Below are positions 1-64,000 of a stretch of DNA of 64,000 nucleotides, one piece after another (the stretch's first letter is position 1; every line of letters starts with the position of its first letter). Location of the stretch: positions 832,001 to 896,000 of the forward strand of contig CM000430.1 of assembly GCA_000165345.1 (NCBI GenBank), in the 5' to 3' direction. The translations under genes were made by a program, and so were the position numbers. The notes below the pieces were generated by a model. That model did not search any database and was not told where the DNA came from. It saw only the letters and a program-made list of their open reading frames with translations.

Positions 1-731
1 AGAACAAAAACGAGATCAAAAAAAAAAAAAAAAAAAATCAAGCAAGAGATTAAGGTGTAAAATGAACACAGGAATTTATAAACATAAGGTTTTGATTTTT
101 TCTTTGAGAAAATAGTGGATTTATTTACACATTTTTTCTAATAATTAAAAAATTTAAATATATTTGCATGCTTTGCGCGCCAAAATACCTAGTGGTTTGA
201 TAATACTAGTTTAAAATGACAATTTAATAAATGGAATAAAAGTAATAAAAAATGATAATAGACAAAAAATATTTGGAATTATTTGGTTCATAATAAGAAA
301 CTTCAGTAAATAATGAAAAAAATTACTGAAAAAAGAGGACTAAATGAAAGTAAAGAAATAAATATATTATACTAATATTAAAAATTTTAGTATGCATGTA
401 GAATACTGCACACACACAAAATGGCGAAAATTAAAAAAAAAAAATATGAAATAATGGAATTTCACGACATGTACGCTAAATTATAAAAAAAATTGGAAAA
501 CAAGTTTTCAACGAGTTGATTAAGTTATAAACGGAAATATAGTGAAAAAGAGTGTGAGAAGAAATAAAGCTAAAGTTGGAAAATATAGTAAAGAAAGAAA
601 TTAGGTCATTAAGCTTATATTGCTTGCATGCATATATGCATGAAATGTATATGCTGTATAATATATAATAATATTTTGATTGAGAAAATAAATTAAGTTA
701 ATATTGGTGAATAGTTTTTCTAGTAGAATAA

Positions 732-2219
732 ATGTATTTACATAATAAAGAAAGTAATGTTGAAAGGATTAGAATAAATTTTAAAGATGAGCTAGGAGTG
801 GTTGCAACAAATATATTTAAGAGAGCATTTGTTAGTATATTGAAAAAGCATGATAAATTTCATAATGGGATAGTGACAGCAGAAAAATTTTGTAATTCAA
901 TTAAAGAAACAGATGAATGTTTAAGAAAAGAGGATAATATTTGGGGTGTTATAGTGGATTCTGAAGATAAATGTAATGTATCATCCCCTATTATAACCTC
1001 AATAATGAGTTTAGTTCAAATAACAGAGGATAAGTACGTTAACTGTAAGCCTTTATATTTAGATGTTGAGAGAATAGTATCAACAGTATTGGTGAAGAAT
1101 CCATATAACGAGAGTACTATTATGGTAAGTCAAATACAAAGAACGTCTTTAGAAAAGGATCATGTAAAGTACTCAGTAAGATGTCCAAAAATGTTTTTGG
1201 AAGATTTGTATCCACCAGCTTTAGAATCAGCAAATAAATATAGTAATAAAAATAGACAAAATAGCATTTTTGAAATAAATAGAAAAGATTTTTCAGAAGA
1301 GAATGATACAGAAAAACAAGAAGAAAAACTTCCTCAGTTAAGAGCTCTTCCTCCTGATAAATTAGATGATTTCAGAAAGTTATATGCGATGTGGAATAGA
1401 TGTATGTTATCCGATGAAGATTTTATAATACATATGAAGAAGGATATTGGAATAGAACAGATTCCAAGAGAATTTTTGTTACAAGTTGCAAATAAAGGTC
1501 CAAGCAGAACTTTATCTTTTAGAGATGCAATCTGCTCCTTATTTATTAATGATGTTGATTCTTTAAGAAAATATAGACCAGATTTTTTAGTTCCTCAGCC
1601 AAGTAGAATTCCAATTGAAAGTGTTTATAACCCAGTAACACATGAAGATACTATTGATAAAAGCACTCAAAGAATTCTGGAATGCTGTAAAAAAGGTTAT
1701 GGAAAGATATTTAACTCTATTGATTCACTTAATGATGATATGCTTAATGATTTTAAATCATTTGGAAGAAGACATAAACAAAACTCTAGTGAATCTGCCA
1801 TTCTTAAGAAATCTATAGAAATTAATAATCAACTTAGTAACAAAAATGAGATCCAAGTATCTAGTTCTGATATAAGTTCAACTATATCTCCAAATCATTC
1901 AGAAAAACCCAAATTTGATTTTGTTATTAACGATATTGATTCTGATGAAGAGCGTGCGAAAATAAGAGGAAAACAGCTATCCAATTATCATAGATTAACT
2001 GTAACTATGCCTAATACCCTTCAAACTCAGCTTAAAAGATGCGCTGCTGGCGAAACTTCTGGTAATGCCATTAGGCAATACCTTAAATATTATGGTATAC
2101 CTATTTCTGTTTCTATGGATACTCTTCTAAGAAGAAGTGATGAAGATGGATCTGTCTCCTTTACTTCATTAATGAAAGAAGTCTATCATTCTATTAAAAA
2201 CATGCAATCTTCTTTATAG
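732..2219 (+). CDS. hypothetical protein (495 aa), single exon
   Basis: Long ATG-initiated ORF. AT-rich promoter upstream carries TGCATG motifs. I recognise no domain by eye. Confidence 0.6.
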   Translation: MYLHNKESNVERIRINFKDELGVVATNIFKRAFVSILKKHDKFHNGIVTAEKFCNSIKETDECLRKEDNIWGVIVDSEDKCNVSSPIITSIMSLVQITEDKYVNCKPLYLDVERIVSTVLVKNPYNESTIMVSQIQRTSLEKDHVKYSVRCPKMFLEDLYPPALESANKYSNKNRQNSIFEINRKDFSEENDTEKQEEKLPQLRALPPDKLDDFRKLYAMWNRCMLSDEDFIIHMKKDIGIEQIPREFLLQVANKGPSRTLSFRDAICSLFINDVDSLRKYRPDFLVPQPSRIPIESVYNPVTHEDTIDKSTQRILECCKKGYGKIFNSIDSLNDDMLNDFKSFGRRHKQNSSESAILKKSIEINNQLSNKNEIQVSSSDISSTISPNHSEKPKFDFVINDIDSDEERAKIRGKQLSNYHRLTVTMPNTLQTQLKRCAAGETSGNAIRQYLKYYGIPISVSMDTLLRRSDEDGSVSFTSLMKEVYHSIKNMQSSL

Positions 2220-2272
2220 CCAATTTACTATTCTTGCATTACATGCAAGTTACATGTTTAATAATTCGCAGT

Positions 2273-2284
2273 GGCGCCGGCGCC
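2273..2284. promoter_or_regulatory. tandem E2F-like GGCGCCGGCGCC site
   Basis: Lies 140 bp upstream of the 2423 ATG. The GGCGCC family recurs in nearly every 5' region of this window. Confidence 0.5.
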
Positions 2285-2422
2285 AATATGATTTTATATT
2301 TATATTTGTTAATTTACAATAATAGACTTTTAGGCTTATTTGATTAATTTGTGATTACCAACAACTATAGAGTCAATAAGAGATTTTTTTTTGAGTAAGT
2401 ATCTGCGGATTCATTTTGCAGA

Positions 2423-3065
2423 ATGGCAGATCAACAGGATGTGGAGATGGCCCAAAGTGATCATCAAAACGTACCAGATACTATAAATGAACTAGTTTTG
2501 AAGGAAGAGAAAAACATATCAGAAAAATCAAAAATAAAAGAGTATTGTAAATCTGTGCTTGAAAAAGATTTAGATCATTCAATTAATTGTGATATTATTG
2601 ATCAAAGTGAGGTTTCTGAGTTTCGATCACAAGTCAATAAAATGAAAATGTGGCCAAGCTTTGATCATATCTTTAAAGCTGCTAGAAGGGACAATAAATG
2701 GTATCTGAGATCACAGCCTTTAAGAGGTATAAATAAGATTTTATTTGAAGAGCAGAAACTAATTAACATTTCGAAGGTAAGAAATCTGGCCATTATTTGT
2801 TTTTTTTTCTTACTAATTATTTAACTTTATTCTTTCAATTTGAATTATCAACTAGGCAATGTATAAGGGCTTGGCCATCGCCCCAATTCCAGAAGGAGTC
2901 ATTGAAACAGCTGTTCAAACTATTATAAACAGTAATGATGTCCTTCCTGAAATATCTGATTTTGTAAGTTCAACTCCAAATAGTTTATTATGATCCAAAA
3001 CTTATCTTCATTTTCAGACTGTCAAATGTAAAGACTCGAAACACATAAAAACAACATTAAGTTAG
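2423..3065 (+). CDS. small conserved hypothetical protein, 3 exons (2423..2776, 2856..2963, 3018..3065), about 170 aa
   Basis: Exon 1 ORF ends at a GTAAGA donor. Two short introns have canonical GT..AG ends and a T-rich tract before each AG. All junctions are phase 0 and the frame stays open through the TAG at 3063. A tandem GGCGCCGGCGCC motif lies just upstream at 2273..2284. Confidence 0.55.
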
Positions 3066-3409
3066 AAGTTCTTTCTGCTATTATTCTAATATTTAAATAT
3101 ATTATATATAAGTCCATATTTAAAATTTAATAAAACGTATATAAATGTTTTTTATCTATTCTCAATCATTCCCGTTTATTCTTCGTCCAAATTCCTCTAC
3201 AAAAAATTCAACCTTAATGATATTATAGGAAATAGAGATCAGGGAGGGAATATTAAGTGCAAATAAAAACAAAGTACAAACAAAATTTAGGACTACTAAG
3301 CTGCCCCACTAGAACTAAGAAGTATGGAAATACAAATTTGACCAACTTCTAACTTCTCTCTGTAAAAGTATAATTCGGAGTTCTGGTGAAAACGAGCAAA
3401 GCGATAGGC

Positions 3410-4216
3410 TTAACTAGCCAAAGATAAAAACATTGCGGAGCTGTGAGCGAAGTTAATACGCTTAGCAAAAGCATGAGTACCCGGTACCAATAAAGACATG
3501 AAGTAGGAGCTTGACTCAAACTTGAATATTTGGGGGATAGAACTAACATTGAAAGCTAGCTCTCTGAGACCTTTAAAGTTAGAAATGACACATCCTGAAG
3601 ATACATTTTCAATGAAGAGGATCAGATTATATGCTATTAAATCGTTGAATGAAACTTTGTTACCCATCAAAAATTTGTGTTCTGTAGAAGCGAAGGTGTC
3701 ATTCAAAACCTTCAAAGTTTGATAAATATTCTCATTAGTAAGAAGTTTTGAACAAGTCAAAGTCTTTGAGGAATCTAAAATCTTGGTAGTTTTCTTAATG
3801 TAACTCCTAGCAATGGAAGAAAGCTGGATTGAAATTGTATGTAACAACAAATTCTTTGAAAATAGTTCTTTGTTATATGAAAGAATAATATAACTTAAAA
3901 CTGCTTCATCAGTACTGAGGTATTGAACATTCTTTGCAGTATCGCTGATCATTGGAATTGATGGTTGAAGGAATCCAGACTTGATAATTTCTTTGAAAAG
4001 CTTAGCCTGAGATTCTGAATCTTTCTTAAATCTAGTTTCAGTAAATGCAAGACCAGAGTAAACAAGAACAGTTCTAACCAAATGATTGCTATCTAGTTCC
4101 TTAGTTGAATAGAGTGTAATTGGAACAATACTTGCCTTGGCTTTTACTGACTCCACTGAAGTAGAGAAAAGTGCAAGAAAAGCAAAAACTGAAGCTAATA
4201 AACTTATGGACTTCAT
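3410..4216 (-). CDS. secreted protein, N-terminal signal peptide MKSISLLASVFAFLALFSTSVESVKA
   Basis: The ORF-track start at 4222 is a TTG. The first ATG is at 4216 and is followed by a classical signal peptide. I recognise no other domain. Confidence 0.6.
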   Translation of the reverse strand: MKSISLLASVFAFLALFSTSVESVKAKASIVPITLYSTKELDSNHLVRTVLVYSGLAFTETRFKKDSESQAKLFKEIIKSGFLQPSIPMISDTAKNVQYLSTDEAVLSYIILSYNKELFSKNLLLHTISIQLSSIARSYIKKTTKILDSSKTLTCSKLLTNENIYQTLKVLNDTFASTEHKFLMGNKVSFNDLIAYNLILFIENVSSGCVISNFKGLRELAFNVSSIPQIFKFESSSYFMSLLVPGTHAFAKRINFAHSSAMFLSLAS

Positions 4217-4656
4217 ATTCAACTAATTCTTGAATTGAAATTTTTTAAATGAGATAAATTGCAAGAGAATATTTCAAAAATTTCGGTAATAATCCACAGT
4301 TTTATTAGTTACTTCTTCGAGAGAAATAAGATTTCCCGCCTTATAATTTATGAATAGTGGTCTTTATCATTACGTATATTTTGTGAAAAAGATAACTTTG
4401 ATTAATTAGGGTATCTAATTGAACAAAAGACATTAGACTGAAGTATAATGATACTTAATTACTACTATATATTTTTGATGATGATCTACTTTCAAGTAAC
4501 TTTAACTTACTATCTCATGATAATAAATATAAATATGAATGGCGGGAAATGTTTGAAATTAAGTAAGCATGTATAAAAATAATATATAATATAATAAAGA
4601 AGATATTGAAATATTTCCTCGGAAGATCGTTTTACTGTGATTATATTGTTAAATTT

Positions 4657-6045
4657 TTAAAAGTATTCTCCACTACTTCCGCTTTGCTCACTACTATCAT
4701 CTTGACTTTCTGAGGTACTTTGATCTTGAAGATCATCAGTATTTTGGGAATTATCCGTACTATCTTCAGTTTCATAGTATCCATCAGTGCCAGAACTTCC
4801 ACTTTCTTCAGATTTGCTATGTTCGTATCTTGATGATTCCTCATCTGTTTCTGAGAGATTACTACCAACTGAACTTTCAACTTCTTCGTCTTTATCTGAC
4901 TGTGTTCTGTTGGTTGATTCACTCTTGCCAGCTTCTTGACCTTTATCATTAAAGCTTATATGTTCGTTGTCTGTACTATTTGGTTCATTAAGTACAGATA
5001 CAGATTTAAACCTTTTTTTTTCTTTATACTTTCCACCAATTATAGAATCTTTAATGTTTATAGATTCAAAATCCATGAACTCTGATTCAGATAACATACC
5101 AGAAGAACTTTCAGAAGAATCAAATATATCCAGTTTCTCATCAACAATTTCATCTTCAATTACTGAATCTCTACTTTTAATGCTAGACTCAGATTCTTCT
5201 TTAAATAATTCATCAATTGCAACGATTTGACTTTCAGGTGCATTAGTGGAGTAGTCTATTCTTATTTCTCTTGGCTGTGGTTCTATCTGTGGCAATGGCA
5301 TTTTAACATAGTTCATATGCATGGGAAGAACTTTTGGAACTAAGAGTAAAAGTGAATCGTGTTTTAATATAAATTTTTCTGTTTCTTCAATAAGTGGAAT
5401 TTCATTTTCATCGAGGTATTCATCATATGAACTATATGGAAGAATATATTTAACAATTTCTGATTCTTCATCAGATTGAGAAGTTTGATTTTGATCAGCT
5501 GCAAGAGCTGATTTAAAGCTTTCTCCTAAATTAAAGCTATTACCCAAAATACTATCCGCTTCATTTTCGAATTTTGAGGAATAGAAGTCATTGAGCCTTA
5601 ATCCAGAATTGGGTTCTGAACTGGTTTCTTCAGTGAACTTCCGTAGTTCTTCAAGTTCTTCTTTCTTGAAACTTAATGGGTCACTTGCTGTAGCAAGTTT
5701 TCTACATTGTTCTTGATAATTTTTTAATCTTTTTTCAAAAAAAAATTTTACTATTTTATCTTTCATAGTGGCTTTGCCATCCAACATATTACGTACTGAC
5801 TTTTTACATTTTTTTAAATTATAACGTACATTAAATGCAACAGATTTACTTTCAAAAATTTCATCAATCCACGTGATTATCAACTTTTGTTGTTCTTGTT
5901 TCAACCTTCGATGATCCTTACAAATTTTCAAAATATTATATGAAAATTCAGTCATATCTTTCTGTATTTGACCTAGAATCCCCGATCCAGACAACAGGTA
6001 AAATATATAAAGAAAGAATGTTAAGACTTTCCGATTACGGAACAT
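4657..6045 (-). CDS. secreted acidic Ser/Asp/Glu-rich protein (462 aa) with N-terminal signal peptide
   Basis: ATG at 6045 followed by the hydrophobic leader MFRNRKVLTFFLYIFYLLSGSGILG. The C-terminus is low complexity (SESQDDSSEQSGSSGEYF). Confidence 0.6.
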   Translation of the reverse strand: MFRNRKVLTFFLYIFYLLSGSGILGQIQKDMTEFSYNILKICKDHRRLKQEQQKLIITWIDEIFESKSVAFNVRYNLKKCKKSVRNMLDGKATMKDKIVKFFFEKRLKNYQEQCRKLATASDPLSFKKEELEELRKFTEETSSEPNSGLRLNDFYSSKFENEADSILGNSFNLGESFKSALAADQNQTSQSDEESEIVKYILPYSSYDEYLDENEIPLIEETEKFILKHDSLLLLVPKVLPMHMNYVKMPLPQIEPQPREIRIDYSTNAPESQIVAIDELFKEESESSIKSRDSVIEDEIVDEKLDIFDSSESSSGMLSESEFMDFESINIKDSIIGGKYKEKKRFKSVSVLNEPNSTDNEHISFNDKGQEAGKSESTNRTQSDKDEEVESSVGSNLSETDEESSRYEHSKSEESGSSGTDGYYETEDSTDNSQNTDDLQDQSTSESQDDSSEQSGSSGEYF

Positions 6046-6689
6046 TTCTATTTTTCACTTGTCCTAAACCATATGATTTTCTTAACTATTTCAAATAATC
6101 CAAGTTAAACTGTTTAATTCATTCTTTAATAAATGCGTTGTTTACTTCTATAACTTAAACTTTTCTCTTTTTCAACAAATAAATAAATATTGATAGATCA
6201 ATGCATGTGGCGGGAAAAACATGCAGAACACCCCACATTGTAATACTTTCTTACGTGTCATTGTCATGCAATAACTTAAGTCAGGCCTAAAACAAAAACA
6301 AATGGAATTCAAGTTTTAATACAGGGAAAAATACTGTTTGAATAAGTATTAATTTTTAACGAATTGAATTTTGAAAAGTTATTCATAAATACATTAATAG
6401 CTCGAAATAAAGGTTGAGATTTCTATTAAATTGACAAATATAAGAAAACAGAAATAGAATTAATGGTAAAATATAGTAAAGAATATCCTGAGTGTAAGAA
6501 CCAAGTAATAAAGATAATTTTAAATTGAGATATTTAATAATTCAGTTTTTAATTGATTACGCCGCAAAAGACCTTTATTAGTGTATTACACACGGCTTAA
6601 CACACAAATGTGTATTTGAGAAGGGTATGAAATAATTCTGTGAATTAAAAGAACAAAATTACAAAGCAAAAGAGGCTCCAATTAAGGAA

Positions 6690-8927
6690 ATGGAGTCTTC
6701 CAGTAGAGATATTTTAGAACTTGAAGGAATATTGGAACTTTATAATTGGGTTCAAAAGTATGATCAATCAAAGGTACCTACAAAAAGAAGTATATTTCTC
6801 GTAATAAAAAGTAAACTTAATTTAAAAGTAGTAAATAAAAATAGTCTTTCTACACCAAAAGCTATTGGATTGTCAAAAAATGGAAATTCTAAGACCTTCT
6901 TTAAACAAGGTGAAAATTTGAGTGAAAAAAGATACTTTCCAAATAGGTCTCAAAATTACATGGGAGGTTTGATAGGCTCCGGAATATATGGGTCAAGTAT
7001 TGGAAGAAGATCAAGGCCATCAACTCTTTGTTCAATTTATCCAATTTCAGCGTTTTCTAGAATTCATGAGACTCTTTTAGATGCAAGTTACAAGAATAGT
7101 AGAATTTGTGACTATAGCAATTCTTCGGATGGAAATGAAAGCAGTGAAGATTATAGAACTTATATGAATGAAGAAGAACTAAAAGCTGATTATGATTCAA
7201 ACAGTCGATACCAGGAAGCTAAATGTAAAAGTTTGGAAAGAGGATCAGGAAAATCTATTGTAGAAAAAAATATTCAAGTGAGTGAAACAGAGTTTGATGA
7301 AGAAAATTATAATAGTAAATATCGTCACGAAATTGATACAAAGTCTTTGAACCATTTAATAATATACCTCAGGAATATTATCAAGGCACGAATTAGTAGT
7401 CATTACGTAAATGATGGTGAGGATTTAATTAGAGGTAATAACTTTTGTTTTTTAACACTTTGGAAGAAGATTGAAGAACTCACACAACAAAAAGCTAGTG
7501 AATTAAATGAAGAAATGATTGTTTGGCAACAACTTAGAGATGTTTTACTATTAACAGGAATGTCATTAAAGTATCCAACATGGTCTGGAGAACAATTGAC
7601 TAATATAATATCCAGAGTTATTCCAAAAAAAATGTTGAATATAATTATTGAAAATGGTAGAAATAGTCTTCAAACAAATACTGATAAGAATAAAAAATGT
7701 AATCAAGGGTTATCTGAGCTATATTATACTTTCATTGAAAGTTCAAAAACCATTTTTGATTTACTTACTGTAAGTAAACTAATTCAAGAGAGTTTGTCAA
7801 AGTATATAAATACAATTAAAAATTTGAAAGTTGATAAACAATTAACATTTATAATAAGTAAAGAAGCTGTTGATATAGGATTTGAAAATCATCAACTATC
7901 TTCTGAAGAAGAAGATTTCTTAGAGGTGATAACAACATATAGTACTTGTGGAGAATATGGATTTGACGAAGATGATGGATATGCGAGTGTTGTAGAGTCA
8001 GAATATAATGAATTTTCTTCAACTAATAAAGCTTCAGATTTGAATGGAAGAGAATTTAAATTAATTGATTCCCTTGGCCTATTTGTGAATTTGAGCGATG
8101 TAAAAAGGCCATTAATAAATGATTATACTTCTAGTAAAGTTAATAATGGCATTGGGTTTTCAAATAGAACTAATATAGAAAATTCAAATACTACCATTAT
8201 GACATCAACTACTACTACAGTAACCACAGCTAATACTAAAAATGAGAGTAGTAGTAATGGAAAATTCATTCATTCTGATACCGATATCAGTGATTATGAT
8301 GATAGAAAGACTAGTTTTGAGTTTAATATTAGTAATTCAGTACAGCAAATAGGTGAGAATGTTATTAACTTGGGGATTTCAAGGAGGAATCTTCAAGATT
8401 TAGTAAGTGGAACAATAATCAGGAATTCATCATCATCTTCTTCAGTATATATTGAAAAGGAAATATTAATAGGCATGTGCAAAGCTATTGACGATTGTAT
8501 TTACCATTCGAATTCAATTCTAGAACATTGCAATAAAAACAAAGTGGTTAAGGGTAAAAACTCATCAAGACGAACTCTGATGTGGTTTTCTATTTCAATA
8601 ATTATTGTGTTACTTAACATTTTTATTGGAGAATATAATAAGTCAGTTATAGAGTCTATAAAAAGATCAACTACTACTCCTTGCAATCAGAGTTTTGGAT
8701 CAGAAAAAATATCCATTAGGTCACTTAATTCAAAAGATAAGTTAGAGATTTATGATGCAGATAATTCTTACTCTGAAAGCAATTTAAATTTGATCAATGC
8801 ATCCGATTGTATTTTATCTAAAGACAAAAATCAAAGTGGTGTGAATTCTGATATTTGTAATGTGATTGGAGATATTACTGTAATTCAAAAGTGTTTTACA
8901 AATATAAATAAATCTCATAGAAATTAA
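6690..8927 (+). CDS. hypothetical protein (745 aa) with one predicted TM helix near the C-terminus
   Basis: Long ATG ORF. Hydrophobic segment LMWFSISIIIVLLNIFIG. Shares a divergent promoter with the 6045 gene, containing GGCGGGAAA. Confidence 0.6.
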   Translation: MESSSRDILELEGILELYNWVQKYDQSKVPTKRSIFLVIKSKLNLKVVNKNSLSTPKAIGLSKNGNSKTFFKQGENLSEKRYFPNRSQNYMGGLIGSGIYGSSIGRRSRPSTLCSIYPISAFSRIHETLLDASYKNSRICDYSNSSDGNESSEDYRTYMNEEELKADYDSNSRYQEAKCKSLERGSGKSIVEKNIQVSETEFDEENYNSKYRHEIDTKSLNHLIIYLRNIIKARISSHYVNDGEDLIRGNNFCFLTLWKKIEELTQQKASELNEEMIVWQQLRDVLLLTGMSLKYPTWSGEQLTNIISRVIPKKMLNIIIENGRNSLQTNTDKNKKCNQGLSELYYTFIESSKTIFDLLTVSKLIQESLSKYINTIKNLKVDKQLTFIISKEAVDIGFENHQLSSEEEDFLEVITTYSTCGEYGFDEDDGYASVVESEYNEFSSTNKASDLNGREFKLIDSLGLFVNLSDVKRPLINDYTSSKVNNGIGFSNRTNIENSNTTIMTSTTTTVTTANTKNESSSNGKFIHSDTDISDYDDRKTSFEFNISNSVQQIGENVINLGISRRNLQDLVSGTIIRNSSSSSSVYIEKEILIGMCKAIDDCIYHSNSILEHCNKNKVVKGKNSSRRTLMWFSISIIIVLLNIFIGEYNKSVIESIKRSTTTPCNQSFGSEKISIRSLNSKDKLEIYDADNSYSESNLNLINASDCILSKDKNQSGVNSDICNVIGDITVIQKCFTNINKSHRN

Positions 8928-9173
8928 TATAATCTAATTTAAGGCGCCATATACAAATAGCTTCTATAAAAGAAAATTACATGCATGGGGGACAATGCTA
9001 ATTAATTATTGGTGCCCGCCAAGTACCGAAAATTAATGGAAAAATCACTCAAAAAAAAATGTAGTGAAGAATAGAGGGTAATTTAACAATCAAGAAAACC
9101 AATATTATGTAATCGAGCTAAAACAACTGAGAGCTGAATATACTTTTACATACTAATTTATTAATGATTGAAG

Positions 9174-9626
9174 ATGATTCAAGTTGTTTGCATTAGTATC
9201 GTTGATAGAAGTAACCAACCTTTATTTTTTAGAACATTGGAAAATGAATCACTTGATTCACTTCATTTTGCAGTTTATTCTGCATTGGATATCATTGAAA
9301 GAAAGGCCAGCGGTGATGCAATGGAAGGATCTTTGGACCCATATTTGGGTTATTTAGGACCTGCAATTAGTTTAAGTTATGAATATGAAATTTATGGCTT
9401 CCTAAGTTTCTCTCACGTGAAAATTATTGTAGTACTACAAGATCATCCTGAAAATGAAATCGAGCTCCGAAATTTCTTCCACAATGTATATAAAGCTTAC
9501 GTGGATTCTATATGTAATCCTTTTTTATTAAGAACAATAGAAACACCTAAATTAATTGGAAAGATTGATAGGTTAATTTCGAGTGCTCGGGAAGTTAATA
9601 TTCATATAGACAAGGGTCAATCATGA
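9174..9626 (+). CDS. TRAPPC2: TRAPP complex subunit sedlin (TRAPPC2/Trs20-like)
   Basis: Matches the sedlin pattern: IVDRSNQPLFF near the N-terminus, FAVYSALDII, and NFFHNVYKAYVDSICNPF against human NFFTDVYDLYIKFSMNPF. The track start at 9168 is a TTG. The first ATG is at 9174. Confidence 0.75.
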   Translation: MIQVVCISIVDRSNQPLFFRTLENESLDSLHFAVYSALDIIERKASGDAMEGSLDPYLGYLGPAISLSYEYEIYGFLSFSHVKIIVVLQDHPENEIELRNFFHNVYKAYVDSICNPFLLRTIETPKLIGKIDRLISSAREVNIHIDKGQS

Positions 9627-10301
9627 ATAAAGTGAACATATTTTCTTATAGAAATGATAAAATTGAAGATTTATAAAAAAAATATACATTGTAGAAATAT
9701 ACACCTTTTTTTTCTTTCAAATGATCCTGCAGTTTTGTGGGATTTATTATAAGTTTTAGCTTGCTAATTTATAATTTTATAGATAGATAAAAATATATTT
9801 TGTTTATAATGAATCATTAAATGTTTCTATTAAAGCAAATTACTTTGAAGAGACAGTTGGCGCCCATGCAATCAAAATTATTAATATAATGCAAATGTAA
9901 AAAGTTTGGACTTAATATGTTTTCAGGAGCGGTAAAAAGATAAAATATTACAGAAAACAATTCCATAAACACTTTGGTGATAGAAAAGGTAGTGATTAGA
10001 CCTAAATTGAATTATATGCATTTAATTAACTATTCTTTGATCTAATTGCGGTATTTACTAGTTAACTTTTTTAATACAAGTAATATTTAACTCAATTTCG
10101 AGTCCCCACAAATTCGGCGCCAAAAAATCAAATATTAATATATTTATTTTAATGTTTTAGAAGGTAAAAGGCAACATTAGAAATAAAAAGGGAGAAGTAA
10201 AGGGTGAAAATTGCCATAATATATTTCAACCTTCTGTCCTTAAGTATAATTTTAGATAAGGAAGGTATTGTTGGGGTTTTGTAAATTAGGAAGGGGCAAA
10301 T

Positions 10302-11432
10302 ATGGAAATTTTAAATCAAGTTGATATGAGCGTAGTAACAACTACTGCATCAAATTCTGAGTTTGTCGATTATTCAGCTTCAAATAATGCAAAGACATCT
10401 AGAGGTGAAGATAACGATTTGAGTAATTATTTGGAATCAAATAAAGAAAATTTGACATTAGATGAAACAAATATTAATGATTCTGACAATTTGCTATTTG
10501 AAAAGGATTTTCTGAGTGATAATAACAGGGAGAGCTTTTCTGAATATAATGGAAGTGATACAGAAATGGAAGGTTGTGAAGAGTTAGTTATGATGGTTCC
10601 AGATTTAGATTCTACACTTAAGTTTAAACATGATACTGAAAGATTCTTTATGACGTTATCGATCGCAGAGGCCGAATTGGATCTAGCAAAATCAGCCTCT
10701 AGAACATCAAAACTTGCTATGGGAGATGATTTTGATATTAGTAGCCGAGGTGGAACAAATTGTTTAAAAGAAATTAGAAACTATGTAGAAGAGTTGTTGG
10801 ATACTGTCAACGATGTCAGGGACTCTAATTTTGGAATTCAACGTATTGTTGAGGAATGTAATGAGATTTTACAACAAAGTGTTTCTCAAAGTAATCTTTC
10901 TCAGATCGATACTATGGATATGAACACTATCACTGATCAGAATCTAGTTTCTATTGAAAGACTAAAACTTCTTTGTGAAGCAATTTCTGAAGAAAATTCA
11001 AGATTAAAAAAAGAAATTGATATCTTAAATAATGAAAATGAGTTTTTGATTCATAAAGTAGACCATGAAGAGGAGTCTAGCTTACAAGAAGAGAAAAGGC
11101 CTTATAATTATTTTAGGAATAATCCTATCATGAGATTATTCTTTTTTATATTTGTTTTAGCAATGTTTAGTCCTGCTAATATTTCAAATGGTTTCCAGAA
11201 AGCCCAGGTATTCGAACAGCAATCTGGTTTTTCTGAAATTGCTCCAGAATTCCCTGATAGAGACTACAAATTTTCAAAAATCAATACTTTGCAACTACTC
11301 GAGAAGTCTCTTAAAGGACTCAAATTTGAGGATATTTCCTCACAAGGTCATCCAGATACTATTTCTATATGTTCCATTCTGTCTGAGTTGGATGTTTTAG
11401 AAAAATGTTTTACAAGAATCAGACTTTCTTAG
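10302..11432 (+). CDS. hypothetical coiled-coil protein (376 aa) with C-proximal hydrophobic segment
   Basis: ATG ORF. Coiled-coil-like heptads (LKLLCEAISEENSRLKKEIDILNNENEFL) are followed by IMRLFFFIFVLAMFSPANI. The promoter carries two GGCGCC motifs (9859, 10116). Confidence 0.55.
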   Translation: MEILNQVDMSVVTTTASNSEFVDYSASNNAKTSRGEDNDLSNYLESNKENLTLDETNINDSDNLLFEKDFLSDNNRESFSEYNGSDTEMEGCEELVMMVPDLDSTLKFKHDTERFFMTLSIAEAELDLAKSASRTSKLAMGDDFDISSRGGTNCLKEIRNYVEELLDTVNDVRDSNFGIQRIVEECNEILQQSVSQSNLSQIDTMDMNTITDQNLVSIERLKLLCEAISEENSRLKKEIDILNNENEFLIHKVDHEEESSLQEEKRPYNYFRNNPIMRLFFFIFVLAMFSPANISNGFQKAQVFEQQSGFSEIAPEFPDRDYKFSKINTLQLLEKSLKGLKFEDISSQGHPDTISICSILSELDVLEKCFTRIRLS

Positions 11433-12158
11433 AACATGCAACATCATTATATAAATATATATACGTGCACAGTATATATTATATTTATTATTTCTATAAT
11501 AGGTTAGAAATTATCTTAAAAAAAAAAAAACGTTATATTTTTTCCCTTCCCACTTAATATATATATATATATTTCTTATTTTTTTCTCCTTCAGTCATGA
11601 ACAACATAATTGATATAATAATGAAAAAAGAAAAGTTACACGCATTTCATAAGTATTTTATTAAGAGAATCAGCTTAATAGTCAGCTGTGCGCGCCTAAT
11701 TATTCAATTACATGCAAATTAAAATGCAAATTTTTCTCCCATTATTTTTTTTTTTTCATGCAATGAATTTACTGATGTCTGTTTTCATTTTAAAAACAAC
11801 AAAATAATTATTTTATTTCCCGCTCATCTCGAATAATTTATTAGGCGGGCTATTTGCGAATTTTAATAGTAACAATAGAAGTAGGGCTCGAAGATGATTA
11901 TCGAGTCCAAATATAAATAATGAAATGATATTTAAATGGTTAGGTTTTTAGTAATGATATTAATAGAAATAATAAAATCTCTCCATCAAAAAATTGCAAA
12001 TTAGTGTTAAATTTATGTTTGATTTTTTCATACATTAAAAAAAAAGAAATAGTAAATTTTTATTATTTTAAAAATCGTTGAAGTTAAAAAAAAAAAAAAA
12101 ATTAGAAAGAAATTGTAAATAAATATTTATTTAAAGAAGATAATAGTAAGGAAGAAAA

Positions 12159-14078
12159 ATGGCTAATAGATTTCTTATTTTGAATATCATCTTATTGTTA
12201 ACCGGGGTATTATCACAAGATTCATTAAGGTAGTGTTTAAATTATTATAAAAACCATTTATGTATCATTTGATTACAAAATGGTTTAAAATTCTTTTTTT
12301 TTCTTTTTTAACTGGGGTTTATCTTTTAATATCTTATTTGAATTTAAATAAATTCTAGATCATCAAATGAATCTTTACAATTACTTGACGAGGCTATTAA
12401 CACAAATGATACATTCTTTGATACAAATAATGATACATCATTACATCAAAGTAAGTTTTCCTTAGTTTATTATTAATTAATTGAATAATTAACAAAAAAA
12501 ATTAAAGATTTCACCTTAGATAAAGTAAAAATTAAAAATAAAATAAATAGCGATAATGAAAATAAGAACAAAACCAGCATTAAAACCAAAATTGAAGAAG
12601 AATCTGATGAATCTTTGACAAATTTGGAGTATAATTCCGAAAATAATAATACCAATTTTATAATGCCTTTCCAAAATAATATTTTAAAACTAATTGATCA
12701 TCTTAGCATTAATATTGGAAAGATCAGTTTTGAAGGACTTAAGAATGTTATTAAAGGAAAATACGTTATTAATCCAATTATTAGCACAGAAAAAGAAACA
12801 ACTTTGGTAGATCAGAATACTGTGAGCGATGGTTTTGAAGGGGATTCATCAACTTCTTCTAATGGTACTGCTGAGCCAAAACCAGAATTATCTAAATATC
12901 CTGATGTTACTGTATTACCAACAGAAGTCTTCATTCCAGAAAATACCAAATCTTTTGAACCTGCTCATGCAAGAGGAGCTCTTGGTGTTATGCCATTGCC
13001 AATGCAACTACCACCACAACCACCAGCATCTCATTCTGAAGACAATTCACAAATTTCAACAATTATTATCAATGAATCAAACAACCATGGTGAACATATT
13101 CCCGAGACTGAAACAGCTTCAGAACAAGGTTTTGGTGGAAGGGATGATACATATGGACCAAATAATAAATATCATCATCATCATCATCATCATCATCCTT
13201 CTTATAATCATCATCATAAACATCATCACCAACACCGTCCACACCATCCACCATTTAATGGAGACAATTCCAGTTCATCATCGACATCAACTTCTTCTAC
13301 CTCTACTTCAACTTCAACTTCAACAACATCAACATCAACATCAACAACTACAACTACAACTACTACAACAACTACAACAACTACAACTACAACAAACGAA
13401 GAAGTGAATGCAGTTAAAAATATTGCTCAAAAGAGAAATTTAAGAAGATTAAAGAAAGTAGTTTTAGAAGATGAGGAAGATGAAGATGATGAATATCTAG
13501 ATGAAATTGAACAAGAAAGAGAAGACTCTAAAGAGGGTAATCAAGTAACTGAAGTTGGATTACAAATAACAATGCCTATAATAACTTTAATTGCTTCAGA
13601 AACTAAATATTGCGGAAATGGAGTTGAATATTTGAACGAATTATCTCTTAAATTTAGAGAAACAATTGGAAAATTATTTGATTTATCTTATGAAGAAGTA
13701 TTTATTGTTAAAATGACTTCTACAAATAAATCATTTGTAAATTGCAATGACAAGAATGCAGTACAAAAGGACAAATCTGGAGTTAAATTCACCTTTGTGT
13801 AAGTTTGTTTGATATATTTAATAACATTTCTAACATCAAATTTGTAGGATTGGAACAAAAATGGAAGGCTCACACATATTTAAAGTTTTGGAATTAGCAA
13901 TCAAGGATAAAGAATCTTTCCTTGTAAAAGAATTTGGAAAGGTAAGTTTTGTTCATAAAGAAGAATTTAAAGAAAATAATTCTTCTTATTTAAAATGATT
14001 AATTTTATTATTTTTACTAAATTATACTGAAAATTTCAATAGATTGGCTTCATTCAAATCTCTAAAAATATCGCATAA
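12159..14078 (+). CDS. secreted mucin-like glycoprotein with poly-His and poly-Thr/Ser tracts, 5 exons (12159..12229, 12359..12450, 12508..13798, 13848..13941, 14043..14078)
   Basis: Exon 1 encodes the signal peptide MANRFLILNIILLLTGVLSQ. All four introns have GTAAGT/GTAGTG donors and T-rich..AG acceptors, and the phases are consistent (2/1, 1/2, 2/1, 0/0). The large exon encodes HHHHHHHH..HHHKHHHQHRPHH, a (S/T)n block and about 20 consecutive Thr. Confidence 0.55.
13186..13405 (+). repeat. CAT (poly-His) then TCA/ACT/ACA (poly-Ser/Thr) trinucleotide repeats
   Basis: Visible in the sequence, inside the mucin-like exon 3. Confidence 0.85.
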
Positions 14079-14799
14079 TTTGGTTTCATCATACGCATTA
14101 ACATAACTAATATGATGACCCCTTCCCACAAGAAATTCCCGCCTAAACGAGATGTCAATAACTACATATTTTTTTTTCTAATTTTATCGAGAAGAAATTG
14201 ATTTTTTTAAAAAATTGTTTTCATTCTCAATAAATTGAAAGTTTTTTGACGTAAATTTGTGTCCAAATAACTCAATTATTTTAGAAATGGCTTTTTAAAT
14301 AAAATATTGTGGGTTAATGTTGATTTGTTTGTTTATGTTTTCTTTTTTAATTAATTACTGTATTCCAAATTCGTGATGCTACTATTACATGCATTTTTAA
14401 TAGGAATAGTTGTTAAAGAGTATTATTAAAGCCCGCCCCACATATAGAAACATGCATGTATTTAAAGCGCCAAATATGAAGGAATATTTAAAAAAAAAAA
14501 AATAAATGCGAGTGCATAAATATAGTAAAAATGGTAATTTGAACAATAAAATGAAATAAGAAGCAATATATATAAGTATTAGCCAAATATTTAATTGTAG
14601 ATCTTCAATTATTAAGAGTTGAATTAATTTAGTTATAATGGGAGTGTAAGGTAAAGAATAAGAGAAAAAAGAAAATAAACAAAAGTAAAATAAAATAATT
14701 ATATTAAAAATAAATTAAATAATAAAAAAAAAAATACTGAAATAGCATAATTTATAAAATTATATTAAATCTCAACATCCATAATTCTTATTGATCCTC

Positions 14800-15114
14800 T
14801 CAAGAGTGTTGATTATTACTTTCATTGTTATGATGAGCATGAGAGTTATTTGTTACAAAATTGGAATATTCATGAAATGAAATAGTTCCAGAGTTATCAA
14901 CATCAATTTCCCAGAAAAATTGATGTAGCTCTTGTAAAGTTACAGAAGTTCTTATAATTCGAATTTCTTGAGCATCTATATACCCATCACGGTTTAAATC
15001 AAATTCTGAAAACTCTTTTTCAGTTTGAGAAAGTTCCGACTTGACACCATCAATTACTTGATTTATTACCAACAATATTGCAAAAAACAAATATGTCAAA
15101 AATCCTTTCGTCAT
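14800..15114 (-). CDS. secreted/membrane-anchored EF-hand calcium-binding protein (about 104 aa)
   Basis: Two canonical EF-hand loops, DLNRDGYIDAQE and DVDNSGTISFHE. The ORF-track start at 15168 is a TTG. The first ATG at 15114 begins the signal peptide MTKGFLTYLFFAILLVINQV. A promoter with palindromic TTTGGCGCCAAA lies at 15354. Confidence 0.6.
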   Translation of the reverse strand: MTKGFLTYLFFAILLVINQVIDGVKSELSQTEKEFSEFDLNRDGYIDAQEIRIIRTSVTLQELHQFFWEIDVDNSGTISFHEYSNFVTNNSHAHHNNESNNQHS

Positions 15115-15353
15115 TTTACTTGAATCTTTTTGCAATAAAATAACACCTTGAAGAATGCTTTTACTCAAATTTCATATGAAAGCAAAATCTTGGAAATAAA
15201 CACGTACATATATAAGTGTATATACTTATATTTAAATATACATATATATGCCCAGATATTTTAAAATATATTTTTATAAATATATTTTCTTAATTTATTT
15301 TTTCTGTCAATATCCTTCACTCACAAATTTGCCCCTTATTCTATATTGTCAAT

Positions 15354-15365
15354 TTGGCGCCAAAT
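15354..15365. promoter_or_regulatory. palindromic E2F-like TTTGGCGCCAAA site
   Basis: Upstream of the EF-hand gene at 15114. Confidence 0.5.
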
Positions 15366-15391
15366 TAGCGCAATGCTACCGCCTATATTAA

Positions 15392-16501
15392 TTAATTATT
15401 ACCATTTTTGTTGGCTAGTTTATATATAATTGATTTAAATAACATTTGATTTCTTCCAGAATTTCCCGTTTGTTTTTCAAAATTTTCGATAATTTTTGAA
15501 ACTCGATTCCAGTCTATATCTTCAAGAGAGGATTGGAGGTTGTTGTTGACTTTAATTTTGTTAGATTCCACACAAGTCTCACTGTTGTTTTTATCTAAAC
15601 TATTATTATTTGTTTCTTCTTTTGATTCGCATAATGGATTATGGTCTGATATATTTGTCTCGGATTTTTTCCTCTCAGATTTTCCTGGAGGGACTAATTC
15701 ATTTTCTTTATCACAACTTAATTCGTTCAAATTTTTATTATTTTGAATGTAAGGATTTGCATTCTCATAGTTATTAAGTGGTGGATTTTCAAATTGAAGT
15801 TCCTTATTACCAGGAGTTTCATTCTCGATATTAAAGTTTCCTTTATTGATTTGTTTTTCTTCTTGGATTCCAAATAAATTTTCAGAAATGCTATTTTTCT
15901 TTGTTTCAATAATTTGTTCAGGATCTTTTTCCTCCCTATAATAAGCTTCTTCTTTCTGGAGCAAAATATCCTCCTCACCTTGAACTAATCCTATCTTTTT
16001 TTCTTCTTCTTCTTCATATCTTTCATCTTCTCCATTATTTGTTTTTCTATTTGATCTAGATAAAGAAAATATATCTTCATTACTTTCAAATTTGTTATCC
16101 ATTTCAAAATCATCATTAAATTCATTTCCATTCAAATTATTATTAAACTCATGAAAATCAATTCCTCCTACCATGGCAAAAGCATTACTAATTCTTTTCT
16201 GATTTGATTTCATAATATCAACTTTGTCTCCTATTTCATCTTCTCTTTTTCTTTCTATTCCAAAAATTACTTCATCCTCCCTGTTTTCGTCTTCAAAAGG
16301 ATTCCTTTCCTTATTATAACTGCTATTAAATAATGATTCACTATTACTTATTCTTTTTTCATCAACTGAAAATATATCTTCTTCTTCATTTACTTTCTCA
16401 GTTTCATCATCTCCACCCAGTAAATCATCAAAAATATTCGGTCTTTTATTTATTTCCATTCTATTCATATTACTAATAATATCATCATCAAAATACTCCA
16501 T
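15392..16501 (-). CDS. acidic low-complexity hypothetical protein (369 aa)
   Basis: Long ATG ORF rich in E/D/N/K. No recognisable domain. Confidence 0.5.
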   Translation of the reverse strand: MEYFDDDIISNMNRMEINKRPNIFDDLLGGDDETEKVNEEEDIFSVDEKRISNSESLFNSSYNKERNPFEDENREDEVIFGIERKREDEIGDKVDIMKSNQKRISNAFAMVGGIDFHEFNNNLNGNEFNDDFEMDNKFESNEDIFSLSRSNRKTNNGEDERYEEEEEKKIGLVQGEEDILLQKEEAYYREEKDPEQIIETKKNSISENLFGIQEEKQINKGNFNIENETPGNKELQFENPPLNNYENANPYIQNNKNLNELSCDKENELVPPGKSERKKSETNISDHNPLCESKEETNNNSLDKNNSETCVESNKIKVNNNLQSSLEDIDWNRVSKIIENFEKQTGNSGRNQMLFKSIIYKLANKNGNN

Positions 16502-17264
16502 TTTTCAAATCACTTATATTAACGTTAAATTCTTCACTTCTTGATTTAACCTTCTCTAAATCTTCTTCTATCACCCTGAAATCCACTTTTCTATTGATTT
16601 CTCCTTATTCCCTTTTAATTAGTATTTTTATTTTACACCAAATTTCACTTTTGCATATAAATTAATAATTATTGGATCTTCTTTAAACAATTTTAGCTAT
16701 TAACAAAAGCCCGCCTAATGGTAACTTAAATTGCATGTACTATTGGTAGCAACAATATAATAATAATTACATTAATATTAATATTAGCAAAAATTGATCA
16801 GTATCTCACTAGTACTTTGAAAAACTAAATTCTTAGTTAAGTTTATGAAACTTTAGAATTTATCACTGAATTAAAGTAAAAATTGTTTTCATTGCCACTT
16901 TTTTTCTGAATATATATTTGTTTATTAATAATAAAAAAAAATTACAGCCTATTTAACATGCATGCAGATTTGAATTAAAAATAAAATAGTTGCCAAATTT
17001 TAATAATACTAAAATTCGAGATTGAAATGCTGTATATTTTAATTTGTGTTACATAAATATATATATTTCAATGATAAATATATATAATTTCATCTTGATT
17101 TTAAGCTAGCCAAATTTCAATGCAATTTTCAGGGTAATAATGCATTATCTCTGTATGCTAGATAACAAAGTTAAATCCCTAATGGAATTAATTGTCTAAT
17201 TAATACTAAATAGTAATAGTTGTATTATTATCAAAGACAAAATTCAGTTTTTATTAAAGCAAAT

Positions 17265-19148
17265 ATGAGTAAAAGTTCTTCTAAAGAACTTAAAGTAGTA
17301 CACTCCAAAGAAAAGCTAAATAATAAGTTATTTCATGAGTTTAATTCCCATACAATTTCTACAAATGATTCGAGAGATAATGAAGATTCTTTATTAGCAA
17401 TTTCATCTATTAATGCAATACCTACATCACTTAAAATATCAAAAAAACATACAACTTCAAAAATAAATAATCAAATTGTCAATAACTCTTATAACTCAGT
17501 TATAGGAGAAGAAAATGAAGAAAAAGAATACTCTTATAATAAATTTAAGAGTCAAGAGTTAGATCATCAAGAAATCAAAAAGAGTAATACAGGACAAAAA
17601 AAAAAGAAATGGCATCAAAAATTCAAACTTTCTTTTTTACTTTTTAGTTATAACAAGAATATTGAAAAAAATAAAGTTAAGTCTATTAAAGACAATTCAA
17701 ATATAAATAAAATGGAACAAAACAAAGAAAATATGAATAGTTATAACCATAAGCATAGTTGGACTTTACCACTTAAAGATTTTACTTCAAGTACGAAAAA
17801 AGAAAATTTTGAATCAAATAACTCCAATTTGAGTATTGGAAACAATCATATTGCTTTTTCTACTCAAACTTGTTCATCTTCATTACCTAAATCTTTGAAC
17901 TCACATATATCTTACATTCCCACAACCAAATCTCCTACATCATTTACAAATACTTCTTATATATCATCTTCACCATCGTCATCATCATCTTCATCCTCCT
18001 CATCATCATCTTCTTCTTCCTCAGCTTCATTTTTAACACCATCATCATCAACTCAGTTATTTTCACCAAAAATGTCTTTAATATCGTCTTATATTACTCA
18101 AGAAGAAGAAGTATTAGAAGCAGGAATTTACGATAAAGATAATTTAGGTAGGAATGGTTTTAGTTTAAGAAGTATTACTGGCGATAGGGAAAGTATTATA
18201 TATGATGAAGACTATGAGTCTTATTTAGAAAGTACAATTAAAGAACCATTTTTGGAACCACAAAGAAGAGAATATATTGGAAGGAAGACTCTAGTTTTGG
18301 ATCTAGATGAAACTTTAATTCATAGCTCATTCCAGCCAATCAGAAATGCTTCTTTTACTATCAATATTGAGATTGATGGAGATTATTACGATGTATACGT
18401 ATTAAAAAGGCCAGGAGTTGATAAATTTTTGAATATTGTTTCAGCAATATTTGAGGTTGTTATTTTTACTGCTAGCTTATCAAAATATGCTAATCCACTT
18501 TTGGATAGACTTGACCCAATGAATAAATGCCCTTATCGTCTATTTAGAGAGAATTGTACTGTAGAGGGAAATTCCTATATCAAAGATTTATCTAAGCTTG
18601 GAAGACCTCTTAAAGATATAATAATTATTGATAACTCACCTATATCATATATTCTTCAACCTGAAAATGCTATCCCAATTTCATCATGGTAAGATTTTAA
18701 TTTTCACCTTAATTAATTAACTTAAGCTTGAAATCTTTAGGTTTAGTGACGAAAGTGACACTCAGTTGATTGACCTTATTCCTCTTCTTGAAGTAAGTTT
18801 ACTATCGATTCTAATAATAATATGAAAAAAAGTGTGAGAGTAGTATATATAATTTGTAACTCATTAAAACACTATTCAATAGATACAGCAATATATATAT
18901 GTTGTATTTATAGTCTTTTGCATTATATTAGAATCATCATTAATATATATATAATTCTAAATTACTCATTAAAGATGATTGCTCAAGGACATCCAACCTT
19001 ATCTACTTCATTTGGAAGTATAAGTGATTATTATATATCTGATAATAGTAATAATAAAGAGCAGACAGAACTTATTGAATTTAGCAGTTCTTCTACAATC
19101 TATGTTGAATCATCATTTTATCATCCAAAAGAACTCTACTATTATTGA
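17265..19148 (+). CDS. NIF/FCP1-homology CTD small phosphatase-like protein (HAD family), 3 exons (17265..18688, 18741..18792, 18975..19148)
   Basis: Carries the catalytic [10 protein letters not shown] (DxDxT) motif and the downstream NIF-domain blocks ([37 protein letters not shown]). Exon 2 encodes the conserved tail [18 protein letters not shown]. The first ATG is at 17265 (track start 17220 is TTG). The N-terminus is Ser-rich. The third exon is a frame-compatible proposal only. Confidence 0.65.
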
Positions 19149-19220
19149 CTTTACTCAATAAAATCTACATTAATTTAATATAATATAATTGATTTACAAT
19201 GGGTTCTACTAGTTTCCTCA

Positions 19221-21605
19221 CTATTTTATAAAGTTCTTTATTAAATTACTAACTGCAATAATTTTATATGCTACATTCATATACTTATTTAGTTGTATTT
19301 TACAATATTTACATGATTCCTTTGTTTTTTGTATTTCAATACTTTCCTCATCGTCTAAATCTGATGTATCCTTATTCCATTCTTTTACCAATTTATTAAA
19401 TATCTAAAAGTTTAATTAAAATAAAAATTAATCAAATATTTGTAAATGTTTAATAATTATTGTTTCTTTCCAAGTGTAATTCTAGGCTTGCACAAAATTG
19501 ACAAAAAGCCACTTTTGGCGCCAATGTTATATAAATATATATATAAAATTGCACAAATGCATGCAAACCTGAATTAATGAAAAACTTACCCCAGAAAAGT
19601 CTTCAGGATCTTTCGACTCTTTAATCACCTTTTTCATTCTAAGATAGCAGTAAATACTAATTTCATCAGGAATACCCTGTAAATATAAATTTTGTTAGTT
19701 ATTGTTAATGAAAAAAAAATTGTGGCTTCCCGCCAAAAAATGCAATTTACATGCAATATAGAATAAAGAGGGAAAACCAATAGAATAGTGGGGTAGATAT
19801 TATAAATATAAACTTACGCTTGGGAATGCGTTGTTAATTGAAAATTCACTTGTAGCAGATTCTACAATTGCTTCAAACATATCATCTTCTTCATTTCCTG
19901 TATAATCATTTTCTTCAGCACCATGAAAATGGTCACTATTTGCACATTTTGCAAAATCTGATGATAATTCAGAGCTATCTCTTTTGCGTTTCCCGCCTGT
20001 TCCTGTTGTAGAACCACCAAAAGAATTTTGTTGACCTCTAATTATTTGACCTGTCAATTTTGAATAAAGAGTGTATAGTTTCTCAATAATTAAGTCTGTA
20101 TTGATTTTAGAGGGTAAACTATTATTAGGATTTGATTGTTCTGAATATTCTAGTAGTTTAAAATCTATTTCATTAATTCTTTGTATAATTGCAAGAATAT
20201 AGTGAATATAATTTAGTTTAGGAATTTCATCTTGGCTTTTTGAGAAAGTATCAATAATCTGATTAAAATCAACTTTTTGAATGTTGAAATCTTCATTTGT
20301 ACAACCAAAAATCGATTCTTTGTGATTATTAACTTCATTAATAAGATCCTGACAGTTTTGTAATAAATTATTAGAATCTTGCATTGGAATTTTTGAGTTT
20401 TCAAGATTAACATTAGAATTCTGTAAAAAAGATATTCTAAGTGCATTTTCAACTAACGAGGAAATAATATCATTCAAAATAAAGCTGAAAAGTTGAAGGG
20501 AATTAGATGGTATTTGAGAAACTTTAGTTTCTTTAAGCCCATTATTATATGTAGTATTCCAAGTAATTGAGAGCCATTCCTGCAGAGTGTTTATAGAAGG
20601 TCTAAAATTCTTTTCTCTTAACATTGCAAATTCTTTATAAATCTCTGCTGACATATTTTTGGTTCTTATATCTCTTAGTTTAAGTCGATCTTCAAACCTT
20701 TTATCAATATTAATCATCATATTTGAGGGTAAATTATTATTATTATTAAAGTCAACACCATCATTTTCATCTAAATCATTTATTGCATCATCTTCTTTAA
20801 CTACTGAAGAAATACCTGTAATATCAGGATCTGTACCTTGAATCATACCATTTTCAGTATTTGAATTCATTCCTACATGTCTATGTGCTGATTTATTAAT
20901 TAATGTGTCATAATCAAATTTGCTTACTTCTTGTTTGTAGTATTCACTAAAATGTTTCTTTATCATACTATTTGTAAGTTTATTTGAAACTTTTTTTTTC
21001 TTTGAGTTGTTAATTAGGGAATTCCAAAATAGTGATATCCAAATATTTAAATAGGATTGTACTAACCTTACACTTTTTTCTTGACAATCTTTATTCTTTA
21101 AAAAAGGTCTGATATCACCTGCAATATACATTGTTCTAGATATTACAGAGTTTATCGGAGAAAATGTAGATACCATTAATTCTTGAAATATCTTATTTGA
21201 GTATAAGGATTGTGATGACAAACAAATTTCATCTTGATTTCCTTTTTCTGATTTTATAGTTGTTTCCTTATTTGCTTCTATTTCTAAAGGAATACATCTT
21301 GGATGAACAATTGAGGTTTCATTTTGGTTTTGACCCTTTATTGGAGAAGACGAAGAAATTTGCGAATCATCATTAACAATTTCAGTTTTTGATTTGTTAG
21401 GAGTGTTTTCTTTTGGATCTTCACTAACAGAATTGTTATTTTGAGTTGAGTTAGCTTTTTTATTTGATAGAATTGCAATCAGTTCTGACTTAATTCCAGT
21501 CGGAAGCTCACTAATAATTTTTGGCCAGGAGCTTTTTGGACATTTCAATAATTCCTCATGAATTTGAGAACTATTTAAGCCTTGAAACTTTGATAAATCT
21601 GCCAT
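19221..21605 (-). CDS. hypothetical protein, 3 exons (21605..19818, 19676..19590, 19403..19221), 690 aa
   Basis: The 601-aa ORF ends at a stop created by a GTAAGT donor. Two downstream exons are open in frame, bounded by GTAAGT..ACAG and GTAAGT..TTTTAG, and all junctions are phase 0. Both putative introns carry promoter-type motifs. Confidence 0.45.
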
Positions 21606-22252
21606 TTATTATTAAATGTTTTTAACTATCTAACTAAAACATTCCAATCAGAATTCAATTAATATATCAAAACATATTCAATAATTAGATTCCTTCCAAT
21701 TCTTTTCATATAAACGAAAATAAACAATGTGAAGTAATGATATGAATACTTTCTGCTTTATCTAAAAATTCTTTCTTTTTACTTTTTATTTTTTTTTAAA
21801 TATTATTAAACTTTTCTGTATATTATTTATTTCTAATATTAGTAAACTTTGTTTAATTGTTTTGGTCAGATATTACTTTTTAACCAGTAAAAATAAATAA
21901 AAAAAATAATTATTCCAATCTTTTCAATAATAATTAACGTCGAATTATTGCAAATAGATATATAAATTTCAAATGATTAATGTTAAAGTCTAAAACTTAA
22001 TATTATTATTGATTAAAAAAAAAAAAATTTTATATAAATTTATTTATATATAATTATAATAAATTTATATATTAAATATTGTTTCCTATACCGGTGTTTT
22101 ATGTACGCCACGTAATTGATTTTTTTTTTTAATTAATAAATATTCACACGTGTACAAATAATATATTTATTTAAAAAAAGCCCAGATATTTTTATTGTTA
22201 GAAATGAAGCTTTTTATTGTTAATGAAATAGATATATGATGTATTATTATAA

Positions 22253-23332
<1,080 letters not shown>

Positions 23333-23663
23333 TTATATTATATTTATATTAACAATATGAAATATATATTTATACATTTAAAAATATTATCACAGCAACA
23401 TATTTTTTTTTTTAAGGTTTACTTACGTGTATAAAATTACACATGCAAATTAGTAATTTGCATGTAATTTAAACTACATTTATTAATTTCAACAAATTTT
23501 GCTCAATAATTAAAAACAAAGAAAAGGTATTTCAAACATTTAAGATTAGAATTTCTCTATTTTATATATTTGTTTCTTTTGTATATAGTTTTACTTTCTC
23601 CACTAAATTCTTTTTTTTTTTTTTTTTTTTTTTATCCAAAAGTTATTTATGAATAATATTGCC

Positions 23664-23678
23664 ACGTGCGCACACGTG
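23664..23678. promoter_or_regulatory. tandem CACGTG palindromes (CACGTGCGCACACGTG)
   Basis: About 390 bp upstream of the 24064 ATG. Single CACGTG sites also lie at 22147 and 30066 in other promoters. Confidence 0.4.
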
Positions 23679-24063
23679 TATTTTCCCCACACTATAAAAA
23701 TATATTTTTTTAAAATTAATATTAAATACCCGGTATGCTATTTAATATTAATTTTTTTACTAAAAATAATAATTGTTTGTTTAATTATTACTATTATTTT
23801 TGACAAAAACAGCTAAAATAAGAACAAGAGGGCGTATTTAAAGAAGAAGTTAGTGAGAGATAAAGGAAAATAAAGATTAATTGGGGTTTCTTGGAACCAA
23901 CCCTTGTTTTAAGCTATCTTCTTCTTTTCTAGTGACATTGTTATTGATTTAAAATATAATTCACTTTGATTTGTTAAAATCAAAGTGCCAAGTATTTAGA
24001 GAGAAGGTCAATCTATCTAAGAAAGTCCTGGAGAAGAAAAAGTAAGATATAAATATAATTAAT

Positions 24064-27633
<3,570 letters not shown>

Positions 27634-28097
27634 TTTGCATGCAACTTTGGCGCCGGTAATTTTCCTCTATTAATTTTAATAATTGCAAATGGCATGTAAA
27701 GAATGAATGGGGAATTGGCGGGAAGTAACATGATTAAATCTAAAAATAGTTTAGGAAAGAAATTGAGTTAAATATTAAGGTAAATTTTTTTTTAATTTTT
27801 CTTTTTTGAATGGAATTCTAATAATAAAATAGTAATATTAATAACAATATTATAATTGTCAAATATTTAAGATCTTTCCAAATCTAAGTGTTTGCTAATA
27901 TTTTTAATAAAATTTTGATTCAAAAAGAAGAGGGTGCAAATTTTAAGAATAAGTTTGACTTAATATTTGGAAATTCCCAAAAAAAAAAAAAAGATTCCTG
28001 TAAGCTTAAGACGAGTAGTAGAAAAGCAAATATTGAATAAATTAGTTTTAGTTAAAGAGTAAATACATAGTTTATAAAAAGCATAAAAGAGGAGGGG

Positions 28098-29672
28098 ATG
28101 CCACAAAAAACATTGGTAACTCATATTTCTCACCAAGATTTGGACACAGTTCAAAGAGGAACAGAAGAATGGAATCTTTTGGAGCATTATCTTCAGGTTT
28201 GCTGTAGATCATCTAGATCTCTAATTCAGCAGATATGGCATGTTAATATAGGTAGTATTTCAACATCATTTGATAGAAGGACTCAAGACAAGTTGGTATT
28301 GTATTGTTGGGTAGATACAAATGAACTTGATCAGAATAATTCAATTCAAGATGTATCTAGAAGGGGGTTCAAAATTCCATCCAGTGGGATGAAGTTTACT
28401 TCAGGTAATATTAGACTTCCAGGAGTTCCTCAAGCCTCACATAATGGAGGAACTTCAGTGAATAGTAGGGATTTGCAACAAGCAAATAACACTAGATCTA
28501 ATAGTATGTTTGAATCTGATTATACTCCAGCAACAAGAAGGTTATTTGAGTTTTTCCTATGCAAAGTTGGCGTAGGATGCTCAGTTGTAAAAAATGATGA
28601 GAGTGAAGCAGATGGTGATAGATTTCCGATACCCCCAGAATATGATACGGTTTTTTTGAGAAATAAACAAATTAATCCTCCTTCTATGATAAATTCAAAA
28701 GTAGCAATGGATAGTGAATTAAAAGCAAATGAATTTAATTTATCATCAGCATTAGCATTATCAGCAGGTGTATTACCTCAACATACATTTAAACATGAAT
28801 ATATTATATATGATAGCTTTCAAGTAGTACCAGAATATTTAATACAATTTGAATATGATTCTTCATCACCAGAACTATTTGCTGTTCCTTGGTGTGATGA
28901 ATGTCAGGATTCACCAGCAATATTATGGTGTCAAGCTGATACTGCAAGATTATGTGATTCATGTGATGAAAGAACTCATAGACATAATAAATTAGTAACA
29001 AGACATATAAGAATCCCAATAAATCAAATGCCAAGAAATTCGGGAAATTGTCCAGTTCATACAATGGATAGTTTAGAAGAGTTTTGTACATTATGTCATG
29101 TACCGATGTGCAGACTATGTAGGCCATCACATACACATGCAGATGAAAAGACTCCTTCTATGATTATGCCGATTAGCAGAGCATATAGGGCTCAGTTAGA
29201 GAGGCATAATAAACCGCATCCATGTTTAAATTCAAGAAAGATGGAATTATTAGAAAAGCTTGAATCTCAGCAATTAATTTTCAATGATGTTCGAGCTAAT
29301 ATGTTTGAAGTAGAACAAAGAATTTACTCAATTTTAGAAAGCTCAATTACACAGTTACAAATTGCTACAGAATCAAAAATGAATAAAATTTTGTGTGAAC
29401 AACTTATTTTAAATCAGTTATTGCAACAAGTTGAATGGTCCGAGGGATTTCTTCAATATTTACAATCAATTCTCCCGCCTGCAGATTTTTTATTTGCATG
29501 GCTTAAACATTGCCATTACAGAGAAGAAGTTTTTCAACTTTGTGATATTTTAACTAGTAATGAACAATTTTTCCCTGATTCAAGACTTGTTGGAAGAGTT
29601 GATATTCTTTCAGAATCTGCTCTTAAACACAATAAACATCATAAACACGCAAAGAGTGACTTATTTACTTAA
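28098..29672 (+). CDS. tandem B-box zinc-finger / coiled-coil protein (524 aa)
   Basis: B-box 1 is CDECQDSPAILWCQADTARLCDSCDERTHRHNKLVTRH. B-box 2 is CPVHTMDSLEEFCTLCHVPMCRLCRPSHTH. A heptad-rich region follows. Confidence 0.65.
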   Translation: MPQKTLVTHISHQDLDTVQRGTEEWNLLEHYLQVCCRSSRSLIQQIWHVNIGSISTSFDRRTQDKLVLYCWVDTNELDQNNSIQDVSRRGFKIPSSGMKFTSGNIRLPGVPQASHNGGTSVNSRDLQQANNTRSNSMFESDYTPATRRLFEFFLCKVGVGCSVVKNDESEADGDRFPIPPEYDTVFLRNKQINPPSMINSKVAMDSELKANEFNLSSALALSAGVLPQHTFKHEYIIYDSFQVVPEYLIQFEYDSSSPELFAVPWCDECQDSPAILWCQADTARLCDSCDERTHRHNKLVTRHIRIPINQMPRNSGNCPVHTMDSLEEFCTLCHVPMCRLCRPSHTHADEKTPSMIMPISRAYRAQLERHNKPHPCLNSRKMELLEKLESQQLIFNDVRANMFEVEQRIYSILESSITQLQIATESKMNKILCEQLILNQLLQQVEWSEGFLQYLQSILPPADFLFAWLKHCHYREEVFQLCDILTSNEQFFPDSRLVGRVDILSESALKHNKHHKHAKSDLFT

Positions 29673-30756
29673 AATGAAATCAATCTAACTATTTAGAGAT
29701 GATTTTCTGAATGAATGTATGCTTATGTGTGTTTTTTTTAATATTTAATTTCCTTTTTCTGAAGAATTTCTTTGAAAAATCAAGTATAGCAATAAACAAA
29801 AAAAATCATATATTATTGGGAAAAGATTATTTAGGTAAATAAAAAATATTTATATATATATTTTTTAATATTTATTGTAAATCGAATTTTACATTTTTTC
29901 CCCTAATTTATATTAGTTTTTTGTCAATCCACATGCAAACATGCATATACAGTTTCTGTTACATGCAATAAAAATTGCCAATATTAACTTAAAATTTTGA
30001 TGTGGACGACCGGTATTTAAAGTTTGCATGCAATTATGTAAAAAAAAATTTCTACAAATATTAACACGTGTCAAAAATATTAAATTGAAAAAATGATGAA
30101 TTTATGAATGTTTCAATATTTTGTTAATTAAAAAAAGCAAACAAAAAATTTTTTTGTGTATCAGTACAAAATAAAGAATAAAATAAAAAATAAGTAAAAT
30201 ATTAACAAAGGTATTTTTGTGTGAGTTATAAAAATAAAACAACTATTTTGGAAGCTAATAAAACAAGAAAGAAAGTAAAAATACAAGTTAGAGCTGAAGA
30301 GCTTTAATAGACAGGAAATAAATGTAAATAAAGGAAAAATTTAACAGTTGTAAGAAAAAAAGTGGTATATATTTAAGATAATCCTTATACTTAAAATCTT
30401 GTCAAATATTAGTCATTAACTTGTTTAAGGGGAAATTTGTTTAATTTACAAGGCACATTGTTTTGTTCAAATTAAAACAATGTCTTTAAATTGCAAGGCG
30501 CCATTTCGATTTTGAATTAAAGATTATTTTATGAAAAAGATAGGGACAAGAAAAGTGTGAAAGCAAATAATATCATTATCATTATTATTACTATTATTAT
30601 TATTACTGTTACTATCATTACTACTATTATTATTTTTAATACTGGACTAAATAACAAATAAGAGAGATAAAAAGAAAGTAAACTGTAATGTTGAAATCTG
30701 ATAATAACATTTCTTTTTAGCAAGTGTTAAAAAAAAAGAAGCTAAAAGCTCAAATA

Positions 30757-36543
<5,787 letters not shown>

Positions 36544-36577
36544 GTAATATTAGATAAATAGATATTTGTTATTATTA

Positions 36578-38071
36578 TTAAACAAGTACTAATCCATGAA
36601 AATCATCAAATGCAAGATAACTTTTTTGGAGATTATTAATACTAATACATGAGAAATAAGTTGGTATAATACTTGAATTTGGATAATTATGAATTTGATC
36701 AGAAATAGGAAGTGAAGATTTGACAATCCATATAATATTTGTAATACTTTGATAATCTTCAATCTTTAAAATTTTACTCAAAAAATTTGGAAATATCTTT
36801 GTATGTATAATTCTTGGAAATTTTAACATGAGCTTTTCATTATTTATATTGTTATCAATTTTAATTCCATCTTTTTTATTGGAAATATAATTATCATAAT
36901 AATTATCAATATTTTTATCATTTTTCTTATTCTGGAAAAGATTTTCAACTTCAACAAGTTCTTCAGTGAAGTTATTCTTAAATTTATCATTAACACTGTT
37001 ATTGTTATTGTTATTGTTATTATTAATATTATTATTAATATTATTATTATTATTATTATTATATGTAAATTGGATTATAGGCTCTTCGCAAAAGGATAAT
37101 ATTCCAATAAATCCATGAAATTGAACAATTTGTCGAATTAAAGAAAATATGGAGTTAAAAATGGTATTTTTATTTGTAAAGTACCCAAGAATATGGTACT
37201 TATTTATAATTTGTTCATAATAATTATTTATTATTAATGAACTTAAATCTGCATTCCAAAAATTAATAGAATCAATTACCAATAATTTTGCTTTATTATT
37301 ATGATTATGATTAGAATCAAAATCAATGTTGGTATTTGTAATTGTTTTAAAATCACTATTAAAGTAATTAATAGAAGAGTTATTTATCATTTGCTTTAAA
37401 ATGCATAATAAATCTAATAAATCATTTACAAATATAATATTTAAATTACTGAGACTTTTTTTAATTATTTGATTAATAATAATTTGTTCATCTCTCGTTT
37501 TTATTTTAGAAAAATCAAAATCTTTTTGATTAAAATTGGTTTTATTACTTTTACAATTTTCTTCAATTAATTGAAAATAAAAATTTTGATTTAATAATTT
37601 CTTTTCAATAATAGGAATTAAATGTTTTTCAGTAAAAACTTCAATGGAAAATCCTGAATCAGTATCTATATAATACACTTTCTGATCATGACCACCAATT
37701 TCTTCTGGTAAAATACTTATTGCAATAAGATGCATGATTAGTAAACTTTTTCCTGATCCAATAGATCCCATAATTCCTAAAATATCACCTGGTTTAAAAC
37801 TTGTATTTTCTTTTCCTAATATTTCTTTTAAAATTTCATCTTTTATATCCATACTATATAAATTTTTTATTAAAACTCCTCTTAAAGTATCATCCACTTC
37901 TAATAAATTCTTTTCTTGTATATTATAATGATGATTATGATTATTATCATTTTCATTTCCATCTTTTAATTCTATTTTTCCATTTATTTTTTCTGAAAAT
38001 CCATCATTAATCCCTTCTTTTTTTCGAAAATCTAAATCTCCTGATTTAGAAATGAATTTAAGCATTCCCAT
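36578..38071 (-). CDS. RecA/RAD51-paralog-like P-loop ATPase (XRCC3/RAD57-like), 497 aa
   Basis: Walker A GIMGSIGSGKS. The downstream VYYIDTDSGFS resembles XRCC3 VVYIDTESAFS. Walker B-like KLLVIDSI. Asn-rich insertions. Confidence 0.5.
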   Translation of the reverse strand: MGMLKFISKSGDLDFRKKEGINDGFSEKINGKIELKDGNENDNNHNHHYNIQEKNLLEVDDTLRGVLIKNLYSMDIKDEILKEILGKENTSFKPGDILGIMGSIGSGKSLLIMHLIAISILPEEIGGHDQKVYYIDTDSGFSIEVFTEKHLIPIIEKKLLNQNFYFQLIEENCKSNKTNFNQKDFDFSKIKTRDEQIIINQIIKKSLSNLNIIFVNDLLDLLCILKQMINNSSINYFNSDFKTITNTNIDFDSNHNHNNKAKLLVIDSINFWNADLSSLIINNYYEQIINKYHILGYFTNKNTIFNSIFSLIRQIVQFHGFIGILSFCEEPIIQFTYNNNNNNNINNNINNNNNNNNNSVNDKFKNNFTEELVEVENLFQNKKNDKNIDNYYDNYISNKKDGIKIDNNINNEKLMLKFPRIIHTKIFPNFLSKILKIEDYQSITNIIWIVKSSLPISDQIHNYPNSSIIPTYFSCISINNLQKSYLAFDDFHGLVLV

Positions 38072-38542
38072 TGTTAAAGATATTTCAAGGAGAAAAAAAA
38101 ATGAAGGAAGAAAAGTTTAGAATAAAAATAGTAAATTTAAAGTAAAGCTTTATATACCCCCAATTAATTAAAAAAAAAAAAAAGTCTTTACTCTTTTAAA
38201 TATTACTATTTATTCTTATTTAGTTGCATTTTTTATTTCTTTTCTTTCAGAAAAAAAAAGAAAATAGAAATAAAAATTTTTTATTTGATTATTCTTCAGT
38301 TATTATTATTACTATTTGCTTTATTCTCCTCACACCATTTTATTTATTAATACCGGTACTAATATTCTTTCGGCGCCTGTCCACAAAGTCTTTAATGCAT
38401 GCATGAGTTGCAATTACGTGTAATTTGAGTGCATGCAAGTAATAATTTATTTGCAATTATTATATAAATAATGTTATATTAAAAAAATTAAAAGTTTTTA
38501 ATAAATAATAATAATAATTAAAAATGATTTGGAGATAATAAT

Positions 38543-38573
38543 AATCATAATCATAATCATAATCATAATCATC
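38543..38573. repeat. (ATCATA)5 hexanucleotide microsatellite
   Basis: In the divergent promoter between the RAD51-like and CDK genes. Confidence 0.8.
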
Positions 38574-38756
38574 ACAAAAATATAATATTTCATTTTCAAG
38601 TTTGGAATATATTTATAATATTAATAATTTTAATAAAAAAAAAATAAGGTAAAAACTGCTACAATACTACCAATAACAGCAATATAGCATTAATAAAAAC
38701 ACAAAACAAGGCAAAAACTGCATTACAATAGTTACAATAAAATATCAACTAATACC

Positions 38757-39953
38757 ATGAGAAAAACAAAACAATCCAATCAAAACCAAAATATACCTGA
38801 AAATCAATATATTCCCATTAATAACTATAAAGTTATTAAAATACTTGGAAAAGGTGCCTACGGAACTGTATATCAAGCTATTAAAAAAGATAATCAAAGT
38901 GATACAGAAATGGCTTTAAATATTAATGAAAATTCTTCTCAAAATTCTCAAGATAAATATAAAACAAAAATAAAAACAAAAACAACAAAAAACTATTATA
39001 ATAATAAAAAGTACTATGCTATTAAAGCTTTTGATAAAGATTTATCTAAAAAAGGTATTCATCCAAGTATACTTAGAGAAATTGGTATTCTTAAAGAATT
39101 ATCTAATCATCATTATTTTAATCAATTATTCATTCAATTAGAAGATGTTATACTTGAAAATGATCGTATATTTGCTATTTATGAATATGGTGGTATATCA
39201 TTATTAACTTTTATTGAAGAAAAATGTTCACATTATAATTATAAAAATAATCAAACTCATCCTCACCCTCACCCAATATTAAATCTACAATTTGGTATTA
39301 ATATATTTTTTCAAATTATTAATTCTATACAATTCTTACATAATCTTGGAATTGTACATCGTGATCTTAAACCTGAAAATATACTTATTAATGAAGATAA
39401 TCTACAAATCAAAATTGCTGATTTTGGACTTGCTAGATCTATTCGAAATCATTCATATACTAATTTTACAAATGATGTTGTTACTATTTATTATAAATCA
39501 CCAGAACTTATTATTTATTCAAATATGGATAATTTTAATAATAAAAATCATTTTATTCCAGAAATCTCTCTTCCTTTTTCAATTGATTCTTGGAGTATTG
39601 GAGTTATTGCTCTTGAATTATTTATTATTATATGTAATCAATATAATAATTCTCAAAATCAAAATTATTCAATATATAATACAAGAAATCATCTTAAAAA
39701 TCAAAAAAATGATTCAATTATTTGGTCACCTTTCTTTTTTGAAGGTAATGAACTTTCTGTATTAGATTCTATTCAGAAAATTCTTCATCCAAGTCAAAAA
39801 ATTAATAATCTCAAAAACTTGCTCTTACCATTATTTCAATCTTATCCACAAATATTTTATCTTATTTCAGAATTACTTGAATTGGATCCTAATAAAAGAT
39901 GTTCCTGTATTCAAGCTTTTCAAATACTTGAAAATTTTAAGTCAAATAATTAA
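38757..39953 (+). CDS. CDK-related protein kinase (CMGC group) with long inserts
   Basis: GKGAYGTVY glycine loop, AIKAF, the PSTAIRE-like GIHPSILREIGILKEL, HRDLKPENILI, DFGLARS, YYKSPELI. Confidence 0.8.
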   Translation: MRKTKQSNQNQNIPENQYIPINNYKVIKILGKGAYGTVYQAIKKDNQSDTEMALNINENSSQNSQDKYKTKIKTKTTKNYYNNKKYYAIKAFDKDLSKKGIHPSILREIGILKELSNHHYFNQLFIQLEDVILENDRIFAIYEYGGISLLTFIEEKCSHYNYKNNQTHPHPHPILNLQFGINIFFQIINSIQFLHNLGIVHRDLKPENILINEDNLQIKIADFGLARSIRNHSYTNFTNDVVTIYYKSPELIIYSNMDNFNNKNHFIPEISLPFSIDSWSIGVIALELFIIICNQYNNSQNQNYSIYNTRNHLKNQKNDSIIWSPFFFEGNELSVLDSIQKILHPSQKINNLKNLLLPLFQSYPQIFYLISELLELDPNKRCSCIQAFQILENFKSNN

Positions 39954-39969
39954 CTATTCACTACAATTT

Positions 39970-43695
<3,726 letters not shown>

Positions 43696-44343
43696 TTTTT
43701 ACCAAATATTAAAGGGTAAAAAAAAAAAAAAAAGTATGCTTTCTTTCTTTATAATTACAGTTTGTTTTTCATTCCCACGCTTATAATGTAATTATTTTAT
43801 TGAATTCTGTGTCAAAAAAATAGGATAATTATCAAACAGTCTTGACCTGTTGTGCATGTATTTTCTGATCATATGCATTTGCATTACCGCTTCTTGCACC
43901 ATTATAGTTTTTCAATTTTATATTGTAGAATAACCCACAAAGGCGTCAATGTCGTATTTACCATCTTTTAAATTAAATTTTGGATATTTGAGAAGATTGA
44001 AATTATATTTTAATAAATATTAAAGAATTGTTTGAAGTTTGTCTTTTTTTTTAAATAAAAAGTTACCATAAAACTTTCCTTTAATAGTTTTATAATTTAG
44101 TATTTACTAATACTAAATTAAATTTGAAACTATTTCATTTTCTATTCTTTTTTTTCCTTTCTTTTTTTTCTGTTGGTAAAAATCTAAAATAATACTTTTG
44201 ATTTAAAATCTGACCATTCTATATATTTAACTAATATATAATTTTTTTTTTTTTTAAATTAATATTTTCAGATTAATTTTTGTGTAACCGCCCCACACGC
44301 AATTAGTCAAATATATAAATACAGAAAAAAAAAAAAAATGCAT

Positions 44344-44413
44344 TGGCGCCAAGTTGTCATTATATTATTAATTCTTGTAATTAAAAAGAAAAAAATTGAG
44401 AAAATGTGGCGCC
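44344..44413. promoter_or_regulatory. pair of TTGGCGCCAA / GTGGCGCCAATGCA sites in a divergent promoter
   Basis: Between the 43695(-) and ERH(+) starts. CCGCCCCACACGC lies at 44290. Confidence 0.5.
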
Positions 44414-44879
44414 AATGCAATATTATTAGTTATATGGTCTTCCCACATTATTAAAGTAATATTAACAAATAAATATTATTAATAAGTAAAAAATTGGAGG
44501 AATTAACCGCATATTGTGTTAATGATGGGAAATTTTTAATATAGATAATAATTTAAAAACAATCACAATTTTCATTATCATAAACCAAAGAGGGAAGAAA
44601 TAATATCTTTGAAAAAAAATAATAATAATAAAAAGCCTCTTGGATTATTGTTTTTTTTTTTCTTCTCTTTTTCTTATACATCAAACTAGAAGTCAAAAGA
44701 AAATAAACAAAATTCAAATAATTTACTTGCTTAAATATAAATTAAGTGGAAACCTGTCAGATTAAATAATAATAGTATTCCTCAAAAAATTATTTAAAGT
44801 TATACTATTTCTCAATTTTTTTTTTAATTCTTTCTACATATTAAAGTTGTATATTTTTTTCAATTAAATTATTATAATA

Positions 44880-45338
44880 ATGGCACAAAATCAAGGACTT
44901 CATACTCTTTTATTAATTCAATATTCGAATAATATTAGTACAAGATCTTATATGGATTATGACTCTGTATCTCAAGCTGTTGATGGTAAGATGAATTTCT
45001 TAATTTATAAATAATTTAATTAATACTTAAAAAAAATTTTTTATTTTTCATATATTTTCAGGAGTTTGTCAAATTTATGAACAAAGCATAAAATGTGCAT
45101 TTTCTAATTTAAAAGAAGTTACGTACAGCATTGAAGACTTAGTAAAATACATTAACTCACTTTATGATATATGCATGCTCACGTAAGTTAATAATACCTG
45201 AATTTTTGATTTTATGTATTATATATTACTTGATGAATTTTTAGTCGGGATGGAACAAATCGCAGATATATTCCTCACGATCGCAAGTGGATTATTGACC
45301 AGATTTATTTAAAAATGAAAAGAAGAGCAGCTAACTAG
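44880..45338 (+). CDS. ERH: enhancer of rudimentary homolog (ERH), 3 exons (44880..44985, 45062..45182, 45245..45338), 107 aa
   Basis: Not in the ORF track. Spliced product MAQNQGLHTLLLIQYSNNISTRSYMDYDSVSQAVDGVCQIYEQ...TYSIEDLVKYINSLYDICMLTRDGTNRRYIPHDRKWIIDQIYLKMKR aligns along human ERH ([36 protein letters not shown]...YNKDWIKEKIYVLLRR). Introns are GTAAGA..TTTTCAG and GTAAGT..TTTTAG, with phases 1 then 2. Confidence 0.8.
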
Positions 45339-46101
45339 AAATTTAGATAGGAAATCAGAATAATAAATATTAGTATTTTCAATATATTATATATATATTC
45401 TATATTTTGCACATACTGAGTCTCTACAACCTTATAATAGTAATAGTAATAATATTAAAAATAATTATTATTATTATCATTATTGGCCTATTAAAATTCG
45501 GATTAATTAAATAATAAAACTTTATTGGTCATGAAAAATAAGATTATATTGATAACTAATATTAAAAAACAATTTACTCTTGCCATTATGCCTAATATTT
45601 CTAAATATACTTAATTTTTTCCATATTTATTATTATCATCTTTGCATGCATTCATTATTGTTATTATTTAATAATTTTCATGTGGATAAATTTTATTAAT
45701 TTCTGTACCGGCATAATAGTAATTACGTAATACCGGAGTGATAGTAAATTAATTGCATGCATTAAAAAAAAATTTTTTTGATTGCATGTGGATTTGAATT
45801 AAAAAAAATCATATCAAATATTAATAATAATAATAAATTATAAGTAATTGAAATGTCAAATTGATATAAAGCTGATTAAAGAGGGGCAAGAAAAGACTGA
45901 AATTTATTAAACAAATTTCAATATATATAAGAGAAAGATAAATTAGAGATAGAAAAGGAAAGAGGAGAGAAAAAAAACAAATTAAAGACTTGATTTTAGT
46001 AATAATACTATTATTGAAATAAAGAAAAACGTCTAATTTTTAAATAATAATATTTACATACAAATATATATAATATTTATTTATAATATAAATTTAATTT
46101 A

Positions 46102-46813
46102 ATGAAAATGAAGGTAACACTTTTATTTGGATTACTTGGATTATTTAGTGCAGTGAAAGGTGAAATGCAACAAATTAGAAAATATAATTATGGCAAAGAT
46201 TTATGTGAATTTGATATGAATAGTGTATTAAAAAGAATTCCATCATTAACAGATTTATCAACTGGAGATATTGTTCAAACACATTTATCTAATGAAGAAT
46301 TTGAAATTTCAAGTAATGGTGTAAGTTTTTTCATTCTTTCTTTATTTAATAAAATTTTCTAATAATTTTTGTTTTTTATTGAATAAATTTTAGAAACAAA
46401 TTAAATCCATTTCATTAGATGAAATAATAACTCCATTAGAAACTACTCCAAGTACTGATCAATGTTTTACAATCACATATGGAAGTAATGGAGATATTGA
46501 GACTTTATGTTCAGATTCTATTGGTGCTAGAAATTATATAATGAAGAAAATTACAATGAGTGTAAGTTTTTAATAATTATAAAAAAAAAAAAAAAGAAAG
46601 AAATAATTAATTCATTTTCTTTATTAATCTTAGATTCTTTGTTTACATTTGGGGAAAATGAGAACTGAGATTTCTGGAATTTCTCCATTAGAACAGCAAG
46701 CAAGTATGGAATTACAAGGAAATATTCCTGAAGAAGGTACTATTACTGTTCGTTTGGAAGGTATTGATGAAATTCCTAATATTGAAGTTGTAACAAATGA
46801 TGTCAAAAAATAA
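46102..46813 (+). CDS. small secreted protein, 3 exons (46102..46320, 46394..46561, 46634..46813), 188 aa
   Basis: Signal peptide MKMKVTLLFGLLGLFSAVKG. Both donors are GTAAGT, acceptors TTTTAG and TCTTAG. All junctions are phase 0 and the frame stays open to the TAA at 46811. No recognisable domain. Confidence 0.55.
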
Positions 46814-47267
46814 TAAATTTTAATATATAATGTGTATATAAACAAGAATAAAAAGTAAAAAGGGCATAATAATTACATTAAGAAAAAATAAATAAATACA
46901 ATAATCATAAATTTTCTTAAATTTATATTTAAAATATAATAATTAATAGAAATCTTCTTTGTTAATATTAAGTCCCTGTATATTTATATACAAAATATCA
47001 ATTTCTAAACAATGTATTTTTTTGAATTCTCTTTCATTCTCTACAAATAAAGAATTAATATTAATTTCACAAATTCAGTAAATATATTTAATATTCGTTA
47101 TGTTAAACAAAAGCTACAGTAATAACTAGAGGGTTTAAATGAGGGGAAAATAACTGGAATAAATAATTAATATAAATCAGAAATATTGAAATGTATCATC
47201 TGAGGATGATTTTTTTTTTTCTTCTTTTGTACCAATATTATTAAATTAGTACTGTGATTAATGCTGC

Positions 47268-50200
47268 TTATTGTTTTTGCAAGCTCTTTTGTTTTGAAAT
47301 GTAAAGCTCTTCCTGAGAAGTCATATAGTTATAATAAGCAGAATTCCCAACGAGGTTGGATCTTTCTCCAACAACTACAACTGAGCCATACTGTGCAGCA
47401 ATTGCTGCTCCACCTAGAACATCCTCCACATCAATATCCTTCAAAATATCTGCTAGTGCTTTGGCTTTTTGTTTATGAACTTTTTTGACCCACTTATGCT
47501 TTCGAAGGTCAAAAACATCTTGGATTAAACAATTCAATCTTGTTGAAATAGATGTATTCTGTAATTCTCTTAGTCTTCCAAACCATTGATCCACAATCAT
47601 CTGTGATTTCTCATTAGAATCCAAGTAATATCCTGTAGTCATAATTAATTGGCAAAGACATTCTACAGCATATTCATCAGGATTCTCTTGTATCATTACT
47701 AGATCAAATACTAGTTCATTCAAACTTCTCATTGGGAACATCTTTCTAATGAAGAGTTCTCCAATCAGTCGGATTATCCCCAAAACATGTAACTTTCGCT
47801 TCCTATACAATATTGCCAGCTCCTCTGAATCGTATTTCTCACGCTCTTCATCTGTTGGAGTCATATTTCGAGGCATATTCTTAAACTCTTGTTCACATCT
47901 TGCCAACAGGGCTTTACTAAAAGCAATTGTTGACTTTCCATCTTTATTCACAAGAACTGGACTCCTCCATTTAAGTATCTGACATAAATCTGCATACATC
48001 TCCGAGAAATCAGGCTCTGTTATTGCTTTATCCAATACTTGCTTCACTAATTCCTCTAGTTCATCCACATTCTTAATCTCATCAATACATACAGCGAGCT
48101 TCTCTGCTATTACTGTAAACTTCTCCACAGTTATTTTATTCAGTAGACTCTTCACAGCTCTCCTTACCGTTTCTAAGGAGTCAACAGTCTGGCCTCCATG
48201 TAAACTTCGTCTCCACGGTCCAACTACTCCGCTGGTACCGCTGCTGCTGCTACTACTACTACTAGTACTGTTGCTATTACTATTACTATTGCTACTACTA
48301 CTGCTGCTAGTAGGAGTTATATTATTACCATTGCCACTACCACCAGTATTATTAGAACTTCCCTCTTTATTATCTGAAGCTGGAATTGACGATTCTAATT
48401 TCTCTCTTCCTTCAATATCTCTGTTTGTTTTTAGGTCGTTCTTCTCTGCAACGATAGAGCTTTCATTAATATTGGTATTGATATTAAAGTCAGCGGATTT
48501 GTTATTTCCATCCAAGTATTCAGAACCCTTGCAAGATAACTTATTACTCATAGAATCTGATCCAGTTGTCACTTTTGCAGAACCAGTATTCTCCGATTCA
48601 TTTGAAGCTGTGGATAACTTCTTTCTAGAATCAACTGATTTCCCTTTCTCTAAACTCATTTCTATATTTGAGGGGTGCTGAGTAACTCCACTTTGGGCCT
48701 TATTTGATATGTTCTTGGACTCATTTTCATTTGGTGAAGCTGATGAAAATACATCTCCGTTATGTGTCTTCTGTTGATCCCCAGTTACATATTTAGGTCT
48801 TTCTTTGGGATGCCCGCCAACTTGGTGACCAGTGGACATTTGACCTCCATTAGTCCCTCCTGATGGGTTGTTGATATTCCTCAAATTCTTATTAAACCTC
48901 TTCTTGTTCTTTTTTTTTTTTAGATCTTCCGAAGTTGTACCACCTACTGCATTCTGCCCATACATATGACCTCCGCTACCCTCTGTTGAATGTTTTGGAT
49001 GAACAAAATTCTGGTTTGGCCCGCCATTGCATGCGTTTGTACCCTTTCCCACATTCTTTGGTCCAGAATATCTTCCATGGCGCCCATATGTGTGATCCCC
49101 GCCATTTTGATTTTTCCATGAACCACCAGTATTATTAGAGAAGTTGTGATTATGACTGTATTGGTTGTGATTATTTGAAGGAATATTTGATCTCAAATTA
49201 TGATCAGTATTGGATTTTTGAGTATTAGAGTAGTCATCTTTAGTCATATCCTTATGTTCTGCAGCAAAATCAGAATTATTGCTCTGTTGTGAATGGGATG
49301 GTTTTTGTGATTGAGCCTGAGGCTGTTGTTGAGTTATGGGCTGGTTCTTTTGTCTTTGTTCAACATTAGCTGTAAGATTATGTTCAGATTCGGAACCTAT
49401 TATTGTTGTCGTTGTCGTTGTTGTCGTTGCTGCTGCTCCAGACCCTGGCTTCCCATTTGAAAAATTCTTGTGTAAAACTGTTCTTGATTCCTTGAGAGAT
49501 GCGTCATTATTGTCTTTTTGGTTAACTCCATGTGATCCTCCTTTACCAATACTGTCCTTGTGCTGATGGTAGTTTGAGTGCTCTCGAGCGCCATGCTGCC
49601 TGCCATACCCATAGTAGTGAGAATCCCCTCCTCCTCTTCTATTTGGAGTTGCATGAAAATCCTTTCTAGAGGTGCTAATACCATTGTTGTTTTGAGAAGA
49701 ATAGTGTTTTCCTCCTTCCTCTTTTGTTGTGGTAGTATGAGGCGTAACATTAGTAATATTGGAAGTATTCGTTGTTGATGATATTACAGTAGTATTTGCG
49801 GGTTTAGATGAGGTAGATGTCGCTACTACTTCTGAGCTAATACTAGTGGTATTTTCAATAGCAGTATTATTGGAAGGGCCATTTTGGAATTGCTGCTGAG
49901 ATTTGTTGTGCTGGTTAAGTTTAGATTGAGAGTTATGCAAAGTCCCTCCTGCACCTCCACCCGAGTTAGAGGATGGGGGAGGTTGTTTTCTATTCAGATC
50001 GTATCCGCCTCCGGAAGAACTTCCATGATTATGTTGTCTATTTCCTGAGTATCCGTATCCTCTTCCTCTTCTATCTTGGTTGTATCTACCCTCATGGTGG
50101 CTGTTATGGCTCGATGACGAGTATGTCTGGTGCTTTTGTTGGAAGTTAGATGATATCTGTCTCTGACTAACTTGTTTGGGATGTTGGGTAGTATTTTGGC

Positions 50201-50975
50201 CTTGGTGTTGTTGCTGGTGTTGTTGTTGCTGCTGGTGTTGGTGTTGTTGCTGGTGTTGGTGTTGTTGTTGCTGGTGATGTTGTTGATGATGTTGCTGATG
50301 ATGTTGTTGTTGATGATGTTGTTGATGATGTTGTTGTTGTTGGTGTTGGTGGTGTTGTTGTTGTTGGTGTTGTTGGTGTTGTTGTTGTTGTTGTTGGTGT
50401 TGTTGCTGATGATGTTGTTGTTGCTGACGTTGTTGTTGGTGATTCTGTTGTTGATGATGGCTTGGCTGTATCTTTTCTGGTTTATTATTCTTTGCATGGC
50501 TGGGTTTAGAATTGTCATCATTTCCTGTAATATAAGTGCTATTATTATTAGTAACATTAGAGTGTTGTCCCTTATCGGAGTTGTCTCTATGAGTACTATA
50601 ATATTGGTCTTTAACACCTCCATTGTTAACAGAGAAGTTTTTGTTAGAACTACTAACATTATTTACATGTTTATTGCTATTTAGACGTGGTTCGTTGTTA
50701 CTCATGTGTTCTTTATTTCCATTGTGATTGCTTACAATCTCATGAGAACTTTCACTCACATCCTTAGAACTCCTACTTATATTGCCATTCACGTGATTAT
50801 CATGCAAACCTCCGCCAGTACTTGCATTTGTGGATACATATCTGTTGTGTATTTTATCCTTTTCTTTGCCTATACTGCTCTTTTGAGCTCCATTCGTTGG
50901 TGACCTTTGAAAGGGACGCCTGAACTTTCGCTTCTTATCATTAGTATGACGCTCCTGTTGTTTCTCTGCCACCAT
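47268..50975 (-). CDS. EIF4G: eukaryotic translation initiation factor 4G (MIF4G domain protein) with long poly-Gln/His N-terminal region
   Basis: The C-terminal about 300 aa match the eIF4G MIF4G core (SLLNKIT..F, LVKQVLDKAITEPDFSEMYADLCQIL, IGELFIRKM, ECLCQLIMTTG, LIQDVFDLRKHKW). The N-terminal two-thirds are Q/H/N/S low complexity. Confidence 0.8.
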   Translation of the reverse strand: MVAEKQQERHTNDKKRKFRRPFQRSPTNGAQKSSIGKEKDKIHNRYVSTNASTGGGLHDNHVNGNISRSSKDVSESSHEIVSNHNGNKEHMSNNEPRLNSNKHVNNVSSSNKNFSVNNGGVKDQYYSTHRDNSDKGQHSNVTNNNSTYITGNDDNSKPSHAKNNKPEKIQPSHHQQQNHQQQRQQQQHHQQQHQQQQQQHQQHQQQQHHQHQQQQHHQQHHQQQHHQQHHQQHHQQQQHQHQQQHQHQQQQQHQQQHQGQNTTQHPKQVSQRQISSNFQQKHQTYSSSSHNSHHEGRYNQDRRGRGYGYSGNRQHNHGSSSGGGYDLNRKQPPPSSNSGGGAGGTLHNSQSKLNQHNKSQQQFQNGPSNNTAIENTTSISSEVVATSTSSKPANTTVISSTTNTSNITNVTPHTTTTKEEGGKHYSSQNNNGISTSRKDFHATPNRRGGGDSHYYGYGRQHGAREHSNYHQHKDSIGKGGSHGVNQKDNNDASLKESRTVLHKNFSNGKPGSGAAATTTTTTTTIIGSESEHNLTANVEQRQKNQPITQQQPQAQSQKPSHSQQSNNSDFAAEHKDMTKDDYSNTQKSNTDHNLRSNIPSNNHNQYSHNHNFSNNTGGSWKNQNGGDHTYGRHGRYSGPKNVGKGTNACNGGPNQNFVHPKHSTEGSGGHMYGQNAVGGTTSEDLKKKKNKKRFNKNLRNINNPSGGTNGGQMSTGHQVGGHPKERPKYVTGDQQKTHNGDVFSSASPNENESKNISNKAQSGVTQHPSNIEMSLEKGKSVDSRKKLSTASNESENTGSAKVTTGSDSMSNKLSCKGSEYLDGNNKSADFNINTNINESSIVAEKNDLKTNRDIEGREKLESSIPASDNKEGSSNNTGGSGNGNNITPTSSSSSSNSNSNSNSTSSSSSSSSGTSGVVGPWRRSLHGGQTVDSLETVRRAVKSLLNKITVEKFTVIAEKLAVCIDEIKNVDELEELVKQVLDKAITEPDFSEMYADLCQILKWRSPVLVNKDGKSTIAFSKALLARCEQEFKNMPRNMTPTDEEREKYDSEELAILYRKRKLHVLGIIRLIGELFIRKMFPMRSLNELVFDLVMIQENPDEYAVECLCQLIMTTGYYLDSNEKSQMIVDQWFGRLRELQNTSISTRLNCLIQDVFDLRKHKWVKKVHKQKAKALADILKDIDVEDVLGGAAIAAQYGSVVVVGERSNLVGNSAYYNYMTSQEELYISKQKSLQKQ
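50190..50460 (-). repeat. imperfect CAA/CAG/CAC trinucleotide array encoding a roughly 90-residue Gln/His tract
   Basis: TGTTG/TGCTG/TGATG-rich run on the plus strand, inside the eIF4G N-terminal region. Confidence 0.85.
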
Positions 50976-51970
50976 ATATCAATAAAAATCTGGGACAAAT
51001 TAATTTAAAAGGAATCAACACCCTTGTCAAATACGGGCATACAACACATACATTATTTATTAATTGCGTATGCTTACACCTTTTACCGTGGGGGGAGGAA
51101 TTTATAAATCTTCTAAAATTCCTAATGGGGGGCAGTCATAGGTACCTGTAATAATCAGATTAGACTTCACTTATTAATTCCAATTATTATAATATACGTA
51201 AAATTTCAATTTTTATTACTTATTTAATATATACGTATTTAATATATTTTTCTAATTATTTATTTATTAATTTATTACTATTTATTAATAAATTGAGCAA
51301 AATTCCCGCCCAAAGTAATATATTACGTGTATTTAAAAATATAATAAAATTAATAGTCCATATAAATTAAAAAAAAATTAATTAATAATATACAAGAACT
51401 CCCCTCAATTTTGTAGTGGTACTTTCCGCCAAATTTTGCGTGATCACAAGTCTACATTTGAATGACAGTACTATTACTAATTATATATTATCTTATTTTA
51501 ATAAGAACATAAGTACTATGATGAATTTATTTTATAAGAAGTTTGTGTTATTCAAAATTCTTTCTTTTTTCTTTCTCTCGATTTAAGTGGTACTTACTCC
51601 TCCCATAGATTTTTCAGTAAATCAACATTTTCCGAGTTTTTGCTGTATAATCTCTAAAAGTTATCAATAGTAATTCAGCCATTCTATTTTTAAACTTTTT
51701 TTTTAACATTCATTTCTACCAGTGATAAATTTAATACCCAATTAAAAATACCCGCCAAAGTTTTTGTCAATATTAATCAGATAACGATGGAATACTAGAA
51801 TTGAAGTATATTAAATGATAGTGGGAATTTTTGGCTATAGTTGTAATGATTAACTTCAACGATTTTATATTTTTAGAATTATTTATTTATATTTATCTAA
51901 CTCTAGTATTCAATAACCTATACTAAAAGATTCTTTACAATATATATCTTTGCTATAGCTAATGTATGTA

Positions 51971-52025
<55 letters not shown>

Positions 52026-52247
52026 CTAGTCAAATTCTTTCGAACTAGCTCAATTTAAACCTTTTTTGTACGAAAAAATAGTTCATTTTAATTTCAATTA
52101 TATTCATTGAAATATTTAAAACTAGACAGATAAGTGTTAGACGTAAATTTTGACAAAATTAGGTCAAACAGAGAAGTTTGACGAGAAAACTTAGATTGTC
52201 AGAAAATTAAAAAAAATAGGAAGAATAGTCAAATAATTAGTATTGAA

Positions 52248-53399
52248 ATGCATTCTTTAGGGAATTCTGGAGATATTCCAGATATGGCTAAAAATAGCGT
52301 GCTATTACATAGCGAACCAATTGATGATAATAGTAGGAAAGTGTTGGGTCCGTCTAAAAATAAATTTACAGATATTACAATCAAAGAATACTGTAAGGAT
52401 ATTAAAAAGATGGGATTTCAAGCTACAAATATTGGAAGAGCAATTGATGAGATTAATAAAATGTTAAGTTGGCGTTTATCAGATGAAAATATTGAACCAG
52501 ATGAAGTAGAACCATATAATGATTTAGAATATAGAAAAAATGTGAAATGTACAATTTGGTTAAGTTTTACATCAAATATGATTTCATCAGGACTTCGTGA
52601 GATATTTGTATATTTAGCAAAGAATAAGTTGATTGATGTAATTGTGACATCAGCTGGTGGCATTGAGGAGGATTTTATTAAGGTTTTAGGGAGTACATTT
52701 CTTGGTGAATTTAATCTTAAAGGTAGTGAACTTAGAAATAAAGGTTGGAATCGAATTGGAAATCTACTAGTTCCAAATCAAAATTATGTAGATTTTGAGG
52801 AATGGATCCAGCCTCTATTTGATGAAATGCTTGAAATGCAAAATAAAGATTCCATAAACTGGACACCTTCAAAAATGATCCATTTTCTGGGTGAGAAAAT
52901 TAATCATGATGAATCACTCTATTATTGGTGCTACAAAAATAATATACCAGTTTTCTGTCCAGGAATTACTGATGGATCATTAGGTGATAACTTATTTTTC
53001 CACTCATATAGGAACCCAGTAAGTTGATTTTGTTCATTTAGAACTAAATTATATATAAATATTCATTTTATTGCTATTTAGGGTCTCAAAGTTGATGTTG
53101 TTGAAGATATTAGAAGAATTAATGATATCGCTCTTAATATTAAAAAGAGTGGAATCATTATTCTTGGAGGAGGAATTCCTAAACACCATACTTGTAATGC
53201 AAATTTAATGAGAAATGGGGCTGACTATGCTGTTTACATATCAAGTGCAACTGAATTTGATGGTTCTGATTCTGGAGCTTCTCCTGATGAAGCTGTCAGC
53301 TGGGGAAAAATCAAAGCTGAAAGCACACCTGTAAAGGTTTTCGGAGATGCAACAATTATTTTCCCGCTTATTTTTTATTCTACTTTTCTTGATACATAG
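52248..53399 (+). CDS. DHPS: deoxyhypusine synthase, 2 exons (52248..53018, 53082..53399)
   Basis: Near-colinear match to DHS ([65 protein letters not shown]; exon 2 [50 protein letters not shown]). Intron GTAAGT..TATTTAG, phase 0. Confidence 0.9.
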
Positions 53400-53675
53400 A
53401 TTTTTATATACTTATAAATAAATAAATTTTTTTTTTTAAGTTATTTGGGCTTAAATGCTCTAAATACGTCAATTGTACATTTTCCAAATTCGTCAATAAA
53501 TCTATAAATAATTATTTTATATATTTATGTATGTATAAATATATATTGAAATAAAAACAAGTGTTATGAAATTTTAACAAAATTGTATATGCAAAAATAA
53601 GTGGCCTGAATTGCATGTAATTTATTACACAAATAGGCGGGAAATCCCAAATAATTGCATATATGTTATTACAAC

Positions 53676-54614
53676 TTACCTGTATCTAATAAACTTAATT
53701 TTAGTATTTTCATCCCCAGGTTGTGTCCATCTTGTTTCAATAACTTTACCAGGTAGATTTTCACTTTCACGAGTCATACAAATTGCAGTAACAAGTTGAT
53801 TATTGGTTTTTTCATGTTTAAATTCAATAAACTCAACTCTATTTCTCCATATTCCCACCTCAGGGTTCTTTTCTATAAAAATTTCACCTGACAAATCCCA
53901 GTTCAGAATTTGTGTAGGTCCAAAAAATGGCTCTATCTTAATAACAAGTAATTTTTCATTAGATATTTCAACTTTTAAGGTGTAGCTGCCTTTATTAATT
54001 ACTTTTCTTTTTAACATTCCAACACCAATTTTCTGTAAGAACTGCTCCATATTATCAGATTCCTCACTAATAATCTGCCAGCTTCCAACTAAATCCTGAA
54101 TACATTCTATTTTATTTGATTTTTTTTTTTAAAGTGTTATAAAAAATTGGATTTTTTTATTTTTAACTTACTTTGATTCTTTTCATTTCTTTTCTTTAAG
54201 TCATCTAACTTTTCTATTACATTTTGATTATTTTTTTTGTAATTTATAAAATTTTCTTTAAATCCTACATTACTGAGTAATTTGGGAAGCTCCTCTTTAA
54301 CTAAGACTAAATTAATAATATAATATTCAATAATTTCTCTAATAAGCTTGGAGGATAAGAATTAGATGTATAAGAAACTTACAATTTGGATTTCCTTCGA
54401 TAGGTACATACAAATTATAATCGTCATTCTCCAATAGCTGGGAATAACAAAACATAATTTCATCATATAGTGTACTAGTACCATCCAAACTAATTTGGCC
54501 ATCTCCAGGAGATTCAACTGATGTAATACTTATCTCAAAATGTTCTCCAAAGTCATAGGTCCTAAACTCGCTATAATCCTCCTTCTGTTTTAAAAATGTA
54601 AAGCAATCACACAT
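53676..54614 (-). CDS. FABP/lipocalin (calycin) domain protein with about 120-aa N-terminal extension, 3 exons (54614..54383, 54306..54172, 54106..53676); a possible further 3' exon is unresolved
   Basis: The C-terminal region GSWQIISEESDNMEQFLQKIGVGMLKRK..TLKVEI matches the FABP N-terminal signature [26 protein letters not shown] and continues with a beta-rich 120 aa. The upstream exons join in frame through GTAAGT..AATTTAG and GTAAGT..AAAATAG introns, with phases 1 then 1. Confidence 0.5.
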
Positions 54615-55258
54615 GTATCTCTATTAATAAATTTATTCCAGAATAATCAGTGGTATAGGCTTATTTTAAAGTATTTGTTGTCATTACTCAGTATGGCAAT
54701 TAAAATTAGCCTGAATAAAAGGTATATATATCTGACACTTATAAATTTATTTTCTTTTTTTTAAGAAAAAAAAAAAGATGCCTGTTTTCTACCTATTTAT
54801 TCCAATTTTATAGATTGCATGAACTTTCCTTTTTCTAAAAAGCCGTTTGGCGCCTAAAGTGCATTATTTTTTATATTATTTTCTTTTATAAAGTTTGAAC
54901 TCGAGAATATGGGAAAAAAGAGGGAAGGAGGGGGGTGAGAAAAATATATATAAATATTAGAGAATAGAGATGAGAAAGGATAAAGAGCAATGACGTGAAA
55001 TTAGGTCAGCACTCATCAAGTACAAAAAAAATGAAATGAAGATTTATAACTTTCTAATTAAAAAAAAAAAATTTAAAATCAACTTTATATACAATTATTT
55101 TTTGACCAGTTTTTAAAATAATTTTAGACTTCCGCCGCCCCCCAATTAAAAAAATTACATGTAATTTAGTATGCCGCCTAATTTATTTTATATACAATAT
55201 TATTTATTTTATTAATGCCGGTACTCGTGTCTCTTTGTCTAAATTTTTAAAAACGGGT

Positions 55259-55285
55259 GGCGCCAACCATCTTTTTGGCGGCAAC
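55259..55285. promoter_or_regulatory. GGTGGCGCCAACC followed by TTTTGGCGGCAA (E2F-like pair)
   Basis: Divergent promoter between the FABP-like(-) and EF1B(+) genes. CCGCCGCCCCCC lies at 55133 and GCCGCCTAAT at 55172. Confidence 0.5.
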
Positions 55286-55561
55286 TGTAAACATATATTA
55301 AAAGAGTAATAAATTAGTAATAACAAAAGTAAATAAAATAGTAAATGAGGGGAAATTTTTATTAATGTATATAATTAATTTAATTAAAAATAGGGTAAAT
55401 GGAAGAAACATAGTTAAATTGAAAATATAATAACCAATATATTGTGAATATTAATTGTTAAAAAAAATTACCTTTAATTCACATTTTGTATTAATTAGAA
55501 TTAATTGAGCAAAATTTCATATAGCAGTTTTTTTATTGTTTCTAGTTAAATTAAGGATAAA

Positions 55562-56305
55562 ATGGATAAATTCGGAGACATCTCAACTGATGCAGGAAGA
55601 AAGAAGCTTAATGACTATCTTTCAACAAGATCTTATATGAATGGAGTTTCACCAACACAAGATGATGTAGAAGCATTATATATGATAATGAAGGCTGGTG
55701 GATTCTGTGATTTCCAACACATTTGCAGATATGTATCTCATATTCAAAGCTTTAGTGCTATGGAAAGAGATGCATTCCCAGGTGAATCATTCAAAAATAA
55801 ACTAAAGAATAAGGGATGTACTAAGGAAAAGAAGTCAAACGATGATGACTTTGACTTATTTGGAGATGATGATGAAGATATGGAAGCAGCCAAGAAAGCT
55901 ATGGAAGCAAAGAAGAAGGCATTACAAGATAAGAAAGCAAAAGAAAAACCAGCAAGCAAATCTTCTCTTGTTTTGGATATCAAGCCATCATCATTAGATG
56001 TTGACTTAGATGCTGTGGCTAAAATGATCAGAGCATTAAAAATTGAAGGTGTTGAATTCTCAGAGGGTGAAAAGAAAGTTCCTGTAGCTTTTGGTCTTTT
56101 CAAATTACAAATGGGTGCAACTATTATTGATGATTTAGTCAATACTCAAGACATTGTTGATTCAATTGAGACTCTCGGTATGACTGATGAACAAAAGAAG
56201 AAGTTCTCTGAGAAGGATGATGCATGTGGTGATGATGATGAAGAAGAAGAGGAAGAGTATGGACTTGTCCAATCTTGTGAGATTGTCAGTTTCAATAAGC
56301 TTTAA
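55562..56305 (+). CDS. EEF1B: translation elongation factor 1-beta (eEF1B guanine-nucleotide exchange subunit)
   Basis: N-terminal FGDISTDAGRKKLNDYLSTRSY, acidic linker, and the C-terminal exchange domain SLVLDIKP..LKIEGVEFSEGEKKVPVAFGLFKLQ..SIETLG..VQSCEIVSFNKL. Confidence 0.9.
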   Translation: MDKFGDISTDAGRKKLNDYLSTRSYMNGVSPTQDDVEALYMIMKAGGFCDFQHICRYVSHIQSFSAMERDAFPGESFKNKLKNKGCTKEKKSNDDDFDLFGDDDEDMEAAKKAMEAKKKALQDKKAKEKPASKSSLVLDIKPSSLDVDLDAVAKMIRALKIEGVEFSEGEKKVPVAFGLFKLQMGATIIDDLVNTQDIVDSIETLGMTDEQKKKFSEKDDACGDDDEEEEEEYGLVQSCEIVSFNKL

Positions 56306-56796
56306 GAGTTTTGAGATTTAATTCAGCTAAAATAGCTAGCTAGTATTTAACCTAATACACGACTCCTTTCTAGTAATTTTTTTTTCTTTGACATTTTCAA
56401 TCTGTATTACTTATTCTGATAACTTCTCGTCTTGAATATAATAAAGAATAACATTAATATCTTCCAATTTGGAATTTTAATTTAATTAATTATCTTCAAT
56501 TTGTGCTCAATCAGTGATTCTTATACTTCTTTTTCATTTGCTCCCCCAATTTTGCATGGCTTGATAATATTATTAATGAGAATAATTGGCGCCATCAACG
56601 AATGCCGGCAATAATATTCCTTAAAAGAGTTGTCTTGAATCATTCCCGCCAAAGTAAAGCCAATAAATATTATTCGATTATTGACTAAATAAAAGAAAAT
56701 TATTAATAAGGAATTGGATCGAGCAGGATAGTCAACATAATTAGTCAGGAGAGAAAGAGATTTAGTAGAAACGGGTATTTTTTTGACTTTGGAGAG

Positions 56797-58278
56797 ATGA
56801 GGTCTACAGAGCAAGTTAAGCTCATAGGTAAATTAGCATCTTCTGAGCATACCTCAACAGCAGAGAAACGATCTAGGATATTGAGTCATGCACCACACTG
56901 GAAAAAGTATGAATTAGCTGGCGCACTTCCTGTTGGTTCTTCAGTAAAATTAATGGCATTACATAATCAATCGCTTTTGGTAAGAAGCCAGTTATTAAGC
57001 TCAGACAAACAATTGCGCCAATTAGTTTTGAATTGTTTAGGCATTACGCCAGATTTAGAACCAGCTCAGTATATTCTTACTATGATTTATGAGCTTGTAA
57101 GAGATGATGCTGGGCAATATCACGGTTTTGTGGAAACTACCAAAGGAATTCCAATTTTTGAAAAGTTTATGCAATTTTTAGAACGTCCCAAAGTTGATAG
57201 TTACCTTTCTGATAAACTCTTATTCTTCTTGTCTGGCTTAATTAGTCATTCCAATGATGGGGCTTACACAAAAGAGAACATTACAGAACTTATTGATCAT
57301 TTATTTAAAACACCAGAAAATAGAAGAAGTCTTTCAGGAGCCAGTCAAGATGATTCTTCATCATCCTCTATAGCATCAAGTTCTAATGTTAACAGAATGG
57401 AAAGTTCTTATTCTACTTTAAATGGAGGCTACTGTTCTGTTATAGGTGCATTGGATGTTCTTGGAAATTTAGTAAAAGTTGACGCTTATAGAATGCTTGT
57501 TTTATCTCATCCAAATGTTGTTGAATTCATTTCCTCAAATCTATCATCAAGCTCACCTACATCCCATATATACAAAGCATGTGTTATTGTATGGTTACTT
57601 TCTTTTAATGAAGAAACTGTTCCTATTCTAGTTTCAAGAGACCTTATTAGACAGATTGCTAATACTATTATTGATTGTAGATCTGAAAAAGTTGTTAGAG
57701 TTACTCTTAATCTACTTAAGAATGTTATGAACAATGATGCAGCTATTGAAAGTATAATTGATTTGGGATTATTACAATATCTTACTATTTTAGAATATGA
57801 AAAATGGCTAGACCCTGAAATCTACGAAGAAATTCGTCAAGGACAAATCATGATCGACCAAAAACTCAAACAGTTCTCAAATTTTGACAGATACTGCATT
57901 GAACTTGAAAAGAAAAAATTCAAGTGGTCATTTTTACATACAGAGAAGTTCTGGCTTGAAAATGTTATGAATTTTGAATCTGATGAATTTGCTGCCATTA
58001 AAAAGCTTGCACATTTATTGAAGACTTCTGATGATCCTGTTACTCTTGCTGTTGCATGTTTTGATATTGGTGAATTTGCCAGACTTTATCCAATGGGTAA
58101 ACAAATTCTTGGAAAGTTAAATGTTAAAGAGGTATTAATGACTCTTATGACTTCTCCAAATCGTGAAATTTCTAAAGAGGCTTTATTATCAATACAGAAG
58201 CTTATGCTTAATAAATGGAACCGAGCCAATATTGGCAGTAATTCTGGGTCTAATACAACAACCACAGTCAAATCCTAG
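56797..58278 (+). CDS. ATP6V1H: V-type H+-ATPase subunit H (VMA13-like)
   Basis: C-terminal DPVTLAVACFDIGEFARLYPMGKQILGKLNVKEVLMTLMTSPNREISKEALLSIQKLML matches the human [58 protein letters not shown]. The N-terminal end is uncertain. Confidence 0.85.
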   Translation: MRSTEQVKLIGKLASSEHTSTAEKRSRILSHAPHWKKYELAGALPVGSSVKLMALHNQSLLVRSQLLSSDKQLRQLVLNCLGITPDLEPAQYILTMIYELVRDDAGQYHGFVETTKGIPIFEKFMQFLERPKVDSYLSDKLLFFLSGLISHSNDGAYTKENITELIDHLFKTPENRRSLSGASQDDSSSSSIASSSNVNRMESSYSTLNGGYCSVIGALDVLGNLVKVDAYRMLVLSHPNVVEFISSNLSSSSPTSHIYKACVIVWLLSFNEETVPILVSRDLIRQIANTIIDCRSEKVVRVTLNLLKNVMNNDAAIESIIDLGLLQYLTILEYEKWLDPEIYEEIRQGQIMIDQKLKQFSNFDRYCIELEKKKFKWSFLHTEKFWLENVMNFESDEFAAIKKLAHLLKTSDDPVTLAVACFDIGEFARLYPMGKQILGKLNVKEVLMTLMTSPNREISKEALLSIQKLMLNKWNRANIGSNSGSNTTTTVKS

Positions 58279-59197
58279 ATTAATAAGGAGTGGAAATAAA
58301 GATTAGAAATGCAAACTAAATTTAAAGAACAGAGATAACAAAACTATTTTGAAACATGTTTCCCCCCTCATCCTCCCTAAGAATATAATCACTAATACTT
58401 GTATGAACGAATTTTAATTTGCGGAAATCATATTTATTTCCCAAAATATTATTTTAATAAACAAACCTTCATTTTACTAAAAACTTGACTTTTTAGTCTA
58501 GAATTATTTTAATTTTTATTTACTTACAATTTGTGTTACCGCCAAAAACCTCCTAATATTTTAATGCATGTCCACATGCAAAGTATACTTCTAATATTAT
58601 GCCAAATGGGAATAATTGTTTGATATTACATGCATGTATGCATGCAGGCTCATGTGGATTCGAGTAGAAAATCACATGACATGACAATATAGGGCAAGGA
58701 ATGACAGAAAAAAGTATTAACAAAGGAAAAATTAATAATAAAAATAAGAAAATGTCATGAAGAAATTATAAATTTGCATGAATTAATGAAAATTTGGGAG
58801 AAAAAAAAATGCAAGAATGTGATTGGAATAAAGTGACAGTATGTCGATTAAAACTATTAGAGAACCCACAAAAACAAAAAAAAATGCACTTAAATAGTTG
58901 CGAGTCATATTGACAGATTACAAAGTTAATTCTGAGGAAAATAAATATTAATAAAAATATTATTATATTTTTGTTATTATTAAATTTAAAGTAATATTAC
59001 TTAAAAGATTAAAAGTTATTAGGAAATACATAATTACACAAGATATTACTAATTCCTCTAATTGTGTATGTAAAGAATTTCACAATTACTAACATTAATT
59101 AGAATTTATTTGAGTAATCAAAGAATAAATAAATATATTTATTTAATATAATATATATTATATAAGGATATTAAATCGTTCAAAATAAAGATAAAAG

Positions 59198-59988
59198 ATG
59201 GCTAAAGGAATGCAAAGTATTTCAAATAAAATCCTTGTAGATGGTTTAAATGAACAAATTACTAAAGGTATGTTAATTTCAAACATATAACATTAAATAA
59301 TATTATTTATTAATTTTATTATTCTTAAAAGACCAACTTATAAGGCACTTTGAAAAATTTGGAAATGTTGAGAATTGCCAATATATTCAAGTAATGAACT
59401 TTGCTATTATTACTTTTTCAGAAAAAGGTGTTACAGATAATGCATTAAGATCACCACACGTTATTATGGGAAGAGAGGTTAATTGCAGATTATATTGTGA
59501 TAAATTGGAAGACCTTGCAGGTGAGAATTCTCAAGGTACAATGTTCAGAACTGAAAAAATATTTGTTGGAAATCTTCCTACAACTTGTTCACAAGATATT
59601 CTTAGGAAATATTTTGAACAATTTGGGCAAATAAGTGATTGTGTAATGATGTGTGATAAAAAGAGTGGTATTGGAAGAGGTAAGTTAAAACTATTCTTAT
59701 TCAAATATTTATTTTTATTTATAAAACCTTAATATATTCTTTCAATTATTAGGATTCGGATTTGTTACATTTACTAGCACAAGTGTAGTAGATGAAATAA
59801 TTAGAGCTTATGATGAACACTATATAGATGGACAATGGGTTGAAGTTAAAAGAGCAAGCCCAGAAAATGCTTTAAGAGGTGGTAATATGTCTTGCAATGG
59901 TATAAGTTCTCTTAATGCTACAAATTTATCAACTAGAGAAAAAAATAATACAAGTCTTTTGATCAAAAGTTTTAATTCAAATTTGTAA
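59198..59988 (+). CDS. two-RRM hnRNP A/B- or Musashi-like RNA-binding protein, 3 exons (59198..59267, 59332..59679, 59753..59988)
   Basis: Only the middle part is in the ORF track. RRM1 is KILVDGLNEQITKDQLIRHFEKFG..NFAIITFSE. RRM2 is KIFVGNLPTTCSQDILRKYFEQFGQI..GIGRGFGFVTF, with the RNP1 motif GFGFVTF split across intron 2. Introns GTATGT..TTAAAAG and GTAAGT..TTATTAG, phases 1 and 1. Confidence 0.75.
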
Positions 59989-61589
59989 AGATTTTAAATA
60001 AAAAAAAAATTACAGTTCAACAAGGAATTGTTATTCTTTTATTTGAGAAAAAAACTTTTTATTCAATGATTGAAAACAGCTTTTAAATCCAAAATAGAAT
60101 AGAAATACTTATTGGAAATGGATAACACTTTTTATCTAAAAAAAAATTCTACCTTTAAAAAAAAATAATAAACCAATAAGTTACAATTTTAATAGCACTC
60201 ACTCTTATGGTATTCTTAATTTATTATTCAGTATTCTGAGTGATAGTGTATCAGTTTTAGGAAATAATAAAGTATTCATTCATTATTAAAGAAAAAAAAA
60301 GTCTGAACATTAGTAAAACAAGATGATAATTTTCTAAAATTTATCAACAAAGTATTAATCAACCCATTGTTTTACATTATATTGATTTAACAAAAGCACC
60401 ATAATAAATTATAATCAAACTGTAAACTATTTACTTAATTGCATGCTTTTTTTTTCTATTGAAATAAAAATCACATATTATTTATTTTCACTTATACTTT
60501 ACCGCCAAAACCCCATTTTATTATTTATATATATTACCCATTCAACAAAAATTAAAACGAACCCGCCATAGTAGGCAAGACGCGGTACGCAGGGAAATTA
60601 TTAAATAATAAAGGTATCGGGTACTTATAACATGTATTGGTAAATTAATTATATGTATTAAAAAACAAATATATATTTTCATTTATTTTTGCAAATATAT
60701 TATATATTCGCAAATAGTAACCTATCATATACATTAATTCTTTATTTATTTAATAAAATCAAATCATATAATCTAAATTTTTGGCTATACATTAATTTAA
60801 CTAAATAATAACTTTACGTCTGGCGTCTATCAATTAAATTGTTTATTAAATAAATTGGTATTTAAAACTAAAAGAAATAAACGTATACGTGGAAATATAT
60901 TAAACAATAAGTTAATTTAAATAGTAAATTAATTTGCGAGGCAAATAATATATGTACGTGCACCAGTCAATAGCCTACAAAATATAAGAGCTAAGTACAT
61001 GGTACTTTGCAGTGCGCATATGTATATCCATGTAAACTAAATTTTATATTATATGTTTGGAAATTTGTCTGTTTTTTTTTTTTTTGTAATTTAGAGAATA
61101 AGTTTTAGAAGACTATTTATTATATATAAACAACAAGAGGCGAGAATCGAAGTATTTTGTAAGAAAACTATTACAGAAAATATTAAGGTACCTAGCAAAG
61201 TAAAAAGGTTATAAATTATTCAAGTTTTTCATACAAATTACTGCCTATATACATATATATTTTTATTATTTTTATTAATTTACCATATATTATTATATAA
61301 ACTTGAAGGTATATTCTCAAATAGTAAGCTCGCAAATCCATATTAAGAAATACATTTCAAAATTGATGTATATATTTTGAATATTAATAAAATAGGTAAC
61401 ATATAATAATATTTGGATATATTTTCTTAATCACAAGTTTTTTTGGTCCATTAACAAAAGTTTAATTAGTATTACAAACACTAATCCTAATTTATAAGGG
61501 AAAATCAGAGCAAAAGAACATACTACAGGAATTGTATACTTTGTATATTTGTATTTAACAATCAACAAATTTATGTGTTTATAAAGTTT

Positions 61590-61794
<205 letters not shown>

Positions 61795-61936
61795 CTATTA
61801 AGAAGGAACTAAATATACTTTAACGCTAAGAATATTATTAATAACTAGCATTTGGATCTAAAGCTAGGGGATCTGTTGTTAGGCCAGATACTATATAATC
61901 TTTCATTTATTGCTTTATTATTAATTATTGGAAAAG

Positions 61937-63697
<1,761 letters not shown>

Positions 63698-64000
63698 ATG
63701 ATAATTTCAATAAAAATTATTAAAAGGGTAAATATGTGGCTTTATTTTTATGGCTTCAAACAACTATTGGCTAAAAAGTGAAACCTCTACTTTAGAACTA
63801 TTTTATTATAATTGCCTCAGATTGTTGGGATGTATAGTATTATTAGTTATTTACAAAAGAGTTAGGTGTTTTACTTTGCAAGTTGCTTTTGAGATAAAAC
63901 TCAAACAATATGAACATCTCAGGGCTTCTTTAATTTTTTTTTAAATTGTTTTGGGATTTTTTTTGTTTTAATTATTTACTTTCTCCATTAACTTTTCTTG

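Follow-up and report, generated by a model that had tools for sequence, protein, structure and literature searches.

Among the closest described counterparts of the gene studied here are the mucin-like glycoproteins of Cryptosporidium. The products of gp60 (gp40/15, cgd6_1080), gp900, Muc1-7, and Muc25 resemble that of cgd2_3780 in combining a signal peptide with a homopolymeric Ser/Thr tract that varies among isolates, and release from invasive stages is listed as a further property that gp60 and other mucin-like glycoproteins share with it. The gp60 protein is cut at a furin-type RSRR site, and gp15 is GPI-anchored. cgd2_3780 differs from gp60 in that it lacks an anchor signal, has KRNLRRL as its candidate site, is interrupted by four introns, and specifies a histidine cluster and a folded C-terminal domain, and in that no paralog was detected. 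A second point of comparison is provided by vertebrate histidine-rich glycoprotein and Plasmodium HRP2, whose binding of Zn2+, heme, or heparan sulfate depends on pH. These too are secreted glycoproteins with a dense histidine cluster (metal binding by the cgd2_3780 product is putative), but they bear no sequence relationship to it, and its cluster comprises 25 residues rather than a long repeat array.

Identity and exon-intron structure of the gene

The locus, which lies in a 64-kb window (the whole stretch of DNA that was analysed), matches CryptoDB cgd2_3780 / UniProt Q5CTA6 (CM000430:844159-846078) in its 1920-nt span and in its product of 527 aa (58.9 kDa), and no sequence difference separates the public record from the gene in the window. 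Two landmarks, GST3 (cgd2_3730) and the cgd2_3850 VNTR primers, map at the expected places. The public records label cgd2_3780 as uncharacterised and assign it neither domains nor a function; in the main-text literature searched the identifier was met only as "uncharacterized," and it was missing from the further published supplementary lists that were searched. The locus is C. parvum cgd2_3780, a real gene, and its five exons probably encode a modular glycoprotein that is secreted in soluble form. The protein is a secreted one in which a histidine cluster and a Ser/Thr "mucin" stalk are followed by a small folded tail domain (Table 1).

Table 1. Features of the cgd2_3780 locus, in window coordinates
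Feature	Position	Strand	Description
Exon 1	12159..12229	+	71 nt; contains the start codon and encodes the signal peptide; ends in phase 2
Signal peptide	in exon 1	+	MANRFLILNIILLLTGVLS; likely cleavage after Ser19
Intron 1	12230..12358	+	129 nt; GTAGTG...TAG; retention gives an immediate stop
Exon 2	12359..12450	+	92 nt; Asn-rich; three N-x-S/T sequons
Intron 2	12451..12507	+	57 nt; GTAAGT...AAG; retention gives stops; position conserved
Exon 3	12508..13798	+	1291 nt; main protein body
Most conserved N-terminal block	12663..12776	+	aa 107-144; MPFQNNILKLIDHLSINIGKISFEGLKNVIKGKYVINP; nearly invariant in four species
Histidine cluster	13173..13247	+	aa 277-301; H8 then HHHKHHHQHRPHH; 17 His in 25 residues; mainly CAT repeats
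Ser/Thr "mucin" tract	13269..13394	+	aa 309-350; 42 residues, S/T only; ends in T17
Basic motif KRNLRRL	13431..13451	+	aa 363-369; candidate proteolytic processing site
Acidic stretch	13467..13526	+	aa 375-394; EDEEDEDDEYLDEIEQERED; acidic in orthologs too
C-terminal folded domain, first part	13554..13798	+	aa 404-485; invariant Cys423 and Cys467
Intron 3	13799..13847	+	49 nt; GTAAGT...TAG; inside domain strand 3; retention gives a stop one codon on
Exon 4	13848..13941	+	94 nt; second helix of C-terminal domain
Intron 4	13942..14042	+	101 nt; GTAAGT...TAG; position conserved
Exon 5	14043..14078	+	36 nt including stop codon; last strand; IGFIQISKNIA*

A sequence-only reading of this DNA had proposed five exons, among them a 71-nt signal-peptide exon and two tiny terminal exons (94 and 36 nt) that ORF scanning would miss, separated by four introns of consistent phase. 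This model proved to be identical to the public annotation. The exons join into a clean 1584-nt ORF of 527 aa that starts at the ATG at 12159, with in-frame stops just 5' of it, and the donors (one GTAGTG, three GTAAGT) are matched by acceptors that end in AG in all four cases and in TAG in three. An end of exon 3 at 13797 was rejected since it breaks the frame; 13798 is required for the single ORF. At 27% GC, a 527-codon frame would be open by chance with a probability of about 1e-20. The 31 codons of exon 4, however, would be open about 7% of the time, so that the tiny exons need other evidence, which comes from their conserved lengths, a third-position bias, and peptides. The peptides derive from published mass spectrometry of a vesicle pellet of C. 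parvum excystation medium, in which VLELAIK (exon 4) and IGFIQISK (exon 5) were identified; the latter begins at the exon 4/5 junction, after a Lys. The splice junctions are based on species comparison, annotation, and two peptides, one of which has a modest ion score of 26.

Homologs were sought in several ways. Word-indexed searches, with the full protein and with the repeats removed, returned only three Cryptosporidium proteins. A profile search with the C-terminal region of five species added one further protein, and an exhaustive HMMER search also recovered C. bovis, a second C. canis record, and an exon 4 fragment (a match to a repeat protein, P0007, was spurious). An exact look-up of the exon 3 ORF of the window in the protein collection gave no match. 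Neither paralogs nor homologs outside Cryptosporidium were found in the word-indexed, profile, and HMMER searches; within their reach, the gene appears by sequence to be restricted to the genus.

The orthologs share the architecture of the gene. The positions of all four introns, with GT..AG kept, are shared by C. tyzzeri, C. canis, C. bovis, and the species represented by locus L003, intron 3 being conserved in position in five species. The same four introns are thus found at 96% identity (C. tyzzeri CTYZ_00002630) and at 53% identity (C. canis KAJ1610828.1 and KAJ1615381.1), and the C. tyzzeri locus, when spliced at the homologous sites, yields TRY52792.1 exactly. The homologous intron 2 acceptor is used in KAJ1615381.1, whereas one C. 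canis record uses a different acceptor that adds eight residues. The introns diverge freely, as illustrated by intron 1, in which length and sequence differ and indels do not come in multiples of 3. The small exons are free of indels across species, except for a 3-nt gap in exon 2 of L003: exon 1 aligns without gaps with three other species, exons 4 and 5 are 94 and 36 nt long in five of five species, and exon 4 has no indel. The indels in exon 3 relative to C. tyzzeri (15, 3, and 33 nt) are all multiples of 3 and fall within the His and Ser/Thr repeats. Substitutions in exons 4 and 5 show a bias to the third codon position, and dN/dS relative to C. tyzzeri is 0.27.

Could the five-exon model nonetheless be an artefact, the real product being that of the exon 3 ORF alone, or the locus a pseudogene? 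An ORF scan yields only 12615-13802, and introns are absent from most C. parvum genes. As the sequence-only reading had foreseen, such scanning misses the small exons: in public assemblies, gene calls of the prokaryotic type (P0003, P0005, P0006) comprise exon 3 alone or run from exon 4 into its intron. The artefact explanation is refuted, and has virtually no chance of being right, in view of the intron positions and exact small-exon lengths conserved in five species, the dN/dS value, the exon 4 and exon 5 peptides, and the identity with a curated annotation. The five-exon model is correct and the gene was already catalogued; being the public annotation, the model is right but not new. That a four-intron gene was rebuilt correctly from raw sequence is a good check of the method and adds no new gene. 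On the minus strand, ORFs across the locus reach only 60-61 aa, and no RNA family or tRNA matches were found in the window.

Secretion signal, histidine cluster and Ser/Thr tract

The N-terminus has the features of a signal peptide, with one positive residue, a 14-residue hydrophobic core, and then V-L-S|Q, all of which are conserved in all orthologs. The strongest hydropathy peak of the protein, aa 1-23, is also its sole strongly hydrophobic segment. The proposal that the protein might reside at the surface fared less well: the hydropathy profile contains neither a transmembrane segment nor a hydrophobic C-terminus, and the terminal residues (...GKIGFIQISKNIA) are not hydrophobic and hence do not constitute a GPI-anchor signal. 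In the N-terminal half, only short, low-confidence helices are predicted for the conserved block of aa 107-144.

The two repeat tracts are contained in exon 3. The sequence-only reading had described a His8 run, about 20 consecutive Thr, and a His block placed directly before the Ser/Thr tract. The H8 run is present, and the Ser/Thr tract is mucin-like in composition; the Thr run, however, is of 17 residues (aa 334-350, nt 13344-13394), and seven residues, PPFNGDN, separate the His block from the Ser/Thr tract. No residues are more frequent in the protein than Thr and Ser. In this tract the protein matches the working definition used for mucin-like proteins of Cryptosporidium; a published list of C. 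parvum mucin genes has 29 entries. O-glycosylation of the tract is putative, as are the metal-binding capacity and the part in host attachment suggested by the sequence-only reading; the literature searched gave no glycopeptide or lectin result for cgd2_3780.

The tracts behave differently across species. The Ser/Thr tract is shorter in C. tyzzeri, gives way to STTDSQA/TTPAP repeats in C. canis, and is nearly absent in C. bovis. The predicted variation in repeat length was borne out by the comparison with C. tyzzeri and by C. canis isolates, whose proteins measure 592 and 672 aa. As the aligned sequences indicate, the stalk is lineage-specific and length-variable, and none of the orthologs lacks the His cluster. 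C. bovis does without a long Ser/Thr tract, so the conserved function does not depend on the mucin stalk.

These same differences in length, together with the simple codon repeats of which both tracts consist, are what would be seen if the His and Thr runs were neutral products of replication slippage and conserved function were confined to the N-terminal block, the basic motif, and the C-terminal domain. The lack of a long Ser/Thr tract in C. bovis and the frequency of amino-acid runs in the window (its ORFs are otherwise rich in Asn, Ser, and Thr runs) also favour that explanation, which we nevertheless regard as rather unlikely. The His-rich block holds its position in five of five species despite sequence turnover, which is hard to explain without selection; H8 recurs in L003, whose exon 3 product is just 46% identical to that of C. 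parvum; and in the six-frame ORFs of the window no other His run reaches 6 residues, and no Thr run is longer than T17.

Fold of the C-terminal domain

Confident structure prediction was limited to aa ~392-507 of the C. tyzzeri ortholog. The structure and profile work used the C. tyzzeri ortholog as query, in which the domain is 99% identical to that of C. parvum, and the models were built on alignments of 3-5 sequences. In these models the domain would resemble, at the level of the fold only, the SEA domains of animal proteins, which are beta-alpha-beta-beta-alpha-beta sandwiches. Searches by sequence gave no such match. Pfam returned only sub-threshold low-complexity matches (New_glue, NAM-associated) for the full protein and, for the C-terminal domains of five orthologs at E up to 10, no SEA and nothing relevant. 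When PDB sequences were searched with a profile at E up to 10, no SEA chain came up, and the matches were noise from the acidic stretch. Foldseek against the PDB found nothing significant, its matches being generic ferredoxin-like ones with E of 0.02 or worse.

Direct comparison points to differences as well. Animal SEA domains (MUC16, MUC1, TMPRSS6, GPR126) have 5-9% sequence identity to the cgd2_3780 domain, and where the self-cleaving subset of SEA domains carries the autoproteolysis motif G|SVVV, or more generally G|S(V/I)VV, between strands 2 and 3, cgd2_3780 has G-V-K-F-T-F, without a nucleophile. The sequence before strand 3 reads KSG-VKFTF in C. parvum and C. tyzzeri, HTG-VKFTF in C. 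canis, KMD-VKFTF in L003, and KSG-VRFTF in C. bovis, and in these sequences the Gly is not followed by a Ser, Thr, or Cys that could act as nucleophile. As in proteins in which SEA is placed next to the membrane, the cgd2_3780 domain does come after the Ser/Thr tract, yet no transmembrane segment comes after it in C. parvum, where only 11 residues, none of them part of a hydrophobic segment, lie beyond the last helix. The SEA likeness may represent convergence on a common ferredoxin-like fold.

A membrane-anchored isoform could arise if intron 4 were retained. In C. bovis and in contig L006, read-through of intron 4 stays in frame into a Cys-rich region of ~175 residues with a hydrophobic tail, so that the C. 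bovis locus would allow such a form. For C. parvum it is contradicted on three counts and is very improbable: read-through stops after 22 codons (EFGKVSFVHKEEFKENNSSYLK*), a homolog of the Cys-rich region is absent from the 64-kb window and from the C. tyzzeri locus, and the IGFIQISK peptide shows translation of exon 5 in its spliced frame.

Release at excystation and candidate processing

The two peptides establish that the material released by C. parvum at excystation contains cgd2_3780 protein, and gp60 is present in the same vesicle preparations. Since vesicle pellets hold many cytosolic proteins, presence there is weak evidence for regulated secretion. Instead of serving host attachment, the product might be a glycoprotein of the oocyst interior or a sporozoite tether. 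It would then be produced for the oocyst, would lie in the residual matrix or between sporozoites and inner wall, and would simply escape once the oocyst opened. The sole detection at the protein level was in medium after oocyst excystation, and the protein has no anchor of its own, both of which would suit such a role. The Cys-rich repeats of oocyst wall proteins are absent, however, the protein having two Cys only, and we judge this alternative unlikely.

Both peptides were confined to gel slice 8, the proteins of which are of 15.5-22.9 kDa, bar two that were spread over many slices; in the same experiment, actin was smeared over most of the gel slices. The fragment predicted to lie past the KR of the basic motif is 18.7 kDa, as compared with 56.8 kDa for the unglycosylated mature protein. 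The motif takes the form KR[NS]L[RK]xL in five species, with K, R, and both L kept. Together, the restriction to slice 8 and the conserved motif suggest a cleavage, which we infer from two spectra in one experiment, into an N-terminal mucin part and a C-terminal part of ~18 kDa. A division of this kind, known for gp60, is possible also for cgd2_3780. Unglycosylated N-terminal tryptic peptides do exist in the sequence, and their absence proves little at the depth of that experiment.

We propose the following sequence of events. The signal peptide would direct the protein into the secretory pathway, and, having no membrane anchor, it would be stored in a secretory organelle and then released. 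Parasite GalNAc-transferases would O-glycosylate the 42-residue Ser/Thr tract, which would thereby become a stiff spacer between two parts: on its N-terminal side, a largely unstructured half with the conserved 38-residue block and the histidine cluster, and on its C-terminal side, a SEA-like alpha/beta domain that may be held by one conserved cysteine pair. The precursor would be cut at or near KR-N-L-R-R-L into the N-terminal His-rich mucin part and the C-terminal part of ~18 kDa, much as gp60 gives rise to gp40 and gp15. The histidine cluster, with side chains that titrate near pH 6, could provide a pH- or metal-dependent binding patch, and the C-terminal domain could dock to a partner protein. 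The target might lie on the host surface, in parasite material, or inside the oocyst.

A bolder version of this scheme, which we hold to be quite unlikely, would make cgd2_3780 the first apicomplexan mucin of the animal SEA type. It would have a His-rich, O-glycosylated stalk and a SEA-like module that does not cleave itself; the cut would fall at KR-x-L-[RK]-x-L, and both parts would remain associated. The histidine cluster would then act as a pH or zinc binding switch during passage from stomach to intestine, and the C. bovis locus would also yield a membrane-anchored form through intron 4 read-through, an extension lost in the C. parvum lineage.

Should the cleavage proposed here, the SEA-like tail, and the conservation of the histidine cluster be borne out, cgd2_3780 could be counted with the few secreted glycoproteins of Cryptosporidium regarded as candidates for attachment, antigenicity, or typing. 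Three points had been absent from the sequence-only reading: the existing annotation, the SEA-like C-terminal domain as the only confidently folded part, and the conserved basic motif as a possible cleavage site. Lastly, the His/Thr repeat region (13171-13395) is a plausible length-polymorphic marker.

Gene structure and identity of cgd2_3780

The feature at window positions 12159-14078 is already known: it is annotated as cgd2_3780, with identical structure. The sequence-only reading had described it as a spliced gene for a secreted, mucin-like glycoprotein with a tract of eight or more histidines and about 20 threonines, and that observation is confirmed, small corrections apart. The surrounding DNA is AT-rich (about 27% GC in the window). 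The gene begins with an ATG at 12159 (context AAAATGG) that is preceded by in-frame stops, and its first exon, of 71 nt, ends at a GTAGTG donor. When the five exons of the sequence-only reading were spliced in silico across four GT..AG introns, all of them joined into a clean 1584-nt open reading frame of 527 amino acids with one stop, at the end; retention of any intron introduced a stop after a few codons. An exon 3 end at 13797 was rejected, as the frame is then lost.

Features of the window, with coordinates along it
Feature	Position	Strand
cgd2_3780 exon 1	12159-12229	+
cgd2_3780 intron 1	12230-12358	+
cgd2_3780 exon 2	12359-12450	+
cgd2_3780 intron 2	12451-12507	+
cgd2_3780 exon 3	12508-13798	+
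cgd2_3780 intron 3	13799-13847	+
cgd2_3780 exon 4	13848-13941	+
cgd2_3780 intron 4	13942-14042	+
cgd2_3780 exon 5	14043-14078	+
ORF corresponding to GST3	3410-4222	-
E2F-like TTTCCCGC	11816-11823	
GGCGGG site	11844-11849	
GC-rich motif TTCCCGCCTAAACG	14136-14149	
NIF-phosphatase ORF	17220-18692	
S16 run	~17976	+
N14 run	~22547	+
ORF holding the cgd2_3850 minisatellite	24064-27633	+
cgd2_3850 primer match	24372-24582	
37-residue Leu run	~24452	
N16 run	~62582	+

The annotated gene and the spliced model both span 1920 nt, and the mass of the model, 58.93 kDa, equals that annotated; this agreement identifies the window as C. parvum Iowa II chromosome 2, bases 832001-896000. The neighbors fit this placement: GST3 (cgd2_3730, 268 aa) corresponds to an ORF whose C. 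tyzzeri counterpart carries a GST_C_3 domain, the published primers for the cgd2_3850 minisatellite match exactly, and a 247-aa ORF corresponds to cgd2_3950. In the searchable literature the identifier cgd2_3780 occurs in the main text of a single paper, as an uncharacterised Cryptosporidium-specific protein, and it was not among the genes in the published supplementary lists that were searched.

Four independent lines of evidence (homologs, DNA alignment, selection and peptides) establish that the gene model is real and exclude an artefact. Alignment of the window with the loci of C. tyzzeri, C. canis and a further relative (contig L003) revealed that all four intron positions, with their GT and AG, are common to these genomes; the lengths and sequences of the introns have diverged, with indel lengths not divisible by three. 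Exons 1, 4 and 5 are free of indels in this comparison and exon 2 has a single 3-nt gap, in L003; the indels in exon 3 between C. parvum and C. tyzzeri (15, 3 and 33 nt) are located in the His and Ser/Thr repeats. The same four introns are found in the more distant C. bovis ortholog (assembly VHIT), where exon 4 again measures exactly 94 nt and exon 5 exactly 36 nt. Splicing the C. tyzzeri locus at the homologous sites reproduced the annotated C. tyzzeri protein exactly; dN/dS between the two orthologs was 0.27, and in exons 4 and 5 it was mostly third codon positions that differed (8/3/21 in the comparison with C. canis, for example). Finally, a published proteome of excystation-released vesicles contains two peptides of cgd2_3780: VLELAIK, which maps to exon 4, and IGFIQISK, whose first residue directly follows a Lys at the exon 4/5 junction itself.

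We note a discrepancy between C. canis records at the exon 2/3 junction. KAJ1610828.1 has eight added residues (RLISENNV) through use of an upstream AG acceptor, and the acceptor in KAJ1615381.1 is the homolog of that of C. parvum; the difference is probably one of annotation, not biology.

Anatomy and proposed maturation of the protein

The sole strongly hydrophobic segment of the protein is N-terminal (residues 1-23), and the (-3,-1) rule favours predicted signal-peptide cleavage after Ser19. The rest of the protein lacks a hydrophobic segment, also at its C-terminus, and hence no transmembrane or GPI-type anchor is predicted. Residues 277-284 are eight consecutive histidines within a block of 17 His in 25 residues, and residues 309-350 (42 residues) are exclusively Ser and Thr. 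Thus, the His8 and Ser/Thr tracts of the sequence-only reading stand; its run of about 20 Thr is in fact 17. ATC/CAT and ACT/ACA codon repeats underlie these tracts, as judged by Tandem Repeats Finder. The protein has ten N-x-S/T sequons. Judged by the working criteria in general use, the predicted product counts as a mucin-like secreted glycoprotein of Cryptosporidium, and would work like one. The contrasts with gp60, the glycoprotein cut into gp40 and gp15, are the four introns of cgd2_3780 and, in its product, the missing GPI signal, the His cluster and the folded C-terminal domain.

In AlphaFold2, the full-length C. tyzzeri ortholog was modelled with pLDDT below 50 over residues 1-391 and with confidence over the last ~115; the alignment behind it was shallow, and the N-terminal half of the cgd2_3780 product is tentatively predicted to be disordered. 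That half contains a nearly invariant 38-residue block (residues 107-144). Beyond the Ser/Thr tract, a KRNLRRL motif and then an acidic stretch lead into the C-terminal domain, in which two cysteines are invariant. Foldseek returned only generic ferredoxin-like folds for this domain, at E 0.02 or worse, no sequence method used detected SEA in it, and the G|SVVV motif of SEA self-cleavage is missing, the equivalent position reading G-V-K-F-T-F. We therefore keep the domain outside the SEA family and describe it as SEA-like in predicted fold; the layout is reminiscent of animal SEA mucins, but family membership is unsupported by sequence.

How might the protein act? The published peptides place its C-terminal part in excystation-released material. 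The product would enter the secretory pathway, be O-glycosylated on its Ser/Thr stalk by parasite GalNAc-transferases and be released in soluble form. We further infer that the precursor may be matured by proteolysis, much as gp60 is cut into gp40 and gp15. A KR[NS]L[RK]xL motif is kept in five species, and both vesicle peptides were confined to gel slice 8, whose proteins are of 15.5-22.9 kDa (bar actin and a 14-3-3 protein, present across many slices) and include a 22.9 kDa proteasome subunit found there alone. The fragment after KR has a computed mass of 18.7 kDa; the mature protein, if unglycosylated, would have 56.8 kDa. This proposal draws on two spectra, from an experiment in which actin was smeared over most slices. 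The product may instead be an oocyst-interior or sporozoite-tether protein not involved in host attachment: its sole detection follows excystation, and such mucin-like tethers are on record in the literature.

Distribution and evolution of cgd2_3780

Within the reach of the searches made, cgd2_3780 is restricted to the genus Cryptosporidium. With the C-terminal profile as query, HMMER was run exhaustively against 1.84 billion representative proteins and matched only Cryptosporidium and one spurious repeat protein; a final profile search added one further Cryptosporidium-like contig, and neither search found a paralog. All orthologs, those of C. tyzzeri, the two C. canis isolates, L003 and C. 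bovis, have a His-rich block in the same position: it is H8 again in L003 and HHLHHPHHPHH, accompanied by more His clusters, in C. bovis. No such conservation is seen in the Ser/Thr stalk, which is 12 residues shorter in C. tyzzeri, made of other repeats in C. canis and nearly missing in C. bovis. The repeats may be neutral products of slippage, an explanation more fitting for the Thr tract than for the His block. Kept despite fast sequence turnover, the His cluster is the best candidate for a pH- or metal-responsive binding patch. The predicted variation in repeat length is seen between species and between the two C. canis isolates, whose stalks differ by ~80 residues (proteins of 592 versus 672 aa), though not yet within C. 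parvum; a search for exact matches to the exon 3 ORF among proteins found no isolate variants.

In C. bovis (L004 11866-12402) and a GC-richer relative (L006 1056-1577), reading through "intron 4" of the ortholog keeps the frame and runs on for ~175 residues, Cys-rich and with a hydrophobic tail; in this reading the 36 nt of exon 5 fall in another frame. L006 keeps this stretch and is missing intron 3. The read-through isoform may be an alternative or ancestral, membrane-anchored form, absent from C. parvum. For C. parvum an anchored isoform through retention of intron 4 is excluded: read-through meets a stop after 22 codons, the peptide data demonstrate translation of spliced exon 5, and a homology search found no match to the extension in the window or the C. 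tyzzeri locus. The C-terminus of a large gene just upstream in C. canis (L002 8616-9020), L003 (765-1217) and C. bovis (L004 7982-8482) is a paralog of this extension, with tblastn E values of 5e-11 to 1e-19. In L006 the ortholog changes frame between its upstream and downstream parts at ~606-640, near a six-A run; either the assembly is in error here or the frameshift is real.

Genomic surroundings

Synteny is lost directly upstream of cgd2_3780 (window ~9000-12158 compared with the L002, L003 and L004 flanks). In C. parvum and C. tyzzeri this interval holds GST3, a sedlin-like gene and a 376-aa gene; in C. canis and C. bovis it is occupied by RabGAP, UFD1 and a large Cys-rich protein; the L003 contig starts at this point and shows the Cys-rich gene only. 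Downstream, the order EF-hand protein, NIF phosphatase, formin is common to the compared loci. The C. parvum typing minisatellite cgd2_3850 (a CTGCTC repeat, encoding in one frame a 37-residue Leu run) has its nested primers inside an ORF of 1189 aa, whose positional counterpart in L003 has a formin FH2 domain. Low-complexity tracts are common here: window ORFs also contain S16 (within the NIF-phosphatase ORF), N14 and N16 runs. No RNA genes were found in the window. The motif TTCCCGCCTAAACG, 60 nt 3' of the cgd2_3780 stop, is kept in all four aligned species within a convergent intergenic region that has otherwise diverged, and the E2F-like TTTCCCGC and GGCGGG sites lie ~310-340 nt 5' of the start.

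What the first reader, a model, noticed from the sequence alone, without database searches (positions are those of the whole stretch)
19221..19817. Promoter-type motifs inside putative introns: extended 3' exons or a nested small gene
The 601-aa minus-strand ORF stops at a TAA that is part of a GTAAGT hexamer. Two further exons (19590..19676 and 19221..19403) are open in frame, with phase 0 at every junction and perfect GTAAGT donors. However, intron 1 contains TTGGCGGGAAG and TGCATG, and intron 2 contains CATTGGCGCCAAAAG and GCATGCAT. These are exactly the elements seen in promoters elsewhere in the window. One possibility is that the motifs are intronic enhancers. The other is that the exons form an independent gene of about 75 aa (MKKVIKESKDPEDFSG/IFNKLVKEWNKD..CKYCKIQLNK..) with its own promoter in the 3' region of the larger gene.
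Basis: inference. Interest (0 to 1): 0.6.

Follow-up and report, generated by a model that had tools for sequence, protein, structure and literature searches.

The report
Conserved promoter-type motifs inside two introns
The region is the already-annotated 3' end of a three-exon Cryptosporidium parvum gene, but its two introns carry transcription-factor binding motifs (E2F and ApiAP2 type) that are conserved across eight species, so they are probably a working regulatory module whose output is still unknown.

Summary
The window is Cryptosporidium parvum chromosome 2. The 601-aa ORF is exon 1 of cgd2_3830 / CPATCC_0026970. Both small exons, both GTAAGT donors and both intron positions are kept in all 12 Cryptosporidium species examined, with intron lengths that shift the frame, so splicing is obligatory. 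That part is correct but already known.

The intronic motifs are real and not chance. Each intron holds an ApiAP2-type site (TGCATG / TGCATGCA) 20-40 nt upstream of an E2F/DP-type site (TTGGCGGGAA / TTGGCGCCAA). The pair is expected in at most 2 of 10,000 shuffles per intron. The pairs persist in eight intestinal-clade species while the rest of the intron diverges. They are absent from five outgroup species.

Species with intronic sites lack any E2F site upstream of the gene, and four outgroups have one there. A second gene in the window (FABP) has the same module in its last intron.

An independent 76-aa gene is not supported: its Met is Leu/Ile in the outgroups, and there is no extra constraint. 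No antisense lncRNA is catalogued here. Most likely this is an intragenic promoter-like module, but function needs RNA 5'-end and chromatin data.

The parts
19818..21605 (-). Exon 1 of cgd2_3830 / CPATCC_0026970 (596 codons). The old 601-aa ORF is this exon read through into intron 1.
   Evidence: The old Iowa II model XP_626567.1 is 601 aa and the newer models are 685 aa.
19988..19997 (-). E2F-like GGCGGGAAAC inside exon 1 (codons GGC GGG AAA CGC of GGKRKRD). This is the third site of the 3' cluster.
   Evidence: GGCGGGAAAC is kept in C. parvum, C. meleagridis, C. ubiquitum and SRR18693150. It is altered in chipmunk genotype I, C. canis and SRR31860986.
19677..19817 (-). Intron 1, 141 nt, GTAAGT...ACAG, phase 0.
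   Evidence: The position is conserved in 12 species, with lengths of 54-157 nt.
19750..19755 (-). AP2_1-type hexamer TGCATG in intron 1.
   Evidence: TGCATG or CATGCA is present in intron 1 of all eight intestinal-clade species.
19726..19736 (-). E2F/DP-type site TTGGCGGGAAG in intron 1, flanked by T6 and T9 runs.
   Evidence: GGCGGG is conserved in intron 1 of eight species, and it is the best-conserved internal block of the MAFFT alignment.
19590..19676 (-). Exon 2, 29 codons (GIPDEISIYCYLRMKKVIKESKDPEDFSG). It contains the in-frame ATG at 19637..19635 (Met610).
19404..19589 (-). Intron 2, 186 nt, GTAAGT...TTAG, phase 0.
   Evidence: Lengths in other species are 80-281 nt.
19558..19565 (.). 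Palindromic AP2_1 site TGCATGCA in intron 2.
   Evidence: It is conserved in C. parvum, C. meleagridis, chipmunk genotype I and C. ubiquitum. SRR18693150 and C. canis carry variants.
19512..19526 (.). Palindromic E2F/DP site within CATTGGCGCCAAAAG in intron 2.
   Evidence: GGCGCCAAAA is present in C. parvum, C. meleagridis and C. ubiquitum. Chipmunk genotype I has GACGCCAAAAG, SRR18693150 has AACGCCAAAAA and C. felis has CTCGCCAAAAG.
19481..19573 (-). Possible long-range RNA stem in intron 2. Its arms are TTCAGGTTTGCAT (19573..19561) and GTGCAAGCCTAGA (19493..19481), and it loops out the E2F site.
   Evidence: The fold z-score is -3.47. RNAalifold on 5 species gives 13 pairs, mostly with one-sided changes and only 1 compensatory change. 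This is weak evidence.
19221..19403 (-). Exon 3, 60 codons plus TAG (IFNKLVKEWNKD...LNKYMNVAYKIIAVSNLIKNFIK*).
19149..19220 (.). 72-nt spacer between the stop codons of the two convergent genes.
17220..19148 (+). Convergent neighbour, an NIF/FCP1-like phosphatase (CPATCC_0026980 by position). Its introns are 18690..18740 (51 nt) and 18792..18974 (183 nt), and neither has an E2F or AP2_1 motif.
   Evidence: Pfam NIF E=9e-49. Sequence read. Motif lists.
21606..22252 (.). 5' intergenic region shared with the divergent gene at 22253..23332. It contains no E2F 6-mer and no AP2_1 hexamer.

Best explanation
The interval is the 3' end of a three-exon gene, C. parvum cgd2_3830 / CPATCC_0026970. The gene encodes a 685-aa protein with an SPT3-like histone fold.

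Each of the two introns carries one ApiAP2-type site followed 20-40 nt later by one E2F/DP-type site. This is the same two-motif module that marks promoters across this genome. The modules are kept by selection in the intestinal Cryptosporidium clade.

I commit to this reading: the introns act as an intragenic, promoter-like platform bound by E2F/DP and ApiAP2 factors and probably free of nucleosomes. Transcription from it would start inside the gene, either in the sense direction through exons 2 and 3 into the convergent phosphatase gene, and/or in the antisense direction. On this reading the platform is not an independent protein-coding gene.

Shown: the gene structure, motif identity, non-random placement and cross-species conservation. 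Inferred: factor binding, open chromatin, and any transcription start.
For: Gene structure:
- The spliced model is 100% identical to P0013 (685 aa).
- Exons 2 and 3 and both intron positions are conserved in 12 species, with intron lengths that change the frame.

Motifs:
- 18 matches against 0.4 expected for TGGCGSSA, and 73 against 21.7 for TGCATG.
- E2F 6-mers are ten times denser outside long ORFs.
- 24 of 38 E2F sites are paired with AP2_1 within 100 nt.
- The chance of both motifs falling in one intron is at most 2e-4.

Footprint:
- The pair GGCGGG plus TGCATG/CATGCA is present in intron 1 of C. parvum, C. meleagridis, chipmunk genotype I, C. ubiquitum, SRR18693150, C. canis and SRR31860986.
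- The C. canis and SRR31860986 introns are otherwise unalignable with C. parvum.

Literature:
- E2F and BGCATGCAH are the top motifs within 100 nt upstream of lncRNAs, which cluster at the 3' ends of genes (PMC7840661).

Positive control in this window: Cp_lnc_95 starts at 4685(+), about 140 nt downstream of TGGCGGGAAA at 4540.

Second case: the last intron of the FABP gene (53679..53502) carries TTTCCCGCC plus CATGCA. Its C. canis orthologue carries GCCGCCAAAAA plus TGCATGCATTGCATG.
Against: - No transcript-start or chromatin data for this locus could be examined.
- The Li et al. 2021 catalogue lists no lncRNA for CPATCC_0026970 or CPATCC_0026980. 18-mers from exon 2, exon 3 and the 3' end of exon 1 are absent from its FASTA file. 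Two other lncRNAs of this window are found there.
- Compared with the density in noncoding DNA generally (1.46/kb), two sites in 327 nt is only mildly unusual (Poisson P about 0.08, my calculation).
- All motif-bearing species are the closest relatives of C. parvum, so conservation may reflect one gain.
- The orientation of GGCGGG relative to genes is not consistent in the window, so direction cannot be read from the sequence.
- The complementary loss of the 5' E2F site fits the enhancer rival better.
Confidence: 0.42

Rival explanations
1. Downstream enhancer of the host gene. The intronic E2F/AP2 sites regulate cgd2_3830 itself from its 3' end. They would have replaced an ancestral E2F site in the 5' intergenic region.
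For: The distribution is complementary. C. parvum, C. meleagridis, chipmunk genotype I, C. ubiquitum, C. canis and SRR31860986 have intronic sites and no E2F 6-mer in the 575-650 bp upstream region. C. xiaoi, C. ryanae, C. andersoni and C. serpentis have no intronic sites and exactly one upstream E2F site.

In the window, about 16 of 19 5' intergenic regions hold at least one E2F 6-mer, and this gene's region is one of the three that hold none (my count).
Against: The pattern amounts to one or two evolutionary events and is confounded with phylogeny. C. felis has neither kind of site.

From my own knowledge, E2F sites elsewhere act close to the promoter. No enhancer acting from about 1.9-2.1 kb downstream is known in Cryptosporidium, and the review PMC12246861 contains no occurrence of 'enhancer'.

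The FABP gene has E2F sites both upstream and in its last intron, so complementarity is not general.
Confidence: 0.22
2. Nested protein-coding gene. A transcript starting in intron 1 is translated from Met610 (ATG at 19637..19635). After removal of intron 2 this gives a 76-aa protein identical to the C-terminus of the large protein.
For: - The ATG lies about 90 nt downstream of the intron 1 E2F site and has an A at -3 and at +4.
- Met610 is present in exactly the eight species that carry the intronic motifs, and is Leu or Ile in the five that lack them.
- Internal downstream monocistrons preceded by E2F-rich spacers are reported for C. parvum polycistrons.
Against: - Exons 2 and 3 are an integral, conserved C-terminus of the large protein genus-wide.
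- Met/Leu/Ile exchange is conservative, and the co-occurrence is a single phylogenetic event.
- An out-of-frame ATG (19666..19664) precedes Met610 in C. parvum.
- There is no extra synonymous constraint.
- Intron 2's module lies downstream of the ATG and has no plausible ORF of its own.
- No such protein is on record.
Confidence: 0.09
3. Antisense-lncRNA promoter of the kind catalogued by Li et al. 2021. The palindromic sites would fire on the plus strand and give an RNA antisense to exon 1.
For: The motif types and the 3'-end position match that class. Cp_lnc_95 in this same window is a working example.
Against: No lncRNA is listed for this gene or its neighbour in a catalogue built from 33 RNA-seq samples, although that catalogue does contain the two other lncRNAs of this window. 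The supplementary files were truncated when stored, but the chromosome 2 entries on both sides of the locus are present.
Confidence: 0.13
4. No transcriptional role. The conserved blocks would serve the intron itself (an RNA stem that shortens a long intron for splicing), or they would block read-through from the convergent gene, or they are slowly decaying neutral sequence.
For: - Intron 2 folds better than 199 of 200 shuffles (z = -3.47).
- A 13-pair stem between the TGCATGCA-containing arm and a conserved TGCAAGCCT block is kept in 5 species.
- Both motif-bearing genes sit tail-to-tail with a neighbour, with only a short spacer between them: 72 nt here, and about 40 nt for FABP by my estimate.
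Against: - The covariation term is not supportive (+0.4), and there is only 1 compensatory pair.
- Intron 1 has no structure signal (z = -0.24).
- The E2F sites are not explained by the stem.
- The motifs persist in C. canis and SRR31860986, where the introns are otherwise unalignable.
- There is no Rfam match.
Confidence: 0.14

Closest known systems
C. parvum upstream E2F/DP plus AP2_1 promoter modules (Oberstaller et al. 2013, PMC3734150; review PMC12246861)
   Same: The sequences are the same: [A/T][C/G]GCGC[G/C][A/T] or GGCGGG, and TGCATGCA. The pairing within 100 nt is the same as at 24 of 38 sites in this window, and so is the flanking T/A-rich context.
   Different: The known modules were defined in DNA upstream of start codons. 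These lie inside two spliceosomal introns, 1.9-2.1 kb downstream of the gene's ATG and 200-500 nt from its stop, and no gene follows them.
Promoters of 3'-end antisense lncRNAs in C. parvum (Li et al. 2021, PMC7840661), for example Cp_lnc_95 at window 4685(+)
   Same: The motif content is E2F and BGCATGCAH, and the position is the 3' end of a sense gene in a compact genome.
   Different: No lncRNA is catalogued at this locus. The Cp_lnc_95 E2F site lies in intergenic DNA beyond the stop codon, not in an intron.
E2F-rich internal untranslated regions and internal downstream monocistrons of C. parvum polycistronic transcripts (Xiao et al. 2025 preprint, 10.1101/2025.01.17.633476)
   Same: E2F sites lie inside a transcribed unit, ahead of a downstream ORF, so the same DNA could yield a long and a short RNA.
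   Different: Here the E2F-bearing spacer is removed as an intron and the two ORFs are fused into one protein. In the polycistrons the ORFs are separate genes.
Plasmodium falciparum var-gene intron promoter (my own knowledge, not tested here)
   Same: It is a conserved intron near the 3' end of an apicomplexan gene that carries promoter elements and can fire in both directions.
   Different: The var intron is far larger and belongs to a multigene silencing system. No promoter activity has been shown here, and the sequence motifs are unrelated.
SPT3 / SUPT3H, the TBP-binding subunit of SAGA (identity of the host protein)
   Same: A family profile matches the second histone fold of SPT3: yeast E=1.1e-6, K. 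phaffii E=2e-5, human SUPT3H E=3.5e-3. The match covers RLKxxDxRTxNMxxEEYxxF...W...F(L/I)xxxIVxSLxExAL.
   Different: The protein is twice as long as SPT3 and has no Pfam hit. The first histone fold was not demonstrated. The C-terminal 89 residues encoded by exons 2 and 3 have no counterpart in the match.

Membership tests
3'-terminal exons and introns of one spliced protein-coding gene | GT...AG boundaries with the local donor consensus, and an open frame preserved across the junctions | tested here: met
   There is a GTAAGT donor at 19817 and at 19589, with CAG and TAG acceptors. All junctions are phase 0 and the product is 685 aa with no stop.
3'-terminal exons and introns of one spliced protein-coding gene | Downstream exons conserved as protein in orthologues, with introns that cannot be read through | tested here: met
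   Twelve species keep an 87-nt exon 2 and a 183-192-nt exon 3. Intron lengths are 54-157 nt and 80-281 nt, they contain stops, and in several species they shift the frame.
3'-terminal exons and introns of one spliced protein-coding gene | Agreement with curated gene models | tested here: met
   The model is 100% identical to QOY42846.1 / CPATCC_0026970. The C. hominis, C. tyzzeri and C. meleagridis models are 683-684 aa.
3'-terminal exons and introns of one spliced protein-coding gene | Junction-spanning RNA reads | not testable with these tools
   No RNA-seq data are available here. The protein collection lists no Logan-derived copy of the spliced 685-aa product.
C. parvum E2F/DP cis-element | Sequence [A/T][C/G]GCGC[G/C][A/T] or GGCGGG with T/A flanks | tested here: met
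   The sites are TTGGCGGGAAG (19736..19726) and TTGGCGCCAA (within 19526..19512). The consensus comes from PMC3734150 and PMC12246861.
C. parvum E2F/DP cis-element | Located upstream of a transcription unit | tested here: not met
   Both sites are inside introns of a convergent gene pair. No gene or catalogued lncRNA starts downstream of them on either strand.
C. parvum E2F/DP cis-element | Conservation beyond that of neutral flanking sequence | tested here: met
   GGCGGG is kept in intron 1 of eight species, including two whose introns are otherwise unalignable. Per-intron chance values are 0.0004-0.13.
C. parvum E2F/DP cis-element | Binding by E2F/DP proteins, or open chromatin | not testable with these tools
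   This needs CUT&RUN, ChIP or ATAC-seq tracks.
ApiAP2 AP2_1 site (TGCATGCA) | Palindromic [T/C]GCATGC[A/G] core | tested here: met
   Intron 2 has the full TGCATGCA (19565..19558). Intron 1 has only the hexamer TGCATG followed by T.
Independent nested protein-coding gene (76 aa) | Start codon conserved wherever the ORF is conserved | tested here: not met
   Met610 is Leu in C. felis, C. xiaoi, C. andersoni and C. serpentis, and Ile in C. ryanae, although the exons themselves are conserved.
Independent nested protein-coding gene (76 aa) | Existence as a separate product or record, or extra constraint from overlapping functions | tested here: not met
   The only short record is an 80-aa gene-caller fragment of exon 3. 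Identity at synonymous codons in exons 2 and 3 is about the same as in exon 1.
3'-end antisense lncRNA locus (Li et al. 2021) | A catalogued lncRNA overlapping the gene | tested here: not met
   No entry exists for CPATCC_0026970 or CPATCC_0026980, and the 18-mer searches were negative. Cp_lnc_95 and Cp_lnc_96 from the same window were found, so the search method works.
SPT3 family (host protein) | SPT3-type C-terminal histone fold | tested here: met
   A profile of 12 sequences hits 6t9i_C (SPT3) at E=1.1e-6, 6tb4_D at 2e-5 and 8h7g_E (SUPT3H) at 3.5e-3. The Cryptosporidium-only profile gives E=0.008.
SPT3 family (host protein) | N-terminal histone fold, and a Pfam or structural match over the whole protein | tested here: inconclusive
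   There is no Pfam hit. The AlphaFold2 model has mean pLDDT 36.8, too poor for a fold search. The resemblance of TMYIAGD to the MMFVSGE motif of yeast Spt3 was seen by eye only.

The most novel reading that the evidence does not exclude
In Cryptosporidium's very compact, intron-poor genome, some 3'-terminal introns may be kept and enlarged because they double as internal promoters. The same DNA would be spliced out of the long mRNA and would serve as promoter and 5' leader for a short transcript. That transcript would either encode the C-terminal 76-aa module of the SPT3-like protein or run antisense into the convergent neighbour. This would be a spliced version of the parasite's polycistron and internal-monocistron arrangement. 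It arose once in the intestinal clade, together with loss of the 5' E2F site and gain of Met610.
Probability: 0.12. Interest if true: 0.65.

Novelty: new variant of a known kind. Interest (0 to 1): 0.4.

Why it matters
The gene-structure part only confirms current annotation, although it flags truncated models in several other species.

The motif part is a small, testable lead. Gene regulation in Cryptosporidium is poorly understood, and E2F sites are its dominant promoter signature. All published motif work that I could find looked upstream of genes or of lncRNAs.

Conserved E2F/ApiAP2 modules inside introns appear twice in one 64-kb window. In one case the usual 5' site is missing. This suggests that intragenic regulatory DNA exists in this genome and may help explain why particular introns are retained and are two to three times longer than their neighbours. 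If the host protein really is the parasite's SPT3, the locus also concerns a core transcription cofactor.

Tried and rejected
- Structure: the AlphaFold2 prediction of the protein gave mean pLDDT 36.8, so no fold search was run.
- RNA families: an Rfam scan of 19100..19950 found no match, so an intron-encoded snoRNA or other known RNA is not supported.
- Short-product search: a protein search with the 111 C-terminal residues, meant to find spliced or short products in RNA-derived assemblies, returned only one fragment.
- Literature: searches by gene identifiers (cgd2_3830, cgd2_3820, CPATCC_0026970, cpbgf_2003830) found nothing. A search for intronic promoters in Cryptosporidium found nothing relevant. 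The supplements of the Xiao et al. preprint are not held.
- Motif orientation: GGCGGG points toward the nearest gene in about 7 cases and away in about 5, so orientation cannot give the direction.
- Overlapping function: synonymous-site conservation showed no signal.
- 'Long intron equals motif carrier' was rejected: the phosphatase gene's 183-nt last intron has neither motif.
- Distant homologues P0028 and P0031 gave no useful PDB match on their own.
Full report
**Source and gene**

The window is AT-rich eukaryotic DNA (GC 20-40%). A search with the spliced product returned only Cryptosporidium proteins. The best was a C. hominis entry at 97% identity. Its 90%-identity cluster holds C. parvum proteins CPATCC_0026970 / CPHLJ_2g3830 (685 aa) and the old Iowa II model XP_626567.1 (601 aa).

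It translates without a stop to 685 aa and is 100% identical to the 685-aa C. parvum protein. So the 'extended 3' exons' reading is right and is already the current annotation. Only the 2004 model stopped at the 601-aa ORF.

**Check of the observation**

All coordinates, the two GTAAGT donors, the phase-0 junctions and the four quoted motif strings are in the sequence. One detail is wrong. The 601-aa ORF reads GTA-AGT in frame and stops at the TAA at 19802..19800, not at the TAA inside GTAAGT. The nested ORF from Met610 (ATG at 19637..19635) is 76 aa.

**Is the splicing real?**

I fetched the orthologous locus from eleven further Cryptosporidium genomes or assemblies. These were C. meleagridis, chipmunk genotype I, C. 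ubiquitum, C. canis, C. felis, C. xiaoi, C. ryanae, C. andersoni, C. serpentis and two unnamed Logan assemblies.

Every one has an 87-nt exon 2 and a 183-192-nt exon 3 encoding clearly homologous peptides. All have GTAAG donors and AG acceptors at the same codon positions. Intron lengths range over 54-157 nt and 80-281 nt. The introns contain stops, and in several species they change the reading frame, so the exons can only be joined by splicing.

Several public models are truncated at the read-through stop or after exon 2: chipmunk genotype I (598 aa), C. xiaoi (538), C. ryanae (555) and C. canis (615). The C. ubiquitum model uses an acceptor 12 nt too far downstream.

**Are the motifs more than chance?**

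- TGGCGSSA occurs 18 times (12 sites) against 0.4 expected, and TGCATG 73 times against 21.7.
- With the broader published core ([CG]GCGC[CG] or GGCGGG) there are 38 sites. Their density is 0.14/kb in long ORFs and 1.46/kb elsewhere.
- 24 of the 38 sites have a TGCATG/CATGCA within 100 nt, so the pair is the usual promoter module here. This matches Oberstaller et al. 2013.
- The only E2F-type sites inside this gene are the two intronic ones and a third, GGCGGGAAAC, in exon 1 at 19997..19988.
- Shuffling each intron gives both motif types together in at most 2 of 10,000 trials.
- Against the density of noncoding DNA in general, two sites in 327 nt is only mildly unusual (Poisson P about 0.08, my calculation). 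The stronger argument is therefore conservation.

**Phylogenetic footprint**

In intron 1 the pair TGCATG/CATGCA plus GGCGGG(A/C) is present in eight species: C. parvum, C. meleagridis, chipmunk genotype I, C. ubiquitum, SRR18693150, C. canis and SRR31860986 among those fetched. In a MAFFT alignment with mean column identity of 60%, GGCGGGA is the best-conserved internal block. The C. canis and SRR31860986 introns are otherwise unalignable with C. parvum.

Intron 2 across species:

| Species | AP2_1-type site | E2F-type site |
|---|---|---|
| C. parvum, C. meleagridis, C. ubiquitum | TGCATGCA | GGCGCCAAAA |
| chipmunk genotype I | TGCATGCA | GACGCCAAAAG |
| SRR18693150 | variant | AACGCCAAAAA |
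| C. canis | TGCATGCG | none |
| SRR31860986 | none | GGCGGGAAAC, near the 3' end |
| C. felis | none | CTCGCCAAAAG (half-site only) |

C. xiaoi, C. ryanae, C. andersoni and C. serpentis have short or extremely AT-rich introns with no motif at all. The motif-bearing species are the closest relatives of C. parvum by protein identity. The pattern is therefore consistent with one gain that has since been maintained.

**What do they do?**

The sequence alone cannot say. Four observations bear on it.

(a) Published motif signatures. In C. parvum, E2F plus poly-T is the signature of ATAC-seq peaks. Of 984 peaks, 888 are upstream regulatory regions, and more than half of those are bidirectional. E2F and BGCATGCAH are the top motifs just upstream of antisense lncRNAs, which cluster at the 3' ends of genes. 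The intron 1 site is flanked by T6 and T9 runs.

(b) The method finds a true case in this window. Cp_lnc_95 of Li et al. starts at 4685(+), antisense to the ORF at 4657..6045, about 140 nt downstream of TGGCGGGAAA at 4540. Cp_lnc_96 starts at 50005. Between these two entries the catalogue lists nothing for CPATCC_0026970 or its neighbour, and 18-mers from exons 2 and 3 and the 3' end of exon 1 are absent from its FASTA file. A robust antisense lncRNA is therefore unlikely. A sense-strand internal transcript would not have been called by that pipeline.

(c) Complementary distribution. The six motif-bearing species with enough upstream sequence have no E2F 6-mer and no AP2_1 hexamer in the 575-650 bp 5' intergenic region. 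The four species without intronic sites have exactly one E2F site there. C. felis has neither. In this window about 16 of 19 5' intergenic regions have at least one E2F site (my count), so the empty 5' region is unusual. This favours a role in regulating the host gene. However, it is one or two events on the tree.

(d) A second example. The FABP gene (54614..about 53441, minus strand; annotated as 282 aa in C. hominis) has two short introns of 65-76 nt and a 178-nt last intron (53679..53502). That last intron contains TTTCCCGCC and CATGCA. The C. canis orthologue has GCCGCCAAAAA plus TGCATGCATTGCATG in an otherwise unrelated last intron. That gene also lies tail-to-tail with a neighbour, deoxyhypusine synthase. 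The convergent phosphatase gene's own 183-nt last intron has neither motif, so intron length alone does not predict the module.

**The nested-gene model**

Met610 is present in exactly the eight motif-bearing species and is Leu or Ile in the other five. This is suggestive but rests on the same single branch of the tree. Several points count against the model:
- The exons are an integral conserved C-terminus of the large protein everywhere.
- Synonymous sites are no more conserved than in exon 1.
- An out-of-frame ATG precedes Met610 in C. parvum.
- Intron 2's module has no ORF to serve.
- No such protein is on record.

I rate this model at about 0.09.

**RNA-level alternative**

Intron 2 folds better than 199 of 200 shuffles (z = -3.47). 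A 13-pair stem between TTCAGGTTTGCAT and GTGCAAGCCTAGA is kept in five species. It shows one compensatory pair and no positive covariation term. Intron 1 shows nothing, and Rfam finds nothing. A splicing 'zipper' stem may coexist with the DNA motifs, but it does not explain the E2F sites.

**Host protein**

Pfam finds nothing. A profile of the Cryptosporidium family hits yeast SPT3 at E=0.008. After adding distant relatives from the 1.84-billion-protein library, the profile hits yeast SPT3 at 1.1e-6, K. phaffii Spt3 at 2e-5 and human SUPT3H at 3.5e-3. All matches fall over the second histone fold. The gene is therefore probably a divergent SPT3-like SAGA subunit. The AlphaFold2 model was too poor to use.

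**Verdict**

The three-exon gene is certain and already known. The intronic motif pairs are real, non-random and conserved, so they are probably functional binding sites (about 0.75).

| Reading of their function | Weight |
|---|---|
| Intragenic promoter-like platform | about 0.4 |
| Downstream enhancer of the host gene | about 0.2 |
| No transcriptional role | about 0.15 |
| Dedicated antisense-lncRNA promoter | about 0.13 |
| Nested 76-aa gene | about 0.09 |

Interest is moderate. It is a new location for a known regulatory module, seen twice in one window, and it can be tested with data that already exist.

Noticed in passing
window 19221..21605 (-), residues about 300-395: The 'uncharacterized' host protein matches the second histone fold of SPT3/SUPT3H: yeast E=1.1e-6, K. 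phaffii E=2e-5, human E=3.5e-3 with an expanded profile. It is probably the Cryptosporidium SAGA Spt3 subunit. UniRef names two orthologues 'Dilute domain-containing', which Pfam does not support.
   Followed up: partly
window 53502..53679 (-): The last intron (178 nt) of the fatty-acid-binding-protein gene carries TTTCCCGCC plus CATGCA. The C. canis orthologue (L012, about 3472..3628) has GCCGCCAAAAA plus TGCATGCATTGCATG. The gene is tail-to-tail with deoxyhypusine synthase. This is a second case of the same phenomenon.
   Followed up: partly
window 21606..22252 and the equivalent regions of L001-L010: The distribution is complementary. Species with intronic E2F sites have none in the gene's 5' intergenic region. 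C. xiaoi, C. ryanae, C. andersoni and C. serpentis have exactly one there and none in the introns. C. felis has neither.
   Followed up: yes
window 19988..19997 (-): An E2F-like GGCGGGAAAC lies inside coding sequence (GGC GGG AAA CGC = G-G-K-R). GC-rich glycine codons are kept in C. parvum, C. meleagridis, C. ubiquitum and SRR18693150 despite the AT-rich genome.
   Followed up: partly
window 4540..4715 (+): The published lncRNA Cp_lnc_95 (CPATCC_0027053) starts at 4685, antisense to the ORF at 4657..6045, about 140 nt downstream of TGGCGGGAAA at 4540..4547. Cp_lnc_96 starts at 50005(+), antisense to the ORF at 47268..50975.
   Followed up: yes
window 19635..19637 (-); exon 2 of L001-L011: Met610 (RMKKVI) occurs only in the eight species that have the intronic motifs. 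It is Leu or Ile in C. felis, C. xiaoi, C. ryanae, C. andersoni and C. serpentis.
   Followed up: partly
window 19481..19573 (-): Intron 2 folds unusually well (z = -3.47). A 13-pair stem loops out the E2F site and is kept in 5 species, with only one compensatory change.
   Followed up: partly
L004, L005, L006, L007 (host gene); L001; L012 (FABP): Public gene models are truncated or mis-spliced. The chipmunk genotype I, C. xiaoi and C. ryanae models end at the read-through stop in intron 1. The C. canis model stops after exon 2. The C. ubiquitum model drops IFNQ by using a later acceptor. The C. canis and C. felis FABP models lack the last exon.
   Followed up: yes
window 18690..19148 (+): The NIF-type phosphatase gene ends with a 51-nt intron, a 51-nt micro-exon ([17 protein letters not shown]), a 183-nt intron without E2F or AP2_1 motifs, and a last exon. 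Its stop codon is only 72 nt from the stop of cgd2_3830, so the two 3' UTRs must overlap or be very short.
   Followed up: partly
window 43696..47267: This stretch of about 3.5 kb is very AT-rich (GC about 0.20) and has no ORF of 110 aa or more. It has two palindromic TGGCGCCA sites at 44344 and 44407. What it encodes was not examined.
   Followed up: no
window 13803..14799: The space between two convergent ORFs holds two CCCGCC sites (14138, 14432) and several TGCATG hexamers (14388-14458). These are promoter-type motifs with no obvious gene to serve. Unrecognised exons or an unannotated transcript are possible.
   Followed up: no

Follow-up and report, generated by a model that had tools for sequence, protein, structure and literature searches.

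The minus strand of the window (i.e., the whole 64,000-nt stretch that was analyzed, positions 832,001 to 896,000 of contig CM000430.1; G+C content, 27%) carries a "fatty acid binding protein" (FABP) gene of Cryptosporidium parvum, whose four exons (54614..53441) are translated into 284 amino acids (aa). Its product combines an N-terminal region with a predicted C-terminal barrel of the intracellular lipid-binding protein (iLBP) type and probably acts as a cytosolic or membrane-proximal lipid chaperone. The 284-aa translation matches the NCBI entries QOY42834.1 and WRK31187.1 (C. parvum) exactly, one of which is named "fatty acid binding protein [Cryptosporidium parvum]" and the other "hypothetical protein CPATCC_000514." The gene, its name, and the four-exon model are already public, so they are not new. 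No experimental paper on a Cryptosporidium FABP-like protein was found in the literature, sporozoite proteome supplements included, and the protein appears to be experimentally uncharacterized.

The exons and introns of the gene are listed in Table 1. An in-frame TAG is located three codons 5' of the ATG of exon 1. Exons 1 to 3 read through in frame and yield 265 aa, up to a TAA stop at positions 53676 to 53678; this TAA is part of the intron 3 donor (GTAAGT), which starts at 53679. The acceptor of intron 3 is TTATTTATAG, and its last intron base is 53502. The sequence-only reading had proposed that two upstream exons (54383..54614 and 54172..54306) join the 3' exon in frame via GT-AG introns to form a single multi-exon gene of approximately 265 aa, and that a further 3' exon might follow the stop created by the GTAAGT hexamer. 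The coordinates were confirmed, the in-frame exons and the exact match to the deposited 284-aa protein bear out the single gene, and the additional exon was located at 53501..53441. The FABP signature had likewise been placed correctly at 13 codons before the first Met of the longest open reading frame (ORF); this 124-aa ORF (53676..54050) starts at Met143, 12 to 13 codons past the GSW of strand A. In the first annotation of Iowa II, from 2004 (XP_626576.1; 124 aa), the gene consists of just this ORF. Exon 3 contains no Met ahead of strand A, and the gap between exon 2 and exon 3 is only 65 nt. Because the joins are in frame, the introns are conserved, the exons are coding (see below), strand A is not preceded by a Met, and the gap is so short, the sequence evidence supports the prediction that exons 1 to 4 form one spliced gene. 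Cryptosporidium genes are mostly intronless, and three introns within an 855-nt coding sequence are many for this genus; all three are kept genus-wide, including in the gastric species C. serpentis.

Table 1. Exons and introns of the C. parvum FABP-like gene (positions refer to the window; slashes mark exon/intron boundaries).
Feature	Coordinates	Strand	Extent and boundaries	Encoded segment
Exon 1	54614..54383	minus	aa 1 to 77 and first base of codon 78; ATG at 54614; donor GTAAGT (exon end, CCAAATT/GTAAGT)	N-terminal MCDCFTFL... and conserved NLYVPIEGNPN segment
Intron 1	54382..54307	minus	76 nt; GT..AG	
Exon 2	54306..54172	minus	aa 78 to 123; preceded by ...AATTTAG; ends ATCAAA/GTAAGT	K/E/N-rich linker with ELPKLLSN motif
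Intron 2	54171..54107	minus	65 nt; GT..AG	
Exon 3	54106..53680	minus	aa 124 to 265; preceded by ...AAAATAG	Pre-barrel helix, strand A, helix-turn-helix, strands B to most of I
Intron 3	53679..53502	minus	178 nt; GTAAGT..TATAG; phase 2	
Exon 4	53501..53441	minus	Last base of codon 265, aa 266 to 284, and TAA; encodes FIDEFGKCTIDVFRAFKPK and the stop	Remainder of strand I, and strand J, of the barrel

We compared the C. parvum locus with its orthologs in C. felis, C. canis, and C. serpentis. The gene order (i.e., V-ATPase subunit H, EF-1beta, the FABP-like gene, and deoxyhypusine synthase) is kept in all three species, and the three introns occur at corresponding positions in the four species. 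All three orthologs also owe their annotated stop to the intron 3 donor, and past this stop the exon 4 peptide is conserved in the form [IM][DE][IV]FRAFKP[KQ] (exon 4 peptides: C. felis, LIDNDEKCKIEVFRAFKPK; C. canis, FIDEGGRCTMDIFRAFKPKLS; C. serpentis, LFENGQQIMDIFRAFKPQK). This peptide aligns with the last strand of the chromerid and gregarine homologs described below. At the nucleotide level, the substitutions relative to C. canis at codon positions 1/2/3 were 0.26/0.25/0.49 for exon 1 and 0.11/0.11/0.58 for exon 4, and an excess of third-position substitutions was found in all four exons in the comparisons with C. canis and C. felis. The excess is weaker relative to the distant C. serpentis, with exon 2 being an exception in that comparison. 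Exon 2 is the least conserved exon (36 to 44% identical at the aa level to its counterparts in C. canis and C. felis), its third position still being the most variable in both comparisons, and for exon 3 the aa identity to these two species is 68 to 73%.

The public models differ in the acceptors of the first two introns and in their 3' ends. Intron 1 has a second in-frame acceptor 6 nt downstream, which moves the start of exon 2 to 54300 (NPNFKEE); this acceptor is used in the public C. hominis and C. tyzzeri models, and the acceptor giving 54306 is used in the C. parvum 284-aa and C. meleagridis models. The corresponding second in-frame acceptor of intron 2 lies 18 nt downstream (exon 3 start, 54088; NQ/IGSW) and is used in two public 276-aa models. 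For exon 3, the start at 54106 is favored over 54088 because it adds a conserved peptide, KC[IV]Q[DG]L, that is modeled as a confident helix (pLDDT, ~91); the peptide is kept in the three intestinal species compared (i.e., C. parvum, C. canis, and C. felis), and its counterpart in C. serpentis is DFVEDL. At the 3' end, the public models of C. felis (265 aa), C. canis (268 aa), and C. serpentis (263 aa) stop at the TAA made by the intron 3 donor (regions concerned: L001, 3927-4087; L002, 3972-4235; L004, 3944-4303), and the C. meleagridis model (259 aa) likewise ends at IRYR. The comparison shows that the public models of these four species are one exon short, so that their products would be without the last predicted strand of the barrel. 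Another C. canis model, of 287 aa, seems to run on through introns. For C. parvum, our analysis supports the four-exon, 284-aa model as the annotation.

The assignment of the C-terminal approximately 155 to 160 aa to the intracellular lipid-binding-protein fold is well supported by structure modeling. The AlphaFold2 model of the domain, based on a 13-sequence alignment (pLDDT, 89.4; pTM, 0.84), consists of a short helix followed by the order bA-aI-aII-bB..bJ, with strand J predicted at high confidence; i.e., the predicted structure has the ten antiparallel strands and the helix-turn-helix between strands A and B that characterize the iLBP fold of the animal FABP, CRABP, and CRBP proteins. A Foldseek search with this model retrieved CRABP2 (3e-6), a locust FABP (target-normalized TM, 0.81), and an Echinococcus FABP, and in the fold comparison UnaG, Oplophorus luciferase (NanoLuc), and a dinoflagellate luciferase domain shared the fold of the barrel. 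The lipocalin class (i.e., an eight-stranded barrel with a C-terminal helix, usually secreted) was also considered and does not describe this domain.

Sequence searches point to the same family. With the single sequence, phmmer returned 118 PDB matches at an E value of ≤10, and all 60 of those listed are iLBPs; the best match (E = 3.9e-4; residues 125 to 190) is marginal for a single sequence. The 13-sequence family profile established significant homology to recognized iLBPs (CRABP2, E = 3e-7; I-FABP, E = 3e-6; 144 matches at an E value of ≤1, all 60 listed being iLBPs), and hhalign gave probabilities of 94.5% for CRABP2 and 89.7% for FABP4. Pfam PF00061 scored 18 bits (E = 0.0034) on the domain alone, over domain residues 6 to 44 (i.e., strand A and the helices), which is below the curated gathering score of 23 bits for membership; it gave no match on the full-length protein and scored in none of 12 relatives. 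The FABP signature pattern for strand A and helix I (PROSITE PS00214) occurs in none of the 16 family members and matches the FABP4 and CRABP2 controls, a comparison that is indicative only. The sequence-only reading had called the N-terminal FABP signature of the domain unmistakable and had proposed a PF00061 search of the C-terminal region. The signature proved to be real, given the iLBP-only matches among the PDB listings, and the predicted structure upholds the fold, while the score of 18 versus 23 bits does not extend this to Pfam membership.

The barrel differs from those of animal iLBPs in several respects. Its identity to animal iLBPs (e.g., human CRABP2, FABP4, and Caenorhabditis elegans LBP-8) is 14 to 20%, and the sequence similarity to them is mainly limited to strands A to E. 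An animal iLBP has a single domain of approximately 130 aa, whereas the Cryptosporidium protein has an extension of approximately 120 aa and a barrel that is approximately 20 residues longer. Two extra residues are inserted between strand A and helix I (i.e., between G-x-W and S-[DE]-N). In the family, R235, E246, and T247 are invariant, R248 is nearly so, and most members have R279 (284-aa numbering). The carboxylate-binding triads of FABP4 (Arg106/Arg126/Tyr128) and CRABP2 (Arg111/Arg132/Tyr134) have no confident mapping onto the Cryptosporidium barrel; if the order of the strands is taken as the guide, the triad could be matched by R248 in strand H and R279-x-F281 in strand J, and a forced global hhalign alignment, which has zero confidence in the C-terminal half, places the C-terminal TRVY of FABP4 on ETRW instead.

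Relatives of the protein were collected with a profile built from three sequences, which was run against 1.84 billion representative proteins (cutoff, E ≤ 1e-3); in this search and in the structure prediction, the 98%-identical C. hominis protein and a domain alignment stood in for the 284-aa model. Just 18 matches were obtained at this cutoff, including Cryptosporidium fragments, C. serpentis, Vitrella brassicaformis, Chromera velia, the blastogregarine Siedleckia, the gregarine Trichotokara, and Euglena gracilis, among others. Within Apicomplexa, the matches among the 1.84 billion proteins are limited to Cryptosporidium and its gregarine relatives, with no coccidian or haemosporidian homolog, in line with the expectation of the sequence-only reading that FABP-type proteins are rare in this phylum. 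A study on Toxoplasma reported no FABP candidate for the genome of that parasite (PMC6199492). The other apicomplexan lipid-binding barrel of the calycin superfamily to have been described is the Plasmodium falciparum lipocalin PfLCN (PF3D7_0925900), and calycin-superfamily signatures have already been counted in alveolates (bioRxiv 10.1101/2020.02.13.947507).

The proteins of Vitrella (CEM33100.1/A0A0G4GRD9) and Chromera (Cvel_8142) and the Siedleckia and Trichotokara transcripts belong to the same barrel family (E = 1e-7 to 1e-4). They have the invariant positions and the last strand in common with Cryptosporidium, and the barrel is C-terminal in most of them; however, their barrels are only 21 to 26% identical to that of C. 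parvum, and their N-terminal extensions have no detectable homology to the Cryptosporidium one. The invariant positions in the 13-sequence barrel alignment are G, W, S, KR, N, R, ET, and W, and the relatives have no Pfam domain over the barrel. As delimited by these sequence profiles, the barrel is a small Pfam-less family of Cryptosporidium, gregarines, Vitrella, Chromera, and Euglena, and no paper describing an iLBP-fold family of Myzozoa and Euglena was found in the literature. Most of the full-length chromerid and gregarine relatives also carry an N-terminal extension of unrelated sequence ahead of the barrel; therefore, what had been taken for an unusual fusion architecture is the normal layout of the family rather than an oddity.

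Several barrels in tandem were observed in each of two distant relatives, i.e., an E. gracilis protein (1,013 aa) and another protein of 1,444 aa. The latter has two FYVE zinc fingers (Pfam E = 6e-19) at its end, and FYVE fingers bind phosphoinositides. This relative hints at membrane-associated roles for the barrel family in other protists.

For the N-terminal region (residues 1 to 123), neither Pfam nor the PDB, the latter searched up to an E value of 10, yielded a match, which agrees with the earlier description of approximately 120 aa without a recognizable fold. In the search of 1.84 billion proteins, it matched only Cryptosporidium fragments; judging from these matches, the region is restricted to the genus Cryptosporidium. 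It is acidic (net charge, −10). Hydropathy (maximum Kyte-Doolittle 19-residue mean, 0.61) ruled out a signal peptide or a transmembrane segment in the N terminus, and a full-length structure prediction from three sequences (pLDDT, 38.5) was unusable for this region. Several chromerid and gregarine N termini contain Cys, as in Cryptosporidium; a Cys within positions 2 to 6 was found in 8 of the 16 predicted family members (including all four Cryptosporidium models, Vitrella, Siedleckia, and two others), and the predicted N termini of the other half are either without such a Cys or unreliable. A homology of the N-terminal region to gregarine proteins had been suggested by eye (YNLYVPIEGNPN resembling [FY][DN]PxFPLIxxPG, and C-x-C resembling C-x-C) and was dropped after hidden Markov model (HMM) tests, in which the gregarine-motif HMM against the Cryptosporidium N termini, and the reverse, gave scores no better than those of shuffled decoys.

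On the basis of the fold, we propose that the barrel would enclose a hydrophobic ligand, by analogy with known iLBPs most simply a fatty acid, with R235, E246-T247-R248, and the mostly conserved R279 as candidate contacts for its head group. Membrane contact would be made by the invariant K155-R156 of helix II, in a manner resembling the collisional transfer by animal FABPs. Cysteines 2 and 4 (MCDC) may be S-acylated and may thereby tether the protein to a membrane, a suggestion that derives from the presence of the N-terminal cysteines and their recurrence in the family. Cryptosporidium relies heavily on salvaged lipids and fatty acids. Since the parasite depends on lipid salvage, the protein would serve as a cytosolic or membrane-proximal lipid chaperone for the trafficking of scavenged fatty acids.

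The fold by itself would also accommodate a different cargo (e.g., a retinoid-like, tetrapyrrole/bilin, or sterol-like ligand) or an enzymatic or sensory function; examples with the same fold are UnaG, NanoLuc/Oplophorus luciferase, and the luciferase domains of dinoflagellates. We consider such a departure from fatty-acid binding unlikely, since there is no positive pointer to any particular alternative ligand, the conserved arginines could accommodate a carboxylate head group, and fatty-acid handling is the simplest need of a lipid-salvaging parasite. A fatty-acid chaperone thus remains the preferred reading of the cargo.

The origin of the domain was also weighed. Cryptosporidium inhabits the epithelium of the animal gut, which is rich in FABPs, and the best PDB matches of the domain are animal proteins; these points could be explained by a horizontal transfer of the FABP-like domain from an animal host, followed by its fusion to a resident Cryptosporidium gene. 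The position of intron 3 may be read in the same way. It breaks strand I approximately 19 codons ahead of the stop, a placement that may correspond to that of the last intron in animal FABP genes, which canonically have four exons and this intron in strand I, approximately 16 codons before the stop. In addition, iLBPs have been described as an animal family that arose after the split from fungi and plants (PMC3796463). However, the closest relatives of the Cryptosporidium protein are non-animal (i.e., Vitrella, Chromera, gregarines, and Euglena), and no animal FABP was found at an E value of ≤1e-3 among the 1.84 billion proteins. The identity to animal iLBPs is in the low range given above, the family-specific invariant residues (ETR, RS[DE], and KR.x.N) are common to Myzozoa, and the synteny is kept genus-wide, gastric C. 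serpentis included. Because the nearest relatives are myzozoan or euglenid, significant animal matches are missing, identity to animal iLBPs is low, and the synteny is kept, a recent transfer from the animal host is highly improbable, and the domain looks vertically inherited within Myzozoa instead, as far as these sequence relationships indicate. An older transfer into a myzozoan ancestor could still have occurred.

There is also a broader and more tentative reading. Possibly, the iLBP barrels of Myzozoa and Euglena form a Pfam-less clade that has so far gone undescribed, and the Cryptosporidium protein is its only member from a pathogen; the FABP-type fold would then be no animal invention, and members of the clade would act as membrane-tethered lipid chaperones via acylation of N-terminal Cys or, in the one multi-repeat relative, via FYVE fingers. 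The occurrence of such a sequence-detectable family in these protists is in mild conflict with the view of an animal origin of iLBPs (PMC3796463). The lipid-handling proteins of Cryptosporidium are candidate drug targets.

On the 3' side of the gene, the convergent deoxyhypusine synthase gene (last exon, 53208-53399, plus strand; Pfam DS, E = 3e-25) ends only 41 nt away from the stop codon of the FABP-like gene (53441-53443, minus strand); therefore, the two 3' untranslated regions must overlap or be extremely short. The deoxyhypusine synthase gene is split between 53027 and 53208. On the 5' side, a divergent intergenic region separates the ATG of the FABP-like gene (54614) from that of EF-1beta (55562). 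Two GGCGCC palindromes, TTTGGCGCC (54846-54854) and TGGCGCCA (55258-55265), are located between these two genes. The E2F-like GGCGCC, a putative Cryptosporidium upstream motif, occurs 16 times in the whole window.
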